Below are positions 1-64,000 of a stretch of DNA of 64,000 nt, in pieces. The DNA is from Cycas panzhihuaensis (lineage: Eukaryota > Plantae > Cycadophyta), in NCBI GenBank assembly GCA_023213395.1, contig CM041465.1, forward strand, positions 211,241,741-211,305,740, in the 5' to 3' direction. Within the stretch, counting starts at the first letter, position 1. Every line of letters starts with the position of its first letter. The position numbers and the translations under genes were made by a program. The notes beneath the pieces are model-generated. The model worked only from the letters and a program-made list of their open reading frames with translations, had not been told where the DNA came from and ran no database searches.

Positions 1-2779
1 CTTACAACATGTGTCTTTGTATCATGAAGTAATTTTAAAAAGTTGTGAGTAAATTATGCTTGATCCAAGTATGTATGTATAGATGCAACTTTGACTTTGT
101 TAATTGGAACATTGAGAAAAACTTAAATTTAAACTTTATCTTTTGTAATCTGTATGCTATCAACAATTGTCATATCATAAAATTCATTTTTGTCATATCA
201 GATTCATTCTCCATCATGTCATAGGATTCATTCTCCTCAAATAGAGATCAAATCCTTATGTAGCAAGTTGGTCCCGCATTTGATATGAATCTTCATTGGT
301 TTTATTATCATAATCCACATGTTCACTGTCTCACATGCTCAACAAAATAACATCAAATACAAGGAGGGTATCTCCCCATGAGTGGAAATTAAAATATCCC
401 AAATAGATTTAGAGGTCATTAATTCACAAACCTTTGAAAAACATCATCATGAATAGTACAAAATAATAATGCTAATGCTTCACTATCCTTTCTAATGTTT
501 TCCTTAATACTAACATCATAGTCATCTTACAAATATTTCCATAAATCATGCAATAAAATAGTTTTTATAATCTTGTGCCATTCTAAAAAATTTTGCCCAT
601 CAAATATAGGTAATTGTGCCATGTTATCAAAAAATATAGTATATAAAAATAAATATGCTCTTATCAAATCAAAAATCAATAAGCCAATGAACATATATGA
701 TTTCAAATAAATTTTTGAAAGAGATGTAATGCCTTTTAAAATGAATCAATCAATGCAATCTTTACAAGTGCAATAAGAAAATAATCTTTGCAATAATGAT
801 AAATGCTCTCAAATCAATAACTCGAAGAATGAAAAGTTTATATGATGTCAAATATACTCTTGAAAAGAAATATAATACATCAATGAATATATATGATTTT
901 AAATGAACCTTTTGATTTTTCAAATGGATAAATGTAAAACTTTCAATCAATAAATCCTTAGACTTCATAATAATATATAATATTGAAATTAAAATATATA
1001 TGAGTATTTTCACTTTGAAAATAATGATATGTAGAAATTCTTTAATAAAAAGTAATATACTCCTTAAAGCAAGGTTTAAAGGATAACCTCAAGTTTGATA
1101 GCTTCAAAGGTAGACTAAATGATATCAGAATAATATGAAACTTCACTAATATGAAAATAAATAAAATATAAATCCAATGAATTGACCATTTTGAAAATGG
1201 GTTCCTCAGAAGTCAAGATTTGATAAATCAAAAGTATAGGCCTCGCTTTAAGGCACAACAGAGCAGGGGCTCAAAATTGTATAAAATGGCAATAAAATAT
1301 TTAGAAAATATTGTAAAACAATCAAATATCATTTATAAGATTTATAAATATACTTTCAATTGAAAAAAATTAAAAAATTATATATAAAAAAGTGTAAATA
1401 TGGCAGGTTTAAAGCAATAAAGTACCTCTACTTTGAGTGATTTAAAAATTAGTAAAAATACATTAAAATGTATAAAAACCTATATCGATTGAAGAGAATT
1501 GAATTAGCTTCCACATGAAACTAATGGGACTAAATTTAGATGTCAAAGAGAAAAGTTATAGTGAAAATAGAAACTAGTACCTTTATAGTAAAATGATAAG
1601 AAAAATGTTAAAAACCACTAAAGTGCCAGTTTTGGTGATTAAAATAATGATAAAAATAAATTCTAAAAATTAAAATAAATACTTGACAGTAAATTTTATT
1701 GAATGTAGATCACTATGAAATAAATCTGGGTAGAAAATAGTCACCCGGTAATAAAATATAATCGATTAAAAATGATTTTGTAAAAAGTTTAAAATGGCTA
1801 AAAATGGATGATTGACTTTAAATCGATCAAACGGATGAAATCGACCAAATTGGTCATATGACCAACAAAATTAATCTACGAAATTTTTTGACCTAATGAA
1901 ATTGGTTTCGTTAGAAACAGATGCTTCAATGAGGAGTTATGGCAAAAGCAAACGCTAATAACCTTGTGTAGAATAAAAATTAAAAAAAAAGTTTATAAAA
2001 GTTTATTAGCCCCCTTTAAAGGTAGCTAACAGTCATATGCTGATTATGGGGGACTGGGGTTTGAGACCAAAGAGGAGATTAGGGTTTAAAATTCGAATTA
2101 AAAATTTTATTCGATTCAATTTAATTTTTTAAACTTAAGAAAATAAAAATAAAAAATAGCAAAAAGTGCTCAACGCCATCGTCAAGCTAAACCCGCTATC
2201 ATGGGCTGCCCGTCTTGAGCTACATGCACCCTTATGCATCAGCAAGAGAATCGGAGGAGACGAAGGTGAGAAAGCCGCAGGAGCAACCTTTGGCTTTGAG
2301 GAGTTTATTTTCAAGTGGTTTTTGAGGTTGTGTCTGTGTAGTCGTGCTCAGTTTTTTTCTATTGTTTTCTGTAGTAGTAATAATGGCCGAGGAGCAAGCC
2401 GAGTGAAAGCTTACTGGCATAGAGAATGGCTTGCAGTCGGTCTTCCTCAAAAACTCCAGAAGATAACTTTCCTTCTTTGATTTGGTTCCTGGGTTCTTTT
2501 TTTTTTTTAAGAAAAAACTTCTACAATTCCTTCAAAAACACAGAATTGAAAACAAATGTGTTTTCTTAACGATTTTCACCAGAGCACCTTCAGGATTGAG
2601 TTACTTTAGTCGTAATCACATTTAGACTAAAAAAACGTCATATTACACGTATGCGAAGGACTTTAAGCGGTGATGAGATCGAGCTCGGCCCACGTTTGAC
2701 GACGAAGGGCGAGAGACGAGGCAAAGACCGGCGATTGACTCGTTGGAGTGACCTCCACCCTATTCAATGTGAGTTATGT

Positions 2780-2878
2780 CATCTAATTCTTGAATATGCC
2801 GCAAAGGGTGAGATGTATAAAGAGCTTCAATTCTCTACATGTTTCAATAAAAGGCGAGCAACTACTTATGTTGCATCA
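2780..2878 (+). pseudogene. Aurora kinase gene fragment (kinase subdomain V region)
   Basis: Translates as HLILEYAAKGEMYKELQFSTCFNKRRATTYVAS, matching the plant Aurora motif YLILEYAAxGELYKELQKCKYFSERRAATYVAS. There is no flanking kinase sequence. Confidence 0.85.
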
Positions 2879-2953
2879 CCGCATAGATGTTGCTCTATGG
2901 TTCTTTGCTAAAGTTTCGGATCTAGTGTTTGCTACCTATTGTGATCTAGTACT

Positions 2954-3180
2954 ATTGAAGGTGTTGAACAACTTGCAGATGCAGTGAAGGTGATGATGGG
3001 ACCTAAGGATCACAATGTAGTTATTGAACAAAGCTTTGGTTCTCCAAAGGTCACAAAAGATGGTGTCACTATTGTAAAAATATTGAGTTCAAAGACACAA
3101 AGAAGAATGTGGGTGCAAGTCTTGTAAAGCAAGTTGCCAATGCAACCAATGATGTGGTGGAAATGGGAAAACATGTGCTA
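2954..3180 (+). pseudogene. Mitochondrial chaperonin HSP60/CPN60 N-terminal fragment with two 1-bp frameshifts
   Basis: From 2960 it reads [72 protein letters not shown]. This is the classic GroEL/HSP60 N-terminus, and [15 protein letters not shown] is the plant mitochondrial type. Confidence 0.93.
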
Positions 3181-3277
3181 ATAACCTTGCATAATGAATG
3201 ACTTGTTAAAAACTATTAGCATATTAGTATGTGTATTTTGTTTGTAATTTATAGAAATCCAAGCATGCACTTATTAG

Positions 3278-3372
3278 ATAAGAATGCAAAGAGGTGACGA
3301 GACTCTTTATGATGAGCTCTTCTCATATACCTATCCTAAATTTATTACACTATCGCCAGCTATGATGAGCCT
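3278..3372 (+). pseudogene. eIF3 subunit L gene fragment
   Basis: Reads IRMQRGDETLYDELFSYTYPKFITLSP, matching the eIF3L motif MxRMQxGDxxxYdELFSYxCPKFIT. It is preceded by TTATTAG. Confidence 0.8.
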
Positions 3373-3459
3373 AATAATGGCTTCTACTTCGATCAAAGGT
3401 AGGAGGCAAGGCCCAAAAAATGCAGGATGTAATAGGAAAGCGAGATGTGGCTAATAAAA

Positions 3460-4976
3460 GGGGCAATGTAGAAAGCAGAGTATAGAAACAATATGCCTTC
3501 TTTGGCCTACAAGATCAAAGACCAATAAAAATTTTGAGAATTTATTGTATTCCTTTTGTAAAGAATGAAAATAATTGATAGTTTTTGCACTCCTTTTCCA
3601 CAAATGAAAATGCTTATGTGCATGAGATGTCAAAAATATGTAATGTAAAACATATGAGAAATAAAATATCAATGTGAGGAGCATGGACACATTTTTCAAA
3701 TATCTTAAAGAAGATATATCGGATAAATAAAATATACATGTGTTTGTAATTGAAATATTTTCAAATCTATTGTAGATATATCGAAATATGAGTTTAGATC
3801 TAAAAAGGAAATCAAGAACTTGGAAAAAGTTGTAGCAGACTTCATCTGCTATATATATTGCTCCGAACATGAATATGCTTCAAAGATTATAGATCCGTAA
3901 AAGACTTGAAAATGTAGTCGAGAATATATAATGAAAAAATATAGATCTGAAAAGAAATATAGCAGATCTAAACTAAATATTGCAGATCTGAAATAACTAT
4001 GCGAGAAGATATTGTAATACTTCCTGAAAAAAGTAGATCTGAAGTAAAAACTAATAGATCTAAAAAAATATTAAATATTTGAACAGAATAAACCAGGAAA
4101 CTATCAAATATTTGATAGAAAGAGCAGATCTTAAAAATATAAGCGATCCAGAGAAAGCTATGGTGGATCTCAAGTAAAGATTATAGATCTTGAAGAAAAC
4201 CGTATGAATCTTGCATGCAACCGATCTCCTTTACGGATCCGTGAAAATATTAGATAAAATAGACAAATATACTTGTAAACTGTCAAATATGTAATAAAAA
4301 CTGAGATCCGAAAAAAATATTAAATATGAGAAAAACTTGAATATATATATCTTATCTTTGAAATAATGATGAAATATAAGATAAAATGTGTAGAATCAAG
4401 AAATATGGCTCAAATCTAAGAAAAACTTGAGCAAATATGGCTTCCTAACAAATCCTACATAGATCCGCACAAATCGAAAATAAACTCGAAAATTATTTGT
4501 TATATCACCAATATAACTCAATAATGATCAAAACTTGTGAAAACTTACGTAAAAATGAATGTAACCGAATATTTGTTCTTTGGAGTAAATCATCCTCAAA
4601 ATACCAATAACCTTCCTTCTTCTTCAAGAAAACTTCAATAATAGATCATGAACCTTCTCTGATACCAAATGTAGGAAAATATTGCAGGAGAACAGGTAAT
4701 ATAGAATAGAATCATATAGATCAATATTGCAATACATCAATGTAGTATAAATGAAAATGCATTATAGTGATTCCATTATAGTGAAGAGAGTTATAAATTT
4801 CTCAACTAAGGGCGATGTCTAAAGACACTATGGTTGCACACCCCTCAATATTTATAATTTAGGGAGGAGGAAAACTCTTCAACCCTTGAATTTAAAATAA
4901 TAATAAAATAATGTTAGCTTAACTCAAATGAAACTAACTTATATTAAAGTTAAACTTACCTTAACTTACCTCGACA
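3460..4976 (-). mobile_element. Partial LTR retrotransposon: 5' LTR (~4670-4976), tRNA-Met PBS and AGATCT-rich internal region
   Basis: TCTCTGATACCA at 4656-4667 (minus strand TGGTATCAGAGA) abuts a TG...CA segment at 4670-4976. The internal region has many AGATCT/AGATCC motifs. No second LTR was found and the left boundary is uncertain. Confidence 0.55.
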
Positions 4977-7900
4977 TATTGAGCATCACATATCTAAATT
5001 GAATTGATGAAGTGTACAATCACGGTTGGAAAGGTGGAAGTGGAGCGATGATGATTAACTCCAACAACTAGGATGATACTATTATTGAGCGAGGTATCAT
5101 ACAATATCCCCATATCATTTACTATTAGTCAATGGATGGAGGGATGAGTCTTGAATGGAAAAAATAGGCTCATCTAGCAAGGAATCATTAACAGTGTATG
5201 CGAAGGGTTGGGGATAGGGGCATTAGCCATTATTTGGCGACCATAATTCCTTTCTTTGATTTCCTATTAATAATCTAAAGATCAAATTCTTGAAGGAGGA
5301 TGGCCCACTTGCCACCCCACTACATCAAGTCGATTAGGTTAAAAGGTACCTCAAGGGATTGGATTGAATAATCACTTGAATAATGTTTCTAAGCAAGTAG
5401 TGCCTAAACTTCTTGGTGGCATACACCAAGGAAAGACATTCCTTCTCGGTAGGAGAGTAGTTGAGCTCGGCAACTAGAGTATGGTGATAAAGTAGATGGC
5501 TTTCTCGATCCACAGTCATCTTCTTGGGTGAGTATAGCCCCTAAGGATTTGTTGGTAGCTGAGGTATAAAGGATGAAAGGTTGATCAAGAGAAGAGGAGC
5601 CAAGGTCGAGGTGGAATCCAAGGCTCTTTCAATCTCTTTGAAGGCTTCCTAGGCTTTTGGAGACCAAAGGAATGGGACCTCTTTCTTTAATAGGTTGGTG
5701 AGGGGTTTTGCGTTTATGGCAAAGTTTGCCAAGAAACGCCTAAGGAATCCTAATCTGCCCAAGAACGACTTGATTTGTCGTTGAGTCTTGAGAGGAGACA
5801 TATCAAGGATTGCCTTGACTTTGTTAGGATCAATCTAGATTCCTTGTTTGAAATAAAGGAAACCAAGGAGTTCGATTGTCATAACAAACATACATTTAAG
5901 AGGGTTTAAGCTCACATGGTATTTGTGACATCTAGTAAAGATAGCTCACAAATTGCTAGGATGGTGGGCCCTTATATGAGAAAGACCTATCATATCATTC
6001 ATGAAAACCTCAAGGGTCTTGTTAATGAGGTCATGGAAGGTAAATTACATCGCCCTCCAGTGGCTGGCGCCTATATTCTTGAGCCTAAAGGGCATCGCTT
6101 TGTAAGTGAAGGTGGCCCAAAGAGTGGTGAAGGCCATTTTACGATGGTCTTCAAGAGAGATCTGGATCTAGTTATACCCAAAGAAGTCATCTATCAAGGA
6201 CATGACCTCAAATCCAATGGTTCAATCAATGAAGGGTAGAGGAAAGTTGTCTTTAGGACATGTGTTGTTAATGTCATGAAAATCAATATATATTCGAATT
6301 GTCTTATTCTTTTTAGTAATAGGAATGATGCTCGAGACATATTTGGGGTAGTCAATGGAGGAGATTAACCCCTTATTTAGGAGTTTCCCAACTTCCATTT
6401 TCATAGCAGTTAAAAGTTTAGGATGAAGATAGCATTATTTTTGCTCCATAGGCCAAGCACCCAAAATGGTAGTGAGGTTGTGGGTAATAATAGAAGGGTC
6501 TATTACCTTCATATTAGAGTAATCCCATGTAAAGATGTCGTAGAATTCCTAGAAAAGAAGGGTGTATTCCTTCATTTCTTCAGGGGAACATTCCACTCCC
6601 ACCTTGATGACCTTATCATGAGCAAGGATGATGTCCTTGGTTGCCCCCATGTACATGGCATTCCCTTCCTTGAAGTAAAGGGGGGCTCAATCAATAGGAG
6701 GACGAAGAAAATGAAGGTCGATTTGGGTTGACTAAGGGTGAACCAATGGCTAAAATCTTTTAGTAACTAAGTTTATGGTGACCAAGAGGGATATTGAACC
6801 ACGGAGCCCACTAAATGCTAAGGCCTCGTCATTCTCAAAGTAATCTATCCCATGGATAGTTCTACTTGGAGAAGGCGAAATGAGGAGTAAAAGGAGTAGT
6901 AGGGCCATAATAATCTACCCACCATTCAACATAGTTAGTAGACTCTTGGAAGAGTCGAAGGGTGATCTCCTATGATAGGTGACAAGAGGTTCCCTCCCAC
7001 CTCTCTCAAGGAAAGCGATGAGGAAGAAGATGAAGTGATATAGGGAGTCGCCAAGAGGCGGGGCAATAGTATGTGATTCAAGAGGAGGACTAAGCTCCTT
7101 AATGTAAGAGATCTTAGGTCGAGACACGAAATGAAGGAGTCCCCCTACTCATGTTCGGGAAGGATATAGGATGAGGGAGTTCCTCATCATCATTGTCAAA
7201 CTCATTATCACTTAGCATGACGAGGTACCCATAACTCCCTATACTAATAGGGGCAAAATATATAAGGTTAGAGGAAGAAGAGGAAGGGCCTTCTTCCAAA
7301 TAAGATGCACTAGGAATATCGATAGAACAAGTAGAAGTGTGAGTAGAGGGGCCCTTATCACCCTTCACCTAGTCACAAACTTCTTGATAGGGTTCATGGG
7401 ATTGCTTCATGGGAGGAGGCTCTAGGAAACAACCTTCATTCACTCTTCATGGATGATTCTAAGTTGCCCCAATGGGAAGAGCACATGGCTCCCATCTGGT
7501 CAAGCCATAGGTGTCCCAACACAATGTTGTAATCCACATTTATGTTGAGGACTATGATATTGACGATAGCTTTATCCTCAAGAGTGAGAGGAATGGAGAC
7601 TAACCCCCAAGGGTATCTTTTGCTACCATCGTAGTCTTGACAATGCCATGGGACTAGTTCGAGGCGATACACCTAACTCTTGCATTATCCAAGGGAATAG
7701 CATTAATGGAAGAATCATTATCTACAATAGTCCTTTGAAGGGTGCATTTAGGTGTGTCTATGGAGATGGTGAAGGGTAGTGCCATTGACATTCCCTTTCA
7801 TTGATTGGAGGGAGATTTTTAGGGTCGAATGAGATGATAGGTTCACGACTTGGGAAACACCCAAAGCATGAATGGGGGCGTCGCCTAGTCCTAAAGTCTC

Positions 7901-10900
7901 TAAGAGAAGAGCACGTTACTCGGATAACTTCTTAAGATGTCCATCATGGACATCCCCACGACCATAGTGTGAAGCTCGTCAATGATAGAGAAGGGCTTAC
8001 CCTTTGCGATGGGTTGGGGTAGCATCCTTCAAAAGTCATAACAATGGGTGCATGGGGATAGTCTCGGTAAGTAGTAGGATCTCGAAGAGGATTCTCCAAA
8101 GGAGAATCAAGATGAGAAGAAGAACAAGTGTCGATTACTTCTTTAGTTGCTTGGGGCCGAGTCAAGGGATACGATGATGTGGTCTTAAGCATTTGGATAA
8201 CCCTCTTTCCCTTGTTTCAGGATCGAGAGGGAGAAGGAGTTCAATGGTGGGAATTAGAAGAAGAGGAAGAGTTCCTTACACCTTTCCCTTTAGCTTGCAT
8301 AGGGTGAGGGTTAAGGGATCTTCCCCTATTTTGATTCCCTTTTTGGTTGGTGTGGTGATCCCGTTCCCCATGTTTAGGGAGAGGATCCTTATGAACAAGT
8401 TAGTCTAAGTTGGGCCTAGACTCTCATTTAGAGGAGGAGTCATGATGCAGGTGGATTTGGGGTGTTTTGTCCTACATTGTGAGTCCACATGAAAGCACTC
8501 CCCATGAATGGAATATCACTTCTTCTCCAAGGAAGAGTCTGTCTTCATTGCTTGTGAAGCTTGGGTATTACTGCTCTTGGGAGGTGCAGCTTGAGAATCT
8601 TAATGGACAAGTTTATGGGAAGTAGATGACAAAAGTGCTTGGAGTTTAAGTTCCTTCGTTATGCGTTTAAAAGAATGTATAGCGGAAGTTAAGGAGTCCA
8701 AGGTCTTATTTATCGAATGGGATGAAGACCTAGGAGGTTGTTGGATTTTGGTATCATGGGATGGAGGAGGCACCTCACTTCATTGCGATAACCTAAGAGG
8801 CTTCTTAAGGCGGCTTGGATCTCAAGAGCCAAACATTTGGCTATGGGTGAGTCACATGTTGTTGCCCCCATCTTGAGGACTTCAACATGGACTTCGGGAC
8901 AAAGGGCATTAACAAAAGATCTCTCTTTAACTCCTTAGGAAAGGTTACCTTCGTGGAGTGGAGAAGATCGTGGAAATGTCTCACAAAGTCATGATTTATT
9001 TCTTCGTGACCTTGTTTAAGGGACAAGAGAGCCTTCATTACGCTTTCTGGAAGGGATAAACAATGTCAAAATAATTGATGAATTCATCAATGAGTTCTTT
9101 GGAATAAGTAGATGGAGTGTGCAAGAAGGCGATAGAACCATTTGAGGGCATTGCCTTAGAGAGAGCATGGGAAAATCTCCATTAGAATGTGATCGTATGC
9201 CCAATAATCGATGCATTCCATAGAAAATCTTCTAACGTGCTCTGTTGGGTCTTGAGAAGAGGCCGTCAAACTTGGGCACCTCGGGAGGGTGAGGCGAAAG
9301 TTAGTTATTAAGGCCTTAATGGATAAAGGAGTTGACCTATAGTCCATGAAGGGATGGGCCCTTGATTGGATTATAGGGTTAATGAAAATGAAGATGGAGG
9401 TGGGAAAAGATGCTCAAACCCTCCTTGGCTTGAAGCAGAATGCAATCTTCCTCCTGCTTGGTGGGAAGGGACTAATCTTAAATGTGAAGAGATTAGAAAA
9501 TGAGCGGATGGGTAAGAAAGGCCCATGCCCCTTGCAGAGATATGCCCCTTGTTGAAAGGAGGCTTAAGAGAGGCACCTTAGGGAGGGCTTTCCCTCCTTG
9601 CGAAGGTGCCACATAAGAAGAACATAAGGAGATGGAATAGAATGGTGTGAAACAGTTTTGGCCATATGGGCCACCTATAAGTGGCGCAATGCCATATGGA
9701 TGCAATAGTTCCCTTTGCATAAGCAGGAGGGATTTCCCTTACCATGCCCCCATGGTTGGGAAGTATATCTTGGGGGCACGTGAGGGAGGAATCCTTAGAT
9801 TGAGTTAGGGAGTGCATTGGGGATTTGCCCACATGACTAGATGTAGAGGGATATATGGGTCCCCTAGATTTAACGGGAGGTAGATGGACTACGGTCGGTT
9901 GGGGCATAGTCACTTGGCTAGAGGAGGCATACTCAATCCAAGTTGGGAAGTGGGTATGCCTTGGGTAGTCCCTAAGGAATGTGGACCACAAGAAGAAGAA
10001 GACATAACAAGGGATACCCCTATTTTAGGTATGGAAGTCAAATGGGATGAATGCGAAGATGCAGATGTGGAGAAGGGGAGCATTACGCTTCACAATGCTA
10101 TTCAACCACTTGGCATGTGGTTGGAGGTTATCTGCTTGGAATCACTAATTAAGCGCTTCCACCATGTCCATGGGAGGGTTTCTACATGCTCATATTAGGT
10201 TAAAGGATCCTCGTATGAAGTAGACCCCGAAGATGATCCTCATGGGCATTATCACCTAAATGGTGATATCCCATAGGAGAAGAGCCTTCCACCTCATGAG
10301 TGGAAAGGTGATGAACTTGTAGGTGTTCTTGGTCACTCGGATAGAACATAGGGTCCTCGCCCTCTTGGGTTAGCCCACGGAAAGAAGTAGAGGGTTGGTG
10401 GGATTTAGAAACATAGGCATGGTATGTCTAATCAAGGAATCCTCTATGGTCGACTCGAGAATTAGACAATGGAAGGGTATAATAAGGAGAATCTTCCAAC
10501 GAAGGAGGGATCCCTCATAAGCGACAAGAGAATCGTCACATACAAGTCTCCCTAAGTGTTGGAAGAAAAGGAGATGATAAAATAACAAGCATTGGGGGCT
10601 ACCTAACGAATCGAGGAGGGCTACCGAAAGAGGAGTAGTACCAATAGAAAGGGAAAATGATAGATCCCCTACTAACGAGTCCCGGTATGGTCACTAGTGG
10701 AATCACACCTCTATGGGTCACCAAATTCAAAGAGATCAAGCTAATACAACTAATAATTTTATGGCTTAAGGATCTATAGGCGAGGAAATTATCATCCACA
10801 AAGGGCATTCATATATCATAACGCAGTTCGAGGACACAGTAAATGGCGTACAAACTTCCTTTCGATTGTAAGCACTTTCTCAATTCAAAAGGGCAAGAGA

Positions 10901-13815
10901 GGACTTCCCCAATTTCTTTGAGTAGCCTCACGAAGAAGCATCCTATCCTAGATGTCCAAGGAAGGAGGATATCGGTGAGACACGCCCTCTCGTAAAGAGA
11001 GGCGGGTGGAGTAGGTCTTAACCAAAGAAGAAAAGACTTACACACAAGTGGTAGGCGGCTAGTGATACAAATGATGAAGGGAAGTTGGGCTAAATAGGCA
11101 ACTTTGGGTTAAAGGTAAAGCAAAGAGAGGATTTACTAAAAGGGAAAGAGAAGACCTTAAGGGGTGGTGCCCTAAGGTGCTTACACCCAAGATGGGAGCT
11201 AGGTGTAGGAGACAAAGCAAGGTATTTTATTTCTATTTTTTGGTTATGTGGTGAGACAATATGGGGGTATGAGTTATCATTATTTGTATTTTATTTTCAT
11301 GTGAAAAGGGAAGTCAACAAAACTACATACTACCTCTTTTCCTAAGTTCTAACCTCCCTCTCCTTACTTTTTATGAGCGAAGAAAAGGAAAAGATAAGCA
11401 AGAAGCAAATAAAAGAAAGAGTGCAAGAGCTAATGTGAGTCAACTTGATAGCATGTAAGGAAAGATTGGATGTAAGTAGAAAGACCCACAACCTATCTCA
11501 CTCAAACCCTAGCGAAGTGGGAGTTTGAGTGAAAGGAAGAAAGCAAAAATGCAACTAGCGGGAGGCGAGCCTACTTATACATGGCAATGGTCTTTCCCCT
11601 CGTAGTTAAGCAAGACAAGCGACAAGCGATGCAATGCAAACTATCTTTTCCTTTTTAATCTTTCTTTTTCTAGGAGTAAAAGTGGGAGAAGGCAAGGAGT
11701 GAAAAGACAAGATGGAAGTAGTGTGCACAGGCTGGATGGTCAATGCAGAGGTCTCTTTGATTCCTTCATAATCCACGCTCATCCACTTGATGCACCTTGT
11801 CACGAGTGATATGGCGAAGAGGATACCGAAGGCTTCCTTACCTTCCCGATGTTTGGATGTAAAAAACTAAAAGAAAAGAAGAAAGAAGTGCTTATGTCAA
11901 AACTTCAAAGTATTATGATAACAACATAAAATAAACATATGTACCTACAATGGAAGCCTTTGTTTGCTCCAAAGTGAATGAAATTTTCACAACACAAGGT
12001 TTGCCCTTTTCCAAGGGGCACTAGTTTCATATGGGGACAAGTGTGTACAAATATATGCATATGCCTTTCCAAAATAAAGTAGCGGAGAAAGTAACCTTAA
12101 CAAATACCTTTTGAATAATCAAATATGCAATGTTAGTTTTGTTTTAACATGTATTCATAACAAGCCAATAGTGCGGGAAGGAGGTGAGAGAGAGAAGAAT
12201 GGGTAACCTCGGAATGGTTGAACCTCCTAATAGAACGTCTCCATGTTACGAAGCACTCAAGCGGATGGCTAAAGAGGGCCAAGATCATCTACTAGTAAAG
12301 AAGATAGCAAGTTTTACATATGAAAAGAAACATTGAAAAAGGTTACAAAAGTTGCAAAGTTTGCAAAAGTGAGCCCAAGGCTAACGAGAAAACAAAGAGC
12401 TATTGATAACTAAGTTTTATGGGGGTTTTGGTGGCTAGTCGCGAGGCATAGTAAGGTCTTGCTAATCTGCAATCAAAGAAAGTTCCCTACCCCAAAAGTT
12501 TTCATGTGGACAAGAGAGATATAGGGAGAATAAAAGAGTGGAGAGGGGCTACCCTTGAGGAGAAGGCGTAAGGATGTAGAACCCTACCTAAAACTCCTTT
12601 CTCTCTCTGTTGGTCACTTTTCTTTCCACCTCTTTGGATGGACCCGAGGAAAATCTTTGAGGAGGAGGGAATGAACAAAGGAAGGGGAGGTTTGCCTCCC
12701 GGAATGAAAGAACAAAGAGTAGTTTCACACGACAAATGAAGAAACCAAGCAAAGGATCCTTCATTTATAGGAAAAAGAAGGATGCAGGCTTGTAGGTACC
12801 TGGTAAGGGCAGATCTAAGGTAGATCTACCTTGTTTGCTAATTAAAGAGGAGGTTCCCTTTGGAAGACTGATGGAAGAGAACTGCAATAGTATAAGAATA
12901 AAGCATAACCTACAGTAAAGTGGGTGCTTGAGGCTTGATGGAATACATCGATGAAGATCTATCTCGGGAAGTTGCTCACGTAGCCCTACAACTCATGTTT
13001 CTACCTTAAAGGAAGTGATAGCGGGAGTAGGAGGCAAGTACAACAAGTTAGGAGCTTATTTCAAAACTTTCTTTTGAGTTGAGGAGGAAGAAGGGAAGCA
13101 AATGAGGAGAATTTCGTTTTAAACCCAAACCTAGGCTCAACGGGTGATTAGGGTTCGGTTTAGGCGAGAAACAAAGCAACGCTAGGTAATAATTTCACAT
13201 TTAATACAAAATTAGGCATGGCCAAATAAAAAAAAAATTGAGCAGTCGCATCATGGCAAACTTTGCGGTACCATAAAGTTTGCGGTGGTGCATGAAGTTC
13301 TGATGGTGCCTTTGGAAACTAAGGTAAAACAAAAGGGGTAATCCAGGAGACTTTCAAGAAGGGCAATCCTAGACTCTAAGAGGGAAATAATGCAATGCCA
13401 AGGTGCTAAGGGGTCTTAAGACCTAAGAGGACCATGATACGTGATATAAAGGATTCCAAAAAGACAATGGCTAAAAAAGGTGACAAGCGAGCCTAAGTGC
13501 GATGCTAAGGGCTATGTCATGCCAAGAAACAATGGGGGACGAGTTACGGAGCCCAAACATACTCGGAAACATTATGGGGATGTGGTAGAGGGTCGTAGGA
13601 TGCCATGGGATATGTAACCTAAGTTGTCATAGGCTAAAGTCTCAAGATACAACATGCATAGGTAAGCGATGCACAATGATCATATAATCAACTAATCAAT
13701 GTGTAATGTGTCTCTATCAACAACCTCCTAGTAACCTAAAGCCAAGGAGTGAGGATAGAAGCATACCGCACTTATCTGGTCAGTCGCCCATGTTAATTCC
13801 CAATAGCGGGAAATT
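4977..13815 (-). mobile_element. Degenerate Ty3/gypsy Tat-like retrotransposon, copy A (5' LTR, gag, protease, RT, RNase H; integrase truncated)
   Basis: Domains seen: RNase H NYSPTEKECLSLVYATKKFRHYLL (5334-5519), RT DFHDINNTCPKDNFPLPFID (6222-6404), protease IVDNDSSIN (~7710) and YNIVLGHLWL, and gag DPTEHVRRF (9156-9347). The region ~10725-13815 shares motifs with the LTR at 43537-46244. Confidence 0.85.
10725..13815 (-). repeat. ~3-kb 5' LTR of Tat-like copy A
   Basis: Motifs shared with 43537-46244: CTTACCTTCCC (11838/44301), GTGATTAGGGT (13144/45624) and GAAGCATACC...CACTTA (13758/46187). A PBS-like GGGTCACCA lies at ~10716-10724. Boundaries are approximate. Confidence 0.6.
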
Positions 13816-14970
13816 AGAACACGAGATGAAAGACTTGGAACTTATGTATTACTTCTTAGGCATTGAAGTATGGTGGGATGAAAAGGATTTATCTCCTTAA
13901 GGAAATATACATTGGATATGTTACACAAGTTCAACATGACTAGTTATAAGACACTTATAACACCAATAGAGGTTGGGTTAAAATCATCTAAGTTTAAGGA
14001 ATCAAAATTAGTTAACCCTAGAATTTATAGGCAATTGATTAGGAGCCTAGTTTACTTGACTATACATTGTATATATAGTTAGTGTGGTTTCTAGATTTAT
14101 GCATGAGCCTAAGGTAAAACATTGATAAGTAGTGAAAATAATTCTCAAGTATCTCATAAGTAGTATTAGATATGGATTACATTATAAGTAATTAGGGGAC
14201 TATAGGTTGATTAACTATATATACCTAGACTAGGAAGGCTATGTAGATGATAGAAAATCTACCTTAGGTTATACATTAAGTTTAGGTTCAACAACAATAG
14301 CATGGAGTTCAAAGAAGTAGGTAACAATGTCTCTTTCTACTATAGAAGTAAAGTATAAAAGCGGTTGTAATAGAAGCATACAAAATAATTTGGCTTAAAA
14401 GGTTGCTTTAGGAAATACATAAAGAATAGGTTGGTTCCACTTAGTTACTTTATGATATTTAAAGCACCATTCAGATGATCAAGAATCTAGTGCTTTATGG
14501 CACGATAAAACACATTGAAATACAATATCACTTTATTAGAGAGTTGGTATAATAAGATGAATTAGATTTGATTTATTAAAGCACTAAAGAATAGGTGATA
14601 GACATATTCACAAAGACACTTAGTAAAATAAAATTTATCAAATTCGAGATAAACTTGGAGTCTCCCAAATAGGCATTAGGAGGAGAAATATTAGAATAAT
14701 ATCTATATTGGGACTCGTATATTCCTTGAGGAGATTACCTACATTTAGATGATAACTTAGATTGGCAAAGATATTATGGCAATAGCATGTCATGCATTTA
14801 TCAATGTAAGTTAGTAGTAGACTTTTCGGTGGTGTGCCAAATCCCTCTCGATCTGCTTATTTATTCATGGGGTTCAATGACCTTGCTATTTATCAACACC
14901 ATCATCCTCACGAATTGATGGTTCTCTCTTTCCTACATTATCATTCTACTCCCTTTGTCCCTTAATTCCA
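13816..14970 (+). mobile_element. Ty1/copia remnant: RT C-terminus, RNase H, PPT and probable 3' LTR
   Basis: EMKDLELMYYFLGIEV at 13822, WSSKK at ~14303 and KHIEIQYHFIRE at ~14508. The polypurine tract AGGAGGAGAAA at ~14678-14688 is followed by LTR-like sequence. Many stop codons. Confidence 0.85.
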
Positions 14971-14984
14971 TCACAATAAGGAAT

Positions 14985-16215
14985 GTAAGATTTTATAAAA
15001 CTTATCATTAAATAATACAATCATTCTTTTAAAATGTATGAAAAATAAAACACAAAAATTTGTTAGTGAATATGAAGTATATGAAAATATTCTTCCACCA
15101 AGACTATTAAAACTATTACCAAATCCACATACAAAATGGGAAAGTATAAGTATGGATTTCATTAGAGGATTACCAAGATCAAATGATAAAAAGTGTATTT
15201 ATGTAATACTTGATTGATTGACTAAATATCCTAATTTTATGGCTATCTGAGTGATTTTAAAACTCATCAAGTTGCATCGGTATTTATGAAAAAAAGTTAT
15301 AGACTCCACAGTTACCAAAAATTATTATTAATGATAGGGATCCAAAATTCTAAAGTAATTTTTAGCAATAATTATTTAAACAACTAGGCACTACTTAAAT
15401 ATGAGTACTAGTTACCATCCTCAAATAGATGGTCAAACCAAAATCATTAATAAATGCCTAAAAGTTTATCTTCAAAGATTTATAGTAGGCAAACCAAGCA
15501 ATTAGGTTAAATAGTTACATTTGGATAAAGGATGACATAACTCCACTTATCACATGTCCATTAAAATAACTCTTTTTGAGCCCTATATAGTTATGAACCT
15601 CGTTACTAAAGGTTTGGAAAAGTACAAAGTCACGCATTCTAGAAGTTGATGATTATTTGTAAGAATAAAAAATATAATTTCATTATTACAAGAACATATT
15701 TCTAATACCTAAAACAAGATAAAATAATAAGCTAATTTACATCATATTGAGCAAGATTTTTAGAAGTTGATTGGATTTATTTACACTTACAATTGTACAA
15801 GCAAACATCCTTGAAAAAATCAAAGAAAGAAAAAATAAACCCATGATTTTATGTTCTATATCACATAAAGAAGAGAGTGAGAAAAGTCACTTATGCCCTT
15901 GATTTACACTAACTCTTATATTCATAACGTTGTTCATGTTTCTTGCTTAAAATAAAGATTAGAAATAGGAATACCGTCTGATTGAACTTCTAATATTAGC
16001 AGAAAAGGTACACTTCTCGATTCCTAAATCCATCCTCGAAATATGAAATTATTAATTGCGTCTAGAACCATTCAAGAATATATTATCAAATGGTATCAAC
16101 TTCTAACAAAGGATGCTTCGTAAGAACCTATATCTATTTTTATAAATATCCCCATTTATGAGATCAAGTTTCTAATGCTTTGAGGCCAAATCATTCTTAA
16201 GTGGATAGAGATTAT
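14985..16215 (+). mobile_element. Degenerate chromovirus (Ty3/gypsy) integrase plus chromodomain
   Basis: WESISMDFIRGLPRS (~15137), YHPQIDGQTKIINKCL (~15413) and the chromodomain EYIIKW...DAS (16076-16120). The 3' end TGCTTTGAGGCCAAATCATTCTT resembles the end of the element at 54976-60521. Confidence 0.8.
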
Positions 16216-19199
16216 AATGAACCTAATTAATAAAATTAAACATTAAAGAATATTAATGACGGATGACATATATTAATGATGAGTTATTACCCTTCATACA
16301 AATAATATAAATATGGATCATATTATAATATTTCATCATCAGTTAAATAATATATTGTTAAATATTTTTGGGGACCTTGACCAAACTAACTTCATGTTTA
16401 TGAGAGTGATTATCTAGGTTACCACAACTTCTTAGCACTAGCATTACAAAATAGTCTTAATTACAATTATGTCATATGATCTCCATTGTAGTGACATATC
16501 AAGATTATTATAGCTACATTTTTAGGTGCCATTATCCTTTATATTTTTACAACTTGGTGTTTAGAGATGCCCTAAATAAATGTTTTAAATATCACCCATA
16601 GTTCAACCACTAATGATATAATTCCAAGACTTACTACTCCTCTACTTTGTTAAAGCTTTTATTACTATTCTATAGATATGACATCCCATAGGTTGGCTAA
16701 TCACGGTTGTATTCTTTAAAATAAATAGCCTAAGCACTATTGAATCCCATTGAATGTCACATGATGATCATAGCTAACTTGCCCATGAAAGTAAGTATGG
16801 GACTAGAAGAAGTGCATCATCCAAAAGTAAGTTTAATGATGACTAGTCGCCATGGCCCTCATTGAAACCTTCATATGGAATGACATCCTCACTAAAACAA
16901 TAAGCCATAAAATAAGAAAAATAATAAAAATGGAAAATGTATACATAACTATAAAAAGGAAAAAATAAAAAATAAATATATATATATATATATATTTGTA
17001 TATATCTATAAATGTTAACTTTAGTACTTTTTAGGTACTTGGGGAAAGTTGCATGTCAACTTTGTCCCACCTATAATACACAATTAAGGTTTTATGATGT
17101 GAATTATTTAGGACCTACAAAACTAGTTATTTGGGTCTATCATGGGCTTATTTAAGATCAAAACTTATTAATCATTGGGAGGTCAAAATAAACAACTTTG
17201 TAAAGTATAGTTAAAATGATAAAATCTACCAATGAGGCCAAGTTACTAAAAGAATCAATATTCAAAGCTAGGCCCATAATATTGAAAATTCTACTAATTG
17301 ATTTTTGTACCATTTTCAAATTTGTCAAACCATCATAGAGTAACTATTATATTTTCCATGTCATTAATCATTCATATTGATAAGGGAAGTTGAGGAAACC
17401 CTAGACCCTTTGTTATTAGCTAGATATTTATGACCAAATAGACTATGTATTAATAAGTGTTAGAATTTTTATCCTAATAATTACCAATAATATAGTTGAA
17501 TATATTATAATAATTTAGGACTTAACTAATGCACTACAAATTTAATTAGAAATTATCTTACTATTTCCTAACTCTTGGTTAGTTATTTACTAGTTTACAT
17601 AGGTTTGCCATGTTTATTAATCTTAGTTTAATACCTTTACAAATATAACTAGGTCCTATTGGCCAAATTTTCTTTTGTTTTAATTCAACACATCCCTACA
17701 AATAAACAAGCTGAAGCCAACTAGCTAGTCATACACATTCCCAAGCATCACCTATGGTAAAATTTCTCTATTTTTAAGGCTTTTGTGCCTATAACAAAGT
17801 CTAGGCTTTCAAGTTAGTCTCCATCTCATGCAACGTTACTTTGAGACATAGCCACTAACAAAGATAATGTTATAAACCTCCTTAAATCTAATTATTTAAT
17901 CATTAAGTGAATAGGTTCCTTTGAATAGTTACAACCATTTATGAAAGGGCCCTATTATATACATATAAATATACCCTCTACTATAACATTAGACATTACT
18001 TGTTTTATTAATCAACTTATTGGTCTATTTTGACTATTCAATATTTCAAGTATACTTGTGTAATATTGGTTGTCCTCTCAAGTTATAGAGAAGGTCTATA
18101 ACAAGTGGTATTAGAACAATATCATAATATATTTAAAATAAATTAACCTCCCCATTGAGGAATTTGTTTAAAGAAATTTAGGGTGCTTTTCAAACACTCT
18201 ACATTCATTCGTAGCTCCTTTAAACCAAATCATCATCTTTCAACCACTTCCTTCTACTTTGTAAGATTAACTCATCAAAATAAATAAATAATAATCTCGC
18301 TAACTATGACACTCCATAATCATTTAACTTAGCAACCATTCAATGTACCCTTTTCATTGTAATACCTCCCACATAAGACTTGATTGTTTTGTATTATCAT
18401 TTTTTGTGCTTTCTCCATCATTATCTATTCTTCTACCTCTCATTATCTATTTTCTTGTATTAGCTATAATATTAATGTCAATGAATATACCATAAATACG
18501 TGTGATAATATTTCTCTATGTAGAATATAAATTAAGTTGTAATTAAATTAAATTATTAATCATAGATGCTTTACCATTGCCTTGTTGTATTTATATTACA
18601 TTGGTGTGGTGTATATACTACTTAGTTCCACAAAACATCTTAGGGAAATTTACCAAAAAATGCATACATTACTACAACCTACCATGTTTATTATTACATT
18701 AATTACATAAGGTCAATTATTATCCACCTTTACATAATTATTTAATGCATCATTATATAAACCGTCATCTCCATCATTTGGTCTTTAGCTTTGGTTATTT
18801 AGGAATCGTCTAGTTAGAGTACCTTTGAATAACTTTATGTTTCCTATGTTTTTATTGAATATTAGAAAATAAGTCAATCTATAAGAACCCTACAACCAAC
18901 TTTGTCAAGCATTAAGGAGGAGTCTCTACTTGGTTATGTTGTATAGTTAAAGATGATTTCAAAGAGGCTAGAATATGTGAACAAAACCTAGTAAAAGAAT
19001 ATGTTAGCCTATATAATGAAGTATAGGAGATCTAAGTTTAGAGTTATACTAACAATGTTCTTTATTTTGTTTTCTTGTTTATTGCTATCCCTTTCCTTTA
19101 TACTTTTCAATGTTTTAGGTTTATTCAACTATAGGAAAGATCAAAGTAATCAAATCCAAGATCATACACTTGTAAAAATAATCAAGATACTAATGGATC

Positions 19200-21425
19200 G
19201 AAGGTAGATTACTCTTCAAACTTAATAAAAAGGAAGGAATGACATCAACTTTTATTTTTTATTTTATTTTTTTTTAAGAAAAGGAATCTTGCCTAAAACA
19301 AAGATAAAACTACCTTCATGAACTTTAAACAAACTTGTACTTCAAATGAAAAGTAATACTTACAAAAAAAGCCACTCATAAATACCTAGAGAATGAAGCA
19401 TGAGATGGTATGAGGTTCCTTTTAAGTTCTTTCCACTTGAATGTATAACACTTTATGAATTCTTATAACTTTTAATAGAAAAACTTCAAATAAAGGGAGT
19501 AAACTAAAAACTATAACATGCAAGATAAATTCTTAACATGCGAGGTCAAAACTCATCAAAGTATCTTATAAGAGATGCCATACATGATGTAAATCCAATA
19601 AATAATCATGAATATAATACATGTAATTGATTTGAGAAACTAGGTTAAGAGCAAAGAAAGATTTCATGATAGTTTTAACAAAATGTAACCATAAAAAATT
19701 ATGAATTCAATGTATCTCCTAAGAAAGCAAAATATAAATACTATCATAGAAAGTTTATTCCTTTTACTTCTTTTTACCAAACATCTTGGAAGTACACCTT
19801 TGGGGGGCCACTAAGGATGAGGATATCTAATCCATCACCTTAACTATAAAAAGGGCTTTGGGGTCTTTAAGAAGGGATAGGTCAACCGCAAAGGTCATCC
19901 ATGCATCAGAATGTAGGTTTACAGACCCGTAAATAGCACACAAGACCTTTCTTTTTTATAGGCACCTTCTAGGATCTAGGTTGGTCAAGGACATCCTCAA
20001 TTTACTGAGTAGCCTAGGAGAGGACTCTCCTATCCTAATGGTAAAAGGAAGCAGAGAAAAGGAACTCTTCCAAGGAAGAGGTGAAGGAGAAAGGATAGGC
20101 CCTAATGAGGTAGGAACTTATGGAATAAATAAAGGAAGCGACTGGTTGAGAGGTGAAAAGGGGATTTGGTATATGTGGGCATCAAACCCAAAAGGTGAGG
20201 CTATTAGAAATTTGTATTTGACGTAACCTAAAGGGTATACCTTTAGGGTTTGAGCTAAGTGTGAGGGTTGCCCAACAATATTAAGAGTTTAAATGGCATC
20301 TTTTGTCTCAGTTATGGGATGAAATGGCGTAAAGATCCAAAATATTGATCCTAAATGAATGTAAACCAATAAGAACACTCTCTCTATCCTATCTTAACTC
20401 TCTTTTCCTTTATTCAAAGTAGATTGATCTAAAGGAAAATAGAGGGTGTAAGGAAGAGAAAGAAGACAAGTGATCCATGCAATCTTTCCTAGAGATGCAA
20501 GAAAGAAGAGTAATGTTCCTAACCAAATCACACTTTCCTACTCTACCCCTATACTTGTGCATGCATGCGAGAATGCAAAGGGGTGTACTAAGGAGAAGGG
20601 GTCCTTTGGTTTCTTTCCTAAGAAGAAGGAAGGAATATACTTATTCAAATTATCTTCTTATGTTCATGCAAACTGAGAAAGAAGAGTAAGATCTTTGTGC
20701 GTTTGTACAGGATGAAGATGTAAGTATGAGTATAATCCTTTTACGTTTCCTTTTCATGAATGCTAATATACATGGGGATAATCATGACTTTCATGTAAAC
20801 ATGAGCAAGTTTCTTTTAGGGAAGAAGGAGAGAAACCAAGGAAGGAAGAGGAGAGAAGAGTGGAGGAGTGCACCTAAGAGAAAAGCGGTTGGTGAAGCAC
20901 CACTCTCTTCTTTTGCATTACCTTCACCCATTGCATCGTGCTCCGGTCATGGTGGATGTTGTGGATGAAGCTATGAGTGGGGCTCCCTTACCTTCCCCAA
21001 GTATATTATGAAAAGACAAGAAACTTAAAAGGAAGATTCAAAGGAACATAAATGCAAAAAGATGAGCATGCCTCTTGGATACCACACAACCACCTTACTT
21101 GAGAAGAGTTGTATTTCCCGTATGAACAAAACCCTTCAACAACAAACAGGCACATAAGTATATGTGCCTTATCAAAGTGGAGTTAAAGTTTGCTTAATAT
21201 CTTGAAAGAAAATAATAAGATGATGCACAACTTTCCCTATGTACAATGACATTTCATAGAACTTCTTGGGAAAAGAGCGGGGTTTGAGAGTGAAGAAGAG
21301 AGTAGCCTCAAAATGGCTAGCTCCCTTAAGTGGACCACCTCCTATGTGCTCAGATACTGCATGAGCGAGTTAGACAAAGATAAAAAACTTAGAGTAATTA
21401 AAAACTAAAATAACTTACAAGAAGT
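19200..21425 (-). mobile_element. Tat-like copy B: partial LTR plus adjacent 5' UTR
   Basis: GTGGGGCTCCCTTACCTTCCCC at 20977 is identical to the motif at 44290. The PBS-region motif GGAAGTACACCT (19788) resembles GGAATCACACCT (10699). Confidence 0.6.
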
Positions 21426-22592
21426 ACCAAATATTACAAAAGTTGTGAAAGTCATAAATGCCACCATTATACACCAACCTTCTAAGGCATCCCATGTTAT
21501 ATTATTGCCATGGCCATTTTCCCACTAGAACCCTACCCTCATTGGGGCTATAACTCCACATTCCTCATTAACACAAATTTATTCTAATGGCAATAAAGTA
21601 TTTTACCAAATAGGTTGAGGCTATCTCTTTATCCTCCATGATGGGCAAAACAATCACTACTTTTATCTTTCAACACATTATTTGTCACTTCAAAGTCCAC
21701 GACATCCTCATTACGAGATAATAGAACCTCTTTTTATAATAAAGAGATGGATGAGCTTTGTGAGAAATTTAAAATTTCTCACAAAACTTCATCTCGCTAT
21801 TATCCTCAAGCCAATGACAAGACCAAGACCTTGATCAATATTCAAGAAGACCATTGCCCAATCCTAATAGGATTGTCACGTAACTTCACCTAGCCTTGTG
21901 GGCCTCTTGTACATCCAACGAGACATCCACAAGTATGATTCGGTCTCCCTAGTTTATGGATCGAAGTGGTGGTACTCCTTAAAGTTAAAATCCCTTCTTT
22001 AAGGGTTTCACTAAAAGATTTTATAGACAAAGAGCAGCAATGTCAAGCTCAAATGCGCTTGACTTTAAGGCACTAGATGAAAATGCCTCGTCGCATATCA
22101 AGCTAGCCTTGTGTCTAAGTCTAAAGCCTAAAATAAGCCTATATTGGGTACCATGACCATATAATCTAAAACCATAAGGGGGCATGGCATTGAAGTATTC
22201 TCATTCCCTTCCCTTACTCCAAAATGAGCCTAAATTATCCTCATCTTAAAGGTTGTCACCTCTTCAGAAGGTGCCTCACTAAGGTCCATCTCCTACCATT
22301 CTTGGAGGGTGACAAAATCAACCCCATAATAGGGCCATAGGAGTCCTCCATGAGTATAAACTAGTAGACAAATGTATGATGTCATTTCATGTGGATAGTG
22401 TGTATGTGTGAGTTATGATGTTATATATATATGTGTGAGCTATGATGCCATGAATAAGAATAAATGTTAGGTTAAACATGCATAAAAATAAGCACATATA
22501 CACGTAAGAATGATGAAACATATAAGATATATCTACAAAACAAGTACACAAGGGATACAAAAGTATGGTGGGGTAACAATTGGGCCTCACAA

Positions 22593-22593
<1 letters not shown>

Positions 22594-22673
<80 letters not shown>
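22594..22673. repeat. Compound (TA)n(GA)n microsatellite
   Basis: A perfect TA run at 22594-22630 is followed directly by an AG run to 22673. Confidence 0.97.
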
Positions 22674-22675
<2 letters not shown>

Positions 22676-25600
22676 CATGTATACACAAAAATGAAGTACA
22701 ATATGGATAAGAAAGCTTTCCTCTACAAAATACAAAATGTAATCATCCTCCCATGCCCTCAAGGGTATCATCCCACAGTTATGGTCTCCTCTACTCTGGG
22801 GCCTCTAAGTACCCCCTAACCTCCTCCTTGGCTCTTTGTGGCCTCAACCTCACTCCCCCCATCCTGTAGATGATCCTCCTCCCTTTAGTGCTACTACATC
22901 ATCATTATAGTATGAGTCCCAAAGGAGAATGCTACCATTTACTCCACCATTGACCATACCTCTCCTAAATGTAGTTCCTTTCTACCTAAACATCTTGAAG
23001 TCATATCTTAAGTATGGTGATTTGTACCTCCATGCTAGTATCCATCTATATATGTGTTATTATAACCAAAGGCACTATCTCTACCCCCTTATGCCTCCAA
23101 CTCCCTCACCAGGCCTGCAATTGGTCCCTCTGCCTAGAGTTAGGCCCACTTGGCCTAAATCTATCCCTAGTCCAAACATAACTTATGGAACTCTATAGCC
23201 CACATCTCCCTAGCCTTCAATAAGGGGAAATATTGTTATATGGGGATGTGTCGATGTTGGATCCCTATTATCTACTATGGGAGGTGGCCCTCTGTATGCA
23301 CTATGGGAAAAAGCTCGCTAACAACCTTTGTGATGAGCTCTGTTGTGATACCCTCTCTTGCTAGTTAATAAGCTCTTATGTCATGAACAAATCATACAAA
23401 ATTAACATAGAATTAAATAATAATAAAAATAACTACAAAGGGATAAAATCAAATAAAAGAAGGTAATGCCTCTCGAGGAGCCTTCTCTAGTGTTGATACT
23501 ACCTCCTAGCCTCCTCCCTGATTAACTTCCAAACTGACATCATGTGCCCCCTTATTGTCATAAGTATCTACCTCCTCCTCATCCCCTCTAGCGGCCTTGT
23601 CTCCCTCTCCCTCCTCCTCTCTAGCCTCTATTGCATCCCTTATCTCACCTCTGTCTCCCTCCTTAATATTAACCCAGTGAACATCCTAGTAAGGATGCCT
23701 CACATAGTCATTAAGGATCGAGAGATCTAAGGAGTTATATCACTAACTAGTGGTCCTACTCTAACTCTCCTAAGCTATAAAATTATGATGGTCACCTATG
23801 AATTAGTGGCCCACTCATCACTACTAGGTGCAGCCTTACCACAGGTCCCATTCTATGAAAGTGATAGAAGAACCAACACTACATAATGAAGTAATAAGAG
23901 AACCCATCATGCTCAGTTACTCAAATTTGATCTAACTGGGTTTATATATTAGCCACTATAAGGGCAGCCTAGTCTAGCCTCTCCCCGACCTTGCATCACT
24001 AAAAAGTAGCCATCCAACCTTTGGGAATATTATGATAGTTTTATTAATAGGAAATTTGGAATAGAATTGTAAATATGTTGAGCTTCCACATCTAAGGAAT
24101 GGTTGCAATTATGATCTTCCTCATAAATCCTCCTCACCTATCCTAGTGCCCCCTGATATAGAAATATCTCATAGCTTCCTGATGGGTATCCTTAGTATTG
24201 GGCAAATCCCTTAGCTTAGGAGGTGCTCCTCCTACTAGTAGCCCTAGGATCCTCCTGGTGTTACTAGTAGTAATAGTCGGGGTCCCCATATTAGGAAGAT
24301 GGAAAACCTACCTTCTCTTATCCCAATGGAATATAATATCCACTAATAGAGCCTGATCAAATGTATACTAGTACATCATCACTACCCTTAATAATCCACA
24401 TCTCTATACTGCTCTCAATCTTGTGCTATCATCAGATCTGTTATGCCCAACATGGGCATCCCAATATTTTTTCGATTATCACTCGTGATAACAACCTATA
24501 AACACATATAAATAATGACTAAGGCCTAACTATTAATGACTAACAACTCTAAAATTAATAATAAAAATAAATATGATAAATCTTTTAAAAGTAAAATTAA
24601 AAAAAAAAATTAAATAATTATATTTGTACTATAAAAATATTTATAGTACCACAAATATATCTATGGTATCACAAACACATCTATGGTACTATAGAAATTT
24701 GCTGAGAGCATTTGTGATACTGCTATAATATTTGTGGTACCATAAAGTTTCTTATGGTATGTAGCAAACCAACCCTACACTATAAAAAATAAATAAATAA
24801 GTTACTTTTTAGGTCTAATAATAGGCCGATCAGGACTAGGGCACCAAGGTACCTTGGTCTAACCCAAAATAGGGCTCCAAACAAGTCTTGTTTGGCCTCA
24901 TTTTTCTTACATGGGCATAACCCATATATAAAAAACACATATTGATAAAATGCAAAAGAATACAAATAATAAACCAGATCCACTCACTAGATCTGGGTGC
25001 ACTATAGCCATGGCATCAATGTGATCCTAATGGATCCCTCCACTCAGTGATCCAATGATCAAATCTCTCGTAGCAAGATCGTAAAGGTGAAGGAAAATGT
25101 GGGGGCAGGGAGAGTTTCCTAAAAAATCCTACGAGAAATAGTGAAAATGAATTTTAAATTCTTAACCAATTTGAATATATAGAGGGCCCATCCCGCTCAT
25201 TTGGGTGTTATTTCACCACCTCCTCATTTCCTTGTAGCCCCATCACTGACACAACCATCCTAGACACCCTTGTCATAGCCATTTAGGCTAATGGCCCTTA
25301 TCACACACAACTCCATATTTTGTCACCATTAGATACATATCATTAATGGCCATTTTTACCCTTGAGATACCTACCTCAACTCCTATTATTGTTTATAGCC
25401 CACGGATTTGGATTTTCACCTTGAGTGTCATTTTAGCACCCATTCTAACCCTTCACATGCCATATACTATTTGAACCCCCATTTTTTACTATCTTTATTA
25501 TATTTTCTATTCATTTCCTATGCCTTATCTACAACTTTAGCTTAGCTTTACGTAGTTGTTTGTCTCCTTTGACCTTATTATCGACTCTCTAATTCTTTGT

Positions 25601-26449
25601 GCTACCCCTCATTTACCTTGTTGAGCGTTTAAGTGCCTTTAGCTCCTCCTCCATTAGCACATAGTCTATTGTGTCAGATGATATTTTACTATTCATCTAT
25701 CATTTCTCCCCCTAGTTTCACTTGGACTTTAGTTGGTCATATGTACAACTTCAACAAGGAAACCCACAATGATTCCTACATGCTCTCTATCATTAGAATA
25801 TGCCTTAGTTCTTCATGACCACTGGCCAGAGGACCCTGCTCTATATATACTACACATCTGACACTCAAGACTATCATATGGTTTGCCCTTTATGTCTTGT
25901 AATTTGACCTCCTTGTTAGAGGCTAATTGTGTGGTGTTCACTGTTAAAGTATTACTACTATGGTAACTCCTTTAGCTCCCCATGGTCTAATCCACCTTTA
26001 TATCTACCTTACACTACCTAAGTAATTACTTATATATATGCCCTCTTAAAGCTACAAATATATCTATGTGTGTGTGTGTGTGTGTGTAAAATAGAGTATA
26101 TTTTAAGGGAGCATATCTACTACCACCTTCTTAGCATCTGGGGCAGGTCACATGACAACCTCATCCCCACCTACAATTTGTAGTTCAAATCTACATGAGT
26201 GGGATATTTGGGACCTTTAGATTTAGTTGTTTGGACCCACCATGGTATTGATTGTGATCGAAATCCACTTAGCACAATTATTGCTTTGGGTTGATTTTAG
26301 AGGAATTTATAATTATGGCATAGGGTCATTCTCAACTACTAAGAGTTTTTGTTACTTTAATCAAATTTACATGCTCGCTTAAGTTCCCTTTTGTTGATTA
26401 TCAATTCTTACAATCTCCCTTCTTTAAGTGACCTCATCCTAAGTTGTCA

Positions 26450-26850
26450 TTACACTCTCTCATGGCATTGATCATCCATACTAATGGGGGTAGTCATGGG
26501 AATCTAGGGCCTTCTACTATAGCCTAAATCATTCAAGATCACCTTGGGAATGCCTTGGTTCAATCTATGGTTTACCTACTAGAAGCACCAATAACAAAGT
26601 TGAGTACACTATTGTCATAGAGGCTTTGATAGATGTACTCTACTTCTACCATGTCCCCATCATTTTACATTATGACTCTTAAATGGTCATATCCCAACTC
26701 ACCTAAGTTTACTGGATCCTTTGCCTACAATTGAGGTCTTTAGCCATGTCTGTTAGATCCCTCCTGGCCTAGTTCTCTTCTATCAAAATCCATCATATTC
26801 CCCTTGGACTTAGCATTGAAGCTAATGGTTTAGTGGGCTTTATCCTTGAG
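26450..26850 (+). pseudogene. Additional (archaeal-type) RNase HI domain of Tat copy C
   Basis: Degenerate motifs occur in RNase HI order: IHTNG (for xxTDG), SHGN, STNNKVEYTIVIEAL and YDSxMVISQL. Confidence 0.7.
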
Positions 26851-29800
26851 TGTCATCTACCATTGGTGGGCGACTCCCTTTGGCCTAATAGGCCATACCT
26901 TGAGATGCATATCTAAGGGGGCAATCCTCCCTAGTCTCACTTCAAAAGGGAATTCACTAATGAGGTAAAACTATGTTGACAACCTTGGGCTTACATAGCC
27001 CCTTTTGAAAGCTAATCCATGTCGCTAAAGCTTCTCCCTTATGCTTTAATGAGAGCTTAAACTGCTACCATGCTTTGAAATAAGCTTAAACTACCTTTGT
27101 ATATTTGTATATATCAGACTAGGATATGGATTTCTTAGGTTGCACAACTCTTTTACATTCCATATCCTCGCCTCCTTTATTTCATCATCCTTTCTTTTAT
27201 TTGTATATTTCCTTTTTATGCAATAACTATATATAAAAAAAAAATAAAAAACAATAGACAACCCTTTCAAAATCTAAAAAAAAAAAAAAGAAGAATAAAG
27301 AAACCCAAAAAATCTTACTTTGAAAGATGGTCGCTAATGAGGTAAAATTATAGTGGCCCACTTGGACTCATTAAGACCTACTCCCCTTAGGTATTTGAGG
27401 CATTACTTCATGTATTCAAGGGGCTTTGGGCTTCTAAGCCATATTTTAGGACCACCCCATCCATTTGGCTTTCCATTGAGGCAACGCCTTAGTTGTTTGT
27501 CATACCCACATTTATGCATGCTTAAGACTCATAGCCATTAGATTTGAGATTGATATGGTCACTAAATCTTTGTCCCTCCTAGCTTGTGCACCTCTATTTT
27601 AAAGTCTATAAGAGGCTAAACTAAGGGACACCCTCCTCGATTCACTACTAATGAGGCACCACTATGGAAGCCACTTCTCCATGTGATTCATATGCATTTA
27701 ATTTTTATTATTTTGCATCTCATGTCATTTGTGTTGGCATCACTCATCGTCTTCTAACTTTAGATTAAAGAGGTTTTGGTACCAAGGGGGAAATGTTTCT
27801 TGGCTTCCAGGAATAGGATTTGGACATTTGACCAAGTAAGGTAAGTTTAGGTATGTTCTCTACCCCTCTTCACTCTTTATTTATTTATATTTGAGATTAT
27901 GTAGTCAACACATGTTCATTTACTTACTTGTTGGTTAGTTCATGTCCATATTTATATGTCGATGACGATCAGGACCTTGGTCCATAGCTCTGATGTCCAC
28001 CTATTGGTTCTCTTGCGTTGGAAAAGGTGCCTCCTAACCCTCTACAACTTATTTATTTCCCATTGTTATTTCATTTTCGTTTGTTTAGCCTTATTTCTAC
28101 CTTTCTCCCACTTGATACTGATTGGTTGCTGCTTATAGACCCATTATTTATGAATTTATTTCACTACATATAGAAATTAGTAAAAAAAAAAAGTCAACTA
28201 TGTTGCATTACTAATTAGTATTATGACTACATTAATGGTACCAGTAAAATATTTTATGGTACCATATACATGTTTGTGGTACTGTGAATAAATTTGCAGT
28301 TCAGTTGTCACCAACTCAAATTCAAGTTTAATGGTAACAATCAGCTCATAAATAAAGATCTATCAGTTTCGGTAGGCTGCGTTGGTTCCAAATCAGGTTG
28401 CATCTATATAAAGAGGCTAAACATGCCTCAAATCACGAATTTTTACCCATTTCAAAGATCAAATTCATCAAACCATGAGCAAGACTCATGGTTTTTGGTT
28501 AATGGTTTTCCCCACATTATGGGTAGAAAACCACCAACCCATAACCTTTTGTCCATTTATAAATCCCATCTTTTTTCCAAAGGAAAGGAGGGAAACATTT
28601 GGACAAGAGTTACTACGTCATTATACTACTAAAATTTTGCTAGAACACTAGCAATTGGGAGCAAAAAACTAGCTACCATTGGGGATATTGCAAGTAAGCC
28701 ATCACAAGCTATTAGAGAGTCCTTGGGAAGAGATTTCATTGCCATTGGCCCATCATTCCTTTTCAAGGTATAGGTAATCCACTCTTCCTTTGCTAATGTA
28801 GGCCTTCTTTCTCTTTTATTCCTTCATCTTATTCATATTAGGATGTGTGATTCCATGACGAGAATGTGCTAGTGGGTTTCTTTGTTGTTCATCATCTCAT
28901 TGCTTAAGTGAGTCAAGTCTCCTCTATGTTATTTTTCTTGTTCTTCTTTGGATTTCTTGAAAACGCGAGGTTCGAGGAGATTTCCTAAGTACAACTTAGG
29001 AAACCACTCATATTTGGGGATGGTTGCCATCTTGAGGCATCCTAACCCATCTCATTTAAATCTTCTTTTGCTTATAGATTGAAGATTATTATTTTTATGC
29101 TTTCCATCACTCTTTTTGTGAGTTACACATATGATTGAATGTTATTAGTTATCTTATGGATCTCTTTCTTTTATGAGCTACCAATTCGTATGTAGGAAGG
29201 GAAACAATAACTCTCAAGGTCATCCTTTTTGCATATTTACTTAAAGAAAAAGGCTATAATAATTTCTCACATCGATTACCTTTCAAAGAGGTAAGCTTAA
29301 AGTTTATTTTGTCGTGTCTTTCTTTTGACTTAACAATTTTTGCTTCTCCATTTTATATCATAGAGACCTTCAACAAGCATAAATGCTACTAAAATTCTCT
29401 TAGATGTAAGTAAGTATTAGTCCCCATTTTTCTCATTACACAAGAGGCATCATGGTTCATGGGATAAGGCTATCGCTACTTTTATTGGACTATGGTTATT
29501 TCACTTGCCGAGGAGTCCTCTTCCCAAATCACCCACAAGCTTTTGGTGTAACAAAGAACTCGCAAGTGGTATCGAGCCCAAGTTCAAGGTTCAAATGCCA
29601 TGCATATATCGACAAAGCCCTTTCCCCATTGAGGTCCCCATGTACCCTTATTTAGGTGGAATTGTAACACAAGAAATATGTGCTCTGGTAGCCTCCTTGT
29701 CACGGAGAGTGTTGGACTATGGCTAGTTCACTTCTTGAGGAGTCCTCTTCCCAAATCACTGCGGGCTTTTGGTGTAATGACAAGTCATAACTTTGGCATT

Positions 29801-31059
29801 CGCTTCTTGGGTACATATCATCATTTCTTTTAGCTTGTTGACGCCATTTTTTTTCTTTAAAAAAAGGACAAGAAAAATAAAAGAAAAAAAAAAGGGGGGG
29901 GGGGGGAAGAAAGAAATTATAAAAAAAAGAAGAAGAAGAAAGGAAGAAGTAAAGGAAAGAATCTACTTAGTTTGCCTAGTTCCTTTTTTTCCTTTGTTTA
30001 TTTTTAGATAAGAAAAAGACAGAGAGAGTAGGAAAAGGAAATGATTTAATTTAGTTAGTTTATCATCATTATCTTTCCCCTCATTTTTCTCCTACATCAA
30101 AAAAAAAGAAAGAAAAAAGAAGATCAATTGCATCACATTCTTCTTTATTTACATTTGCATATCTATTGCATTGCATTTTTAGAGTTGGGGGTTAAATAAA
30201 TAGGTTGCATACTAGGTTTCAAACCTAAAACATAAGGAGGGATTGTATTAACACGAGTCCCGAATCTAAAAGGGTATGATGCAAACCCATTAATAATATA
30301 TTAGGTATATTCATCCAAATTAAAAAGAAAAAAGAAACGCATAGTTGCATTCTAGGAGTGTATCACATTTCCCCTTCTTTCATCATAGACACCATTTCAC
30401 GTCCAAAGGCCACCGATTCCTCTTGATGCACATGTGCCTTCATTTGAATGCCCTTAGTTTAGCCTCTTAGGCAACGAGGAATGGCTTTCCTTGTATATGC
30501 GCCGAGTAGTGCATAGGTGCCCTTTATTGGTGTCTTAGGATTCATTGCACACATGTAGGCCCCATACCCTAAGTCTATCGCCATTTAGTTGTAATCATCT
30601 TAAGTCATCCTGTAAGAAGTATTTTAATATATTTCATAGAAAAGCGATATAGTGGTAGGATTACAAAGTTATAATTTAACATAAATACTCATTTAAATTT
30701 ACATAGTTGTATAACTATTCATTATGGGAAAAACTATCATCTAAAGATAAATCTTATAATTTATACAAAATGTAAAATTATAAATGTGTAGTGTGAGGAC
30801 ATCATTATAAAAATTATTATTGAGGTGTTATTATTAACTTTTTAGATAACATTACCTAAGTTATCATATAAACATGATTCTTACACCACATGTGGAAATA
30901 ATTCAAGTAGACTATTGGATATATTTTTAAAATTATTATGACATTAGTGATATTGAAGATAAAATTTTAAAAGAAATAAAGTAGGGCATCTAGTGGGATA
31001 ATAACAACAACAATTTATTAGATGAAATAGGAATCTTTTCATGGTAAGTATATGCCATG

Positions 31060-33740
31060 GACCCTATTCATAATATAATATAATATGGATGACTTTTGCT
31101 TAGGGAGTTATGGTCATCACAAAATTTGTGTGATATGAGATAAATTGTTTAAAAGAAAGTGCATCTTGAAAGTGATATAAATAATCTATATTTATAAACA
31201 ATTGAGTACAAATTTCATATAAATTATGGAAAGTTATATAAAGCATAGATTTATTATAATTATGTATAAAAGTCTTATAAAATCAGATAAATTGTGGAAA
31301 AATAATTACATCTTGAAAGTTAATGAAAAATTAGTTCATGTTAATAATATTAGCTAAAAATAATATAATATGATGACGTCTGCCAAGGGATTGTGGTTGT
31401 TGTAAAATTCATGTAATGTGAGATAAATTGTTGAAAAAAAGTGCATCTTGAAAGTGATATAATATGCTTATATTTGTAAGTAATTAAGTACCAATGTTAT
31501 ATAAATTGTGGAAAGTTACATAAAGTCTATGTTTATTAGTAATTAACTACAAAAGTCTTATAAAATTAGATGAATCATGGGAAAGATGTGCATCCTGGAA
31601 CCTAATGAAAAACTAGTTCATATTAACAATTAATTAGTTTAACATAATATAATATGGATGATTTTCTGAAGGAGTTGTGGTTGTTGCAAATTTCATGTAA
31701 TATGGGATAAATTGTTGAAAGAAAGCGTATGTTAAATGTTAATAAAAAATTAATTCATAATAACAATTAATTAGCCAAAAGTAATATAATATAATATGGA
31801 AATTTTTTATTAAGAGGTTGTGGTGATTGCAAAAATCATGTAATATATGAGATAAATTATTAAAAGAAAGTGCATCTTGAGTGATGTAAAAGTCTATATT
31901 TATAAGTAATTAGATATAAATATCATATAAATTGTGAAAAGTTATATGAAGTTTATGTTTATTATTAATTACTTATAAAAATCTTATAAAATTAAATGAA
32001 TTAAAAGGAAATGCATCTTGAAGTTAATAAAAATTAGTTCATGTTAACAATTATTTAGCTAAAAATAATATAATATAATATAGATGATTTTTGCCAAGAG
32101 GCTATGGTCAACGCAAAAGTCATGTAATATATAAAATAAATTATTAAAAGAACGTGCATTTTGAAAATCATGTAAAGAGTCTATATTTACAAGTAATTTG
32201 GTATAAATGTCACATAAATTATAGAAAGTCATATAAAGTCTATGTTTATTACTAATTACTTACGAAAGTCTTATAAAGTTAGATGAATTGTGGAAAAGAA
32301 TTATATCTTGAAAGTCAATGCAAAATTAATTCATGTTAACAATTAATTAGTCAACATTAAAATAATATAATATGGACGATTTTTGTAAAGGGGTTGTGGT
32401 CATTGTAAAAGTCATATAATATGAGATAAATTGTTGAAAGAAAATGCATCTTCAAAGTGATATAAAAAGCCTACATTTATAAGTAATTAGGTACAAATGT
32501 CATATAAATTATGGAAAATTATATAAAGTCTATGTTTATTACTAATTACCTAGAAAAGTCTTATAAAATTAAATGATTTATGGAAAAGAAGTGCATGTTT
32601 GAAGTTAATGAAAAATTAGTTAATTAATTTAACAATTAATTAGCTAAAAATAATATAATATAATATGGACTATTTTTGCCAAGGAGTTGTGGATGTGCAA
32701 AAAGTCATGTAGTATGAGATACATTGTTAGAAAAAAAATGTATCTAAAAAGTGATGTAAAGAGTTTATATTTATAAGTAATTCAGTACAAATACCATAAA
32801 AATTGTTGAAAGTTCTATAAAGTCTATGTTTATTACTAACTACCTACAAAAGTCTTATAAAATCAGAGAAATTGTGGAAAAGAATTACATCTTGAAAGTT
32901 AATGAAAAAATAGTTTGTTCTAACAATTAACTAGCCAAAATTAATATAATATAATATGAATGATTTTTGTTAAAGAATTACCATGATTACAAAAGTCACA
33001 TGATATGAAATAAATTATTGATAGAAAACACATCTTGAAAGTGATATAAAAAGCCTATATTTATAAGTAATTGAGTAGAAATGCCATAAAAATTATATAA
33101 AATCTATGTTTATTATTACTATTTTTTTTTTTTTTTTTTATTAGCGAGGAGGGGACTCGACTCACGCACACAACCGGAAGAAGGCCGGGCTTACACGCCC
33201 AGAGCCCTTTCGGCCGACCCGTGGGTTGAGAGACGCCATTCTCCCCCGGCCACACACACTCACCCCTATACCCCATCCTCGAGCTCCGGGGGTATAATCC
33301 TTTAACGTCCGTGCCGTCTACCACCGCAGCCGCTAGCAACAACACCTGGACGGTCCCAAGGACACCGCAGCGACAAGGCTCCCGGGCTCGAACTTGAGGT
33401 TTATTATTACTAATTGGTTACAAAAGTCTTATAAAATATTCCTATTAAAAGGTGCTTAAGGACAACTTGTATGAACTACCTAAGTTTTTCTAATGGCTTA
33501 TGAATTATAAAAGAAGATGCATCATGAAAATTAATCAAAATTAATTCATATTAACAATTAATTAGTTAAAAATAATATAATATAAACATTTTTTTATTAA
33601 AGAGACTTTAGTAGTTGCAAAAGTCATGTAATATAAAATTGCATGATATAAAGAGTCTATATTTATAAGTGATTGGGTATCAAAGTTATATAAAGTATAT
33701 GTTTATCACTAATTATCTACAAAATTCTTATAAAATCAAA
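31060..33740. repeat. AT-rich tandem array, ~284-293 bp unit, about 9 copies (one half-length)
   Basis: The AATATAATATGGATGA-type anchor recurs near 31084, 31369, 31653, 31795, 32079, 32371, 32664, 32955 and 33584. Each unit has GCATCTTGAAAGTGA and AAAAGTCTTATAAAAT blocks. Confidence 0.93.
33122..33398 (-). mobile_element. 5'-truncated tRNA-derived SINE with poly(A) tail and 14-bp TSD
   Basis: The TSD GTTTATTATTACTA is at 33108-33121 and 33399-33412, with T18 at 33122-33139. The minus strand starts CTCAAGTTCGAGCCC (Pol III B box) with no A box. The body is GC- and CpG-rich inside an AT-rich array. Confidence 0.88.
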
Positions 33741-33811
33741 AATTTTGTGTGTGTTCTCAGATCGAGAAGGAGAAAATCATTCGGAGGCATTCAAATTGAG
33801 TGATTGGCAAG

Positions 33812-36800
33812 ATGGATCTGCTGAAATTGAAACTGTTGTTTCTTCTATTCACCTTTGCAATTCCCTTTTCGTCCTCATCGCCTCCATCTCATCCGCATTC
33901 CCATCCCCACCTCAACAACGCTACCGATCAACACTCTCTTTTGCAATTCAAGGCCAAAATCTTTTACGACCCCCAAAATGTATTGCTCCACTGGAATCCC
34001 AATCGCACTGCATTTTGCAATTGGACCGGAGTTACTTGCAGCCCAAGGAGGGACAGGGTGGTGCTTCTCAACCTCGCAGATATGGCTCTCCAAGGTTATC
34101 TCTCTCCTTTCCTCGCCAATTTGTCATTTCTTCGTCAATTACGGCTTCGCAATAATAGTTTTTATGGAGATATTCCGCCAGAATTTGGGCACCTTCGTCG
34201 GTTGAGAAAGCTTTTCCTTTCGTATAACCCTCTGAGCGGACGCATTCCCTCTGAACTCGGCCTCCTCACCAATCTAGAGGTTCTTGCGTTGAGATCAAAT
34301 AGCCAGACAGGTACCATTCCCTCTTCCTTGGCCAACATCTCGTCCTTGACTCATTTGGAATTGGGTACAAACAATTTGTCCGGCGTCATCTCCCCTGCAT
34401 TCGGAACACTCGCCCACTTGAAAGTGTTCCACATAGTGCAAAGCCGAGTGTCAGGGAGCATTCCCTCTTCGTTGGCAAATATCTCCACTTTGATTGACTT
34501 GGATCTTCGTTCAAATCACCTCAGCGGTGTCATTCCTCCCCAATTCGGTCGTCTTACAAATCTCAACTCGCTTACCTTGTACCAAAACTACTTGGGAGGA
34601 TCAATTCCTTCTTCCCTATCCAACTGCACCTCTCTCAAAATTCTGTCTTTAGCACAAAACGATTTAGTTGGACGCATTCCATCGGAGTTGGGCTACAAAC
34701 TCCCCAACCTTCAACAAGTTTATCTGTGGACAAATCGGTTGAGTGGCAACATTCCAAACTCTTTTGGCAATTGTTCCCAACACACAATACTCGACCTATC
34801 CCAAAATCAGCTGAGCGGGATGGTGCCAATAGAGCTGGGTAAGTTGGCTCTCCTTCAATCGCTTCTTTTGTGGGGAAATCAACTTGTTAGTGGAAGCGGT
34901 ACCGAATGGCCCTTTCTTACACATCTCACCAATTGCTCCCTCTTACAACTGTTAGATTTGGACCAGAATCGACTGACTGGCGTTTTGCCTTCTGTTATAG
35001 GCCAGTTTTCTACCAAACTCTCCTCCCTAGGCTTAGGACACAACTTTATAGGAGGAACAATACCCCAGCAGATTGGCAATCTAACCAACTTGACATTCCT
35101 GGCTTTGGATCACAATCTCTTCAGCGGCAGCATTCCATCGGAATTCAAAAGACTCCAAAAGCTGGAAAGATTGGATTTGAGCGACAACAAATTAGAAGGG
35201 AGCATCCCGAGCGAGATGGGTGAACTGCAAAGCTTAGGACTCTTGTCACTTGAGGAAAACGTGCTCTCTGGACCAATTCCCCCTTCTCTTGGTCATCTCC
35301 AGCAACTCAGAAGGCTTTATCTTTCGAAAAACCAATTATCAGGAAACATACCTGCAGCTCTTGGCAACTGTTGGCGTCTGGAACTGCTCGACCTGTCCTA
35401 CAACAGACTTCATGGAAACATACCGCCAGAGGTTGCGGGTCTACAAAATCTACTGTTCTATTTCAACCTCTCAAGCAATTCCCTCCAAGGCTCCCTCCCC
35501 CCCGAGATTGGTAAAATGGTAATGACTCAAGCCATAGACATCTCTGCCAATCGGCTGTCTGAATTCATTCCAACCACACTTGGAAGCTGCGCAGCGTTAG
35601 AGTACCTGAATCTATCTCATAATGCCTTGCAAGGTCCAATTTCACTTTCACTCGGAAATATAAAAGGTCTCCGAGACATGGATCTCTCTTCCAACAAGCT
35701 GTGGGGTACAATACCAAAGTCTCTGGAGAAACTCCATATGCTTACGCACCTGAATTTCTCGTACAACAACCTCACTGGAGAAGTTCCAAAGGGAGGGAAT
35801 TTTGCAAATTTTAGTAATGCATCATTTATGGGAAATCCCAGACTCTGTGCACCATGGATACACTTGCCTGCCTGTCCCAATTCCACCCCTTTGAAACAAA
35901 CAGGGCATTCGTCTCTCAAAAGAGTAATACTACCAATTGCAAGCGTTGGTGTTTTTATTCTCTGCTGTTTACTCACAGGATTCTTTTGGAGCAGGAAGAG
36001 TCTACATCTCCCAAAAACCTTTGCATTAAAACGGGAGCTCCCTATTATTTCGTATCAACAAATTACCGAAGCGACTGACGGATTTAGCGTGGGCAACCTG
36101 CTTGGAGTCGGTAGTTTTGGATCAGTCTATAAAGGGATTTTAGGGGATGGCACAACGATTGCAGTCAAGGTTTTTAATTTGCAGGATGAAGAGCGCAATG
36201 GAAGTTTCAAAAAGGAATGCGAAGTATTGAGGAGAGTTCGTCACCGGAACCTTGTTAGAATTGTGACCTCGTGTTCCACCCTTAATTTCAGAGCGTTGGT
36301 CCTTCAATTCATGGCAAAGGGAAGCTTGGAAAAGAATCTGTATCCTGATGACACGAACGAAGGTGAGGATGGGAATGGTTGTTCATTGAACTTGCTCAAC
36401 CGATTGAACATTTCCATAGACGTAGCCCACGGCATGCAATACCTGCATCATGATTGCCATGTTCGAGTTCTGCATTGCGATCTAAAGCCGAGCAACGTGC
36501 TTTTAGATGACGACATGACAGCACACATTACCGATTTTGGCCTGACTCGAATTATTTGTCCCACCTCTGAGGATTCCTTCACTTCAACACTGCGAGGATC
36601 CATCGGGTACATCGCCCCAGGTTTGGTTTTTCGGTTCAAATCATCAAAATGCTATCTCTCTTTTTTCCCTCGTGTATTTCATAAGTAGAATGAAACTTTA
36701 AAGATGATGGCTTGAATACAGAGTACGGATTAGGACGAAGGGCTTCAACGAAGGGGGATGTTTACAGCTATGGCATTCTGTTATTGGAGATGCTGACCAG

Positions 36801-37185
36801 AAGAAGGCCCAGCAGTGACATGTTTGTAGGAGGACTGGACCTGCACAAGTGGGTGACCATGGCATTTCTTGAGAGATTGCTGGATGTTATCGACGGTAGC
36901 CTCCTGACAGACGTGAGTGAGGAAGGAATAGACGGGCATAACGTGCACAAATGTCTTAGGAAACTCATACTCGTGGGTTTGTTGTGCACAAAACAATCAC
37001 CTGAAGAAAGACCAAATATGAGAGATGTGGCGGGACTGTTGGAGAGTATCAGAGCAACATTTCTTGGAGTAACAAATAGAGGGGCTTTCAATTTACCGGC
37101 AGATATATCGTCCTTGTTAGATAGTAGAACTGTAAGACAGAACAATGGAGGAGCATCTGATAGCCAAACTTCCTCCACACAGTAG
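33812..37185 (+). CDS. LRR receptor-like Ser/Thr kinase, subfamily XII (EFR/XA21-like), non-RD; join(33812..36620,36722..37185), 1090 aa
   Basis: Signal peptide, then the LRRNT FCNWTGVTC, ~24 plant LRRs and the TM segment VILPIASVGVFILCCLLTGFFW. Kinase motifs GVGSFGSVY, VAVK-like IAVK, HCDLKPSN and DFG are present. GYIAP|EYG is split by the conserved phase-1 GT-AG intron. The frame is open throughout. Confidence 0.95.
36621..36721 (+). other. 101-bp GT-AG intron in the kinase domain
   Basis: CCAG|GTTTGG...ATACAG|AGTAC; splicing restores GYIAPEYG. Confidence 0.93.
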
Positions 37186-37838
37186 TTCATGTGTAGGAAA
37201 CATCAAATCCATTTTCGCATACTGCTGCTGCGTGAAACAGAACTGGCACAATTATCTGCTGTTGTGATAATGTAAGATCCCGCTCTGTTTTATGTGATCT
37301 CACCCAGGAAATATCACAAGAAATTATCATCTATATTGGTTGATGCATCCACGCAATCCTTTTGGATCGGTATTTGTTACATCTAAGCGCATTAATTAGT
37401 TTATAAAACTAAGGCTATGCAGTTATATCTCTTAACAGACACCACAAAATAGTTATTCATCAGTCGACCGTAGGAGCAGCGAAAGTAGACTGCAATCGAC
37501 TGTGGGAGCAGGGGGCTGCATAGTTTTCAAAGTTTACAAAATGAACATGCTACAATAAGAAATATTAAATTTACTAACAATAACAACGAACGAGTGGCTG
37601 GAGAAGGCTAAAATAAAATAAAATTATAGGCATTGAGTTGAGCAATCTACGTTAGGGCTGTTCGACATTCCAGATGACTCTTGTGTACAACAAGAAGGTG
37701 AAGCAGTAGTAGAAATTGTAAGGGTTTCTATGGCCAAGTCTAATGCTTTTGTCAACTAGAAAATACCTTAAATATGATCTTACATAAATTATGATTACAA
37801 ATTTATGCTATGATCATTGTTTCAAAGTGTGCACCTTC

Positions 37839-38106
37839 TAAATCTTTGTTGGGGTGAAATTTGGGATATTGTGCTCACAAATGATTCACTATATGCTTGG
37901 TAAGAGTGAACCCCTTGTAAATCCTTGTTGAGGTGAAATTGGGATATTGTGCTCATGAAAGATTCACTATATGCTTGGTAAGAGTGAACCACTTGTAAAT
38001 CTTTGTTGAGGTGAAATTTGGGATATTGTGCTCACGAAAGATTCACTATATGCTTGGTAAGAGTGAATCCCTAATCTCTCAATATGCTTGGTAAGAGTGA
38101 ACTCCT
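37839..38106. repeat. 78-79 bp minisatellite, 3 copies plus a partial copy
   Basis: TAAATCTTTGTTGAGGTGAAATTTGGGATATTGTGCTCA...ATATGCTTGGTAAGAGTGAA starts at 37839, 37918 and 37996; the partial copy is at ~38082. Confidence 0.93.
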
Positions 38107-38329
38107 AATCCCAACACATAAAGTCACATGAGTTGGAATTTACTTAGGAGGACTTCCACATTTTTTTAGCCGATCACTTAGATAAGAATCTCTCCTAAAA
38201 TACCACAAAATTACTCTCCTAAAAATAATCTTCACACATTATTGTCTCTATGATATTAATTACACCCTTTCACAATGAGGAATGTGGAGAGTGAAAGGTG
38301 TTATGATATGACAAGCAATCCATTTGCTC

Positions 38330-41300
38330 TCTAGAGGGCTTTGGCATTAGAAAAAGGGAAAAATATAAAAATAGCTTCTAAATGATAAGAGGATCGGCTT
38401 ATTACTCTTTTAGATTGTATACATTTTTTAAAGTATTTTATATAAGTTAAGAAATAAAATAGAATTAAACTTGAAATTAGAGTTTTTAAAATTATTCAAC
38501 CCCCAATGACATCTTCATGGGATTAATTTAAGATTTATATCACTTCATATTGTAATGCATATCTTCCTAGACTATTATTAATCACATATTAAATAATGCT
38601 CTATAGACAAACTAGAATGGTACAATTCTCTTAACCCAATTATATTATACTAGGTGGAATGGTTCTAATAACTATATGTTTTGTAATTATTGAACACCAT
38701 TTTAGAATTATATCTACATTAAATATTTTGTTATACAAAAAATTGACATTTATATTATGTTTTTGTGGTTTTCTCAATACATGAAATCTAATCAAGGATA
38801 ACATGGGCTTCTTTTGGTTTGACCATGACTCTTAAAATAATAATAGCCATTTATTTGTCCCCTCTTATAACAATGATTTGTTCAAGAGGTCTATCAATTC
38901 TTGATAATCCACAAAAGGATTAAAAATGTTGCCTAGCAAGTAATGCCTAAATTTTTGGAGGGCATGGATTATATCCAAACCTCCATTTGTTGTCATCATA
39001 TAATTATATGCAATTATAGTTAAGTTTTTATCTAGAAAGTATTCTAGATAGTTTACATTTTTACTTATAAACTAGGTTGTAATATATCCAATAACATTTA
39101 AGAATGCATCAACATAGACTTATTTTTTCCCTTTTTCTTGTCAATTAAAAATTTTCAAGGTTGTCATTTGGTTAATTTTAAGTTTTGATACATTGTACAT
39201 TGAACACCATTTGCTTATTTGTCCCCCATGTCAAGGGCATATCTTGACTTGAGAGTTTCTCCATTGGTAGTCAAAGTTGAGCATTGTCTTTAATAATTTT
39301 TCTATAATAACTTATCATCTATAACAATTCTTAATTTGTTTTAGAGTAATTGAAATTATGAACAATATAATCAATTTCACTTGTGCCATATTTGTTAGTA
39401 ACCCTTATTTTCCAAAAATGTGACTTAATAAAATTTGAAATGGTACCATAGATTTGTATATTAGAGGGTTAAGATATAATTTATGTATTTTTCACAATCT
39501 TTTGTAATGGCTCTTAGGTTTCTCAAACGATTATTCATTAAACTATATAGTGCCCAATCATAAAGTAAACCTTTCACCTTTGTATCAATTACCTTTTTAA
39601 ATATATATAACACGAATTTATGAAATGATGTTGGGGCATTCATCAATTAAAATGGCATTTTTCAGTAAGCATGTATTCCTCATACCATCAAATGTGTGTA
39701 TTTTTATTGATCTTTTGGGGATAATTTTAACCTAATTATAACCACTAAGACACTTGTAAAACATCCACTTTAGAATCAACGACTCTCAAAGGCATATTTA
39801 GTAAATGATGTTGAAAATAGGTCTTTCTTACTGATTTCGTTAATGGTCAAATATCAAAACAAATACATACTTTTCCAATTTTCTTTTCAAAGACCATCAG
39901 TAGTCTCATACACTAGTATTACCAACCTTGTAAATGCAATTTGATGGAAACATCTTATCTAACTCTATCTTTACTTGATCCTTAACCATAGGATTCTTCT
40001 AGGGAGGCCTTTGTCATACTAATTTTGCACCTTCCCCTAATTTTATCTTCTATACTCCAAACTTTAGTGGAATTCCTTGGCTTTGCAAGAGCCCACAAAT
40101 ATATTTGTTTCATGTGAATAATATTGAAGCCCTTTTGATAATGGTTGTATACTAATGTCCAAATATTGACCTTATAAATCTTGAGTTCTTCATAAATACC
40201 CAACTTGTCTTTTTTTTCTTATGAGTTGGAGTCTCATTATTTACTCTTTCGTCATATATTATGTTTGTGTACTTAAGCGCAAACTTCCTTACCTTTCAAG
40301 GTTCCTCACCATTGATTAAAGCTTCTATATCTTATACTTCATCTTGAGGCTTAAGCTTGGTCCTATCTTTAGACCAAGATTTGTTAGATTATAAGATAAA
40401 ATAGGTATATGATTTCTCTCCAAGTTTTTCGTTCTCGCCATAAATTGATCAATTGTTCCCACTCTCCAAATTTCAACTTTCCAAACCTTTATTTCCAAAT
40501 GATTATAGAAAATTCACTCTTCATCTTATTTGATTCTCTTTTACTTTTCTGATTCTCTACTTAGATTTTAATTCTCTTTATCATTGTAGTATTATAAATA
40601 ACTAGTCCAAAGGAAGTTTTAGCATGCTTTGCTTTTTTAGTTCATTTCTATAGAGTTTAATATATTTAATAGATTTTAACTTTTATTAAAAAATAGTAAT
40701 GATGATTTTAATTCATCACCAAATTATATTTAAAAATACTTTTGTAATAATATCTAAAGAGAAAATATAATCGTAGAAGCAATATATTAATAGAACTTTA
40801 TACTATGCAAAGCACAAATAGCATAAACAAACTAAGTACACAACAAAGAACACTGGGAGATTTTAGTCTAAGTATAGATCTTTTATTAATCTAAGCAACA
40901 ACTAAAGAATTACATAGATGAAAAATTCCAACTCTTCTTATTGACTCATTAAAGACTCATCCAAACTTTTACATGTACCATTACATAATGATATATAGAC
41001 ACAACTTTACAAGATACTGCCTTGTAGTTTTACAATATAATGGACATAAGCCATGGGTCGAAAAAGGCCCCCATAAGACACCTAAAAAGTTTTCTCAGGA
41101 GCTTTCACCTGTAAACCCCTGCATGGGGGGTCATTGGCCCCTTAGACCCACCAGTCGAAGGCCCTACAATGGGCCTCTAGACCCCATAAAAGGGGATTAG
41201 ATGTAATGCTTATACCTATGTAACACTTGCAAAGTGTTCAACATATCCAACAATATCTATAATGTCATCTCACTTCTATATGCCATATGCCAATATAAGG

Positions 41301-43536
41301 TTAGGCTTTTAAGTATTAACGGTACTAGTATTCTCCACTACTTCCTTTCCCAATTGCGTAAATCCCTGTAATACTTAATGCAACATTGTGTATGTTAAAT
41401 TGTTTTCTTCATAAAATGATATTTAATAAATTTCATAGATTTTGTATAACATTAGAAGTGACCTTATTAGTTATCTTATTGTATCTTTATTTTCTTCCTT
41501 CTTTAATCATGTTTCATAGAATTTCTCATCACTTTATCTTGAATTAGTATTATAAAGTTCTTCCCCACCACTTGATTAAGAATCTCCTTCCTCATATAAT
41601 ATAAATTATTCAATATCACTCACTTCATAGACCTTTTGAGCCATTTGGCTAACATAAGGGTGGTGCTTATGCTCCTCTCTTCCTTGTCTAATTTAATTTA
41701 GCATAAATAAAGCATTGCATATCCTTTAATTTCTTCATTACATCCTACTATATATTAGTAATTTAACTTAGAATAAGAATTATCTATAGACTCCCTTGAT
41801 ATAGCTGCAATTAGGGTTCGATTATCAATTTGTTCATATTCTACCTTTATTGAAGCCATAACCATTCTTATTTATTTATTTTTGCCATGTAATGTAAAGG
41901 TATGGGTTCTCTAATTTAAAATAGTTTTAATGGAATAAATCCATTATCATTAAAAGGTAGACTACAAGTATGCTCTTGCATCCATTTTGGTTATCACAAA
42001 ATACTATTTTATCCATAATCATCCCCATTGGGTTGATTGTCATATAATTAGCTAGTTTTAGAGAGAATATTAAGTATGTTAAATGCCAGTTCCTTATTTA
42101 ACTTCATGTTTCCTTAAGTAATGCATTAACCCTCTTAACCTTCATCCACGGAGTTATTATTTACCATGAGATCATCAATTAACATCTTATTTTATGCTCT
42201 TTAGTTTTAAAATCCTCCTCTCTTTTTTTGTCCCTTTTTTCAAACATTTAGGGCCTCCTTGTTATAAGAAAGTATATTTAAATACCCTAAACTTCACCAT
42301 TTAAACACCTTCATAAGGAGAACTATTAGTCCAAACTCTTTTATTAATTCTCATAACAATAACAATTTTTAACTCCTAAAGAGTTCTCTTAGGTGCCTTA
42401 CTTTTGATATTTTAATTTTCTTGAGTGTAGACTATAATTCTAGTTGTATTTCCTTATGGTTTCTAATACATTTTAAGGAAAAAATTTAATAATCTTTTAA
42501 TTTACAATAGTATTTTCTCTTATTTCCAAATCCATAGTTACTATCCTTCTTGTTGTTGCTAGTTCTTTGATGTGTTCAATAATAGTTTCCACTTCTACTA
42601 ATCATCAATTTTCTTCCATGAATTTGGAAGTTTTTTGTTTTAAATTTAATGGTTTGATTTTTGATATAATTCTTATGTAAACCATTATATTTATTTCCGC
42701 ATCTATAATTATTGTGATTATATTAGAAAATTTCATTTTCTAGGGATGCTTTAGACAATATTGTCACTCATGATCTCCATGTCCACAATTTCTACAACAT
42801 TATTCTACATTAAGTAGACGACAATATTCCTTGTAATGGAATGATACTTTACATTTAAGTATTATCCATTGAAGATTTTTCTCTTCTAGTGCATGTCCTA
42901 AGTAGATATACACCCTAGGGAATTGCACGTTTGCTCCTTTTACAACCTCACCCACTACCTCTCTAGTGCTAACAATCTTCACTATTGAGAATAGCCAACT
43001 TACATTCTTCACATCACTTCATCATTTTTTGTCTCTCAGTAGATATTCTATCATTTGTATTCTTCAGTCACTTATATTTCCTCAACTTTAGTTGTTCCTA
43101 TTCTATTTTTAGCATTTTTACCATATTAGTTAACTCTGAGTTCATCTTTACTTTCATTGGAGCCATATGTTGAATTGCTCTTAATTCTCCATTTCACTTT
43201 GTAATTTATACATTTCTTACTCCACTCTTGGTTTCTTGGCACAAATTCTAGTGCCATATATCATTTTGTATATGAGTTTTAGTTACATATTCAATGAATG
43301 GAACTTAAAACTATGGCAATAACCATTACCAAATAATGCATGAACAGATCATCCACTCCATTTAACATTTTGGATATTGATTTGCAAATATGACGATGGT
43401 AATCTCAAGTTGATTCATCATGTATTTCCTTCATCCCACATAATAACTACTAAATGATTGTATAATGCCTTCTAAAATCTATCAAAAACTATTTCTACTA
43501 CTATTCCTAACTTATTTTTATTGGCTATGGGATGCG
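38330..43536 (-). mobile_element. Very old AT-decayed Ty3/gypsy remnant
   Basis: RT motif MPFxLMNAPTSF at ~39620-39657, an SGYNxV-like motif at ~39735 and protease-like MLIDD at ~42170. Boundaries are approximate. Confidence 0.55.
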
Positions 43537-46500
43537 TGTCTACGGATAGCTACCTAACTGAGTAGGAATGGTAAGAGCGGTCAATAGTACAATTGAGAAA
43601 AGACCTACAAGTAGGGCAAATATCACGCAGGGTACCCCGTGCGCCAGAGCGCGAGTTCATGACCTGCAAATGGAATCTAGCTACCTGGAAGTGGCTCCCC
43701 ACTTCAAACAAGAGGAGGAGAGGTGTAGGGTTAGCCTGGGTTGACCTAAGGAAAGGATCCTCCCACCCTTGGATGGCCAGAAGGGGAAGGAGAGAACCCT
43801 TTGAGGGTTTCCCTAAAGCAAAGGGAAACAAGAAAAGGTAGGCAAGTGGGGGGCCTACGGATGGGAGCACCTCGACACCAACCAAGCGTAATAAACCGAG
43901 AAGGAGCGCAAAGAAAATAACAATAAGGAAACGTCACGATGTGCGCAATCAGACTTAACTACGCTTGGCGGGTGGACGAAGCAAGAGGGAAGTTTGTATA
44001 ATAGGGGAAAAGGTGAAAGGGAAGGCTTCCTAGACCTTTTCCTATAGCGAATAAAATACAAGTGATAAAGTAAACAAAGTATAAACCAAGACAAATGTTG
44101 ATTTCCCTTTCTCTTTCCAATGAGCTAATTACTACTATGTAAAAGAACTCAAAAGGAAAATAAAAGTGGTGAAGTAGAGTGAGAGTGTGTACCCAGAATG
44201 AAAGCATGTCAAAATGGCGACGTTCCTAAGAGGCACCCGAAGTTGCTCTACAAGGCGCGGCGGACGTGAAGGGTTACGGTCGACCGGAATGTGGGGCTCC
44301 CTTACCTTCCCCGAAAATAGCACTAAAGTACCAAGAAAGGAAAGGAAAGGAATGAAATGCTAATAATAAATGAAATACGAAAGTAAAGCATAAATGGAAG
44401 CACTTACCGCCAAGGAAGAAAGAGGAACGGATCCTTTCGCCTTTCAAATACCGCAAGTAATGATAATATCCCCTTTCTCGAGAAAGGGTGCTAACATACA
44501 ATAGGTAGCCCTAACAATATATGTACATATGAAGTAAGTATAAACTTAAATACATGCATGTTAGTATTCAATATAATGATGATACACTATAGAGAAAAAC
44601 AACCAAAATAGATGGAGAGTAACCGGTAAGCCTTAGAGTAGCCCACCTCCCGCAAGGAACAACCCTACTCTCCCCCAAGAAGCCATAAGGCTGCGAGGGT
44701 AAGGCTGCGCAAGAGGGCTAGAAATAGAGGCAAAAGGGTTGGAAAGACCCCAAGAGGACCTACAGCAAGCCGGGGTGCTATGGGGAGTAAACTAGATTGC
44801 CGGAGACGGAGTTGGGCAAGGGACAAGTAGCCAGGGCTTATGTGAGTTGCCCGAATCAAGGTGCAAGCCCTCAAACCAAGCCGCAATAAGTGACAACACC
44901 GATTTCAAGGCTAAAATGGCCTAACAGACCCTTGTTTGATTGCCAAGAGTAGCACCAGGTAAAAGGGAAGGTTTGGGGGGCAAAGAGCCACTTGAGGAGC
45001 GTGGAAGGTGGTGCGAATCCACCCAGCCTCACCCAAACCCTATGCAACCCCTCTTGCTACTATCTTGAGCAAGAAACACAGAAAGGAGGCACTAATGGAA
45101 GAAATAAGACAGCCTAAAACAAAGGAAGAGTAACCTCCAAAGACCCAAGCAAAGAGAGCTAGAAGTGACAAGCAAAATAGGGCATAAATTGGACAAGAAA
45201 GTAGCTTAAACCAATGAATACCTCAGAAGGGGAAGGGAGGCTCTCGCCTCAGTTAAGAGCTACTGAAATAAGGCTGAGAAATCTGCCAAGGAGCTGTGGA
45301 ACAGCAGGTTTGGAACCCCTGCCAATGGAGTTGAAGGAAACACCTGCACTTTGAAGATGCTTGATGGCTGCCTGAGCAGGAAAACATTGAGATCCCTCCA
45401 AAGGGGCCCTCTCTAAGGTGTGTGAAGGGCTGGGAAGATGTCCTAGCCATACCAAAGGAGAGCTGGGCACTGGAGGAGAGGTGCAGTCTTATAGCAAAGA
45501 AGGGAGCAAAGAAGGAATAGTAGAGCACAGGGCAGTTTTCCTTGAGAAGCCTACAAAAATGAGCCAAAAGATCCTAAAAATGACTTAAAAAGACTTAAAT
45601 ACCCAAACCCAAATCCTAAAACGAGTGATTAGGGTGCAACCGGTGGTGAGTCAGTCATGAAACACGTGGCAGTTTCGTAATAAATACGAAATTTCCATGG
45701 CAGATTTTTTAAAAACAAACTTGAACAGTCGTCCGACGTAAATTCCACATACCATGGAATTTACTGGCATTCATGATATTTGCAAGTGATACGTGACTGG
45801 GGAGTCTAAATGTGGCCCAAATGTACGGCCTTGGGCGTGGGCCAATGAAAAAGAGGCTAATGGGGGGCTGAGACACCTACCCGAGGGCAAATAAGCCAAC
45901 AAACGAGTCTAGAAGAGCAAAAATAGGATTCAAACGATGTGGCAAGTCATCCAAACGATGATGAGTCATCACAGTGCAGAGGTAGTGCAAGCCAAATGGG
46001 TCTTGGAGTGAGTAGGGCGAATTTGGGAAGTGGAATAGCCAGCGGGATGCCACACTCGGCCGAATATGCCCTGCTATAGTCGTCATAGGCTGAATAAGTG
46101 TAGATGAAGATAAGATCATCTACAAGGTTACAACATGCAAACATGCAAGCATACACTCATCTCAAAAGAAAGCAATAATAAGGTGAGAAGCATACCTACA
46201 CTTACCGAGTTGATAACTCGTATCCATTCCCGAAGCTGGAAACATCGCCTCGCAACAGAGCCTTGTCGCCTAAGCTCGGTGCAATGGCGAGTCGGCAACA
46301 CAACTATCAGTAGTACATGTGTATATAGATATATAAATCAAAACCATAACAATAGGTAAGGGTGCTGGCGAGTGTCATGGCAGAATGCGTGGATATGAAA
46401 GTAGAGGTGTAGACAACATAGGGGCTACCTATGTGCCACTCGGAAACCAACCAGAAGAATAAGAAAGGCGAGGGGGCTGCCCCCACCACAAAAGGTGCAG

Positions 46501-46689
46501 AGAGATGTGCATAATCAAGTAGAAGAGTAAACAAAGTTAGTAGTCATCATAGTTTAACCTCATTAGCGGCTAGGTTTCAGAGGTGCAAACAGATCGCAAG
46601 AAGATGAGCATGATGGCCTGAGGCTTGAGTGACAAAGCGACGGACAAACCTCGTGCACGGCCAAGAAGAAGAGGAAGGCGGCGCTCAAG

Positions 46690-47050
46690 GATGAGGCGAA
46701 CGAGACTATCCGCCTCACCGAGGTCCTGTGGGGATATCTTGAATGTCGACGGACGAGAAGTAGGCCAAGAGGGATCCGTGGTGGAAGTAAGAGTTCTCAA
46801 GTGAGGGCATCGCACCGCAAACTTGGGTGAGATGGGACACCACAACTTAAGAGTCGCAGCAAGACGATGGATCCGTGATGGAAACATAGAGCATTAGTGA
46901 GGGCTTCAATAATACCGTGTGTATTCGGCTTCATTGTTGGAAGCCTCAGGAGGAATATCCCGAGCGCATGAGATCATGTCTAGAGGGGTGCAGAGAATCC
47001 ACACAGAAGGTCCACAGTTCATCGCGGCCGTCGGTAAAAATGTAGATGGA
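46690..47050 (-). pseudogene. Additional (archaeal-type) RNase HI domain of Tat copy D
   Basis: Minus-strand motifs in RNase HI order: IFTDG (~47030), ASNNEAEY (46921-46945), FAVRCPHL and EADSLVR. Frameshifted. Confidence 0.75.
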
Positions 47051-47587
47051 CATGGGTGACACAAAGCCCTGGTAGTAAATAGGCAGTGGTGGAACGGAAG
47101 AGGAGCTCGAGAGACAAGCAAAGGTGGCCGTGAAGGGTAGGAGGACTTAGCAATAAGGCTACCCAGGGGCGAGAGCAAGCAGTCTGATCACTATCTGAGA
47201 GCGGGCAGAGAAAAACATCCTAGGCGCCAAAAGGTCGCCGGAAGCAAAACATGCCCGGACAAAGGAGCATTCTCTTTGGGGACCCTAGAGTGAAAAAGGG
47301 TCATGAAGCGAGTCCAGCGGCAAAACAAGCCAAATGAGTATAAACTTGAGCATGCACGGGAGCGGCACGTAAAACGAGACAGAAGGGCCCCGCGAAAAAG
47401 CGAAACCGAGGCACCATAAATACACCTACAAAAGAGTGCAAAAGGTCGTCAAAAGAGCATAATGGGCAACAGGCTAGAAGGCAAAGGCACCTGGGAAACG
47501 GACGGTCCCCAACTACCGGCCGTGAGGCCAAAAACGGAAGAAGTACCCATCGGGGCCTCCGCCTATATAAGGAAATCGTACGAAAAA

Positions 47588-48520
47588 TGGATTCATTTTC
47601 ACCGGCTCTCATGAGAAACCAGAGCCATTCCCTTACGCAGCGAAGCGCTGCTCAACTTTAGAGGCACGCGGGACGATCCGACTGTTGGATCGAGTGGGAG
47701 AGAGCCGGTGGGACCATCCGGACCGCCGGAGGAGAGGCAGCCCATAAGGGGCATTGATAAGAGCAAGGGGCCAGTGACTAAGGCTCGCAGGTATGGATCA
47801 TGAGGATATCCAGAGAGGCGAGAGTTGAGCCGATCCCTGTGAGGAGAGAGGCCCAGGCAGAGGAGGTACCCGAGGATGAGGTACCCGTAGCTGGCGGAGA
47901 GCCAGGAGGAGAGGATGTCGTGCAAGCAGAGGAGCCAGCAGCCATGGCATATGAGGTCTAACCATTTCCTTAGTCATTTGTGACGGATAGATGTTTAGTT
48001 TGACTTAATCATGCTATGTGGTAGGATATTCACTGACATACGGCATGTTGCATTGGCAGGTACAACAGAGGTCCGGAGACTAGTAGAGGCCATGGTGAGG
48101 GAGATGTTCCCTCAGGTATATGCAGAGGGGCAACCACCCATCCAGGCAGAGGATGCGCCTAGATCGATAGGTGCACACATGGAGGAATTCGCCCCGTTGA
48201 CAAGGGCAAGAGACATCTGGGCTATAGAGTCCCAAGAGCACATGACATCTGGGGGAGATGCAATGGAGCTAGATGAGGCGAGGAGTGAGAGGGACGAGCT
48301 ATGCAGATGAGTCCAGGCTCTAGAAGCTCGAGAGGAGCGGTGGAGACACAGGGAGCATGCCCGGATAGCGGCACTAGAGGAGCGCCCGAGGAGTGGAGGG
48401 TAAGAGGGATCGTATCCGTGCTAGATATGATCGGTTAGTAGATCAGTGGCGCCGAGGTCGAGCAGAGCGGGGACGTATACCCATATAGCGACGACGACCC
48501 CAAGATGGCCACGTGATGAG
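47588..48520 (+). pseudogene. Antisense accessory ORF remnant of Tat copy D (Glu/Arg-rich, coiled-coil-like C-terminus), with a possible intron at 47956-48024
   Basis: TATATAA at ~47564 and ATG at 47588. ORF 48011-48310 ends ELDEARSERDELCR. An AT-richer GT...TAG segment interrupts the GA-rich coding-like sequence. Confidence 0.45.
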
Positions 48521-51500
48521 GGAAGTGAGTTAGAGAGCTCATGGAGGCCTGTGAGGAGCCTCAAGGGATGTGATCCCTGTGAGAGAGATCACACCGACTG
48601 TGAGATGGTACCCCAGTGAGGCGGTAGTAGAGTAGGAGATATGTACATGATTTAACGGGAAAGCACGGGCCTCTAGGGGGTCATATGTAGAGTCATATGA
48701 TTGTACCCCCTCTACAAGGATACTGGCTTCCCATATGTATGATGTAACATATGATTTTGATGTATATATATATATATATACGGGTAATTGAAACCCCATT
48801 TGACATGAGATGTCGTGTATATATCGTGTGGTAGATAGCATATATATTTTGTTTTGTATGTTGTAAATGTTATGTTTTAAATGTTTTATTGTATGATGCA
48901 CATATTTCCTTCCATGCATGGCTATATATACCTAACAGAGCACACACATCCACCATGAGTAGGGCGATAGAGAGGTGTGAGGTTAGAAATATAGCGACAT
49001 GCACGTCCATGGGGAAGCATAGCGGAATATGCAAAGGAAACAACAGTGTGAGAGAGGAGTAATGGCACTCTAAAGTGTCGCCCTAATTGGGGATGCCCAA
49101 GTAGGAAGACAAAAGGTTCCCAAGGGATACAGAACACGGGTTCCGCATGAGGAACCGTATGAAAAGAGATAATCCATCTTAAATGGCCATCCTACCCATG
49201 GTTGGGAAGAATGGGAATAACCTAAGATGGTAATTTAGGCTCATTTCGAGCGTGGTGATGGGATTGCCGGAAGATCATGCATAAAACTTCTCAAGGAATT
49301 TCCCGTTATCACTTTCTCAAATTCAAGCCCTTCCGTGGTGGCTATCTATAAGCATCACCGAGGGTCTCGATAATGATGAAAGGGCCAACCCGTCGGGGTT
49401 TGAATTTGGTCAAACGATCATGGAGATATTTAAGCTTGAGGACGTGGTCCCCAGGAAACAAAGGATAGGAACGAAGATGTTTATCGTAGGTCCTTTGTAA
49501 GCAAGCTTTGGGTGCTAGGTTAGCCTGATAAGCAGCTAAGCGTCTCTCGTCTAAAGCTTCGAGGTCCAACAGGTGAGCCTGACAGATAGACTCTTCGTCA
49601 ATGAGACCTTTGAGGGAGACTCGTAAAGAGGGAATCTCCACCTCCAGCGGGAGTACTGCCTCGGTACCGTAGACCAGGGAGAATGTGGTCATTCCCGTGG
49701 CGGAACGAATAGAGGTGCAGTAAGCCCACAAAGCGAAAGGCAACTGAAGGTGCCAATCCTTTTCAGATTGAGCAATGGTTTTCTTTAGGATACTGACGAG
49801 AGTCTTATTGAAAGACTCCACTTGGCTATTTTCCTGAGGATAGTAAGGAGAAGAAGTTTTGTGAGAAATCTTGAACTTCTCGCAAAGCTCATACATCTCC
49901 TTATTACAAAAGGGGGTTCCATTGTCGGTGATTAGGACGTCTGAACTCAAACAACAAATGATGTACCGTAAACGAATGTGGCTATCGCTTTAGCAGGAGT
50001 AGTGATCAAGGGAATGGCCTCCACCTATTTGGTAAAATACTCTGTGGCAGTCAAGATAAACTTGTGCTGCGACGACGAAGGTGGAGAGATAGCTCCAATG
50101 AGGTCTAGTCCCCACTGAGCGAAAGGCCATGGCAAAATAATAGGGTGAAGGGCCTCGAGAAGGCACATGGGAGATATTGGCGTGTTCCCGACATCGCCAA
50201 CATCTCAAAGCAAAGGCGGCGCCCTTGAAAAGGGACACCAAAATAACCCATGCGAGGATCCTCTAAGCCATAGATCGGCCCCAAAGTGACCTCTACAAAT
50301 ACCATGGTGGCATTCACAGTATTTGGTCGGCTTTGTCGGCGGTGACGCAATGTAGAAGGATCCTCGAAGGACCTCTTGTACTACTTCACCGACGAGGAAG
50401 TATTACCCGCGTAAGTCCGGATGCGAGATCTAACTTTACTACTAGCATCGGGTGGTATTACTGCGTGTGAGATACCACACTATATCACTATACCATCCAT
50501 TGTCGATGAGTGGATGAGGAGAGGTACCACGAATCGTCAAGATAGACTCATCAGGGAGAGAATCATCGATGGGGGCACCAAAGGAGTTAGGAATAGGGGC
50601 ATCTGCAAGCTGCTTGGCCACTACCATTCCCTTCTTTGATTTCCGGTTAACGATATGAAGGTTAAATTCTTGAAGCAGATCGGGGCCCGAAGCCCTACCC
50701 TTCAAATTTAAACGAGTGAGCAAGCATCGTAACGGATCAGATTGACGATCACCTTGGTGGTGTTGCCAAGCAAGTAGTGTCCGAACTTCTTGGTCGCATG
50801 GTCCAAGGAGAGACACCCTTCTCGGCAGAAGAATAGTTAACTTCAGCACCACGAGGGTGTAACTAATAAAATATATGACTCTCTCGCCTCGAGTCATCCT
50901 CTTGAGCTAACATAGCGCCCAAGGATTCGTCAGTCGCCGATGTGTATAGGATGAAGGGCCTATCGAATCGAGGAGGTGCCAGTGTAGAAGCGGAAACAAG
51001 GGCTTCCTTTAGTCCTTCGAAGGCCTTTTGGGTCTTGTCAGACCAGGCAAAAGGGGCTCCCTTCTTCAATAGGTTTGTAAGGGGTTTAGCACTTACAGCG
51101 AAGTCTGCTAAGAAGCGCCTGAGAAAACTGAGCCTACGTAGGAACGACTTAATCTATCATTGGGTCCTAGGCGGCGGCATGTCAAGGATTGCCACGACCT
51201 TGTTAGGTCAATTTGAATTCCTTATTTGGACACGAGGAACCTAAGGAGTTTGCCCGAGGTAATGGTAAACACGCATTTGAGCAGATTTAAACCGACATGG
51301 TACTTGTGGCATCGTGAAAGATGGCCCATAAGTCGAGGGATGATGGGCCCCACGATACGAGAGGCCCATCATATTATCCATGAAGACCTCCAATGTGTTA
51401 TCAATGAGGTCGAGAAGATGAAATGCATGGCTCTTTGGTAAGTAGCACCTATATTCTTAAGGCCAAAGGGTATTTCTTTGTAAGCAAAGGTACCCCATGG

Positions 51501-51976
51501 TGTAGTGAAAGCCATCTTGTGGCGCCTTCGTGAGAGATCTAAATTTGGTTATAGCCGGAGAAGTCGTCCATTAAATACATGACTTCAAATCTGGCGGTAC
51601 GATTAATAATTTGATTGATAAAGGAGAGAGGGAAGTTGTCCTTAGGACAAGCATTGTTAATGTCATAGAAATTGACATATATATGAATTACCCCATTCTT
51701 TTTGGCAACGGGGACAATATTGGAGACCCACTTAGGGTAGTAAATGGAAGTAATAAGTTTAGCATCCGAAGCTTCTCAACCTCCATCTCGACGGCCACCG
51801 AGCTTTGGATGAAGGACGCCGCTCGCGGCGCATGTATGTGCCGTGGATGGTCGTGAGATTATGGGTGACAATGAAGGGATCGATTCCCTTCATGAAAGCA
51901 TAGTTCCATGTGAAAATGTCTTGAAACTCCTAGAACAAAAGGGAGTACTCCTTACTTTATTAGGAGAACATTCCAC

Positions 51977-54900
51977 CGATCCGTGAGGATCTACCATATG
52001 TTTACAGATGCGGAAAATGCTAGGCATTGGTATAACCGAAAGAGATATGGCCAAATGGTATCAAAATTATATGAAATTTTGTGTAAAGCTAGAAGACACA
52101 TCCCACTAGATGTATACAAAAGGTGGGGTTCGAAAATATCATTCGATTAAAGTTCAAGCCTTGTTTTGCATAAAATTAATCCCCACAAAGTAGAAAAAAA
52201 TAGCAAATACATATTATCATTAAATGAACAAAAATATAGTCAAATGACATCCAAATGAGCTAAAATTTTGGGGAAGCAGAGGAGACATAGTTCCTATACG
52301 TGTACCAAATTTGAGCTGAATTGGAGCGATTAAGGTCGATTATAAGTCGTAACTTTTAAGAATTATATGAAGGCCACTTAGACAAGAGAAAAATAACAAA
52401 TACATATTATCATTAAATGAATAAAAATATAGTCAAATAACATCCAAATGAGCTAAAATTTTGAGGAAGCAGAGGGGACATGCATTCCTATATGTATACC
52501 AAATTTTAGCTAAATTAGGATCCGTTAAGATTAGTTACAAGCTAAAACTTTTTAAGAATTACATGAAGGCCACTTGGACAACATGCATTCTGGTGGTTAG
52601 TGGTTATACTTGCATGATTGCCACTTGTTAAACATGTAATTTTGGTTTCTTTCTATAAATTAAGTACTATTAGGGGTTGGAGAGTTGGTTCTTGGAGACT
52701 TGACTTGGGAAGCATCATTGGAGAAGCATTTAGAGGGTTGGAGTCCCCTTATGGTATAATTGTAACATTTATTCCTTGTAATTTTACCATTCTTTTGCTA
52801 GTTGATTTCTCCACCATTAAATGGAGATTTTTATAGTTTAATAAAAGTATTACTCCTCATACTTTTCGATCAATGCTAAGAATAAATGATTTGGTATAGA
52901 ATTTTCCTTTCATGGGCTCATTGTTGTTTTGATGTTATTGAGATTTCTATACTAACTCCCGTGATCTCGAGGAGAAAAGGTTGATAATTGACTTCATCAC
53001 CAACTAAGCTCTTTTGGGATCATATTTTGGTATTAGAGCCTCTGATCTTTGTTGTAAGGACTTGAATGGTAGAAAGAAGGAAAGGATATAAAGAAAAAGG
53101 TGAAGACTTTCTTGTATTGCAATCACCAAGAAGATAAAGAAAGAATCTAAGCACCATGGTGAAAAGAAGATGGAGAAATTAGATTTGAAAAGCTTGAGAA
53201 GAACGTAGAAGCCTTGATGCAAATGATGACCCACCTTCTACCTCTAGTCAAAGGAAAAGGCAAAGAGAAGGAATTTGAAGGAGGATCCACATATGACCAC
53301 AACCATGAAGAGGAAGAGGAGGAGACCTTAAAGTACTCTTTTGAAGAAAGCAACGGTGCTTCATCTCATCAACCCTTAAAGGTGGAGGCAAAGTTGGATA
53401 TTCCAACTTATGATGGAGAGGTAAATCTTGAAAAGTTGGACCATTGGTTGGATCAACTTGAAATCTACTTCACAATTTATGCTTATAGTAATGCTTAAAA
53501 GCTTTCATTTGCTAGGCTCAAGTTGTGTAAACATGCATTGACATGGTGGAATGCATATTTGAATACTCATAATGTATCTTCTTTTCATGGAGGGATTTTA
53601 AGAAAATAATAAAGAAGCAATTCTACCCCATAGGTCATGAGGAAGACCAATGGGTCATTTGGCAATATTTATGCCAAGGGAGAGGTGTAAGTGTCCAAGA
53701 CTATACTTCTTTATTTTTTAGGCATGGCATGCTACTTGGTAATAATATGGATGAACATGTCACTCTTATGAAATTCATTGGAGGATTACATGAATACATA
53801 AGGAAGGAACTAAGGCTTTTTAAGGTTCAATCCATTAGAGAAGCAAGTAGAATGACTATGGCAATAGGAAGTAAAAGCAAGAAATCTACATTCATGTCTA
53901 AAGATTCTACTTTACTTCTAATAAGTATGAAAAGAATCCTAAATTGCACTCATCTAAAAGGCAAGAAGGAAAGAAGAAAAGAACTAATTTTGTTAAAAGT
54001 TCTAACTATTGTGAGCATTATGATATTAGTGGTCAGATTACAAAGAAAGTGTTGGAAGTTGCATCCAAAACTAAAGCCAAAACATATCAAGCATATGGAA
54101 TTAAGAAAGAAGGAAAAAGGGAAAGCACTACTTTCTGAGGTGGAGATTCAAAGTGAAGGAGAAGAAGAGAAGGTTACTCTACTTACAAATTATGAAGATG
54201 ATGCTACAAGGGAGGAACTATTTCACTTGAAGCTTCAAGTAGGAAATAGTATGATCGGTGCCATTATAGATCCGGGGAGCCAAAAGAATTTGATCTCAGA
54301 AAGTTTGGTAAAGAGCATTGGGTTGGTAACTACTCCTCACCCTCACCCATATCCTCTTGGTTGGATCCATAAAGATGTGGAAATGCAAATATCAAAGCAA
54401 TGTACACTTAAATTTTCCATCACTAATGATTTTGTTGATAAAGTAATATGTGATGTGGTGCCATTAGATGTATGCCATGTTGTGCTTGGGAGTCCCTATT
54501 TGTGGGATCGAGATGCACTCTTCTATCGAAGGGAGAGAAAGTATCGGTTGATGAAGGATAACAAGTGCTTCATCATAAAGGCCACAAAGAAGCATTTGGA
54601 TAAGATAGCATTAATTTCACTACTACTCAAGCAAAAAGGATGATCAATGCATGTGGTAAATTCGTCATCTTAATGGTAAGGAGAAAAGAAGAGCCAGGAG
54701 ATGAAGAAGATCATTCTACTCACACTCTTCTTATATCACCTAAACAAATGCAACAAATTGAGGAGTTAAAGACAAGGTATGATATTCTATTTCAACATGT
54801 TGATGGGCTACCACCAAAGAGAAAGATAGAGCATGAAATCACTCTTATAGGAGATGCACCATTGCCTAATGTTGCTTTGTATAGGCACTCCATTATAGAG

Positions 54901-57900
54901 AATAATGAGATAAAGAGGCAAGTTGAGGAGTTGCTTGATCAAGGGGTCATAAGACCTTCATGTTCACCTTGTGGGTGTAGTGATCTAATTCTACTTTTAT
55001 AGCAATTTTCCTCAAAAATACAAGTAATAATCCACAAAACAATAACTAAATGCTATTCAACAAGGAAAATAAACAATGAACAAGAATTACGTAATCCATA
55101 AGTAAATAATAGTCTTTATTGTCAAATAATACCAAAATAGAGCAAAAGTTCAACAAAGTACTGCCTTTCTTGAAGACGTGAGCTTCCCTCTTCGAGGCAA
55201 GGAACCCTCCAAACTACAGCCTCCAAATGGGCGAGCTAATTGCAGCCCTAGAACCGAAAATGTGCGACCAAAGAACCTCCGATGATGTTGAAATGAGGCC
55301 GCTCCTCCTTAAATAGGCGCCCAAACGAAAGTAATAGAAGTCGGCTGATCGGGTAATATTCTTCTTAAAATCGCTTAAATAGAAGTCACCGTAACTTCTC
55401 CAAAACCGGCAGCTAACTTGAAATGGCCATAACTTTTGATTGAGATGTCGAATTGACTTTCGCCTAAACCGTTGGAATCCTTGTTCGAGACCTTCAATTT
55501 GAATGGTTACATGGCATAGTTTTAACTAGATTTTGAATGGTACAAATCCCTCCTTCAAAGCATGCTTTGCCCTCAAAGCATTAGTAAGGGCCCATTTTTC
55601 TAGATCCATTCTTCAGATTCCCACGTTGCATCTTCAAGCTCCAATGTCTTCCATTTGCTGCGATACTCTTTTATTATCCTGGATTGTAACTTCTTGTCCC
55701 TGGTCTTCAATATCCTCGTGTTCCACTACCATCATTCCTTCTTCATCAAGTGTTGGTAAATTTGTTTGTGGAGCTTCCTTTTCACCCAACGTTTTCTTCA
55801 AGCAAGATACGTGGAAGATATTATGGATCTTGCTTGCTAGTGGCGCTTTAAGCGATATGCCACTTCCCCTGTGCGTTCCTCAATCTGATATGGTCCAAAG
55901 AATCTTGGTGATAATTTATGTCGATTATTTTGTTTCATCGACATCTGTTGTAGGGTTGGAGTCTTATGAATACCCATTCTCCCATCTCAAAACTTCGTTC
56001 AGATCTCTTTCTATCTGCTTGTTGCTTCATCCTATTTTTTGCCATCTCCAAATTATTCTTTAATATTCGAATTGTTTCTTACATCTCATTGCAAGTTTTC
56101 TTGGACCTGCCTACACTTTAGATGTATTTAGCCAATTCAAGAGTGATGGAGGTTCATACCCATATAGTACTTGAAATGGTGACATTTTAGCCACGCATGG
56201 TATGTGATGTTATACCACCATACTGCAAAATGGAGCCACCGATGACATTGTGTATGATTATCTGATGAGAAGTTTTTTAAGTATTCCTGCACACATTTGT
56301 TAACTATTTCGCCCCGCCATCCGCTCACGGTGGTATGTCAGGCTCATATGTAAGCTAGTGCCGATCGATTTGAACAACTCCTTCCAAAAGTGAGTTGTGA
56401 ATTTGGGATCCCCTGTCACGATTATAACCTTTCCAAACCCATCTACTCTCTCAATTTCTTTCATATATAATTCTCCTATTTCCCTTCCTTTTCCTCCTGT
56501 TTGAGTTCCCCCGAAATGGGGGTATTTAGTTAACTGCTACCACTACAAAATTGCATCTCTTCCTTCCGAACGCGGAAGACCCGTAATAAAATCCATACAC
56601 ATTTCTTCCCATTTTGATGGGGAATGGGAAGGGTTGTAGCAACCCGGGTCTTCACTGATTCGCTTTTATTCCTTTGACATGTATCACATTCTGATACAAA
56701 TCGGAGGACGTCAGATTTCAACCCTTTCCAGTAAAACAAGCTTCAAAGCCTTCTATAAGTCTTATCCATCCCTGAGTGTCCTGAAACTGGAGTTGAGTGA
56801 GCTTCTTGAAGTAGTGCTTTTTTTAGTTTACTTGTCTTTGGAACAACTATTTTTCCTTTCCTTAGAATTAATTCTCCTTGTTCCGTAAATTGCACTATTT
56901 TTCCTTCTCTGATCTTTTGCCTTATTCCTTGTGATATCTTGTCGCCTTTATATTCCTTGCCACTCTGTTGCCCATTTTGGAGTTGTTATTGTCATTGAAT
57001 TGGCTAAGGCTTCAATCTTTCCTTCCTCCTAGTAGTCTAGATAGAGCATCGGCTATTACATTTTCTTTCCCTTTTTGTATTCTATGGTAAATCCGCCTTC
57101 ATTGGTGTATTGCATGCATAATGGCCACATCTCTTTGCCATATATTGGTTTTGTTTTTCCCTATTATTCGACTTGGCTTTCATAAGCTATTGGCCTTCCT
57201 CCTCGTAATAGAATTGCTCCTATTCCAAAACTCAAGCATCACATTCCAATGTGAATGGTTGAGTAAAATCCGGTAAGGCCAATCTGGAGTGCGATCATTG
57301 CTTGTTTTAATTCTTGAAATGCTCCTTCGCTCCTAAATTCCATTTGAACACATCCTTTTGGTCAAGTCTCGTTAGTGGTGATGCTATGTGTGCATACCCT
57401 TTTATGAACTTTCTCAAAATCCTGTTGCACCCAAAAACTTCTTACTCTGTGACATTCATGAAGTTGGCGCTTTACAATTGCTTGGATCTTTTTGGATCAA
57501 TTTTGATTCCTTCACCGTGATAATGTGGCCCGGATACTCCAATTCTTTTTGCGAAGAACACTTTTTCTTATTTGCAAACAATTGCGCTTTCTCAAGTGTG
57601 AGCGTAACTTCCTTTATATGTTCCATATGTTCTTCCCATGTTTTGCTATAGATTAGGATATCGTCAAAGAAAACCAGAATAAATTTTCTCAAAACATGTT
57701 TTAGTATTGAATTCATTGTGCTTTGGAAAGTAGCTGGAGCATTTGTTAAGGCAAAAGGCATAACCTTGAATTCAAACAACCCTTCATGCGTTCTGAATGC
57801 AGTTTTGTAGACATCTTCTTCTTTGACCCTTATTTGGTAGTATCCTGAGCGCAAATCTATCTTTGAAAAGTATTGAGCTCCATGTAATTCATCTAACAAA

Positions 57901-60900
57901 TCTTCAATCCTTGGGATAGGGTATCGATTCTTTATGGTCAATTTGTTCAAGCCACGATAATCCACACACATTCTGTAAGATCCATCTTTCTTTAGATTGA
58001 CCACCACGGGAGAGGCGAATGGACTCGTGCTTTTCACCACTACACCTTGGAGTAACAGTTCTTGTGTGATTTTTTCAATTTCTTTCCTGAGATGATAAGG
58101 ATGCCTATATGGAGGAATGTTGACTGGTATTGCTCCGGGGATAAGGTCTATTGCGTGCTCTAATTCCCTTTTCGGTGGCAGTCCTTGGGGTTCTTCAAAA
58201 ACTCTTTGATGTTTTTCTAAGATTTCCTGAATCTCTGAGGGAATGTCTTCTATTTCTACTTTGTAACATGACATTATGTACGCTTGTGGATTCTTCTTTA
58301 AAAATTTTTCCATCCTATGAGATGAGACAAAATTTGACCGGGGTGTGGTCAGCTTGTAGTCGATATTTGCGTCCTTTTGTCGAAACACATAAATCTTGTC
58401 ATATAGTTGGTAACGATGTTTCCCAACGTTTGTAGCCATTGAATCCCCAAATGTTCATCTATTCCGCCTATAGGCATGGCAAACATACAAGTTGTGACCT
58501 TGTAATCATTAATCTGGAGAGTTGTATCTTTGCGATCCTCCACATGGCATTGTTCTCCCATTTACTATTGACACTTGAAGGTGTTGAGGGGTTTCACTTG
58601 TAACCCCAATTTTTCTCACGATGCCTTGTTTATAAAATTATGTGTACTCCCACTATTAACTAAAATTGATAATCGGTGTTCCCTTGATTTGTCCTTGGAA
58701 TCTTAGGGTCTGTGGGGATACCTGTTGCCCTGTAATGGCCTACAGTGAGATTTGGACATTCCCTGTATCCACTTCCAGAAGTTCATCTTCCTCCCTTTCT
58801 ATGCTCTGGTCTTGTTCTACTTCTTCCTCTGCTTCTTAGGTATTGCATCCTCATTATTGATTATGAAAACCTTTTTCCGAGCAATCGGTGTTCCTTATTC
58901 CATTTTCCTCCACACTTGAAGCACGCCCCTTTTCTTATATGCTCCTCTTTGGTTGTTCCCGAGCTTTCTCTGTATTTCTTGTAGCTAACGGAGGATCTAC
59001 CTTTATTCCTGATTTTGCCCAATTAGGATTCTGGGTCTGATATGGTGGTGGCTCATATCTACTTGTATATGTTGGTCTACTATCTCTAAGTTCTGCCTCT
59101 ACATTTCTTGCTATCCGAATTGCTACTTGGAGTTGAGGTGGATCTGCTGCTTTAACTCTAAATTTGATCTGATTTTTTAATCCACTAATATAAGTCTCCG
59201 GTAAACATTCTTGCGGTATTTTTTCTGAGACCATACATTGTAGTGTTTGGAATTGTTCTCAGTATATTCTTGGACCGCTCCTTGTTGATGTAATCGTGTT
59301 AATTGAGTAAAGTAATCCTGATTCCAAGAATCGCCATATTGCTCTATTAGTCCTCCTCTTAGATTCTCCCAAGTCCATTGTATTGGTAAATTCATCTTTA
59401 GCCACCAATAGTACCACCTTAATGCCCTTCCATTTAAGTGTAAGGATGCTATTTCCATCTTTTCCTTACTTGTTGAGTTATAGACCCTAAAATAGTTCTC
59501 CATTTGTAAGATCCAATTTGTGATATTCTTGGATACTTCAGATCAAATTTTTCCAAGGATAATCTTGCTCCTTTCCATCCATTATCCATGTTGGAAGTTC
59601 TCCTTTCATAAATTCGTCCATCAAACCTATTCCCCGATTTTCTTGATTGTTCCAAGTATCTATTTGTTCTATTCACGATGCATTGTTGTTATCCATTTCT
59701 CCACCCGACACATTACGTGTTGCTTGATCCGCTTTTGCTAGTAACTCTGAATTAAGGTTGTTAAAGCCTTTATGCTCTCGTTTAATTCTAATGCGCCTTC
59801 AAATTTTTCCTCCGAGGTTTTAGAGTGGGTCGCTATCTTCCTAGAACGAGGGTTTTCCCGATCTCAATTCTATTTCTATTTATTTTGCTTGGGAACTTTT
59901 TTTTTACCTTTTTTATGCTTTTCCCTTCTAAAACGAAGCTCTGATACCACTTGTAGTGATCTGATTCTACTTTTATAGCAATTTTCCTCAAAAATACAAG
60001 TAATAACCACAAAAATAATAACTAGATGCTATTCAACAAGGAAAATAAATAATGAACAAGAATTACGTAATCCATGTAAGTAAATAATAGTCTTTATTGT
60101 CAAATAATACCAAAATAGAGCAAAAGTTCAACAAAGTACTGCTTTCTTGAAGACGTGAGCTTCCCTCTTCGAGGCGAGGAACCCTCCAAACCGCAATTTC
60201 CAAATGGGCGAGCTAATCATGTTCTAGAACCGAAAATGCGCGACAAAAGAACCTCCGACGATGTTGAAATGAGGCCACAAATCCTCCTTAAATAGGCAGC
60301 CAAACGAAAGTAATAGAAGTCGGCCGGGTAATATTCTTCTTAAACCGCTCAAATAGAAGTCGCCGAACTTCTCCAAAAAGCTGGCAGCTAACTTGAAATG
60401 GCCATAACTTTTGATTGAGATGTCGAATTGACTTTCGTCCCGAACCGCTGGAATCCTTGTTCGTAGGCCTTCAATTTGAATGGTTACATGGCATAGTTTT
60501 AACTAGATTTTGAATGGTACGGTGGGTCACCAATTGTCTTGGTGCCTAAGAAGGATGGAGGATGGAGAATGTGTATAGACTTTCGTGCTTTGAATAAAAT
60601 TACAATTAAAAATCGCTACCCTTTGCCTCGCATAGATGATTTGCTTAATCAAATTCAGCATGCTTATTATTTTACTAAGTTGGATTTAAAAATGGTTATC
60701 ACCAAGTTAGGGTCAAGGAGGAGGACACATGGAAGACGGCCTTCAAAACAAAGCAAGGACTCTTTGAATGGATGGTTATGCCTTTCATATTGTGTAATGC
60801 TCCCGCAACATTTATGAGGCTAATGAATGAAATGTTAAGGCCTTGGATAATTTTGTTGTTGTCTATCTTGATGATATTTTGATTTTCAAAGAACACATGG

Positions 60901-63648
60901 GAAGAACATTTGCGGACATAGAAGAAGTTTTAAAGACTATGGCTAAGCATCATTTGAAGCTTAATGTGAAGAAGTGTGAATTTGGCAAGGAAAACTTGAT
61001 CTTCTTAGGCTTTGTGGTTAGAGGAGGAAAGTTGAGCATCGATCCACTCAAGACTCAAGCCATCCTCAAATGGCCTAGGCTAACAAACATCACGAGGTGA
61101 GAAGTTTTTAGGAGCTTTTCAATACTTGAGAAAGTTTATTCTTCATTTCTCACAGGTTGCAGCACCTATACATGGATTGACAAAATCTAGTAGAAAGTTT
61201 ACTTGGGGTTCCAAGGAGGAAGAAGCTTTTCTTCTTTTAAAGAAGAAAATTTGTGAAGCACTAGTTTTGGCAATGCCAAATTTGCAAAGGCCTTTGAAGT
61301 AGAAGTCGATGCAAGTGGAAATACGATGGGAGTCAGTCCTTATTCAAGATGGGAAGCCTATTGCCTACTATTCGGAAGTCTTCACCCCTTAAGTGAAGAA
61401 CTACCTAACATATGATCGAGAAATGTTCACACTTCATCAAGCATGCAAGCATTGGCGGTCACACTTGCTCGGAAAAGAGGTTGTTGTTTATACCGATCAC
61501 AAGCCTCTTCAATTTTTACAAACCCAAAGTAAATTATAGCATGCAAGACACATGGAGTGAATGAGTTATTTACAACAATTCAATATCGTACTTAAGTATA
61601 ATAAGGGCTCTACTAACAAAATTGCGATATGTTATCTAGACCACCTTGTTCCACTTCTTCTTCTACTTTTGTTTGTAGTTCTCTTATGAGTTTGCAGGTG
61701 GAACCAATGCATCATGAAGAGTACAAAGACTTGTACCATGAAGATGAAGCTTTGAAGGAAGAATTAGAGAACCTAGTGAAAGGAAGACCTTCCACTTGCT
61801 TGGAAGGATGGTCTACTTTTCAAAGGGGAGCAACTCTATGTTCCATCAAAAGGAGACAAGATCAAGTGGCTTAGAGAAGCCCATACTTCTAAAGTAGTTG
61901 GTCACTTTGGTATAGAGAAGACTTTAGCAAACTTGAGAAGATATGTTGTATGGCCAAAATGCAAAATGATGTAAAAATATGTAAAGGATGTGTAATGTGT
62001 AATACTTCTAAGCCTTCTTCTAGAAAATTAGGATTGTATACACCACTTCCTATTCCCACTAGGCCTTGGGAAAGTATCTCCATTGATTTTTAGGGGACTT
62101 CCCATGACTAGGAAGGGACATGATAATCTCTTTGTTGTTGTAGATAGGTTCAAGAAATGATATGTCTAATACCTTCTAACAACACAATCACGGTATAGAG
62201 CAACCGAGTTATTCTTCGAGCATGTATGGAAGAATTTTGGCTTGCCTTCTTCCATCATTTCAGACGGGGACACTCGTTTCCTTTGATGATTTTGGAAGTG
62301 AGTATGGGAGATGATGGATAGGAAATTGAAGAGGAGTAGAAGTTTGGATGGTGAAAGAGATGGAGAAAGGGAAGTAGTGAAGAGAAGTTTGGTAGATGTA
62401 TTGAGGGGATAGAATTGGAAGGATGGAAACACTTCCCATCAATCATTCCCTTTTCTACAATTTCCATTTAATACACCAATCCATCCATCACACTCTAAAC
62501 CACCTTTTCAACTTTCTTTCCCATACTTCCCTCAAACTCCATTTCACTTACACTTTTCCATCCAACCTAAGGAAGGATCCCAAGAAAGAGAAGGAGGAGC
62601 ATGAGAAGGCTTTAAGATATTTAGAGAAGATCCGAGAGTCCACAAAGAAGTACACTATCAACTTCTAAGGACTCAATAAAAGTACAAGGAAAGACATGAC
62701 AAGCATAGGCAAGAGTGTACTTTTCAAGAAGGAGATTTAGTATGGTTATACTTGAGCAAGGAGAGGTTAAAAGGAGAAGGCAAGAAACTCAAACCTATAA
62801 GGTATGGACCATTCAAGATTTTGAGAAAAGTAGGTGGAAATGCTTTCTAACTTAATCTTCCACCTTATATGCAAATATATTTAGTAGTAAATGCTGAATA
62901 CTTAAAACTCTTTGAGCCCTCCATGCTAGATGAGGAACAGGACCGATTCACTTTACCTTCAGTTGATGATTTATATTTGGAAAGTGAGGAGCCTCTCAAG
63001 GAAGATTGTATCTTGGAGAGAAAATCTACCAAAACAAGACATAAGACACATGAATCTTTTAGGATTGGAGTAGCAAGGCAATTACCTAGTAAGGCCAAGT
63101 GGTTTAGTAGGCAACAAGGAGAACAACACTTCCCCCATCTCCAATTCTAAGCCAAACAGGAGTTGGCTATTTTCCAAGAAAGGGGAGCCATGATCCAAGA
63201 GGATCTACCATACGTTACAGGATCACGCGAAAATGCTAGGCATTGGTATAACCGAAGAGATATGGCCAAATGGTATCAAAAATATATGAAATTTTGTGTA
63301 AATCTAGAAGACACATCCCACTAAATGTGTACAAAAGGTGGGGTTCGAAAATATCATTTGATTAAAGTTCAAGCCTTGTTTTACATAAAATTAATCCCAC
63401 TAGCGTAAAAAAAAATAGCAAATATATATTATAATTAGATGAATAAACATATGGCCAATCGACATCTAAATGAGCTAAAATTTTGAGGAAGCGAGGAGAC
63501 ATGTGTTCCTATCGTGTACCAAATTTGAGATGAATTGAGTTGGTTAAGGTCGGCCATAAGTCGCAACTTTTAAGAATTACATGAAGGCCACTTGACAAGA
63601 AAAATAAAAACACATATTATAATTAAATGAATAAAAATATAGCCAATC
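51977..63648 (+). mobile_element. Ty3/gypsy CRM-like retrotransposon (E) inserted in Tat copy D; 5' LTR 51977-53022, truncated 3' LTR 63191-~63648
   Basis: LTR termini (T/C)GATCC...GGATCA and PBS TGGTATTAGAGCC at 53028-53040. Gag DIPTYDGEVNLEKLDHWL, protease IIDPGSQKNLIS, RT YLDDILIF and integrase are present. PPT AAGAAAGGGGAG precedes 63191. Confidence 0.92.
54976..60521 (-). mobile_element. Full-length chromovirus (Reina-like) LTR retrotransposon (F) nested in E; LTRs 54976-55544 and 59952-60521; TSD GTGGG
   Basis: Paired ~570-bp LTRs with GTGGG at 54971-54975 and 60522-60526. PBS-Met at 59938-59949 and PPT at 55545-55560. RT ORF 57456-58439 (FFDDILIYS). Chromodomain KWKTLELEDATWE at ~55620-55657. 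Confidence 0.96.
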
Positions 63649-64000
63649 ACAAGGATCTTCTGGTGACCATGCCTGTGGTGGCCAGAAGGTAAGTTAGGCG
63701 CGAAGCCCGCTAGGTGCTCAAGTAGGGCTTCATCATCCTCAAAGTAATCCACCCCATGGATGACCTTACTTCGAGTAGATGAAGTGTTAGAGGGAGTGGA
63801 GGCAATGGGACCGTGATGGTTGTCCTGGGTTGCTGACTTCCTCGCGAGACTCTAAAGGAGAGTCAAAAAGAGGCTCCTCGAAAGGAGCGAAAGGCAGTTC
63901 TTCGAAACCACCACCTATAGGAGGTGATAAGGGAGAAGAAATGATGATGGACGAGTCAACATAAGTGATGACATGTGACACATAGGAGTGGCTAGTCTCA
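63649..64000 (-). mobile_element. Continuation of Tat copy D (spacer between protease and RT)
   Basis: CTCAAAGTAATCCACCCCATGGAT at 63738 matches CTCAAAGTAATCTATCCCATGGAT at 6834 in copy A. Confidence 0.8.

What the first reader, a model, noticed from the sequence alone, without database searches (positions are those of the whole stretch)
2780..3372. Cassette of captured fragments from three unrelated housekeeping genes (Aurora kinase, mt-HSP60, eIF3L)
Seen: three 95-225 bp coding fragments, all on the + strand, separated by only ~75 and ~100 bp, with no remainder of any parent gene. Known: Pack-MULEs, Helitrons, CACTAs and some LTR elements stitch together multi-gene fragments. Inference: this is the cargo of an uncharacterised gene-shuffling element. 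It could yield chimeric transcripts or siRNAs against essential mitotic, chaperone and translation genes. No carrier termini could be identified, so the mechanism is open.
Basis: partly seen in the sequence, partly recalled or inferred. Interest (0 to 1): 0.8.

Follow-up and report, generated by a model that had tools for sequence, protein, structure and literature searches.

The report
Transposon-amplified mosaic of mRNA fragments
This is a decayed copy of a repeated DNA element in a gymnosperm genome that holds scraps of at least five genes joined end to end, likely copied from spliced RNA by a retrotransposon's reverse transcriptase jumping between templates, which is a known way for plant genomes to shuffle gene pieces.

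Summary
The pieces are plant Aurora-alpha (2771-2901), mitochondrial HSP60 (2958-~3190) and eIF3L (3277-3372). The second 'spacer' is a fourth donor (3185-3275), and a fifth lies upstream (2301-2399). The Aurora piece runs straight across an intron site conserved in plant-type genomic loci; the HSP60 piece very likely does too. So capture was most likely from spliced RNA. Sister copies with the same junctions occur in DNA of three other organisms at 85-96% identity, so the cassette was amplified as a unit. A polypurine tract followed by TGTAG at 3456-3471, where read-contig depth steps up, suggests a 3' LTR in the cargo's orientation. No 5' LTR, PBS, TIR, Helitron end or poly(A) was found. Best reading (0.55): the decayed 3' remnant of a non-autonomous LTR retroelement that gathered mRNA scraps by template switching, like maize Bs1, nested in an older LTR element. 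All three coding pieces are frameshifted here. Multi-fragment capture by gymnosperm TEs is in print (PMC13477047). Interest 0.4.

The parts
2301..2399 (+). Donor 5: likely 5' UTR plus start codon (ATG at 2383, M-A-E-E-Q) of an unnamed gene
   Evidence: X24 contig (379 nt) aligns 2335-2399 with 6 other letters and 3 gaps; its loose end still resembles 2305-2334 and it runs on into other sequence after 2399. Sense orientation and 5' UTR status are inferred.
2400..2770 (+). Unassigned GC- and CpG-rich cargo region, shared with sister copies
   Evidence: Overlapping DNA contigs cover 2297-2822 in X1, X3 and X4; one X3 contig joins 2633 to 2743. CpG o/e 0.93 over 2191-2770. No Pfam hit.
2771..2901 (+). 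Aurora-alpha kinase fragment: starts at an exon start, crosses the conserved intron site at 2866|2867 with no intron, frameshifted near 2879
2902..2957 (+). 56-bp linker of unknown origin, present in sister copies
   Evidence: Bridged by contigs in X2, X3 and X4
2958..3190 (+). Mitochondrial HSP60 (CPN60) fragment, collinear with the transcript; likely crosses intron sites at 3007|3008 and 3165|3166; -1 frameshifts near 3076 and 3157
   Evidence: X24 contigs 2958-3157 with 14 and 28 other letters; intron sites are indirect
3185..3275 (.). Donor 4: 91-bp piece of an unnamed transcript, UTR-like, orientation unresolved
   Evidence: 1324-nt X24 contig aligns with 6 other letters and no gap, and runs on into unrelated sequence on both sides
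3277..3372 (+). eIF3 subunit L fragment, frameshifted at 3354-3358
   Evidence: X24 contig 3284-3372 with 7 other letters and 4 gaps
3456..3466 (+). Candidate polypurine tract, directly before TGTAG
   Evidence: Sequence; 15 of 2000 shuffles of 3373-3700 give such a pattern, pattern defined after seeing it
3467..3689 (+). Candidate 3' LTR (TGT...ACA); right end uncertain
   Evidence: Summed contig depth 17-50 at 3410 against 1120-2974 at 3520; no second copy in 1-3400 or 3800-6000
1192..2190 (.). AT-rich very-high-copy repeat arm; link to the cassette unproven
   Evidence: Depth up to about 55,000 in 1401-1800; 2201-2300 has depth about 1 and no listed contig bridges it
3690..4976 (-). Host LTR element: LTR 4670-4976, tRNA-Met-type PBS 4657-4667, 5' UTR with degenerate repeats
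   Evidence: Sequence. The PBS type is recalled; the UTR repeats are.
1..1191 (-). Likely continuation of the host element: UTR and a decayed Copia-like gag start near 622
   Evidence: Read-through translation resembles Copia gag from recall; Pfam gave no hit

Best explanation
This is a decayed, multi-copy cassette of at least five gene fragments that is likely the 3' remnant of a non-autonomous LTR retroelement, whose reverse transcriptase likely switched between co-packaged spliced mRNAs and so stitched the pieces together. SHOWN: the identities; joined order shared with sister copies in three other organisms; loss of the Aurora intron relative to plant-type genomic loci; no poly(A) or TSD per piece; frameshifts private to this copy. 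INFERRED: (1) host mRNAs were packaged with the element's RNA; (2) reverse transcriptase jumped onto them at short microhomologies, in several rounds; (3) the chimeric element was then retroposed in trans many times, before or across the split of the sampled species; (4) this copy landed in the 5' UTR of an older, opposite-strand LTR element, lost its 5' LTR and PBS, and decayed. I put about 0.8 on RNA-level capture and about 0.55 on the whole statement with an LTR carrier.
For: Splicing: 68 of 78 fetched Aurora loci held the motif, giving 37 distinct contexts. Of these, 26 have GT directly after the RRAAT-equivalent codon, 9 run through (7 fully open, transcript-like; 2 genomic, GC-rich) and 2 have AT. 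In 14 of 15 loci checked, a 73-288 nt GT..AG intron was followed by Y[VI]AS. The window reads through at 2866|2867. HSP60: a transcript-type X3 contig (depth 6.44) has aligned pieces ending near 3008 and starting near 3004, and an X4 contig ends near 3008, while X24 transcript-like contigs and the window run through (table 3). Two angiosperm gene models break at NDVAGD|G. The three named donors are all sense. Amplified as a unit, counting contigs with 31 or more letters each side among the listed pieces: upstream/Aurora in X4; Aurora/linker in X2, X3, X4; linker/HSP60 in X3; donor 4/eIF3L in X2, X3, X4; identity 85-96%. Window-to-transcript differences are alike (about 7-10%) for all five donors. 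Carrier: PPT-like tract plus TGTAG in the cargo's orientation (15 of 2000 shuffles), with a depth step there. HSP60 and donor 4 overlap by at least 2 nt at 3185-3186. Precedent: PMC5131818, PMC13317346.
Against: No second LTR and no PBS upstream: 16 of 100 shuffles reach the best score against 1-3400. The TG..CA pair with a 5-bp repeat (1192/3689) arises by chance in 24% of shuffles. The PPT pattern was defined after seeing it; window-wide it occurs 3 times against 2.75 expected, and the other two matches lie in coding-like DNA. Depth is not copy number, by the tool's own warning. The HSP60/donor 4 and eIF3L/downstream junctions are crossed by only about 20-26 and 13-18 letters on the short side, below the 31-letter rule. 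No genomic donor from the host lineage was read; the Aurora intron there is inferred from other plants. Two X2 contigs are intronless HSP60 copies with transcript-type letters, so retrocopies exist that a DNA-level mechanism could have drawn on. Depth falls towards the 5' side, which also fits LINE-type truncation. Donor 4's orientation is unresolved.
Confidence: 0.55

Rival explanations
1. DNA-level capture: a Pack-type TIR element, a Helitron or break-repair 'filler' copying picked the pieces from pre-existing processed pseudogenes, and the repeat arm at 1192-2190 is the carrier's left end.
For: The arm is very high copy. Intronless HSP60 copies, and longer Aurora and eIF3L copies, exist as DNA in X2, X3 and X4. 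PMC13477047 reports that all major TE superfamilies capture exons in the plants surveyed.
Against: No inverted partner for the arm: 5 of 60 shuffles reach the score; blastn finds none in 64 kb. No CTRR site with a strong nearby hairpin among 8 candidates. At least two donors would both have to come from retrocopies, and the three named pieces are all sense. No listed contig links the arm to the cargo across 2201-2296.
Confidence: 0.2
2. A LINE-type reverse transcriptase made the chimera by template jumps during target-primed reverse transcription and re-mobilised the chimeric RNA; copies share a 3' end and are variably 5' truncated.
For: Spliced sense cargo. Summed depth falls from about 1000-3000 at 3500-3700, to hundreds in the cargo, to 10-50 at 2300-2760. 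No 5' LTR was found.
Against: No A-run longer than 6 between 2770 and 3900. A PPT plus TG pattern sits at the depth step.
Confidence: 0.15
3. cDNA scraps were patched into double-strand breaks inside an existing TE, which then amplified them; capture was independent of the carrier's own reverse transcription.
For: It fits spliced, short pieces with microhomology. The mechanism is recalled from yeast and mouse work; one search listed no direct plant case that I read.
Against: It predicts random orientation, but the three named donors and probably the fifth are sense.
Confidence: 0.08
4. Independent retrocopy insertions, or an assembly chimera, happen to lie side by side.
For: None found.
Against: Junctions recur in three other organisms. 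The longest flank repeat for each of the 5 pieces is 4 nt, and there is no poly(A).
Confidence: 0.02

Closest known systems
Maize Bs1 LTR retrotransposon (passages in PMC13317346 section 4 and PMC5131818)
   Same: Partial exonic pieces of several unrelated genes in one retroelement; copies in related species share the switch points.
   Different: Bs1 has three donors, an LTR frame, 1-5 copies and a translated chimeric ORF. Here there are at least five donors, apparently many more copies (depth-based, rough), no paired LTRs in this copy, and broken frames.
LTR-mediated multi-parent retrocopies (Tan et al. 2016, PMC5131818; passages read)
   Same: Partial mRNAs, several parents (up to four genes plus an Alu in one mouse case), microsimilarity at the joints, secondary retroposition.
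   Different: Described in animals with both LTR ends. Here the host is a gymnosperm, only a candidate 3' LTR is seen, and microsimilarity is shown for 2 nt only.
TE-captured gene fragments in gymnosperms (PMC13477047; section 12 and passages read)
   Same: About 400,000 captured coding fragments per gymnosperm genome; 13.68% of host TEs carry two or more; Gypsy and Copia examples.
   Different: That survey matched single exons with BLASTN at E 1e-40. In the passages I read it did not test splicing within multi-donor cargo or describe this family. Supplements were not read and may list such cases.
Pack-MULE, Pack-CACTA and Helitron cargo (PMC13317346 section 4; terminal features recalled)
   Same: Multi-gene fragments amplified by a non-autonomous element.
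   Different: These capture genomic DNA and have TIRs or TC/CTRR ends. The cargo here lacks an intron and such ends were not found.

Membership tests
LTR-mediated multi-gene retrocopy (Bs1 type) | Cargo is partial, spliced mRNA | tested here: met
   Aurora intron absent; HSP60 indirect
LTR-mediated multi-gene retrocopy (Bs1 type) | Several parent genes with switch points shared between copies | tested here: met
   Five donors; 4 of 6 junctions bridged by 31 or more letters each side in at least one other organism
LTR-mediated multi-gene retrocopy (Bs1 type) | Two matching LTRs flank the cargo | tested here: not met
   No second copy of 3467-3700. So this copy is said to work like Bs1 and is not filed as a proven member.
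LTR-mediated multi-gene retrocopy (Bs1 type) | PPT before a 3' LTR starting TG | tested here: inconclusive
   Candidate 3456-3471; 15 of 2000 shuffles, post hoc pattern; depth step
LTR-mediated multi-gene retrocopy (Bs1 type) | PBS after a 5' LTR | tested here: inconclusive
   None recognised by eye on + in 1192-2770; no tRNA library was at hand for a formal test
LTR-mediated multi-gene retrocopy (Bs1 type) | 4-6 bp TSD around TG..CA | tested here: inconclusive
   5-bp repeat at 1187-1191 and 3690-3694; chance 0.24
LTR-mediated multi-gene retrocopy (Bs1 type) | Microsimilarity at switch points | tested here: inconclusive
   At least 2 nt at HSP60/donor 4 (7 if HSP60 continues as in its homologues, inferred); 1-2 nt at others
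LTR-mediated multi-gene retrocopy (Bs1 type) | Transcribed from the LTR | not testable with these tools
   No RNA run of the host was listed
Pack-MULE / Pack-CACTA | Terminal inverted repeats | tested here: not met
Pack-MULE / Pack-CACTA | Genomic capture with introns kept (recalled) | tested here: not met
Pack-MULE / hAT | 8-10 bp TSD | tested here: inconclusive
   8-bp repeat at 1192-1199 and 3605-3612; chance 0.80
Helitron | 3' hairpin followed by CTRR (recalled) | tested here: not met
   8 CTRR-T sites examined; best fold -3.7 kcal/mol, AT-only stem
LINE-mediated retrocopy | 3' poly(A) and TSD | tested here: not met
   an old tail could have decayed
LINE-mediated retrocopy | Variable 5' truncation among copies | tested here: inconclusive
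   Depth gradient only

The most novel reading that the evidence does not exclude
A gymnosperm non-autonomous LTR family acts as a serial mRNA collector. It holds five to seven donors in about 1.1 kb, was amplified to hundreds of copies across several species, and has nested subfamilies that record the order of capture. An earlier form may have carried a longer open Aurora-linker-HSP60 frame like Bs1, or may still feed small RNAs against the donor genes.
Probability: 0.25. Interest if true: 0.6.

Novelty: new member of a known kind. Interest (0 to 1): 0.4.

Why it matters
Gymnosperm TEs are reported to hold hundreds of thousands of gene scraps, but in the passages I read the capture route for multi-donor cargo is left open. 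This locus gives a clean, testable case that the route was RNA: the cargo is spliced and sense, comes from at least five donors, and was then copied as a unit across species. A family like this would let one order and date capture events and test whether many copies of Aurora, HSP60 and eIF3L pieces put silencing pressure on essential genes. It does not reveal a new mechanism, and this copy looks dead.

Tried and rejected
No whole genome is held, so the suggested genome BLASTN was replaced by public-run contigs. No run holds the window itself: the best share of words was 0.18 among 24 listed runs. No RNA holder was listed. X24 is only guessed to be RNA and comes from another organism; 6 of 6 of its contigs laid on 2741-3460 run on into other sequence, so no chimeric transcript was seen there, which says nothing about expression in the host. 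No joint rows appeared for an empty insertion site or for introns; only about half of each deep run was read. Scans for the repeat arm found nothing in viral or metagenome contigs. The 103-aa open frame 2600-2908 found no word-sharing protein of 56-181 aa, and its upstream half had no real match in the representative library. Rfam and ARAGORN found nothing in 1-6000. Pfam found nothing in 1-662, 2101-2762 or 27001-30602. The 8-bp repeat at 1192/3605 was rejected as a TSD (chance 0.80). A second PPT-like match at 27006 (-) did not validate the motif; it lies in decayed pol-like DNA. The arm 1150-2300 has no inverted partner; its direct score against 3373-4700 was reached by 2 of 60 shuffles, which I put down to shared AT-rich composition. 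The idea that the opposite-strand host LTR element captured the cargo itself was rejected on orientation. (bacterial promoter scan) was uninformative. Earlier-findings look-ups returned nothing. Six literature searches (two used cycad terms as an untested lineage guess) listed no paper on this family; this covers only the open library.

Full report
1. Observation. Six-frame translation shows the three pieces at the stated place, all on +. PDB searches name them Aurora kinase (E 2e-5), HSP60 with mitochondrial chains on top (E 5.6e-13; the second frame also hits chaperonins) and eIF3L (6 of 6 hits, E 3e-4). Plant homologues refine this. The Aurora piece is Aurora-1/2 type. The HSP60 piece matches plant CPN60-1/2 mitochondrial at 76-85% (best 120 of 894 listed). 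Full-length HSP60 and Aurora proteins find no further remnant in the window; eIF3L was not tested window-wide. The host is a gymnosperm: the window's LRR kinase is 47-61% identical to Ginkgo, pine, Taxus and Cryptomeria proteins, against 36-47% for angiosperms (best 120 of 6043). I did not narrow it further.

2. More donors. No genome is held, so I laid contigs of public runs on the region at 80% likeness. None of the 24 listed runs holds the window itself (best share 0.18). Contigs of X24, a run only guessed to be RNA, from organism B, cover 2958-3157 (two HSP60 paralogues, 14 and 28 other letters, one gap each), 3284-3372 (eIF3L, 7 other letters, 4 gaps) and 2784-2828 (Aurora, 4). They also cover 3185-3275 (a 1324-nt contig, 6 other letters) and 2335-2399 (a 379-nt contig, 6 other letters, 3 gaps). 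Each runs on into its own sequence beyond the match. Only the 56-bp linker and 2400-2770 stay unassigned. Differences from the nearest transcript-like contig are about 7-10% for all five, which suggests capture within one broad period; these figures include the distance between species.

3. Amplified as a unit. DNA contigs of organisms A, B and C bridge the junctions. Identities run from 85 to 96%. The HSP60/donor 4 junction (X4 3051-3210) and the eIF3L/downstream junction (X4 3225-3385) are crossed by fewer than 31 letters on one side. That is 4 of 6 junctions met and 2 partial; 525 and 23,284 further pieces were not shown. Sister contigs have letters put in at 3075, 3157 and 3354-3358, so those frameshifts are not shared by all copies. 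Cargo varies: one X3 contig joins 2633 to 2743, and some X4 and X2 contigs carry longer Aurora or eIF3L pieces. Summed depth in cargo bins reaches hundreds to about 1200, against 3-8 for most listed single contigs. The tool warns that this is no copy number, so I take it only as 'many copies'.

4. The cargo is spliced. A metagenome scan with a plant Aurora returned 78 loci; 68 held the motif and collapse to 37 distinct contexts. Twenty-six have GT right after the RRAAT-equivalent codon; three of these are divergent or frameshifted. Nine run through, of which 7 are fully open reading frames (transcript-like) and 2 are GC-rich genomic contexts lacking this intron. Two have AT. In 14 of 15 loci checked, a GT..AG intron of 73-288 nt led to the next exon. 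The window reads through at 2866|2867. Against the closest transcript (L007) the piece spans 2771-2901 and begins at the exon start. These loci carry no taxon labels; I call them plant-type from sequence, and the intron in the host's own gene is inferred. For HSP60, table 3 shows one X3 contig (depth 6.44) with transcript-type letters 15 letters from an end at 2994, 6 at 3009 and 9 at 3012, which implies two aligned pieces meeting at about 3004-3008; an X4 contig also stops near 3008. That is what an intron at 3007|3008 would give, but I did not see the intron letters. Two angiosperm gene models break at NDVAGD|G, hinting at a second crossed site at 3165|3166. Against this, two X2 contigs with transcript-type letters cross 3007|3008, so free HSP60 retrocopies exist as DNA.

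5. The carrier. No piece has poly(A) or a flank repeat longer than 4 nt. There are no TIRs and no Helitron end. Eighty-three bases after eIF3L comes a purine tract (3456-3466) followed by TGTAG; 15 of 2000 shuffles of 3373-3700 give such a pattern, though I defined it after seeing it and the window-wide count equals chance (3 against 2.75). Summed depth is 17-50 at 3410, 11-373 at 3436 and 1120-2974 at 3520, as expected where an LTR begins. A possible end is ACA at 3687-3689. No second copy of this LTR lies in 1-3400 or 3800-6000. The TG..CA pair with a 5-bp repeat (1192/3689) and the 8-bp repeat (1192/3605) are both within chance (0.24 and 0.80). The whole lies inside an opposite-strand LTR element with LTR 4670-4976 and a Met-type PBS at 4657-4667 (type recalled). 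A decayed gag-like frame starts near 622; its Copia resemblance is recalled and Pfam gave no hit. That element's orientation rules it out as the captor under template switching.

6. Mechanism. Most likely the element's reverse transcriptase switched onto co-packaged mRNAs in several rounds, and the chimera was retroposed in trans. This copy later lost its 5' end and decayed. Spliced cargo, shared junctions and the absence of per-piece hallmarks are shown. Packaging, template switching, the LTR identity and the 5' loss are inferred. The rivals are DNA-level capture from retrocopies (0.2), LINE-type mobilisation (0.15) and cDNA patching of breaks (0.08).

7. Known systems. PMC13317346 (outline and section 4 read) describes Bs1 with three donor genes and template switching in plant LTR elements. 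PMC5131818 (passages) gives the microsimilarity model, multi-parent retrocopies and secondary retroposition. PMC13477047 (section 12 and passages; supplements not read) reports about 400,000 captured fragments per gymnosperm genome, with 13.68% of host TEs holding two or more. Other papers were seen as search listings only. Six searches listed no description of this family. It works like Bs1; it is not filed as a proven LTR retrocopy because paired LTRs were tested and not found in this copy.

8. Verdict. A real, decayed member of a multi-species family carrying at least five mRNA-derived fragments. It is a new member of a known kind, and a good test case for RNA-level capture in gymnosperms. 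Interest 0.4.

Noticed in passing
window 33800-37185 (+): Apparently intact LRR receptor-like kinase: a 962-aa open frame plus a downstream kinase exon; nearest listed proteins are gymnosperm.
   Followed up: partly
window 31070-33750: Degenerate tandem array of about 290-bp units with 59-bp sub-repeats, ending directly upstream of the LRR kinase.
   Followed up: no
window 1192-2190: Very-high-copy AT-rich repeat of unknown class, with internally repeated motifs; some relatives skip 1947-2135 or 2004-2100.
   Followed up: partly
window 5040-7800 (-): Decayed Gypsy-like RT/RNase H region (read by eye from the translation printed), interrupted near 4976 by the LTR of the host element; similar to 50581-51377 at 69%.
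   Followed up: no
window 1-1190 versus 3690-4668: The two presumed halves of the host element's leader differ strongly in CpG o/e (0.10 against 0.94) and in depth, so they may not have been adjacent; a deletion may have removed part of both host and carrier.
   Followed up: partly
window about 2420-2460 and 3480-3600: Further X24 contigs give depth here, possibly a sixth and seventh donor or TE transcripts; the pieces were not listed.
   Followed up: no
window 53573-55002 (+) and 57456-58454 (-): Long Gypsy-like gag/protease/RT open frames (identity read by eye).
   Followed up: no
window 22594-22672; 37826-38072; 52040-52481 and 63255-63648: An (AT)n(AG)n microsatellite; three 78-bp tandem units; a 238-bp repeat pair at 90% identity 11.2 kb apart.
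   Followed up: no
L023-L025: GC-rich genomic Aurora loci that lack the otherwise conserved intron after the RRAAT-equivalent codon.
   Followed up: no
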